Below, in pieces: positions 1-24,000 of a stretch of 24,000 bases of DNA; the first letter of the stretch is position 1, and each line of letters begins with the position of its first letter. Both the position numbers and the translations under genes were made by a program. The DNA is taken from assembly GCF_004341945.1 (NCBI RefSeq), contig NZ_SMBP01000001.1, forward strand, positions 1 to 24,000, read 5' to 3'. The notes below the pieces were generated by a model. The model was not told the DNA's origin and ran no database searches. It was given only the letters and a program-made list of their open reading frames with translations. Source of the stretch: Longicatena caecimuris (GTDB lineage Bacteria > Bacillota_I > Bacilli_A > Erysipelotrichales > Erysipelotrichaceae).

Positions 1-294
1 TGCATTGATAATGGCCCAATCGAAGGGTTATGGGGAATTATCAAGGCCGAAATGTATTATCTGAATGAATTTCACACAATAGAAGGATTAAAATCGTCAT
101 TAGAAAAATACATCAAATTTTATAATAATGAGAGACCACAAGGAAGGTATTGTGATCAAACACCAATAGAAGTACGAACAGCAGCTTTAACAGCAGTGAA
201 TGAAGTTCGACAATATCCAATAGAAGTAAATAAACGCATTGAAAAGTATTATCAGTCGTTTAAGGCAGAACAAACTAATATCGCAACAGCATAG
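1..294 (+). CDS. IS3-family transposase (OrfB/integrase core), C-terminal fragment; 5' end lies outside the window
   Basis: Frame 1 is open from base 1 to TAG at 292-294. The translation CIDNGPIEGLWGIIKAEMYY...KFYNNERPQGRY..QTPIEVR has the third catalytic Glu with Lys 7 residues later, then a YNxxRP...TP tail. This is typical of the C-terminus of IS3-family DDE transposases. The element end (inverted repeat) cannot be placed without the left end. Confidence 0.7.
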   Translation, partial: CIDNGPIEGLWGIIKAEMYYLNEFHTIEGLKSSLEKYIKFYNNERPQGRYCDQTPIEVRTAALTAVNEVRQYPIEVNKRIEKYYQSFKAEQTNIATA

Positions 295-325
295 AAAAAG
301 ATGACCTATCTTACGACAAGTCATC
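295..325 (-). terminator. Possible intrinsic terminator for ponA (minus strand)
   Basis: GATGAC (300-305) pairs with GTCATC (320-325). On the minus strand the hairpin is followed by TTTTT (plus-strand A-run 295-299). It lies about 80 nt past the ponA stop and abuts the transposase stop, so it could instead belong to the IS end. Confidence 0.35.
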
Positions 326-404
326 AATTACTGGTTTTATTTATTTCACCTGTCTACTTGACAGGGAGCAGATCACAAGCAAAGAATCTCTTCTGTGTAA
401 TATG

Positions 405-3107
405 CTAATCACCAAATGTATTGCTAGTTGGCCTGCCATTTTCTTTATTGCCAGTTCCACTCGCAGTATCACCTTTATTGGTGTTATCATTTTTATCCGT
501 ATTAGCATTATTATTGGTATTATCGTTTGGCTTTTGATTGTTATTATTAGGCGGTGTTACTTCTTGTACTGGATGAGCTTTACAAGCTTCAATAGCAGCT
601 TGGATATCTTGAACGGCTTGATTGATTTCTGCCTGTGTCACACCGCTTGATGTTAATAAAGCATTTGCTGCATTGATTCGACTATTTAATGCTTGCACAT
701 AAGCACTTTGATATTTTGTAGTGTCGGTATATGCAGCAGCATTTTGAATAGCAGATGTTAGGGAAGTTGTTGTTACGGCGACTTCTTTTTCTTTCAATCC
801 ACGTATTGCATTTTCTAAGGCTTGTTTTGCTCTATTTACTTCGTCTTCTGTGACGTCTTCTTTATTTAACAACGCATTTGCTTGTTTTAGAGCTTCTTGC
901 AATGCAGCCCATGTTTCCGGTGTGTAATCGCTTTGTTTATATTTACTAGCATCACTGATAGGTGATTTTAATGCATCACTAGCTTTTTTCACATTGGCTA
1001 CGGTTTCAGGATTGTTTTTTGCTGCATCCTTTAGGAACTCTGTTTTAATGAGACCTCCACCATAAGAGCTGATACCACCGGGATTTTGAATCCTTGTCGC
1101 ATTGGAACTTAAGGAATCTAAAATATAACGATTGATCTTACCAGGTATATTCATATTTTGTACAGCTTCGGATAAGTAGGTGTAGCCGTTGACACGTGAA
1201 TCAAAGCCGTTCCATGAAGCAATCGTATAATCACTTGTGTAATTGACCATCCAACCGTCATGGGCATTACCACCGACTTCATCGGCATAATCATCCCAGT
1301 CAGAAGTTCCGGTTTTTCCATAAACCGGATATCCAGCACCACTGAAGGCTTGGCTCATATAGTTATATCCACTATATTTGCCTGTGATAGCTTTGTTTAA
1401 CAAATCACTTGTCATATAAGCAGCCTGTGGGGACATAGCCTGTGTCGTCTTAGCGTTGTTCTCATAAGTTTTACTGCCATCTTTATATACAACCTTTGTG
1501 ATCATATGTGGTTCTATATATTTTCCACCGTTTGCTAAGGTAGCAAATGCGGCTGCCATTTGAGTAGGGGTTGCTTCAAAATTAGCACCACCAATGGCAT
1601 ACAGCAAATCGAATTTTTCGGCAACCTTATCATCAAAACCTAGTTTTTTCATATACTCTCGCATATAATCGTTGCCAACCGCATTTGTCACGGCTTGCAT
1701 AGCTTCCAGAGCAGGGATGTTTAAGGATTGCGCTAACGCACGTTCTAATGAAACTTTTCCATGATATTTGTTATCGTAATTACTCTTTGTATCTCCATAA
1801 ATTTGGATAGGTTTATCTTCTACGATTCGTGATGTTGCCCAGCCGATTTGATCAAAAGCCTGTGCGTATGCCAATAATGGTTTAGAAGTTGATCCTGGCT
1901 GATGCTTCTCTTTTGTCGCACGATCTTTATACGTACTGGAAGTAGGATCATCAAAGCCAGTACCAATAGCAATGATCGTACCTTTACGATTATCGATAAC
2001 GCTTGCAGCTATTTGGAAATATTTATTTTCCGGCATACCGATAACTTTCTTTTCCTGAATATCATTGAGACGATCTTGGGTGGAAGTGTCCAGGGCAGTA
2101 TAAATTTTCATTGGGGTTGTTGCTGGGTCTTCACCTGTCAGCTCTCTAGCCTCTGTAATCGCAGCTTGCGCGTATGCGAGGTAAGGATTATCCTTGGCCT
2201 TTGATTCTCCTTTTAATTGGAATGCCAGTTTTGTTGCTTTAGCTAATTTATATTCGCTTTCACTGATATAGCCATGACTCAACATTAAGGAAAGGGTTTC
2301 GTTGCGGCGTTTGGTAGCATAAGCATAATAGTTTTGTTTCGTTTTGGAATCATAGCCTTGATATGGGTTATACAATGCAGGTGCATTGACCACGCCGGCT
2401 AAAAAGGCACTTTCGCTCAGATTCAGCTGCTCTACGTTTTTGCCAAAATAATATTGCGCTCCTTTTTGAATACCGCGGGCGCTAGCACCAAAGTTAATTT
2501 TATTCAAATAGTTTGTTAAGATTTCTTCCTTGCTCATTTTAGAATCAAGGCGAAGACTTAAATAAATTTCCTGAATCTTCATTTCAATCTTATCTTTTTG
2601 TGTTAGCTTAATGCCTTCACTGTCTGCCTTTTCTTCCTTAGGCTTATTAATAAAGTTATCAATCGTCTGCATGGTCAAGGTAGAACCACCCTGTGCCAAG
2701 GATCCGGAACGTAAATTGTTGAACGCACTGGAAATAAAGCGAGGAAGATCAAAACCGTTATGTTTAAAATAACGGGAATCCTCAATAGCCAAAAAGGCAT
2801 CAATGGTAACTTGTGGAATTTGTTCATATTCAACAATTTCACGGCTTTCTGCACCGAGCTCATAAATGACTTTGCCATCAGCACTGTATAATGTGCTTGG
2901 CTCTACATTAATGATTTTTTCTTCCAATTTTCGCTCATCTTCACTGACCTTACCAATGATTTGGCTTAGCAGGAAGAATCCGGTCACGCCTCCTAATAAT
3001 ACACAACATAAGAAGACGATGATGATACCATTCACGACGTTACGAACGGTAGCTTTCTTTTTCTTTCCTGTTGGATTGGAATTTTTTTTCGTAGTATCAT
3101 TTGCCAT
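405..3107 (-). CDS. ponA: Class A penicillin-binding protein (PBP1A: bifunctional glycosyltransferase/transpeptidase) with a C-terminal FIVAR-like extension
   Basis: Lys-rich cytoplasmic N-terminus and one TM helix. GT51 motifs EDSRYFKHNGFD and GGSTLTMQ are present, as are transpeptidase motifs STSKP (SxxK) and KTGT. I chose the start at ATG 3107 (MANDTTKK) because AAGGAGGA lies 9 nt upstream. The ORF-track start at 3137 has no SD. The start overlaps the recU stop by 11 nt, the same recU-ponA operon layout as in B. subtilis. Confidence 0.92.
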   Translation of the reverse strand: MANDTTKKNSNPTGKKKKATVRNVVNGIIIVFLCCVLLGGVTGFFLLSQIIGKVSEDERKLEEKIINVEPSTLYSADGKVIYELGAESREIVEYEQIPQVTIDAFLAIEDSRYFKHNGFDLPRFISSAFNNLRSGSLAQGGSTLTMQTIDNFINKPKEEKADSEGIKLTQKDKIEMKIQEIYLSLRLDSKMSKEEILTNYLNKINFGASARGIQKGAQYYFGKNVEQLNLSESAFLAGVVNAPALYNPYQGYDSKTKQNYYAYATKRRNETLSLMLSHGYISESEYKLAKATKLAFQLKGESKAKDNPYLAYAQAAITEARELTGEDPATTPMKIYTALDTSTQDRLNDIQEKKVIGMPENKYFQIAASVIDNRKGTIIAIGTGFDDPTSSTYKDRATKEKHQPGSTSKPLLAYAQAFDQIGWATSRIVEDKPIQIYGDTKSNYDNKYHGKVSLERALAQSLNIPALEAMQAVTNAVGNDYMREYMKKLGFDDKVAEKFDLLYAIGGANFEATPTQMAAAFATLANGGKYIEPHMITKVVYKDGSKTYENNAKTTQAMSPQAAYMTSDLLNKAITGKYSGYNYMSQAFSGAGYPVYGKTGTSDWDDYADEVGGNAHDGWMVNYTSDYTIASWNGFDSRVNGYTYLSEAVQNMNIPGKINRYILDSLSSNATRIQNPGGISSYGGGLIKTEFLKDAAKNNPETVANVKKASDALKSPISDASKYKQSDYTPETWAALQEALKQANALLNKEDVTEDEVNRAKQALENAIRGLKEKEVAVTTTSLTSAIQNAAAYTDTTKYQSAYVQALNSRINAANALLTSSGVTQAEINQAVQDIQAAIEACKAHPVQEVTPPNNNNQKPNDNTNNNANTDKNDNTNKGDTASGTGNKENGRPTSNTFGD
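573..983 (-). repeat. Two tandem FIVAR-like three-helix repeats inside the PBP1A C-terminus, followed (408-572) by an Asn/Asp/Thr/Lys-rich low-complexity tail
   Basis: Repeat 1: SDYTPETWAALQEALKQANALLNKEDVTEDEVNRAKQALENAIRGLK. Repeat 2: TKYQSAYVQALNSRINAANALLTSSGVTQAEINQAVQDIQAAIEACK. Both fit the FIVAR pattern Yt..sW..L..al..A..lL.....tq.evn.A...L..Ai..L. The tail reads PPNNNNQKPNDNTNNNANTDKNDNTNKGD... Confidence 0.55.
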
Positions 3108-3687
3108 ACGAGTTTTCCTCCTTGAAATATAAGGCATCTACATTATCTAAATAACGCAGCCGTGGGGATAATCCTTCCTTGATATAAGAACCGAGCTGTT
3201 TTACTTGTTCATAAGGAATGGACTTACGTTCACTATTTTCATAGCGTTCGATTATTACGCCAGCGTCAATCAGATAAGTCTCATCATAAAAAGTGAATCG
3301 GATGATGAAGAATCCAATACCTCCATGAAATAAGACCTTTTTCAGATGATGAATCTGATGGGGATGTATGCTTTTAAAGGGAAAGGATGTTTTTGATTTG
3401 GTTTCTTTCGCTTCAAAGTCAATTGCTTTTCCCCGATACACGCCATTATAATCAGTCGTGCTAGGGGTCTTATAATAGGCCTCTGTTATTTTGGCGGCAC
3501 AGCGGGCAGGATAATCAACCTTAACCACCTGAATCGGTGTTGGCTTCTTATGAATCAAGGCGCGATCACATGCACGATAATAGGCGTTGCTGTCATTGAT
3601 GTCTTCCTCTAATGACATTCCACGACCCATATGATTATCCACAACTGTTTGACTCACCTTGTTTTTTTTATTGGGGTATCCTATCAC
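3097..3687 (-). CDS. recU: Holliday junction resolvase RecU
   Basis: Collinear with B. subtilis RecU as I remember it: IGYPN.., RGMSLEEDIN.SN.YY, IHKKPTPIQVVKVDYP, TTDYNGVYRGK.IDFEAKETK. The preferred start is GTG 3687 (giving MIGYPNKK, like Bsu MIRYPNGK), with GGTGA 5 nt upstream. The ORF-track start, GTG 3696, is an alternative. Confidence 0.9.
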   Translation of the reverse strand: MIGYPNKKNKVSQTVVDNHMGRGMSLEEDINDSNAYYRACDRALIHKKPTPIQVVKVDYPARCAAKITEAYYKTPSTTDYNGVYRGKAIDFEAKETKSKTSFPFKSIHPHQIHHLKKVLFHGGIGFFIIRFTFYDETYLIDAGVIIERYENSERKSIPYEQVKQLGSYIKEGLSPRLRYLDNVDALYFKEENSYGK

Positions 3688-3704
3688 ATGTATCACCAGT
3701 TTAT

Positions 3705-3713
3705 ATTATATCA
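3705..3713 (-). promoter_or_regulatory. Putative extended -10 promoter element for recU-ponA
   Basis: The minus strand reads TGATATAAT (TGn + TATAAT) about 17 nt upstream of the GTG 3687 start. No good -35 hexamer is present. A very short leader is implied. Confidence 0.4.
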
Positions 3714-4062
3714 TAAGGTTTTCATGATTGCGATAAACAACCGTAAGAATTCATGGTATTCTAATGATAAAAAGCATGAATTTGATGAATATTGTGCTGA
3801 GAATACACGATTCTGAAAGTTTTCTTAACATTTGAGTAGGTTTTTTATTAAGCAGAAAAGGTCGTCGATTTAAAGCTTTCTAATAAAAATTTATATATAT
3901 TTTACTGCAATAACTTTAGAAGCACTACCAAAAAATCGATCATCTTACTCATAATATAATAAGGATATCTTATGAAAAAGATGCTGCAAAGAATAGGAAA
4001 GCAAAAAAATATCTTGCAATTTTAGTGGTTTTTTGAGAAACTATAACAGGAAGGTGAGTGCA

Positions 4063-4389
4063 ATGGAAAAAAGGTTTAAACTGAGTGTGGAAGATGTATT
4101 AAACAAACAGTTCAATGTGGATTTTAAAGGATATTCTTCTCGTGAGGTCGATGAATTTTTAGATCTTGTGATTCATGACTATCAAGAATATGACCACATG
4201 ATTGAAAATCTTGGCAATCATCTTCAAGAGTATGAACGTCATATCGCCACCCTAAAAGCGAAAATCGTAGAATTAGAAGGAAAACAGGAAGTGGAAGCTA
4301 AAAAAGCTGAACTGAGTGGAGATAACATCGATATTCTGAAACGATTAACACGTTTAGAAAATGCGGTATTTCGGAAAGAAAAAGAATAA
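4063..4389 (+). CDS. gpsB: Cell-cycle/divisome protein GpsB (DivIVA-domain protein)
   Basis: KLSVEDVLNKQFNVDFKGYSSREVDEFLDLVIHDYQEY matches the GpsB/DivIVA N-terminal domain and is followed by a coiled coil. The start is at ATG 4063 with AGGAAGGTGA upstream; the track start at 4033 is a TTG without SD. It is divergent from recU-ponA and adjacent to rnpB, as in B. subtilis. Confidence 0.87.
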   Translation: MEKRFKLSVEDVLNKQFNVDFKGYSSREVDEFLDLVIHDYQEYDHMIENLGNHLQEYERHIATLKAKIVELEGKQEVEAKKAELSGDNIDILKRLTRLENAVFRKEKE

Positions 4390-4748
4390 TCGGCAGCGTT
4401 GCGGCAGTCGCTGGTCATTTGACTAGAGGAAAGTCCATGCTCGCACGATCTGTGATGATCGTAGTGTTTGTGCTGGATGAAACAATAAATCCAGGCAGTG
4501 TAATTACTGACGGCTGAAGGAAACCTAAGGGAAACTATGGTGTACTTCTTTAAAAGTGCCACAGAGACGAGCTTTTATGGAAACATAGAAGATGGAACGG
4601 GTAAACCCCGCAAGCGAGAAACCCAAATTTGGTAGGGGAACCTGCTGGAGGTGAAGTGAAATCATCCGGTGGGGCGTTTGAAAAAACGCAGATAAATGAC
4701 TGCCACTCCATTGGAGTACAGAACATGGCTTATGCAATGAAACCGTAG
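4390..4748 (+). ncRNA. rnpB: RNase P RNA, bacterial type B (Firmicute type)
   Basis: Universally conserved blocks are present: AGAGGAAAGTCCATGCTCGCAC (4425-), AGTGCCACAGAGACGA, GGTAAACCCCGCAAGCGAGAAACCCAAATTTGGTAGGGGAAC and ACAGAACATGGCTTA (4718-). P1 can form between CGGCAGCGTTGC (4391-4402) and GCAATGAAACCG (4734-4745). The ends are approximate, within about 5 nt. Confidence 0.92.
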
Positions 4749-4771
4749 AGCAGGAGTAATCCTGCTTTTTC
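4749..4771 (+). terminator. Intrinsic terminator after rnpB
   Basis: AGCAGGA (4749-4755), loop GTAA, TCCTGCT (4760-4766), then a T-run to 4770. Confidence 0.7.
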
Positions 4772-4833
4772 AATGTAAAAATGACGCGAAATTGTGGAAA
4801 TGCTGTGAGATTTTCAAAAATGTTCATAATAAT

Positions 4834-4862
4834 TTTACAATTTAGTTTTTGCTTGTTATAAT
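4834..4862 (+). promoter_or_regulatory. Sigma-A-type promoter for the rodZ-pgsA-cinA-recA cluster
   Basis: TTTACA (4834-4839), 17-nt spacer, TATAAT (4857-4862), with TGt immediately upstream of the -10 (extended -10). Confidence 0.6.
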
Positions 4863-4937
4863 AATAAGGACTATAAAAACGGGACATACTGAAGATATCG
4901 AAGAATGTCGTTCAGGTACTATAAAAGAGGTGTGCAA

Positions 4938-5876
4938 ATGGAAAAAATAGGAAACATGTTAAAGGAAAAACGTATCGAACTCGGTATGAGTGTCGAAGAT
5001 ATAAGTGAAAAAACCAGACTTACAACAAAGCACATCAAAGCCTTAGAAGAAGGAGATATTTCTTTTTTTCATGAGGACCTGAGTTATTTACGCTTTTTTG
5101 TGAAATCGTATTGTGATGCGGTCGGTATTGATTTTGAAGATATGAAAGATGAATTGCGTGAAAGCATTGACGATTATACCATGACATCTGTACAAAGCGC
5201 ACAGCTTTCTCATGAAGAAATTGAACATAATATCGCTAAGAGTGAGAAGCTTACGAAAGTGCAGACCGCAGATGTGAAAATGCCACGCCAAAAGCGCAGA
5301 AGAGCGAAACCAGATGTTTCTTTAATTTCGCTTGTGGCAATTATTGGTGTTGTGGTCATCGTATTGATGTTTGCTTTTGTGATTTTCATGCAGACAGATA
5401 GTGGCAAGGATAACAAACCGACAAACAATATGCCAATTGCCGGTGAAAATGATAAAGAAGCCTATCCTAGCGATGACGAGAAACAAAAAGAAGAACAGAA
5501 AGAAGAAGTCAAAGAATTAGAAATCGTCAAAAATGATGTGACCGATTATACAATCAACAATGTCAAAGAAGGCGAGAAATTAAAAGTGGAAACGAAATTT
5601 AACGGCAGCAATTCTGGTTATAGTGTTACGGTTGATGAAAAAGATATTCGTGAAAATAAGATATTTAATGTGGGGCAGACAGCTACAAGTGAAATTGAAG
5701 TGAAAAAAGGCACGAAGATTTCTATCTATATCGGTTGTATGGTGCAAACTGATATAAAAATTAATGGAAAGGTCGTAAAGACGGATAGCAGTATAAATCC
5801 AAGCACATATCCTGGATATTGTCCTAGCAATACGTTGACGTTTACGGTAGGTGAAGTAAATGAATCTGCCAAATAA
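4938..5876 (+). CDS. rodZ: RodZ-like cytoskeleton-associated membrane protein (XRE-type HTH, single TM helix, C-terminal extracellular domain)
   Basis: N-terminal HTH: IGNMLKEKRIELGMSVEDISEKTRLTTKHIKALEEGD. A basic stretch is followed by the TM helix VSLISLVAIIGVVVIVLMFAFVIFM, an acidic linker and a C-terminal beta-rich domain. Its position upstream of pgsA-cinA-recA equals ymfM/rodZ in B. subtilis. The start is at ATG 4938 with AAAGAGGTG upstream; the track start at 4905 lacks an SD. Confidence 0.75.
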   Translation: MEKIGNMLKEKRIELGMSVEDISEKTRLTTKHIKALEEGDISFFHEDLSYLRFFVKSYCDAVGIDFEDMKDELRESIDDYTMTSVQSAQLSHEEIEHNIAKSEKLTKVQTADVKMPRQKRRRAKPDVSLISLVAIIGVVVIVLMFAFVIFMQTDSGKDNKPTNNMPIAGENDKEAYPSDDEKQKEEQKEEVKELEIVKNDVTDYTINNVKEGEKLKVETKFNGSNSGYSVTVDEKDIRENKIFNVGQTATSEIEVKKGTKISIYIGCMVQTDIKINGKVVKTDSSINPSTYPGYCPSNTLTFTVGEVNESAK

Positions 5877-6450
5877 ATTATCTTTGTTTCGTGTCGTTTT
5901 AGTACCAATCATCGCTATTCTATATTTGTTTTGTGATTTGGGTATGGCATTCCAAGTGAATGTACAGGATGCTATGGTGACAGTGCAATGGAGCGATATC
6001 GTGGTGCTGATTTTATTTGCGATTGCTTCTTTTACTGATTTTTTGGATGGAAATATTGCACGCAAACGAAATCTGGTTACCTCTTTTGGTAAATTTGTTG
6101 ATCCGATTGCTGATAAGCTTTTAGTAAATACGATGCTGATTTTATTTGCTGTTGGCAATAGAGTGCCAATCATCGCGGTGATCATTATGATTTGGCGTGA
6201 TACGATCGTGGATGGCTTGCGAATGTCAGCAAGTGCAAAAGGCAAAGTGGTGGCAGCGGGCATGCCAGGGAAAATTAAAACTGTACTGCAAATGTTTGCT
6301 ATTATTTTTGTCATGCTGTATGATTTACCATTTGCTTATTTAGGTATTCCGATGGATCAAATTTTTATTTGGGGAGCAACAATAGCTTCCGTGTATAGTG
6401 GAATTGTTTATTTTATGAAGTTGAAAGATGTTGTCATGGAGACGATGTAG
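5860..6450 (+). CDS. pgsA: CDP-diacylglycerol--glycerol-3-phosphate 3-phosphatidyltransferase
   Basis: CDP-alcohol phosphatidyltransferase motif DGxxAR...G...D...D is present (DFLDGNIARKRNLVTSFGKFVDPIADKL). Multiple TM helices. SD AGGTGA lies upstream. The start overlaps the rodZ end by 17 nt. Confidence 0.9.
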   Translation: MNLPNKLSLFRVVLVPIIAILYLFCDLGMAFQVNVQDAMVTVQWSDIVVLILFAIASFTDFLDGNIARKRNLVTSFGKFVDPIADKLLVNTMLILFAVGNRVPIIAVIIMIWRDTIVDGLRMSASAKGKVVAAGMPGKIKTVLQMFAIIFVMLYDLPFAYLGIPMDQIFIWGATIASVYSGIVYFMKLKDVVMETM

Positions 6451-6927
6451 ATGGAACAGGTAACAACAGCAGCATCTTTCGTGGCTTTGCTGAAAGAAAA
6501 AAAACTGACAATTGGCAGCTGTGAAAGTTTTACAGCGGGTGCCTTTTGTGCAGCAATAGCAGATGTTGCAGGAGCAAGTGCCGTTTTAAAAGGTGGATTA
6601 GTCACATATGCCACACAAGAAAAAATAGCATTGGCACATGTTGATGCAAAAATCATCGAAACATATGGTGTTGTCAGTGAAGAATGTGCAATTGCAATGG
6701 CGCGAAGCGCACGTGCTGTATTGGATGTTGATCTATGTATCTCCTTTACGGGAAATGCCGGACTGGATGCCTGGGAAGGCAAACCGGCAGGTTTAGTGTA
6801 TTGTGCAATAGCAGATATCCAACATGTACAAGTATTTGCATTACATTCTAAATTGACACGCAATGAATTGCGGGCGTATGCTGTACAATTTATGATGGAA
6901 AAAGCAGTCGCATTCCTCAGTGAATGA
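6451..6927 (+). CDS. cinA: CinA C-terminal-domain protein (nicotinamide-nucleotide amidohydrolase PncC type); no N-terminal MoCF-like domain
   Basis: [14 protein letters not shown]...[24 protein letters not shown]...[14 protein letters not shown]...ISFTGNAG are CinA_C/PncC hallmarks. Its position between pgsA and recA matches Bacillus. At 158 aa it is only the amidase domain. Confidence 0.85.
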
Positions 6928-6943
6928 GAAAGGGAAAAGTAGC

Positions 6944-7975
6944 ATGAGTGAAAAGAAAGATAAGAAAACAGAGACAAAAGCAGAAGATAAAAAAGATACC
7001 TTATTAAGTGATGCAATTAAGGCCATAGAAAAGCAATATGGAAAAGGCAGCATCATGAAATTAGGAGATCGTGCTGCGGTAGAAATTGATGCTATCAGCA
7101 GTGGTTCCATCAAAATTGATGAGGCTTTAGGTATTGGTGGATATCCCAAAGGTCGTATCATTGAAATCTACGGTCCGGAATCAAGTGGTAAAACGACATT
7201 GGCATTGCACGCGATTGCTGAAGTACAGAAAAAAGGCGGGCGTGCTGCCTTTATTGATGCAGAAAATGCGATTGATCCTGTATATGCGCAAAAACTTGGG
7301 GTCAATATTGATGAGTTGATCTTATCACAGCCAGATAGTGGAGAACAGGCGCTGGATATTACCGAAATGTTAGTAAAAAGCGGTGCTATTGATTTGGTTG
7401 TCGTGGATTCGGTTGCCGCCTTGGTACCACAGGCTGAATTGGATGGTGAGATGGGTGATTCACAAGTAGGATTACAGGCTCGTTTGATGTCAAAAGCGAT
7501 GCGTAAATTAAGTGGTGTCATGAATCGCAGCGAATGTACGGCAATTTTCATTAATCAGCTGCGCGAAAAAGTTGGAGTTGTTTATGGCAATCCTGAAACC
7601 ACACCTGGTGGTCGAGCTTTAAAATTTTATTCCAGTGTGCGTTTGGATATTCGACGCAGTGAGGCAATTAAAAATGGAACTGAAATTATTGGGAATAAAG
7701 TAAATGTAAAAATTGTGAAAAATAAGGTAGCGCCACCTTTTAAAACGGCTGCTATTGAAATCATGTATGGCGAAGGCATCTCTTATATCGCGGAGTTATT
7801 AGATTTATGTGTGGATCATGATATTGTTATGAAAAGTGGTGCTTGGTTTTCTTACAATGGTGAGAAAATCGGCCAGGGGAAAGAAGCTGCAAAAAATACG
7901 ATCAAGTCTAATCCAGAACTGTTAGAAGAGTTAAAAACGAAGCTCATGGAGAAAACAGCAGCTGAAAAAGCTTAA
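6944..7975 (+). CDS. recA: Recombinase RecA
   Basis: [15 protein letters not shown], Walker [31 protein letters not shown] and [22 protein letters not shown] are all present. The start at ATG 6944 follows an AAGGGA SD-like sequence. The track start at 6920 is a GTG that overlaps the cinA end. Confidence 0.97.
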
Positions 7976-8006
7976 AAAGCTTTAAGGATCGTTTAGTTTA
8001 CCTATC

Positions 8007-8040
8007 AAAAAAGAAGGACAGGATTGCCCTTCTTTTACTT
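8007..8040 (+). terminator. Intrinsic terminator after recA
   Basis: AAGAAGG (8011-8017) pairs with CCTTCTT (8028-8034) across a 10-nt loop. It is flanked by an A-run upstream and T-rich sequence downstream. Confidence 0.6.
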
Positions 8041-8097
8041 TTTGATGGAACGGCTTTCAATTTTTGATTCTAATTTTCCAAAAACTGCGGTTTTTAG

Positions 8098-8126
8098 TTG
8101 AGAAAAATGTGAAATTTATGTACAAT
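8098..8126 (+). promoter_or_regulatory. Sigma-A-type promoter for rny-ymdB
   Basis: TTGAGA (8098-8103), 17-nt spacer, TACAAT (8121-8126). Confidence 0.55.
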
Positions 8127-8177
8127 ATATGTTAGAGAATAAAATTCTCATTACATGACGAATGGAGGAATAGTGTT

Positions 8178-9734
8178 ATGGAAAATAATGCACTGCTCAT
8201 CTTTTTGTCTGCGTTGATAGGTCTTGCCGTTGGAATTATCGTTATGATAGTGGTATCAAAGGCAGGTTTAAATAAAGATCAGCAAAAGGCCAACCTGCTG
8301 CTGAAGGAAGCGGAAGCAAAAGCCGACGCAACCGTCAAGCAGGCAGTATTGGATGGTCGTACACAAGCGCATGAATTGAAACTTGCGGCAGAAAAAGAGA
8401 TAAAAGAACGCAAGCAGGAGGTTACCGATATGGAAAATAAACTCCTGCGCAGAGAAGACAATCTGAATTTCCGTGATGAAACATTGACAAGCAAAGAAAA
8501 ACAGATTGATCTGAAGAGTGCTCAATTAGCTGACAAAATGGCAATGCTAGATAAAAAAGACAAAGAGTTACAGGCAAAGATTGATGTACAGGTAGAGGAA
8601 TTGGAACGTGTAGCGGCCATGTCTACCAGTGAGGCAAAAGAAGAATTATTTGCAATCACCGAAAAACGTATGGAAAAAGAGTTGGTTGCCTACATCAAAG
8701 AAAAAGAAGAAGAGGCAAAAGCAACTGCAGATGAAAAGGCGCGCAACATCGTCGCACAAAGCATTCAGCGCTTATCGCAGGATGAGGCTGTTGATCGCAC
8801 TGTTTCCGTTGTTGCTTTACCAAGTGAAGAAATGAAAGGTAGAATCATCGGACGTGAAGGGCGTAATATCAAAGCCATTGAACAGGCGACTGGTGTTGAT
8901 TTGATTATTGATGATACGCCTGAAACGATTACTGTTTCTTGTTTTGATCCAATTCGCCGCGAAGTTGCAAGATTGGCATTGGAACATTTAATCAAAGATG
9001 GCCGTATTCAGCCGGGTCGTATTGAAGAAGTTGTCAATAAAATCAAGAAAGAAATGGATACCAACATCATGAAGACTGGTGAAGATACCGTCTTTAAATT
9101 GGGAATCGGTCGTATTGACCGTGAAATCATTAAGATGATTGGTCGTTTAAAGTACCGTTATTCTTATGGACAAAATGCATTACAACATAGTATGGAAGTT
9201 GCTCATCTGGCCGGTATGATGGCAGCTGAACTTGGTTTAAATCAGCAGCTGGCTAAACGTGCAGGCTTACTTCATGATATAGGAAAGGCTATGGATTTTG
9301 AGGTTGAGGGCAGTCATATTGAATTAGGCTACAAATTCTGTAAGAAACATGGTGAACGCGATGTGGTGTTGAATGCGATTCAGTCACATCATGGAGAAGT
9401 TGAACCGAAATTTCTCATAAGCAATTTGGTTATTGCTGCTGATACGATTAGTGCAGCGCGTCCAGGTGCTCGCTATGAAGCGTTACAGAATTATATCAAC
9501 CGTCTGGAAGAGCTTGAAAAGATTACAAAATCATTTGATGGTGTGGATAGTTCTTATGCGATCCAGGCAGGACGTGAAGTTCGTGTCATGGTCGTACCGG
9601 ATAAAGTAGATGATTTGGCTTGTCATAAACTTGCCCGTGACATCAAGGACAAGATTGAGGCGGAACTGACATATCCAGGACAGATCAAGGTTACGGTCAT
9701 TCGTGAAACAAGATCTTGTGAGCTGGCTAAATAA
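8178..9734 (+). CDS. rny: Ribonuclease Y (membrane-anchored endoribonuclease; coiled coil, KH and HD domains)
   Basis: N-terminal TM helix and a long coiled coil. KH motif: MKGRIIGREGRNIKAIE. HD motif: LLHDIGKA ... SHHGE. GGAGGA SD lies 8 nt upstream of ATG 8178. Confidence 0.96.
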   Translation: MENNALLIFLSALIGLAVGIIVMIVVSKAGLNKDQQKANLLLKEAEAKADATVKQAVLDGRTQAHELKLAAEKEIKERKQEVTDMENKLLRREDNLNFRDETLTSKEKQIDLKSAQLADKMAMLDKKDKELQAKIDVQVEELERVAAMSTSEAKEELFAITEKRMEKELVAYIKEKEEEAKATADEKARNIVAQSIQRLSQDEAVDRTVSVVALPSEEMKGRIIGREGRNIKAIEQATGVDLIIDDTPETITVSCFDPIRREVARLALEHLIKDGRIQPGRIEEVVNKIKKEMDTNIMKTGEDTVFKLGIGRIDREIIKMIGRLKYRYSYGQNALQHSMEVAHLAGMMAAELGLNQQLAKRAGLLHDIGKAMDFEVEGSHIELGYKFCKKHGERDVVLNAIQSHHGEVEPKFLISNLVIAADTISAARPGARYEALQNYINRLEELEKITKSFDGVDSSYAIQAGREVRVMVVPDKVDDLACHKLARDIKDKIEAELTYPGQIKVTVIRETRSCELAK

Positions 9735-9739
9735 AGAAT

Positions 9740-10525
9740 ATGAAAGTCTTATTTATAGGAGATATCGTAGGAGCTGTCGGAAGGGAAACTGTGAGCCGGC
9801 AGCTTCCTCTTTTGAAACAGCAGTATGCCATTGACTTGGTAATTGCAAATGGTGAAAATGCTGCTCATGGGAAAGGTATTACCCGCCGCATTTATAACCA
9901 ATTGCTGGCCTGTGGGATTGATGTCATCACCATGGGAAACCATACATTTTCTAAAAATGATATTTATCAGTTTATCGATGAAGCTGAGCGTATGGTACGC
10001 CCTGCCAACATGGAACCTTTAGAATATGGGGAACATACCGTTGTGATAAAGGTGCAGGGAAAACGTGTTGCCATCACGAATTTAAGTGGTGAAGTTTGGA
10101 TGAACAATGTAATAGATTCGCCGTTTTATTGCATGGAAGATATTCTTCAAGAAGTGGAAGCGGATATTTATCTGGTTGATCTTCATGCTGAGGCAACGAG
10201 CGAAAAAATCGCTTTTACGTATTGTTTTGCGGATCGCTTAAGTGCTGTGGTTGGCACACATACGCACGTACAAACAGCAGATGAACGAATCGTGTATGGA
10301 TGTGCGGCTATTACGGATTTGGGGATGTGCGGTGCATATACCAGTGTTTTAGGACGTGATGTGAATGAAATAGTAACGCGTTTTACAACACAAGAGAAGA
10401 CCAAATTCAAAATTGCTGAAGGTGAAGGAATTTTCTGTGGCGCTTTGGTGGATATCGATGATGCAACGAATCGCGCAATAGGTATCAAACGCATTCAGAT
10501 ACGTCCAGAACATGTTGAATGTTAA
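9740..10525 (+). CDS. ymdB: YmdB-family metallophosphoesterase (2',3'-cyclic-nucleotide 2'-phosphodiesterase)
   Basis: MKVLFIGDIVG..GR, VIANGENAAHGKGIT, ITMGNHTF, VDLHAEATSEK and GTHTHVQTADERI are the YmdB/TIGR00282-type signature. It lies immediately downstream of rny, as in B. subtilis. Confidence 0.9.
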   Translation: MKVLFIGDIVGAVGRETVSRQLPLLKQQYAIDLVIANGENAAHGKGITRRIYNQLLACGIDVITMGNHTFSKNDIYQFIDEAERMVRPANMEPLEYGEHTVVIKVQGKRVAITNLSGEVWMNNVIDSPFYCMEDILQEVEADIYLVDLHAEATSEKIAFTYCFADRLSAVVGTHTHVQTADERIVYGCAAITDLGMCGAYTSVLGRDVNEIVTRFTTQEKTKFKIAEGEGIFCGALVDIDDATNRAIGIKRIQIRPEHVEC

Positions 10526-10536
10526 TTGCTTAAAAT

Positions 10537-10582
10537 AGGAAGAAAGACAATGGAAAACCATTGAATGTTCTTCCTTTTTTTG
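10537..10582 (+). terminator. Intrinsic terminator after ymdB
   Basis: AGGAAGAA (10537-10544) pairs with TTCTTCCT (10568-10575). There is an inner AATGG/CCATT pairing, followed by a T-run of 7 or more. Confidence 0.75.
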
Positions 10583-10694
10583 AGTTTGATTGCTTTCATC
10601 TTTCTAACAGGTAAATGTTTAAAGCCTTATTTAGGGGAAACTTTATGATGATCGGATATGTACAAGAAAAGATTTCTCAAAGGGTTGTTCATAG

Positions 10695-10738
10695 TTTTGT
10701 GAAAGACGTAACAAGTGCGTCTTCACAAAAGTATTTTT
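10695..10738 (+). other. Strong imperfect hairpin (13 bp, one bulged A) followed by a T-run; function unclear (second terminator, sRNA end or protein operator)
   Basis: TTTTGTGAA(A)GACG (10695-10708), 9-nt loop, CGTCTTCACAAAA (10718-10730), then GTATTTTT. The outer arms are exactly TTGTGAA / TTCACAA. Confidence 0.4.
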
Positions 10739-10750
10739 GGCTTTAAATGC

Positions 10751-10779
10751 TTGCATGTCCTTGGAGATATTGGTATAAT
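10751..10779 (+). promoter_or_regulatory. Sigma-A-type promoter for the small ferredoxin gene
   Basis: TTGCAT (10751-10756), 17-nt spacer, TATAAT (10774-10779). AAAGGAGGA SD lies at 10792-10800. Confidence 0.65.
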
Positions 10780-10807
10780 AGGAATGGTTGTAAAGGAGGA
10801 ATAAAGA

Positions 10808-10981
10808 ATGCCAGTAAATGTAAATGCTGATACTTGCATCGGTTGTGGTGCTTGTGTAGGAGTTTGCCCAGTTGGAGCTTTATCCATGAACGCTGATTCT
10901 AAATCAGAATGCGATGAAGGAACTTGTATTGACTGCGGATCTTGTATTTCCGCTTGTCCAGTAGAAGCAATCTCTCAGTAA
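10808..10981 (+). CDS. Clostridial-type 2x[4Fe-4S] ferredoxin, 57 aa (not in the supplied ORF track)
   Basis: My translation is MPVNVNADTCIGCGACVGVCPVGALSMNADSKSECDEGTCIDCGSCISACPVEAISQ. It has two CxxCxxCxxxCP motifs. A perfect SD lies 7 nt upstream, and the gene has its own promoter and terminator. Confidence 0.88.
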   Translation: MPVNVNADTCIGCGACVGVCPVGALSMNADSKSECDEGTCIDCGSCISACPVEAISQ

Positions 10982-11008
10982 ACCAAGTAGAAATGCTTGG
11001 TTTTTTTA
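10981..11008 (+). terminator. Intrinsic terminator after the ferredoxin gene
   Basis: AACCAAG (10981-10987) pairs with CTTGGTT (10996-11002), followed by a T-run to 11007. Confidence 0.7.
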
Positions 11009-11067
11009 AGTCAAGATCATCCACTTAGGATGTTTATTATATTAGAAAAAAGAAAGCAGGGAAGTAA

Positions 11068-12507
11068 ATGAAAACACAGCCAGGATGGGCGTTGCCTAAT
11101 TTGCATGAGGCCCAAAAACGTACACAGAAAGAAGTCACGATTGAAAAAAGCTTGTTTCAAATACCTAGTGAAGTTAGAACACTGGGACAGGGAAAGAAAT
11201 ACTATCTAAGAACTTATGGATGTCAGGCGAATGAACGCGATTCTGAAACCTTGGCAGGTATTTTAGAAGAATTGATGTTTACACCGGTAGAACACCCTGA
11301 ACAGGCTGATTTGATTTTGTTAAACACATGTGCTATTCGTAAAAATGCTGAGGATAAGGTGTTGGGCGAGATCGGTTCTTTAAAGCGTTTGAAACGAAGC
11401 AATCCAGATTTGATTTTTGGTTTGTGTGGTTGTATGGCACAAGAAGAAGATGTCGTACAAGTGTTATTAGAAAAATATCGCCATGTCAATCTTATTTTTG
11501 GAACACATAACCTTCATCGTTTACCAGAACTTTTGTATGAGGTGATGGTTGGGCATAAGCGTAGTGTCGAGGTGTTGTCAAAAGAAGGCGATGTCATTGA
11601 AAATCTTCCGGTAAGACGTTTTGGCAAACATAAGGCTTGGGTCAATATTATGTATGGATGTGATAAATTTTGTACATATTGCATCGTCCCTTATACTAGA
11701 GGAAAAGAACGTTCCCGAGCTATGGCAGATGTATTGCAAGAAATACGTCAGTTAAAACAAGATGGCTATAAAGAAATTACATTGCTGGGGCAGAATGTTA
11801 ATTCTTATGGAAAAGATTTGCATATCGAAGGTGGTTTTGCGAAATTGTTGGAGGAAACGGCGAAAATTGGCATAGAACGTATTCGTTTTACAACAAGCCA
11901 TCCATGGGATTTTAGTGATGAGATGATTGATGTGATTGCACGTTATGACAATATTATGCCATTTATACATCTGCCGGTACAAAGTGGTGATGATGAAATT
12001 CTGAAGATTATGGGGCGTCGTTATACAAACGCACAATATCTCACCTTATTCCATAAGATCAAAGAACGTATGCCAGAGTGTGCAATCTCTACAGATATCA
12101 TTGTGGGTTTTCCTAATGAAAGCGAAGGACAGTTCCAACATACGTTAGATCTAGTGAAAGAATGTCAGTTCGATAATGCTTTTACCTTTATTTATTCTCC
12201 ACGAGAAGGAACACCGGCTGCACGTATGGCGGATAGTGTATCTTTGGAAGTCAAACAGCGTCGCTTGGCGGAACTTAATGCTTGTTGGAATCAGTATGCT
12301 CACGTTAAAAATGAGGCATATCTCGGTAAAGTAGTCAAGGTATTGGTGGATGGCGCCAGCAAGAAAAAGGCGAATGTATGGAGTGGCTATACAGAAACCA
12401 ATAAGCTCGTAAATTTTACTGGTGAGCATGTGACTGCTGGAGATATCGTAAAAGTGAAAATCACAGCATGCAAGACATTTTCTTTAGATGGTGAACAAAT
12501 TCTATAA
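11068..12507 (+). CDS. miaB: tRNA (i6A37) methylthiotransferase MiaB (radical SAM)
   Basis: The N-terminal UPF0004 domain carries Cys residues (YGCQANERDSE, LNTCAIRKNAE, GCMAQ). The radical-SAM motif is CDKFCTYC, and there is a C-terminal TRAM domain. The length (479 aa) and overall collinearity fit MiaB/YmcB. Confidence 0.93.
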   Translation: MKTQPGWALPNLHEAQKRTQKEVTIEKSLFQIPSEVRTLGQGKKYYLRTYGCQANERDSETLAGILEELMFTPVEHPEQADLILLNTCAIRKNAEDKVLGEIGSLKRLKRSNPDLIFGLCGCMAQEEDVVQVLLEKYRHVNLIFGTHNLHRLPELLYEVMVGHKRSVEVLSKEGDVIENLPVRRFGKHKAWVNIMYGCDKFCTYCIVPYTRGKERSRAMADVLQEIRQLKQDGYKEITLLGQNVNSYGKDLHIEGGFAKLLEETAKIGIERIRFTTSHPWDFSDEMIDVIARYDNIMPFIHLPVQSGDDEILKIMGRRYTNAQYLTLFHKIKERMPECAISTDIIVGFPNESEGQFQHTLDLVKECQFDNAFTFIYSPREGTPAARMADSVSLEVKQRRLAELNACWNQYAHVKNEAYLGKVVKVLVDGASKKKANVWSGYTETNKLVNFTGEHVTAGDIVKVKITACKTFSLDGEQIL

Positions 12508-12530
12508 AAAGTGAGCAATCACTTTTTTTA
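12507..12530 (+). terminator. Intrinsic terminator after miaB
   Basis: AAAAGTGA (12507-12514), loop GCAA, TCACTTTT (12519-12526), with the T-run continuing to 12529. Confidence 0.7.
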
Positions 12531-12591
12531 TGGTTTCGTTTATGGTTTTTGCGATAAAAAGCAATTCCCTTGTCTTTTTTTTGATGTTTAG

Positions 12592-12600
12592 TGGTATAAT
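12592..12600 (+). promoter_or_regulatory. Extended -10 promoter element upstream of rnj
   Basis: TGgTATAAT at 12592-12600. The only -35 candidate is weak (TTGTCT, 19-nt spacer). This implies a leader of about 80 nt before the ACGGAGGT SD. Confidence 0.45.
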
Positions 12601-12688
12601 ATCATTAGTTTATCATGGAATTTCGAGTTCATTCAGAATGAAACAATAAGAAAACATAATAACAATATGAAAACGGAGGTAACGATTT

Positions 12689-14350
12689 ATGGATCAAGTA
12701 CGCATTTTTGCGCTTGGTGGACTTGATGAAGATGGCAAGAATATGCTTGTCGTTGAAGTCAATGAAGCTATATTTATTATTGAAGCCGGATTAAAATATC
12801 CGGATACAGGACAGTTAGGAGTGGAATTCATCATTCCGGATTTCTCTTATCTGATCGAAAACAAAGAACGTATTCAAGGGATCTTCATCACCCATGCCCA
12901 TGATGATGTAGTGGCAGCCTTGCCATATTTATTAAAACAGGTGAATGCGCCAGTGTATACAGGTGCTTTAACTGCGAATATCATTCATGAGATGCTAAAA
13001 AAAGAAGGCATAAAGAATGCAAAGATTCATCGTTTAAAACGCTGCAGTAAGCAGACAATTGGAGGTGTCAAAATACGTACATTCCCAATGACACATGCAT
13101 TTCCTGACAATTTTGGATTGGCGATCAGTACCGATCAGGGATATATCGTCTATACAGGAGAATTTATCGTAGATTATGATATGCTTCAAAAAGAATATTT
13201 ATGTGATTTAAACGAATTAAGTGATATAGGAAAAAAAGGTGTTTTGTGTCTATTGTGTGAATCTCAGGGCGCTGATAAGAGTGGACACACGGCTCCTAAA
13301 CATCGCATTACATCTTTGATTGAACCGATTTTTGAAGCTAGTGAAGGAACACGAATTTTGATTTCCTGTTATTCCCAAAGTTTATTTCGCATCATAGAAA
13401 TTATTGAATTGGCGAAAAAGTTTAATCGCAAGATCTTTTTTCATGATAAAGGAATTCGTGAACTGTTAAAGCATTTAGAAACGATGAAATACTATCGCGT
13501 TCCAAAAGAGATGGAAATCAATGAAAAGAACTTTAGTGATGACATGGAAGATGTTGTCGTTTTGATTAGTGGCAATGGTAAAAATCTGTTCCGTACGATG
13601 ACAAATATCGCTAATCATGAAGATGCGCATGTAAGTTTCCGTACGAGTGATACGATTATTGTAGCCAGTCCAATTGTCAGTGGTACAGAATTAGATGCCA
13701 GCAATATGGAAAACGAAATTTATAAAGAGGGCGGCAAGATTTATACGCTGGATTCTAAAACCGTATTATCTATGCATCCATCCAGTGAAGATCTGAAAAT
13801 GATGCTGTATCTCTTCCAACCTAAATATTATATACCGATCAAAGGCGAGTATCGTCATTTATATGTAAATGCAAATTTAGCAACGAAAATGGGGTATTCA
13901 CCCGATCGTATTCTGATTTTGGAAAACGGACAGATTGCCTTATTTGAAAATAAAATCTTAAAGAGTGTCGCACAGCGTCTGGAATTAGAAGATACGATGA
14001 TTGACGGTAAGGAAAATTGGGATGTGACAGGTGTTGTCTTGAAGGATCGTGAGGTTCTATCGACAGATGGGGTGATGATCATCGGTGTTGGTGTTAATCA
14101 TAAGACGAAGGAAATATCCAATGGTCCGGATGTGCAGACTAGAGGGCTGATTTATTTAAAGGATGCAGAATATATCATTAAAGAAGTCGGTAATATCATG
14201 GAAAACTGTATCGAAAAAGCAGTAAAAGAAAAACGTTATGATAATTTGACAGTACGTGCAGAAGCGCGCGATAAGATCAGTAAATATTTAATGAAGGAAA
14301 CCGGGAAACGCCCGATGGTCTTACCGGTCATTATGGAAATTAATTCATAA
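12689..14350 (+). CDS. rnj: Ribonuclease J family protein (metallo-beta-lactamase/beta-CASP) with degenerate catalytic motifs, RNase J2-like
   Basis: Collinear with RNase J: IFALGGLDEDGKN, GVEFIIPDFSYL, FITHAHDD, RTFPMTHAFPDNFG, IVYTGEF, PKYYIPIKGEYRHL, and a C-terminal dimerisation domain. Its position directly upstream of ftsK resembles rnjB near spoIIIE in B. subtilis. Confidence 0.88.
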   Translation: MDQVRIFALGGLDEDGKNMLVVEVNEAIFIIEAGLKYPDTGQLGVEFIIPDFSYLIENKERIQGIFITHAHDDVVAALPYLLKQVNAPVYTGALTANIIHEMLKKEGIKNAKIHRLKRCSKQTIGGVKIRTFPMTHAFPDNFGLAISTDQGYIVYTGEFIVDYDMLQKEYLCDLNELSDIGKKGVLCLLCESQGADKSGHTAPKHRITSLIEPIFEASEGTRILISCYSQSLFRIIEIIELAKKFNRKIFFHDKGIRELLKHLETMKYYRVPKEMEINEKNFSDDMEDVVVLISGNGKNLFRTMTNIANHEDAHVSFRTSDTIIVASPIVSGTELDASNMENEIYKEGGKIYTLDSKTVLSMHPSSEDLKMMLYLFQPKYYIPIKGEYRHLYVNANLATKMGYSPDRILILENGQIALFENKILKSVAQRLELEDTMIDGKENWDVTGVVLKDREVLSTDGVMIIGVGVNHKTKEISNGPDVQTRGLIYLKDAEYIIKEVGNIMENCIEKAVKEKRYDNLTVRAEARDKISKYLMKETGKRPMVLPVIMEINS

Positions 14351-14376
14351 GTATTTTGTAGAGAAGGGAGGACAGT

Positions 14377-16773
14377 ATGGCAGCAAAAAAGAAAACAAAG
14401 AAAGCGCAAAAGAAAAAACAGGCAGCTGAAAATGAAATTCTGGTTTATATTTATGCCTTGGTCCTCATTACCTTATCCATTATCGGATGTCTGGAAATTG
14501 GCTTTTTAGGCAATCTGATCACAGGTGTTATCCAATATGTGACTGGAAATCTATATGGTGTCGTTTACGGTCTTATCATTGTTTTTTCCTTCATGTGGAT
14601 GCTTAAGAAAAATATTAGCGATGTACCTCTGAAATATACAACAGGGGTCATCGTTTTACTGAGCGCATGGCTAATTGCGGCAAGTCTGCCTAATGATGAA
14701 AAACTAACGGGGATGGACATACTATCCCATTTTCTTGGCAACAGTGCGCAAGTTTTTCATGGTGAACAGATTGGTGGTGGACTGATTGGTGCTTTTCTTG
14801 TGTCCATCACGACTTTTTTGGTGGATTATACGGGTACTAAGATCATTATCATCGCTTTAGTGGTCTTAGGCTGTATTTTGCTTATATCAGGGCCTTTATT
14901 TGCGTATTTACGGCAAGGGGCATCCGCATTCCAAAAGCCTTTTTCCTCAATGAAAGAAAATGCTCAAGCCAAACGTGAACAGCGACGAAATAAGAAAGCG
15001 TTGAAAAAGGAACAAAAGGTCGAAAAGACGAGTGAACAAGCAAATACCACACCTGCTAAGGAAAGCATGTTTGGTAAGATCAACTTGGAAGAACGCGTTC
15101 GTCCAGGACAGGTGTCTTTCTTAGATGTGGATGATGAGTTTGATATTATTACGGATGGTCGCAATGATGCTTTTGAACCGCTTGTGTCAAGCCAGGATGC
15201 TCATGAGGAAGAGGATGAGGTTGTCATAGGTTTTGGTACAGCTTCAAAAGCCGTGCAACAGCAAAAGGAAGATAAACGAATCATTGAAGAAACGATAGGA
15301 AAAAGTGATACATTCGTAAGTAGTTTTAAAGAGGATTGGTCAAAATATAAGTTGCCTAAGCTGACCTTGTTAAATGATATAGGAAAAAAAGCCCGCAGTA
15401 CTGCGAATATCAAGGCAGCAAATGAAAGTGGCCAGCGGTTGATTGAAATCTTAGATGAATTTGGTGTACGTGCTACTTTAATGGCTACGCACATTGGACC
15501 ATCTGTCACTAAATTTGAAGTAAAGCCGGATCTTGGCGTGCGTGTCAATAAAATCAGCAATTTGCAATATGATATTAAAATGGCACTAGCAGCAAAAGAT
15601 ATCCGAATTGAAGCACCGATACCTGGCAAAAGTGCTGTTGGCATCGAGATTCCCAATGTGGAAAAAACTAGTGTTAGCATGAAAGAATTGATGAAATCAG
15701 TTCCGGAAAAGTACCAGGATAAAAAAATGTTGTTTGCCTTAGGAAAAGATCTCATGGGCAGCTGTGTATATGGAGAACTCAACAAGATGCCCCATTTGTT
15801 AATTGCTGGAGCAACCGGAAGCGGGAAAAGTGTATGTGTGAATTCTATCATTACCTCTATATTAATGCGTGCAAGACCAGATGAGGTCAAGTTGCTATTA
15901 GTAGATCCCAAAAAGGTGGAGTTTACACCTTATAAGCAAATTCCCCATCTGTTAGGTCCGGTCATTACCGATGGAGAGGAAGCAAATCGCGCCTTAAAGG
16001 TAATTGTGGCCATGATGGATAAACGCTATGAACTATTTGCTATGGCGGGTGTACGTAACATTGCCGGCTATAATACATATATTGAAAATCATCCTGAGGA
16101 TGGTTTAGAAAAACTACCGTGGATCGTTGTCATCATAGATGAATTAGCTGATTTAATGTTAGTTGCAGCGAAAGAGGTTGAAGCAAGTATTCAACGTATT
16201 ACGCAGTTGGCACGCGCAGCCGGGATTCATTTGATCGTAGCCACACAACGCCCTAGTGTCGATGTTATCACTGGTGTCATTAAGGCCAATATTCCATCGC
16301 GTATCGCTTTTGCGGTATCTAGCGCTGTGGATTCACGAACGATACTGGACCAGATGGGTGCAGAAAAGCTCTTAGGTTATGGAGATATGTTATATATCCC
16401 GGTGGGAGAGACCAATCCTACCCGTGTACAAGGTGTGTTTGTAAGTGATGCGGAGGTACAGAGCATTTGTGACTTTGTCAGTGCCCAAGGAAAACCCAAA
16501 TATGAGGATGCTTTTTTACGTTTAGAGGCTGTAGATAGTGAATATGCTGCTACGCAGGAAAGTGCAGATCCCTTGTATGAAGAGGTAAAATCTTTTATAA
16601 TAAGTACTAGGAAGGCTAGTACATCATTGATACAGCGTAAGTTCAGTATTGGCTATGCCAGAGCTGCGCGGTTGATCGACGTATTGGAGGAACAAGGCGT
16701 TATCGGACCTAGTCGTGGTTCTAAGCCGCGTGAGGTGCTTGTACGCTATGAGGAGGATGATTTTGATGAGTAG
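14377..16773 (+). CDS. ftsK: DNA translocase FtsK/SpoIIIE
   Basis: N-terminal polytopic membrane domain, then a charged low-complexity linker. The motor domain has Walker A GATGSGKS and Walker B VVIIDELADL. The C-terminal gamma winged-helix reads SLIQRKFSIGYARAARLIDVLEEQGVIGP. AAGGGAGGA SD lies upstream of ATG 14377. Confidence 0.96.
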   Translation: MAAKKKTKKAQKKKQAAENEILVYIYALVLITLSIIGCLEIGFLGNLITGVIQYVTGNLYGVVYGLIIVFSFMWMLKKNISDVPLKYTTGVIVLLSAWLIAASLPNDEKLTGMDILSHFLGNSAQVFHGEQIGGGLIGAFLVSITTFLVDYTGTKIIIIALVVLGCILLISGPLFAYLRQGASAFQKPFSSMKENAQAKREQRRNKKALKKEQKVEKTSEQANTTPAKESMFGKINLEERVRPGQVSFLDVDDEFDIITDGRNDAFEPLVSSQDAHEEEDEVVIGFGTASKAVQQQKEDKRIIEETIGKSDTFVSSFKEDWSKYKLPKLTLLNDIGKKARSTANIKAANESGQRLIEILDEFGVRATLMATHIGPSVTKFEVKPDLGVRVNKISNLQYDIKMALAAKDIRIEAPIPGKSAVGIEIPNVEKTSVSMKELMKSVPEKYQDKKMLFALGKDLMGSCVYGELNKMPHLLIAGATGSGKSVCVNSIITSILMRARPDEVKLLLVDPKKVEFTPYKQIPHLLGPVITDGEEANRALKVIVAMMDKRYELFAMAGVRNIAGYNTYIENHPEDGLEKLPWIVVIIDELADLMLVAAKEVEASIQRITQLARAAGIHLIVATQRPSVDVITGVIKANIPSRIAFAVSSAVDSRTILDQMGAEKLLGYGDMLYIPVGETNPTRVQGVFVSDAEVQSICDFVSAQGKPKYEDAFLRLEAVDSEYAATQESADPLYEEVKSFIISTRKASTSLIQRKFSIGYARAARLIDVLEEQGVIGPSRGSKPREVLVRYEEDDFDE

Positions 16774-18274
16774 AGTAAAAGATATTATCAGTGACCCTAC
16801 ACTAACTTATCAGCAACAATTATTGGCATTAGCCAGATTGGCTGAAAACGATGATGATTCATTACCTTTAAAACCGGAGATGAAAAAGGCATTGGAGGAA
16901 GAAACTTTATGTGATTTAGGAGAAGGAAGAGCACCTTATCGCCCTCGCTATATCTTGCCGGATTATCAAAAGTTGATGAAAGAAGGTTGCGCATTTTTAG
17001 GCTTGCAGCCACCGACAGATATCTGGGAAGCTACCAATGCTTTATTAATTATGTACAAACATGTTCCAAGCATTACTTCTTTTCCTGTCTATCTGGGTAA
17101 CTTTGCTGATTTATTCACTCCATTTGATAAGGACGAAGAAGAAACGCGTAAAGCGTTGCGTCTGTTTTTGCTGCATATCGATAAAACGTTGACGGATTCT
17201 TTTGTACATGCCAACATCGGACCAGAAGATTGTCGTGTGGCAAGAATCATCTTAGATCTAACAAAAGAAATGCAGTTAGCAATACCAAATGTTACTTTAT
17301 TGTATGATCCAGAACGGACAAGCGATGAGTTTGCGAAAGCCTGCATTGATTGTATGCTGGCAACAGCTAAACCAAGCTTTGCTAATGATGTCATGTATCG
17401 ACAAGATGGTATCGGAGAATATGGCATCGCCAGTTGCTACAATGCGTTAAAGATCGGTGGAGGCGGTTATACGCTGCCAAGAATACGCTTATATAATGTA
17501 GCTAGCAAGGCAAAAGATAAAGCTGATTTCATGGAGCATATCTTACCATATTATGTAAACATGATGTTAGAATTTATGGACGATCGTATTCGCTATATCG
17601 TAGAGGAAAGTAACTTTTTCAAGGCTAATTTCTTGGTAAAAGAAGGCTTTGTTAAACGTGAAAACTTCACAGGTATGTTTGGTGTTGTAGGCTTGGCAGA
17701 ATGCTGCAACCATCTTTTAGGTATAAAAGATCCTAAGGAAGGTTATGGACATAATGAAAAAGCACATCAACTTGGTGTCGAAATCATGAATGCGATTGAA
17801 ACGATGGTAAAAAACCATCATGGTCTGTATTGTGAAGGCTGTCATAACCAATATGTGCTGCATGCACAGGTTGGTATCGACAGTGATGGCCGCGAAAATT
17901 CACCAGGTGCTCGTATCCCGATTGGCTGTGAACCGGATTTATGTGATCATATCGCTGTAGAGTGCAATTTCCATAAGTATTTTGTATCCGGAATCGGTGA
18001 TATCTTTAAATTTGATGATACATGGAACAATACACCGGATGCATTATTGGATATCATCAAGGGAGCCTTTGCTCAAGGTATGCGCTATTTTACCGGCTAT
18101 AATGCGGATAATGATGTAGTACGCGTGACCGGATATCTGGTAAAGAAAAGTGAAATTGAAAAATTGGACCGCCAAGAAGCAAGTTTGAATAATGTGACCG
18201 TGTTTGGACAGGGAGCACGTAACACAGCAAACGCTCTGGATCGTCGTGTATATGATGAAAGCGCCCGTAAATAA
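16766..18274 (+). CDS. yjjI: YjjI-family glycyl-radical enzyme (DUF3029 type), 502 aa, substrate unknown
   Basis: A C-terminal glycyl-radical fingerprint VVRVTGYLV is present (Gly codon 18131-18133). Size and layout resemble E. coli YjjI rather than 750-850 aa canonical GREs, and a dedicated activase lies immediately downstream. The start at ATG 16766 follows AGGAGGA (16751-16757) and overlaps the ftsK stop by 8 nt. The track start at 16715 lies inside the ftsK gamma domain. Confidence 0.85.
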   Translation: MSRVKDIISDPTLTYQQQLLALARLAENDDDSLPLKPEMKKALEEETLCDLGEGRAPYRPRYILPDYQKLMKEGCAFLGLQPPTDIWEATNALLIMYKHVPSITSFPVYLGNFADLFTPFDKDEEETRKALRLFLLHIDKTLTDSFVHANIGPEDCRVARIILDLTKEMQLAIPNVTLLYDPERTSDEFAKACIDCMLATAKPSFANDVMYRQDGIGEYGIASCYNALKIGGGGYTLPRIRLYNVASKAKDKADFMEHILPYYVNMMLEFMDDRIRYIVEESNFFKANFLVKEGFVKRENFTGMFGVVGLAECCNHLLGIKDPKEGYGHNEKAHQLGVEIMNAIETMVKNHHGLYCEGCHNQYVLHAQVGIDSDGRENSPGARIPIGCEPDLCDHIAVECNFHKYFVSGIGDIFKFDDTWNNTPDALLDIIKGAFAQGMRYFTGYNADNDVVRVTGYLVKKSEIEKLDRQEASLNNVTVFGQGARNTANALDRRVYDESARK

Positions 18275-19091
18275 GATCATTCCTTTTTCCAATGTAGATG
18301 GCCCAGGTAATCGCTGCGCCATCTTTTTTCAAAGCTGTCCCTTCTCCTGTTTGTATTGCCATAATCCCGAAACAATCCATATGTGCATGCATTGCGGGGA
18401 CTGCGTTACAACTTGTCCAACAAACGCTTTGACATTGGAAGCGGGAAAGGTCTTGTGGAATTCTGAGAAATGCGTAGATTGTGATACATGTATTCATACG
18501 TGTACGCATTTAGCATCACCTAAGATACGCTATATGAGCGTAGAAGAATTAGTTGAGCAAATCAAAGCTAAAAAAGCTTTTCTGCGAGGAATCACGGTGA
18601 GTGGAGGAGAGTGTATGAATCATGCGGCTTTCCTATTGGACCTATTTAAAAAAGTAAAAAAGCTTGGGTTAACATGTTTGATTGACAGTAATGGGTATTA
18701 CGACTTTTCACAATATCCTCAGCTGATGGCAGTTTGTGATGGGGTCATGTTGGATGTCAAAGCAGTTGATGCAAAATTTCATCAATATCTTACCGGCTGT
18801 GACAATACTATGGTATTAAAAAATCTAGCGTATTTGTTACATACACAGAAGTTGGAAGAAGTACGTACGGTGATTTTACCTAATCAAGATTTACAAAATG
18901 AGAAAACAGTACGCTATGTCAGTGAGCTTTTGAAACAGCAAAGTCGATATAAACTGATACGGTACCGCCAATATGGAGTGCGTGAAGAAGGTTTGAAAGC
19001 GCTGGGAAATACAACGGTTTCGCAAATGTATGTGGCTCAGTATAAGCAAATCTGTGAGGAAAATGGTAATACGACTTCGATCATAATCTAG
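18252..19091 (+). CDS. yjjW: YjjW-type glycyl-radical enzyme activating enzyme (radical SAM)
   Basis: IIPFSNVDGPGNRCAIFFQSCPFSCLYCHNP contains the CX3CX2C radical-SAM cluster. Two ferredoxin-like motifs follow: CMHCGDCVTTCP and CVDCDTCIHTC. ITVSGGE is the SAM-binding motif. It is collinear with my recollection of E. coli YjjW. The start is at ATG 18252 (or 18255), overlapping the yjjI end by 23 nt with no strong SD, which suggests coupling. Confidence 0.85.
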   Translation: MMKAPVNKIIPFSNVDGPGNRCAIFFQSCPFSCLYCHNPETIHMCMHCGDCVTTCPTNALTLEAGKVLWNSEKCVDCDTCIHTCTHLASPKIRYMSVEELVEQIKAKKAFLRGITVSGGECMNHAAFLLDLFKKVKKLGLTCLIDSNGYYDFSQYPQLMAVCDGVMLDVKAVDAKFHQYLTGCDNTMVLKNLAYLLHTQKLEEVRTVILPNQDLQNEKTVRYVSELLKQQSRYKLIRYRQYGVREEGLKALGNTTVSQMYVAQYKQICEENGNTTSIII

Positions 19092-19113
19092 GGCTTTGTA
19101 AGGGCTTAATTTC

Positions 19114-19142
19114 TTGACAAAAGATAAGATTAATTGTAAACT
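19114..19142 (+). promoter_or_regulatory. Sigma-A-type promoter for the BMP lipoprotein gene
   Basis: TTGACA (19114-19119), 17-nt spacer, TAAACT (19137-19142). Confidence 0.55.
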
Positions 19143-19187
19143 TTTGATAGGACCATTAGGAAGGTCGAATAAATGGAGGAGAACCTT

Positions 19188-20255
19188 ATGAACAAATTTG
19201 CAAAACTGAGTTTGGTCGCGATGATGGCTGCGACAACTCTTGCCGGTTGCGGCAGCAAAGACGATGGTGACAGCAAGAAGAAAGACTGTCCGGTAAAAAT
19301 CGGCTTTGTTACGGATACCGGTGGTATTGATGACCACTCATTCAATGAGGGTTCATGGAAAGGTATTGAAAAGTTCGCAAAAGACAATAATATCAGTACG
19401 GACTGCATCAAGTATCTACAATCAAAAGGTGATGCTGACTATGAACCAAACCTAAATCAGTTATCAGAAGATGGTTATGATTTAGTTGTTGCAGCTGGTT
19501 ATAAATTTAATGATGCAATGGCAAATGTATCAAAAGCAAATCCAGATACAAAATTCTTGGTAATCGATACGGTGATTGATTCTGAAAACGTACAGAGTGC
19601 TACCTTTAAAGCAGAAGAATCTTCTTATTTAGCTGGTGTGGCTGCAGCTATGCAGGCAAAGGCTGAAGGCGGAAATGCTGTTGGCTTTATCGGTGGTGAA
19701 GATGTTGATTTGATTCGTGCTTTCCAGGCTGGTTTTGAACAAGGTGTTAAATCAGTAGATAAAAACATCAAAATTTATGTAGATTATGCTGGTGGTTATG
19801 ATAAAACGGAAAAAGGTACATCTTTAGCTGAAAAACATTACTCTGCAGGCGCTAAGGTTATTTATCACGCAGCAGGTGGTACTGGAAACGGTGTCTTCGC
19901 TGCAGCCAAAGACCGCGCTAAAAAAGGTGAAAAAGTTTGGGTTATCGGTGTTGATTCCGATCAGTTCAGCACAGGTATCTATGATAAGAAAGAAAATAAA
20001 TCTGTAACTTTAACTTCTGCTTTGAAACGTGTAGATGCTGTTACAGAGGCTGTTTCTAAATCTGTATTGGACAACAAGTTTAAAGCTGGTTTACAGACTT
20101 ATGACAGTTCAAATGATGGTGTAGGTTTACCTGATGAAAATCCTAACCTGTCTGATGACATCAAGAAAGCTGTTGAAGATGCATCTGCTAAAATTAAATC
20201 TGGTGAAATCAAAGTTTCTGCAGAACGTACGATTGCTCCAGGAAGCAACGGTTAA
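19188..20255 (+). CDS. BMP-family (PnrA/TmpC/NupN-like) ABC transporter substrate-binding lipoprotein, probably nucleoside-binding
   Basis: Lipoprotein signal peptide MNKFAKLSLVAMMAATTLAGC with lipobox LAGC. BMP-family blocks are present: KIGFVTDTGGIDDHSFNEGSWKG, GYDLVVAAGYKF, FIGG and VIGVDSDQ. The start is at ATG 19188 (GGAGGA SD). ATG 19173 also has an SD (AGGAAGGT) but would add an acidic MEENL prefix. Confidence 0.88.
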   Translation: MNKFAKLSLVAMMAATTLAGCGSKDDGDSKKKDCPVKIGFVTDTGGIDDHSFNEGSWKGIEKFAKDNNISTDCIKYLQSKGDADYEPNLNQLSEDGYDLVVAAGYKFNDAMANVSKANPDTKFLVIDTVIDSENVQSATFKAEESSYLAGVAAAMQAKAEGGNAVGFIGGEDVDLIRAFQAGFEQGVKSVDKNIKIYVDYAGGYDKTEKGTSLAEKHYSAGAKVIYHAAGGTGNGVFAAAKDRAKKGEKVWVIGVDSDQFSTGIYDKKENKSVTLTSALKRVDAVTEAVSKSVLDNKFKAGLQTYDSSNDGVGLPDENPNLSDDIKKAVEDASAKIKSGEIKVSAERTIAPGSNG

Positions 20256-20274
20256 TTATTTCTACATATGTGAT

Positions 20275-20303
20275 AAAGTCTCTCTTGTGAGAGACTTTTT
20301 TTG
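20275..20303 (+). terminator. Intrinsic terminator after the binding-protein gene
   Basis: AAAGTCTCTC (20275-20284), loop TTGT, GAGAGACTTT (20289-20298), with the T-run continuing to 20302. Confidence 0.8.
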
Positions 20304-20379
20304 CATGAAAGAGAGTAACGTAAAGATAAAAAAGTTATTCTTTTCCTGTCTGTTTTTGTATATTTCCTAATAAAAAATA

Positions 20380-20388
20380 TGATATAAT
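20380..20388 (+). promoter_or_regulatory. Extended -10 promoter element upstream of the ABC ATPase/permease genes
   Basis: TGaTATAAT at 20380-20388 in an AT-rich region. No convincing -35 is present. Confidence 0.45.
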
Positions 20389-20400
20389 AAATCAGTAATG

Positions 20401-20476
20401 AGCAATCATTTGCGTAACTCGCCTACTACATGGAGTGTGTGAATCCTTTGTAAGATATGAGTACGCATGATTTGCT
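20401..20476 (+). promoter_or_regulatory. Candidate structured 5' leader element: long imperfect rod-like hairpin
   Basis: The 5' arm 20401-20420 (AGCAATCATTTGCGTAACTC) pairs with the 3' arm 20459-20476 (GAGTACGCATGATTTGCT). This gives 17 bp in four helical segments (3+5+5+4) separated by bulges at T20473, TT20409-10 and A20416. The helix encloses a 38-nt apical region with a possible ACA..GGA/TCC..TGT sub-helix. Confidence 0.35.
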
Positions 20477-20509
20477 ATAACGAAAACATTATTTTCGTAT
20501 ATTGTTTTC
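20477..20509 (+). promoter_or_regulatory. Terminator-like hairpin or palindromic operator just upstream of the ATPase SD
   Basis: ACGAAAA (20480-20486), loop CATTA, TTTTCGT (20492-20498). TAT/ATA extensions are possible. It is followed by ATATTGTTTTC. It sits between the large hairpin and the AAAGGAGGA SD (20518-20526). Confidence 0.35.
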
Positions 20510-20531
20510 ATGAATCTAAAGGAGGAAACCT

Positions 20532-22058
20532 ATGACTTATGCAGTTGAACTGCTGAATATCACAAAAGATTTTCCTGGTATTCGTGCAAATGACAATGTG
20601 ACTGTACGCCTAAAGCAAGGGAGCATTCATGCTTTGCTTGGTGAAAATGGTGCGGGAAAATCTACACTGATGTCCATTTTGTTTGGCTTATATCAGCCAA
20701 CCAGTGGAACGATCAAGGTAAATGGCAAAGAAGTCAAGATCAATGATCCAAATGATGCAACCCAGCTAGGCATTGGTATGGTGCACCAGCATTTTAAACT
20801 GGTGGAATGCTTTACAGTTACTGAAAATATCATCCTTGGTATGGAACCTACCAAATTTGGTATGGTAGATATTAAATCAGCGGCGAAGAAAATCGAAGAA
20901 TTTTCTAAGATGTATGGTTTAAATGTTGATCCATATGCCAAAATTTCCGATATTACGGTTGGCATGCAACAGCGTGTAGAAATATTAAAAATGCTCTACC
21001 GCAATGCAAACATTTTGATTTTTGATGAACCTACTGCTGTATTAACACCACAGGAAATTGAAGATTTGATGGAAATCATGCAAAAGCTGATTAAAGAAGG
21101 AAAAAGTATTTTGCTTATCACACATAAGCTGAATGAAATCAAGCAAGTTGCTGATGAGTGCAGTGTATTGCGTCGTGGAAAATATATCGGTACGGTCAAT
21201 GTTGCAGAAACATCGACACAGCAAATGGCCGAAATGATGGTCGGTCGTGAAGTGAATTTTAAGGTAGAAAAAGGACCCCATGCTCCTGGTGAGGTGGTTT
21301 TGGAAACAAGACATCTGAATGTAAAAAATAGTAAAGGCGTCTTAGGACTTAAGGATTTTAATTTAAGCGTACGGGCAGGGGAAATCGTTGGTATTGCTGG
21401 TATTGATGGAAATGGACAGGAAGAACTTGTGCATGCATTAAGCGGTTTGACCTCTGTAGAGAGCGGTGAAATTCTTTTGAAGGGTGAAAATATTACCCAT
21501 ACAAGCATTCGTGATCGTTTTGATAAAGGAATGGGACATATACCAGAAGATCGTCATAAGCATGGACTCATACTTGATTTCCATTTAAAAGAAAACTTTA
21601 TTATTCATGAATATGATCGTAAGCCATATTGTAAAAACATGATCATGCAACAAGATGTTATGGATGCGTATGCTGATAAACTGATTGAAGAATTTGATGT
21701 GCGAAGCGGTGAAGGTAAGGATTCCCTTACACGCAGTATGTCCGGTGGTAATCAGCAAAAAGCAATTATTGCCCGTGAGATTGAGCGCAGTCCCGATTTG
21801 TTGTTAGTCGTACAACCAACGCGTGGTTTAGATGTTGGGGCAATTGAATACATACATAAAAGAATCATCGCTGAGCGTGATGCAGGAAAAGCCGTTCTTC
21901 TAGTATCTTTTGAGTTAGATGAAGTTTTGGATCTTTCCGATCGTATCGTTGTTCTATTTGATGGACATAAAAATGGGGAAATGCTGGCAAAAGATACGGA
22001 TGACAAGGAATTGGGTCTTTATATGTCAGGTTCAAAGAAGGGAAGTGAAGATGAATGA
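20532..22058 (+). CDS. ABC transporter ATP-binding protein with duplicated ATPase domains (NupO/YufO/RnsA-like, partner of BMP systems)
   Basis: The first domain has Walker A GENGAGKST, the signature variant VGMQQRVEI and Walker B ILIFDEPT. The second domain has a degenerate Walker A GIDGNGQEE, signature MSGGNQQK and Walker B LLVVQPTRGLD. Confidence 0.93.
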   Translation: MTYAVELLNITKDFPGIRANDNVTVRLKQGSIHALLGENGAGKSTLMSILFGLYQPTSGTIKVNGKEVKINDPNDATQLGIGMVHQHFKLVECFTVTENIILGMEPTKFGMVDIKSAAKKIEEFSKMYGLNVDPYAKISDITVGMQQRVEILKMLYRNANILIFDEPTAVLTPQEIEDLMEIMQKLIKEGKSILLITHKLNEIKQVADECSVLRRGKYIGTVNVAETSTQQMAEMMVGREVNFKVEKGPHAPGEVVLETRHLNVKNSKGVLGLKDFNLSVRAGEIVGIAGIDGNGQEELVHALSGLTSVESGEILLKGENITHTSIRDRFDKGMGHIPEDRHKHGLILDFHLKENFIIHEYDRKPYCKNMIMQQDVMDAYADKLIEEFDVRSGEGKDSLTRSMSGGNQQKAIIAREIERSPDLLLVVQPTRGLDVGAIEYIHKRIIAERDAGKAVLLVSFELDEVLDLSDRIVVLFDGHKNGEMLAKDTDDKELGLYMSGSKKGSEDE

Positions 22059-23158
22059 AAAATAAAGATGCTTTAAAAATATCACTTCTGGCAATTCTGT
22101 TTGGTGTTTTGTTAGGAGTTGTTATCCTTCTCTTAACAGGACGTGATCCTTTCTATTTGTTTTATGGTTTAGTGCGTGGTGCCAGTGGTCTAGATTTAAT
22201 CAAAGGTGGCTCTATCAATCCGCGTTATATCGGTGAATTTATTGTTGCTAGTATGCCAATTATTTTAACAGGACTATCGGTTGCCTTTGCTTATCGTACC
22301 GGTTTGTTTAATATCGGTGCAGAAGGGCAGCTAATGGTGGGAGCTTGTGCATCTATTGCAACTGCCGTCTTATTCCCACAGATTCCTGTTGTTCATATGC
22401 TAGTTTCTGTATTGGCAGGCATACTTGCGGGGGCTGCATGGGGCTTTTTGCCGGGAATCTTAAAGAGTAAGTTTAATCTTCATGAAGTTGTTATTTGTAT
22501 CATGATGAATTATATCGGTATGTACTTAGCTAATTATGTATATGTACAACTTCCGGGTTCGGATACGTCACGAACAGCTTTGATACCGGAATCGGCAAGC
22601 TTAAGCAATTCTTTCTTTGAATCTTTGACGAACCATTCACGTTTAAATCTAGGTATTTTCTTTGTCATCCTAGCTGTTTTGGCATATTGGTTTATCATTG
22701 AGAAAACAAGCTTTGGGTATGGCTTGCGTGCTACGGGTTTTAATAAAGAAGGTGCTCGTTATGCCGGCATGAAGGTAGAACGTAACATCGTCTATTCTAT
22801 GATGATTGCTGGTGCAATGGCTGGCTTAGCCGGTGCGATCATTTCCCTTGGAACTTTTAACTATGGACGTGTATTATCTTCTTTTGAAAATTATGGTTTT
22901 GATGGTATTGCCGTTGCCTTAACGGGTGCCTGCAATGCTATTGGTGTTGTATTAGCTGGCTTACTGTTCGGTTTGTTAAAGGTGGCACAGCCAATCTTAC
23001 AATCCGTAGGTATTCCTAAGGAAATCGGAGAGATTATATCAGCTGCTATCGTATTATTTGTGGCAATGCAGTATGGCATTCGCATTATATTAAATAAGTT
23101 ATCGAAATTGCGTCATAAAAAGGACGCAAAAGAGCCGAAGGGAGAGAAGAGTGTATGA
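22055..23158 (+). CDS. ABC transporter permease (NupP/YufP-like, BMP-system membrane subunit)
   Basis: A 367-aa polytopic membrane protein with FNIGAEGQ, GLRATGFN..GARYAGM and GFDGIAVAL blocks typical of this permease family. The start overlaps the ATPase stop (ATGA). Confidence 0.9.
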   Translation: MKNKDALKISLLAILFGVLLGVVILLLTGRDPFYLFYGLVRGASGLDLIKGGSINPRYIGEFIVASMPIILTGLSVAFAYRTGLFNIGAEGQLMVGACASIATAVLFPQIPVVHMLVSVLAGILAGAAWGFLPGILKSKFNLHEVVICIMMNYIGMYLANYVYVQLPGSDTSRTALIPESASLSNSFFESLTNHSRLNLGIFFVILAVLAYWFIIEKTSFGYGLRATGFNKEGARYAGMKVERNIVYSMMIAGAMAGLAGAIISLGTFNYGRVLSSFENYGFDGIAVALTGACNAIGVVLAGLLFGLLKVAQPILQSVGIPKEIGEIISAAIVLFVAMQYGIRIILNKLSKLRHKKDAKEPKGEKSV

Positions 23159-24000
23159 CCTTATTATTTCAGATGTTTCCTTTGGCACTTGGTGTCGCTA
23201 CTCCAATTGTTATATGTGCACTAGGTGGATTATTTTCTGAACGAAGCGGTATAGTAAATATTGCATTGGAAGGCATTATGCTTGTTGGAGCTTTCTTTGG
23301 TGCTACCGTTTCTTTATTGTTGGAAAGCTCTTTTGGTAGTTTAGCACCTTGGATCGGTATTTTAGCCGGTTTGTTGGCAGGTTGTCTGTATTCTTTAATA
23401 CATGCTTTTGTATCTGTAAGTTTAAAAGCAGATCAAACCATTTCTGGTACAGCATTAAATATGCTATCAACAGGACTTACTGTCTATCTATGTCAGATTA
23501 TCTTTAATGCACAGCGTTCTGAACAATTCATTGAAAGCTTTTCAAGAATATCAGTGCCCGTTTTAAAGGATATACCAGTACTTGGACCATTATTCTTCAC
23601 AAATGTATTTCCAACCTTTTATTTAGCGATTGCTTTGGCAATCATTACCTGGTTTGTTGTATTTAAGACAAAGTTTGGTCTGCATCTGCGCTCTTGTGGT
23701 GAGTATCCGCAAGCCAGTGCTTCCATGGGAATCCATGTGGAAAAAATGCGCTATATCGGTGTCTTGATTTCCGGTTGCTTAGGTGGTTTAGCAGGTGCTA
23801 TTATGGTACTGTCATTGGATGTTCAGTTTACAGTATTCTCTATTCATGGAATTGGTTTTATATCCATGGCTTGTTTGATTTTTGGTAAGTGGAAACCATT
23901 TGGCTGTTTAGGGGCCGGTATCTTCTTTGGTTTCTCGCAGGTGTTGAGTGATTATTCTGGACAGATTCCCTTCTTAAAATCACTGCCTAGTGAAGTATTC
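23155..24000 (+). CDS. Second ABC transporter permease (NupQ/YufQ-like); 3' end lies outside the window (not in the ORF track)
   Basis: ATG 23155 overlaps the preceding stop (ATGA), and the frame stays open for 282 codons to the window edge. Translation: MTLLFQMFPLALGVATPIVICALGGLFSERSGIVNIALEGIMLVGAFF...GLHLRSCGEYPQASASMGI...GFISMACLIFGKW. It is polytopic and paralogous to the preceding permease. Confidence 0.88.
   Translation, partial: MTLLFQMFPLALGVATPIVICALGGLFSERSGIVNIALEGIMLVGAFFGATVSLLLESSFGSLAPWIGILAGLLAGCLYSLIHAFVSVSLKADQTISGTALNMLSTGLTVYLCQIIFNAQRSEQFIESFSRISVPVLKDIPVLGPLFFTNVFPTFYLAIALAIITWFVVFKTKFGLHLRSCGEYPQASASMGIHVEKMRYIGVLISGCLGGLAGAIMVLSLDVQFTVFSIHGIGFISMACLIFGKWKPFGCLGAGIFFGFSQVLSDYSGQIPFLKSLPSEVF

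Follow-up and report, generated by a model that had tools for sequence, protein, structure and literature searches.

A glycyl-radical enzyme and its radical-SAM activase, encoded by yjjI and yjjW, immediately precede a Bmp/PnrA nucleoside ABC importer in the window (the whole 24,000-nucleotide stretch of Longicatena caecimuris DNA analyzed here), and similar neighborhoods recur across phyla. The family was already known but is uncharacterized; what is new here is its nucleoside gene context. Our tentative reading, held at somewhat less than an even chance, is that the two proteins form a working glycyl-radical enzyme with a dedicated activase and serve the use of nucleoside ribose. The sequence-only reading had described the pair as an orphan, a label that the adjoining importer and its counterparts in other phyla do not support.

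Coordinates of all features are collected in Table 1. The yjjI reading frame opens with a GTG at 16715, and the 502-residue protein begins at the ATG at 16766; homologs of 501-502 residues align to it from residue 1. The ribosome-binding site lies 9 nt 5' of this ATG, within the 3' end of ftsK, and from the yjjI start to the end of the ftsK stop codon (16771-16773) the two genes overlap by 8 nt; yjjI is translationally coupled with ftsK. Neither the ftsK-yjjI nor the yjjW-bmp junction showed a terminator. Matches to FNR/CRP boxes in the window numbered 38 against 30.6 expected, and thus give no signal. An Rfam scan found no riboswitch near yjjIW, its only match being RNase P RNA elsewhere in the window. 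Downstream of the pair the order is Bmp, ABC ATPase and two permeases. Note that the second BPD_transp_2 permease extends past the window end.

Table 1. Features of the yjjIW locus (positions in the window).
Feature	Position	Strand	Basis or remark
yjjI, YjjI-family glycyl-radical enzyme, 502 aa	16766..18274, stop included	+	PF11230, TIGR04040
yjjW, radical-SAM activase, 279 aa	18252..19091, stop included	+	TIGR04041
Ribosome-binding site GAGGAGG	16750..16756	+	direct sequence reading
YjjI strand motif P60-R61-Y62-I-L-P65-D66-Y67	16943..16966	+	R61, Y62, P65 invariant (52 sequences)
YjjI Cys loop S223-C224-Y225-N226	17432..17443	+	S223, C224, N226 invariant; Y225 in 51/52
YjjI invariant R239	17480..17482	+	15 residues after C224
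YjjI glycyl-radical motif R453-V-T-G456-Y457	18122..18136	+	R453, G456 invariant (52 sequences)
YjjW radical-SAM motif C29-x3-C33-x2-C36 (CPFSCLYC)	18336..18359	+	sequence
YjjW ferredoxin-like insert, two CX2CX2CX3C (C45/48/51/55, C74/77/80/84)	18384..18503	+	sequence; Fer4 matches
Promoter-like TTGACA-17-TAAACT, yjjW-bmp gap	19114..19142	+	consensus match only
Bmp/PnrA-like lipoprotein, substrate-binding protein of nucleoside-type ABC importer	19173..20255	+	PF02608 E=5.8e-70
ABC ATPase (double ATPase, 508 aa) and two BPD_transp_2 permeases	20532..24000	+	context

Family membership was established by HMM searches. YjjI matched TIGR04040 at 695.7 bits (cutoff 498.3, E=2.8e-209, residues 3-495 of 502) and Pfam PF11230 (YjjI-like, formerly DUF3029) at E=1.5e-212, and YjjW matched TIGR04041 at 361.9 bits (cutoff 250.2, E=2.1e-108). 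These matches are far above chance, and the identification of the YjjI and YjjW families made in the sequence-only reading is borne out, both proteins scoring above the curated equivalog cutoffs. That reading was also correct as to the frames themselves: the larger protein carries the glycyl-radical fingerprint VVRVTGYLV with G456 encoded by GGA at 18131-18133, and the smaller, beginning at the ATG at 18252 and overlapping the first gene by 23 nt, has the radical-SAM motif and the two further clusters. Its statement that no function had been established for the family still holds for the PDB and the literature searched. No YjjI chain was found in the PDB, where a single-protein sequence search returned noise-level matches only and a profile search gave weak matches to pyruvate formate-lyase (PFL) and to the class III ribonucleotide reductase NrdD; the literature found on yjjI consists of expression data or network inference, with no functional study, and a glycyl-radical enzyme review of June 2026 does not include the family.

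Identity to the E. coli proteins over the full length is 40% for YjjI (b4380) and 45% for YjjW (b4379), and by these alignments the pair are full-length orthologs of b4380/b4379. The two systems are alike in the length of YjjI (502 versus 516 residues), the SCYN Cys loop, the RVTGY Gly loop, gene order, gene overlap, the three-cluster activase and the adjoining nucleoside genes. They differ in that E. coli yjjIW, under direct activation by FNR, diverges from deoCABD, whereas here ftsK lies upstream, the Bmp nucleoside importer follows and FNR boxes give no signal. YjjI and YjjW are present in at least 588 species-level genomes, including those of E. coli, Salmonella, Vibrio, Clostridium, Fusobacteria, spirochaetes, gut Erysipelotrichaceae and some Archaea, and the two genes are adjacent at essentially every locus examined.

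An AlphaFold model of YjjI (pLDDT 93, pTM 0.91) is one compact domain, and the approximately 500 residues correspond, also by Pfam, to a barrel without accessory domains. The closest folds are those of class III ribonucleotide reductase, with PFL nearly as close. It had been supposed from the small size of the protein that its active-site barrel must be organized differently; the model superposes on NrdD and PFL-type enzymes with TM scores of 0.63-0.76, and YjjI as modeled is a trimmed canonical glycyl-radical barrel rather than a reorganized one. Both finger loops are predicted to lie on beta-hairpins of the barrel, the SCYN loop at the tip between strands 219-222 and 226-229 and the RVTGY loop between strands 451-453 and 458-460.

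Conservation was assessed in an alignment of 52 YjjI sequences, down to 36% identity. The sole invariant Cys is C224, the predicted thiyl-radical cysteine; when the SCYN loop is aligned to PFL A-C418-C419-V-S, C224 falls on C419 and S223 on C418. In alignments RVTGY falls on IRVSGY of PFL and on QRITGY of P. copri NrdD. Barrel strands carry three invariant arginines (R61, R239 and R383) and two invariant histidines. The P60-Y67 motif resembles PFL ‘GRGRIIGDY’, which would make R61 equivalent to PFL R176, and from its spacing R239 may be equivalent to PFL R435, which is 16 residues after C419. C49 was considered as a second catalytic, ribonucleotide-reductase-like cysteine and rejected, since 6 of the 52 sequences have H, D or Y there.

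From family membership and these motifs, the core mechanism would be as follows. The [4Fe-4S] cluster of the YjjW CX3CX2C motif, with S-adenosylmethionine, for which YjjW has the GGE binding motif (S117-G118-G119-E120), would generate a 5'-deoxyadenosyl radical, the electron being supplied via the two ferredoxin-like clusters, and this radical would take hydrogen from G456 of YjjI. In an oxygen-free cell the stored glycyl radical would then pass to C224 on the neighboring finger loop, and the thiyl radical would abstract a substrate hydrogen, the radical returning to the glycine after turnover. We infer this scheme from the HMM scores, the invariant G456, C224, R453 and SCYN, the barrel fold, the adjacency of yjjI and yjjW, and anaerobic induction: E. 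coli yjjI is anaerobically induced and FNR-activated, and anaerobic induction is likewise found for Yersinia yjjI. An earlier hint at a nucleoside link comes from an E. coli network study, whose ‘nucleotide transport and deoxyribonucleoside degradation’ module includes YjjI (PMC2672614).

Gene neighborhoods were compared after collapsing lineages at 80% YjjI identity, and a nucleoside gene was counted if within 2 kb. Such a gene was found in 11 of 73 discovery lineages and in 8 of 29 new independent lineages of a hold-out set (80 metagenome loci fetched after the nucleoside idea was formed). In both sets nucleoside-gene density within 2 kb was 3.2-3.3 times that at 2-8 kb. Note that, because the families counted as nucleoside-related were picked after the first examples were seen, only the hold-out set is free of this bias. 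The genes concerned encode Bmp/PnrA ABC importers, NupC, DeoD, DeoB, Pdp, Cdd, nucleoside hydrolases, ribokinase and uridine kinase.

Their arrangements vary. In Breznakia the locus reads crp<, then deoD-deoB-yjjI-yjjW-bmp-ATPase-permease-permease-cdd-pdp, the genes being 3-76 nt apart, and a Herbinix contig has yjjIW-Bmp. Edwardsiella shares the divergent deoCABD arrangement of E. coli, with nupC flanking the pair on its opposite side. At locus L024 the order is lacI<, ribokinase, yjjIW; 24 nt separate the ribokinase gene from the pair, and its product exceeds the TIGR02152 cutoff. At least two hold-out lineages carry the pair inside the transporter operon itself (bmp-yjjI-yjjW-ATPase-permease-permease), one of them with uridine kinase upstream. 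Other hold-out loci read yjjIW-nupC-deoD, yjjIW-ATPase-permease-permease-cdd-deoB, yjjIW-bmp-ABC-adenosine-type deaminase-deoD and ribokinase-yjjIW-x-nucleoside hydrolase, and one has a ribokinase-like gene, two nucleoside hydrolases, deoD and one further gene before yjjIW. Alpha/beta-hydrolases also stand beside the pair in three lineages (L008, L167 and archaeal L089); because they belong to esterase-type families, a role as follow-up C-C hydrolase is kept as speculation.

These neighborhoods suggest that yjjIW may serve the anaerobic use of imported nucleosides, and that the radical step would be on the nucleoside-derived ribose, probably as a pentose phosphate. Three observations lead us to favor a pentose phosphate: the hydrolase plus ribokinase and the phosphorylase plus phosphopentomutase routes share only ribose-5-phosphate and the free base, enzymes for purine and for pyrimidine both adjoin yjjIW, and the invariant arginines and histidines lie on barrel strands. 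The best single guess at the substrate would be ribose-5-phosphate or 2-deoxyribose-5-phosphate, the ribose part left after base removal, with the phosphate expected to be held by R61, R239 and R383. Since YjjI has only one invariant cysteine, the chemistry would likely be a redox-neutral radical elimination or cleavage and not a ribonucleotide-reductase-type reduction. In the solved structures 8id0 and 8id7, PflD and YbiW have sugar phosphates bound, a precedent for such substrates among PFL-like enzymes. The most specific form of the proposal, that YjjI is a radical ribose-5-phosphate (or deoxyribose-5-phosphate) dehydratase/lyase in a new anaerobic route by which nucleoside ribose would yield C2 and C3 units, we regard as doubtful. 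Such a route would be independent of the pentose-phosphate pathway; it might run through a 2-deoxy-3-keto intermediate to acetaldehyde and 3-phosphoglycerate, which is atom-balanced and redox-neutral, or alternatively a 2-deoxygenation might feed the DeoC aldolase. We know of no pathway that requires a radical step on ribose-5-phosphate.

Two other readings of the substrate are each unlikely, though far from negligible. The enzyme might act in nucleoside catabolism on the intact nucleoside or the released base, for example by radical cleavage of the glycosidic C-N bond, like the C-N lyases CutC/HplG, or by purine or pyrimidine ring chemistry. The most frequent nucleoside-type neighbors are indeed the transporters Bmp/PnrA and NupC, adenosine-type deaminases (of the MtaD/DadD-like amidohydrolase group) adjoin the pair in two unrelated loci, and the closest fold is that of nucleotide-binding NrdD. 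However, the base-removing DeoD, Pdp and nucleoside hydrolases usually share the operons, the sugar-only enzymes ribokinase and phosphopentomutase are direct neighbors, and the nucleotide-effector regions of NrdD are missing in YjjI. Nor do the neighborhoods point to one particular base, since they include purine-specific as well as pyrimidine-specific genes.

Alternatively, and with about the same standing, the pair may be real enzymes whose substrate is unrelated to nucleosides, perhaps another small anionic metabolite sensed by flanking LysR, Crp or two-component regulators, the nucleoside neighborhoods being lineage-specific synteny. A nearby nucleoside gene is absent in about three quarters of lineages, where the neighbors are Crp/Fnr regulators (10 loci), two-component systems and unrelated genes; LysR regulators adjoin yjjIW in Vibrio, Photobacterium and Shewanella. 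Pfam counts made free of any hypothesis (139 neighbor clusters within 3 kb and 103 immediate neighbors) found no universal third partner and were topped by histidine kinases, GNAT acetyltransferases and YbaK-like domains, not by nucleoside genes. Within the Erysipelotrichaceae, ftsK is conserved upstream of yjjIW, and only some members carry the Bmp operon. In E. coli, expression of yjjI goes with that of genes for nitrate and nitrite respiration. Against this, the association replicated at equal strength in the independent hold-out set, it extends to transporters of two unrelated families and to two base-removal routes that are likewise unrelated, and the placement of the pair between binding-protein and ATPase genes in several lineages is hard to credit to accident.

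The remaining readings, which place YjjI within a characterized class, fare much worse than a link to nucleoside ribose. NrdD structures are the best structural matches to the YjjI model (TM 0.69-0.76, E about 1e-16), with a ten-stranded barrel and Cys and Gly finger loops in common; the second half of YjjI can be aligned to the NrdD sequence (as at GLAEC), an hhalign comparison with E. coli NrdD has 90% probability, and there is a weak Pfam NRDD match, which with a PFL-like one, both partial, completes the Pfam matches of YjjI. That YjjI makes deoxyribonucleotides as a miniature, alternative class III ribonucleotide reductase is nevertheless very improbable. Identity to NrdD is about 13%, and with TIGR02487, the NrdD equivalog model, YjjI reaches 18.1 bits (cutoff 326). 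Unlike NrdD, YjjI has neither ATP-cone nor effector site; it has no Cys after residue 400, and consequently no Zn-ribbon before the Gly loop. Formate-dependent reduction in NrdD uses a second cysteine and a methionine, and both are missing from YjjI: R61/Y62 stand where NrdD has C175, C49 is not conserved, and the residue two places ahead of the radical cysteine is not a methionine. E. coli carries nrdDG in addition to yjjIW. The activase, too, is of the PflC/dehydratase type and not NrdG, which is without the two-cluster ferredoxin insert; the next-best models for YjjW are dehydratase-type activases (HypD activase at 149 bits, TIGR02494 at 138 bits).

Just as improbable is a short PFL-like 2-keto-acid lyase. 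The Cys-loop region and preceding strand align best to PFL sequences (E=6.6e-4; ‘PNLT...YAIASCYN’ to ‘PNMT...YAIACCVS’), R61 and R239 are placed as PFL R176 and R435, and in one spirochaete locus a D-2-hydroxyacid dehydrogenase lies 18 nt upstream of the pair. PFL, however, requires its Cys-Cys pair, where YjjI has invariantly Ser-Cys (Ser-Cys-Tyr-Asn); the motif of PFL-like eliminases is Gly-Cys-Val-Glu. Pfam PFL-like PF02901 covers only 75 residues of YjjI (160-234, 28.7 bits), Gly_radical PF01228 has no match in it, and no recurrent pfl, focA, pta or ack-type neighbors of yjjIW were seen. PFL and the PFL-like enzymes (glycerol, propanediol, hydroxyproline and anhydroglucitol-6-phosphate dehydratases, and CutC), which go with PflA/PflC-type activases, superpose at TM 0.63-0.73 and are about 260-300 residues longer, and no model of a characterized PFL-type enzyme reached its curated cutoff against YjjI. 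Finally, that yjjIW is a decaying or non-functional remnant, for which nothing specific speaks apart from the absence of a dedicated regulator adjoining the pair in this genome, is barely conceivable, both frames being intact and full-length with a strong ribosome-binding site, every family-invariant residue present and the closest relatives 85% identical at equal length; the copy in this window is intact and an ordinary representative of its family.

Within the glycyl-radical superfamily YjjI makes up a third branch, a minimal one that stands between ribonucleotide reductases and PFL-type enzymes, and for this reason its chemistry would inform the diversification of the glycyl-radical fold. 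The neighborhood result narrows the question of its function to a short list of candidate substrates. Should the link to nucleoside ribose prove true, it would represent a new anaerobic branch of nucleoside catabolism, of relevance to gut bacteria living on host and dietary nucleic acids. Were YjjI a radical dehydratase/lyase of ribose-5-phosphate (or deoxyribose-5-phosphate), ribonucleotide-reductase-like chemistry would have been shifted from nucleotides to a free sugar phosphate, and a function would be assigned to E. coli YjjI, to our knowledge the last uncharacterized glycyl-radical enzyme of that organism.

YjjI matched the Pfam YjjI-like family (PF11230) with E=1.5e-212 and scored 695.7 bits with TIGR04040 (cutoff 498.3), and YjjW scored 361.9 bits with TIGR04041 (cutoff 250.2); both proteins thus score above the cutoffs of the families proposed from sequence alone. 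Remaining Pfam matches of YjjI were only to NRDD and PFL-like, short and marginal (28.7 bits each), and the equivalog model for NrdD (class III ribonucleotide reductase, RNR) reached 18 bits (cutoff 326). The second-best activase models for YjjW were of the dehydratase/PflC type (HypD activase, 149 bits; TIGR02494, 138 bits) and not NrdG. E. coli K-12 YjjI and YjjW are 40% and 45% identical to the window proteins over their full length. Among the matches listed, the nearest relatives (77–85% identity) come from uncultured Erysipelotrichaceae and Massilicoli, and one metagenome contig (L152) is identical in sequence to the window.

The sequence-only reading described the pair exactly: the glycyl-radical glycine and every cysteine assigned to the activase were located (see table). 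The chosen start of YjjI is one from which homologues of 501–502 aa align at residue 1. Upstream lie housekeeping genes (PBP1A, recU, RNase P RNA, RodZ-like, pgsA, cinA, recA, rny, YmdB-type phosphoesterase, miaB, RNase J and ftsK), and adjacency of ftsK and yjjI is kept in about nine Erysipelotrichaceae loci. Because the two genes overlap, the strong ribosome-binding site lies within ftsK and the adjacency is kept, the oxygen-sensitive YjjI appears to be co-transcribed and co-translated with this cell-division gene in Erysipelotrichaceae. A gene for a Bmp/PnrA-like lipoprotein (PF02608, E=5.8e-70) begins 81 nt 3' of yjjW, followed by genes for a double ATPase of 508 aa and two BPD_transp_2 permeases, the standard layout of PnrA, NupABC-BmpA and RnsBACD nucleoside importers. 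No terminator-like site was found between ftsK, yjjI, yjjW and bmp; the hairpin after bmp may control how much binding protein is made relative to transporter. Within the window no FNR-type box was conspicuous, and no riboswitch was found.

Positions and gene arrangements in the window and in comparison loci (L-numbers; yjjIW, adjacent yjjI–yjjW pair; x, one further gene; <, opposite strand)
Sequence	Feature or arrangement	Position	Strand	Basis or remark
Window	RNase P RNA, bacterial class B	4396–4737	+	288 bits vs gathering score 97, full model length
Window	yjjI open frame	16715–18274	+	ORF list; ATG at 16766, 502 aa
Window	Ribosome-binding site GAGGAGG, 5' of yjjI ATG, inside ftsK	16750–16756	+	Read from sequence
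Window	ftsK/yjjI overlap, 8 nt	16766–16773		ftsK stop codon 16771–16773
Window	Glycyl-radical codon GGA, G456 in VVRVTGYLV	18131–18133	+	Read from sequence
Window	yjjW open frame	18204–19091	+	ORF list; ATG at 18252, 279 aa
YjjW protein	Radical-SAM motif CPFSCLYC	C29-x3-C33-x2-C36		Sequence
YjjW protein	Two CX2CX2CX3C motifs	C45/48/51/55, C74/77/80/84		Sequence
YjjW protein	SGGE motif	117–120		Sequence
Window	Promoter-like site	19114–19142		
Window	Strong terminator-like hairpin, 10-bp stem then T-run, right after bmp	20275–20298	+	234 nt before ATPase gene
E. coli, Edwardsiella	deoCABD divergent from yjjIW			Edwardsiella also nupC after yjjW
Breznakia pachnodae	crp< deoD-deoB-yjjI-yjjW-bmp-ATPase-permease-permease-cdd-pdp			All gaps ≤76 nt
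Several Erysipelotrichaceae incl. window	ftsK-yjjIW-bmp-ABC			
Herbinix contig	yjjIW-Bmp			
L024	lacI< ribokinase-yjjIW			24-nt gap; TIGR02152 306.6 bits vs cutoff 299.65
L017	PfkB kinase divergent from yjjIW; bmp-ABC downstream			
L027	crp, pot-like ABC system, MtaD/DadD-like amidohydrolase, yjjIW	8638–9969 (amidohydrolase)		
L006	PRK/uridine-kinase-family gene adjoining yjjW			
L088, L093, L094, L095	Convergent LysR gene after yjjI-yjjW	about 10440–11450		
L040, L075, L076	Dihydrofolate reductase gene 3' of yjjW	12449–12943 (L040)		PF00186, E=8e-56
L008, L167, L089	Alpha/beta-hydrolase gene	8941–9798, 5198–6151, 7081–7923		
L089, L090 (archaeal)	YjjI locus	8001–10364 (L089)		Alpha/beta-hydrolase directly upstream
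L100/104/105/107	yjjI-yjjW-nupC-deoD-rplK-rplA			TIGR00804 546 bits (cutoff 442), TIGR00107 415 bits (cutoff 232)
L113/117	yjjIW-nupC			
L119, L143	bmp-yjjI-yjjW-ATPase-permease-permease	6736–13878, 6408–14151		Pair within transporter operon
L174, L177	Uridine kinase, then bmp-yjjIW-ABC	6124–14046 (L174)		Pair within transporter operon; TIGR00235 275 bits (cutoff 220)
L172	yjjIW-ATPase-permease-permease-cdd-deoB			
L145	yjjIW-bmp-ABC-MtaD/DadD-like deaminase-deoD	15062–16438 (deaminase)		
L098	Ribokinase-like, two inosine/uridine nucleoside hydrolases, deoD, sulfatase/phosphodiesterase-superfamily protein, yjjIW			
L156/159/160	ribokinase-yjjIW-x-nucleoside hydrolase			TIGR02152 334 bits (cutoff 300)

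To our knowledge YjjI is the remaining uncharacterised full-length glycyl-radical enzyme (GRE) of E. coli, left so now that structures of PflD and YbiW have been solved. These structures contain bound sugar-phosphate ligands (8id0, 8id7). In line with the earlier reading, full-text literature searches found yjjI named but no biochemical or genetic function for it, and a June 2026 review of the GRE superfamily does not mention YjjI (PMC13450708). FNR directly binds and activates E. coli yjjI (PMC3688515), yjjI is anaerobically induced in Yersinia intermedia (PMC3792023), and its co-clustering with nar genes led to a guessed role in “nitrogen metabolism” (PMC3228777).

When 1.84 billion 50%-identity representatives were searched exhaustively with HMMER, 485 matches came back at E≤1e-3; only about 20 of them were full-length clusters, none below 37% identity to the query. 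PF11230 still recognises a more remote member, P0200, at 26% identity, and a pattern scan using one genome per species gave at least 588 confirmed relatives. Members were found in Bacillota, Fusobacteriota, Spirochaetota, Victivallales, Gammaproteobacteria and also Archaea, where the two loci are flanked by eIF-1A, NMD3, eIF-2-beta and RIO1 genes and the activase is shorter (247–251 aa), without the two-cluster ferredoxin insert. Conservation across domains suggests that the substrate is a common metabolite and not a niche nutrient. A 574-aa predicted protein on a 2.9-kb E. coli contig (P0274) carries YjjI-like and DeoC Pfam domains; since the two genes diverge in K-12, this fusion probably reflects faulty assembly or gene calling.

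An AlphaFold2 model of YjjI from a 52-sequence alignment (pLDDT 93, pTM 0.91) was compared with the PDB, where sequence and profile searches found no deposited YjjI structure. Foldseek matched it to class III RNRs (P. copri 8p2c/8p23, S. thermophilus, T4 and T. maritima; E down to 2.7e-16, TM 0.69–0.76 at best and down to 0.62, about 13% identity) and to PFL-type enzymes (hydroxyproline dehydratases, PflD, YbiW, pyruvate formate-lyase (PFL), glycerol dehydratase and CutC; E about 1e-13 to 1e-10, TM 0.59–0.73, 11–14% identity). With hhalign, 336 columns of YjjI aligned to E. coli NrdD (90% probability), and a segment ending in the Cys loop aligned to PflB (78%). In PDB profile searches “PNLT...YAIASCYN” of YjjI aligned to “PN(L/M)T...YAIACCVS” of PFL (E=6.6e-4), “GivGLAEC...” to NrdD of P. 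copri, and the Gly loop to each of these two enzymes. These profile comparisons agree with YjjI being a putative third superfamily branch. The model places C224 between strands 219–222 and 226–229 and G456 between strands 451–453 and 458–460, which would be the finger-loop positions of a canonical barrel. The earlier expectation of a differently organised barrel does not hold for this model, which superposes on NrdD and PFL-type enzymes with both finger loops canonical. YjjI is predicted to be a bare barrel, lacking the extended N-terminal additions seen in PFL-type enzymes and the ATP-cone and Zn-ribbon of NrdD, the last because it has no cysteines beyond residue 400.

Residues invariant in the 52 sequences (down to 36% identity) are E53, R61, Y62, H148, N175, S223, C224, N226, R239, E293, H366, Q368, R383, R453, G456 and R493, with C224 the sole invariant cysteine. 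C49 looked conserved among close relatives and was rejected as a second catalytic cysteine, since six of the 52 sequences have H, D or Y there. C224 aligns with C419 of PFL and S223 with C418, whereas the NrdD C175 position falls at R61/Y62. YjjI therefore lacks the Cys-Cys pair of PFL as well as the partner cysteine and methionine with which NrdD carries out formate-dependent reduction; this points to redox-neutral chemistry with a single thiyl, by elimination, cleavage or rearrangement. In PFL, R176 and R435 hold the pyruvate carboxylate. “PYRPRYILPDY” of YjjI resembles “AYGRGRIIGDY” of PFL, which carries R176, and R239 lies 15 residues past C224 as R435 lies 16 past C419; the arginine of the R61 region and R239, with R383, H148 and H366, suggest an anionic substrate group, for example phosphate or carboxylate.

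For genomic context, ORFs were called and clustered in a discovery set of 80 genome loci and about 15 from exact-protein look-ups. Adjacency of yjjI and yjjW was essentially constant, no universal third gene was found beside them, and hypothesis-free Pfam counts gave no dominant metabolic family among the neighbours. The commonest immediate neighbours were regulators: a Crp/Fnr-family gene at 10 loci in several orders (directly upstream in most), paired response regulators and histidine kinases in five or more clusters, and a convergent LysR gene that always follows the pair in Vibrio, Photobacterium, Shewanella and a relative, four loci with no nucleoside genes nearby. Dihydrofolate reductase genes lie directly 3' of yjjW in a Clostridium group, and three unrelated lineages have a same-strand gene for an esterase-type alpha/beta-hydrolase abutting the pair.

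A nucleoside theme recurred around the pair in unrelated arrangements of the discovery set (table rows from E. coli to L006). Because it was spotted post hoc, 80 further metagenome loci were fetched as a hold-out (last eight table rows), using an alignment headed by a different clade and the same seed proteins, and key genes were confirmed against curated models. In several of these the pair sits between bmp and the ATPase gene, an unusual spot for an enzyme pair. For counting, lineages were collapsed at 80% YjjI identity. A nucleoside gene lay within 2 kb in 11 of 73 discovery groups (0.063 per kb versus 0.020 at 2–8 kb, ratio 3.2) and in 8 of the 29 hold-out groups absent from discovery (0.121 versus 0.037, ratio 3.3). 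If eleven families were each present once in a 3-Mb genome, a density of about 0.004 per kb would be expected, as a rough estimate and not a computed value. Given the 3.2-fold and 3.3-fold densities the association is real and replicated, yet it covers only about 15–28% of lineages. The MtaD/DadD-group amidohydrolase, found in the operon at two unrelated loci, resembles 5'-deoxyadenosine, methylthioadenosine and guanine deaminases and scores under all equivalog cutoffs; 5'-deoxyadenosine is a by-product of radical-SAM enzymes such as YjjW.

Beyond “glycyl-radical enzyme with activase”, we infer the role of YjjI wholly from context. The pair is flanked or enclosed by nucleoside transporters of two unrelated families, Bmp-ABC and NupC, and two unrelated base-removal routes lie near it (phosphorylase with phosphopentomutase; hydrolase with ribokinase), which share only free base and ribose-5-phosphate as products. 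Since purine-specific and pyrimidine-specific enzymes both occur, the sugar is indicated and not a particular base. From these points and the invariant arginines, our leading if tentative reading is that a pentose phosphate undergoes redox-neutral radical elimination or cleavage; it would be ribose-5-phosphate or, given the deoC neighbourhood in enterobacteria, 2-deoxyribose-5-phosphate. The nearest rival, less likely, is a nucleoside or base as substrate, which would fit the transporters and sits less well with the mixture of base specificities. A substrate not derived from nucleosides comes next at a similar, lowish probability; the lineages without nucleoside neighbours would allow it and the replicated enrichment disfavours it. 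An alternative RNR, favoured by fold, or a PFL-type lyase, favoured by the Cys-loop alignment, each opposed by the missing cysteine and methionine partners or Cys-Cys pair, is highly improbable.

Apart from the barrel remark, the overall interpretation made from sequence is supported. The locus belongs to a known, catalogued and uncharacterised family and is no surprise to a specialist. The YjjI family is nevertheless a long-standing unknown present in E. coli, and its replicated nucleoside context reduces it to a short, cheap set of experiments.
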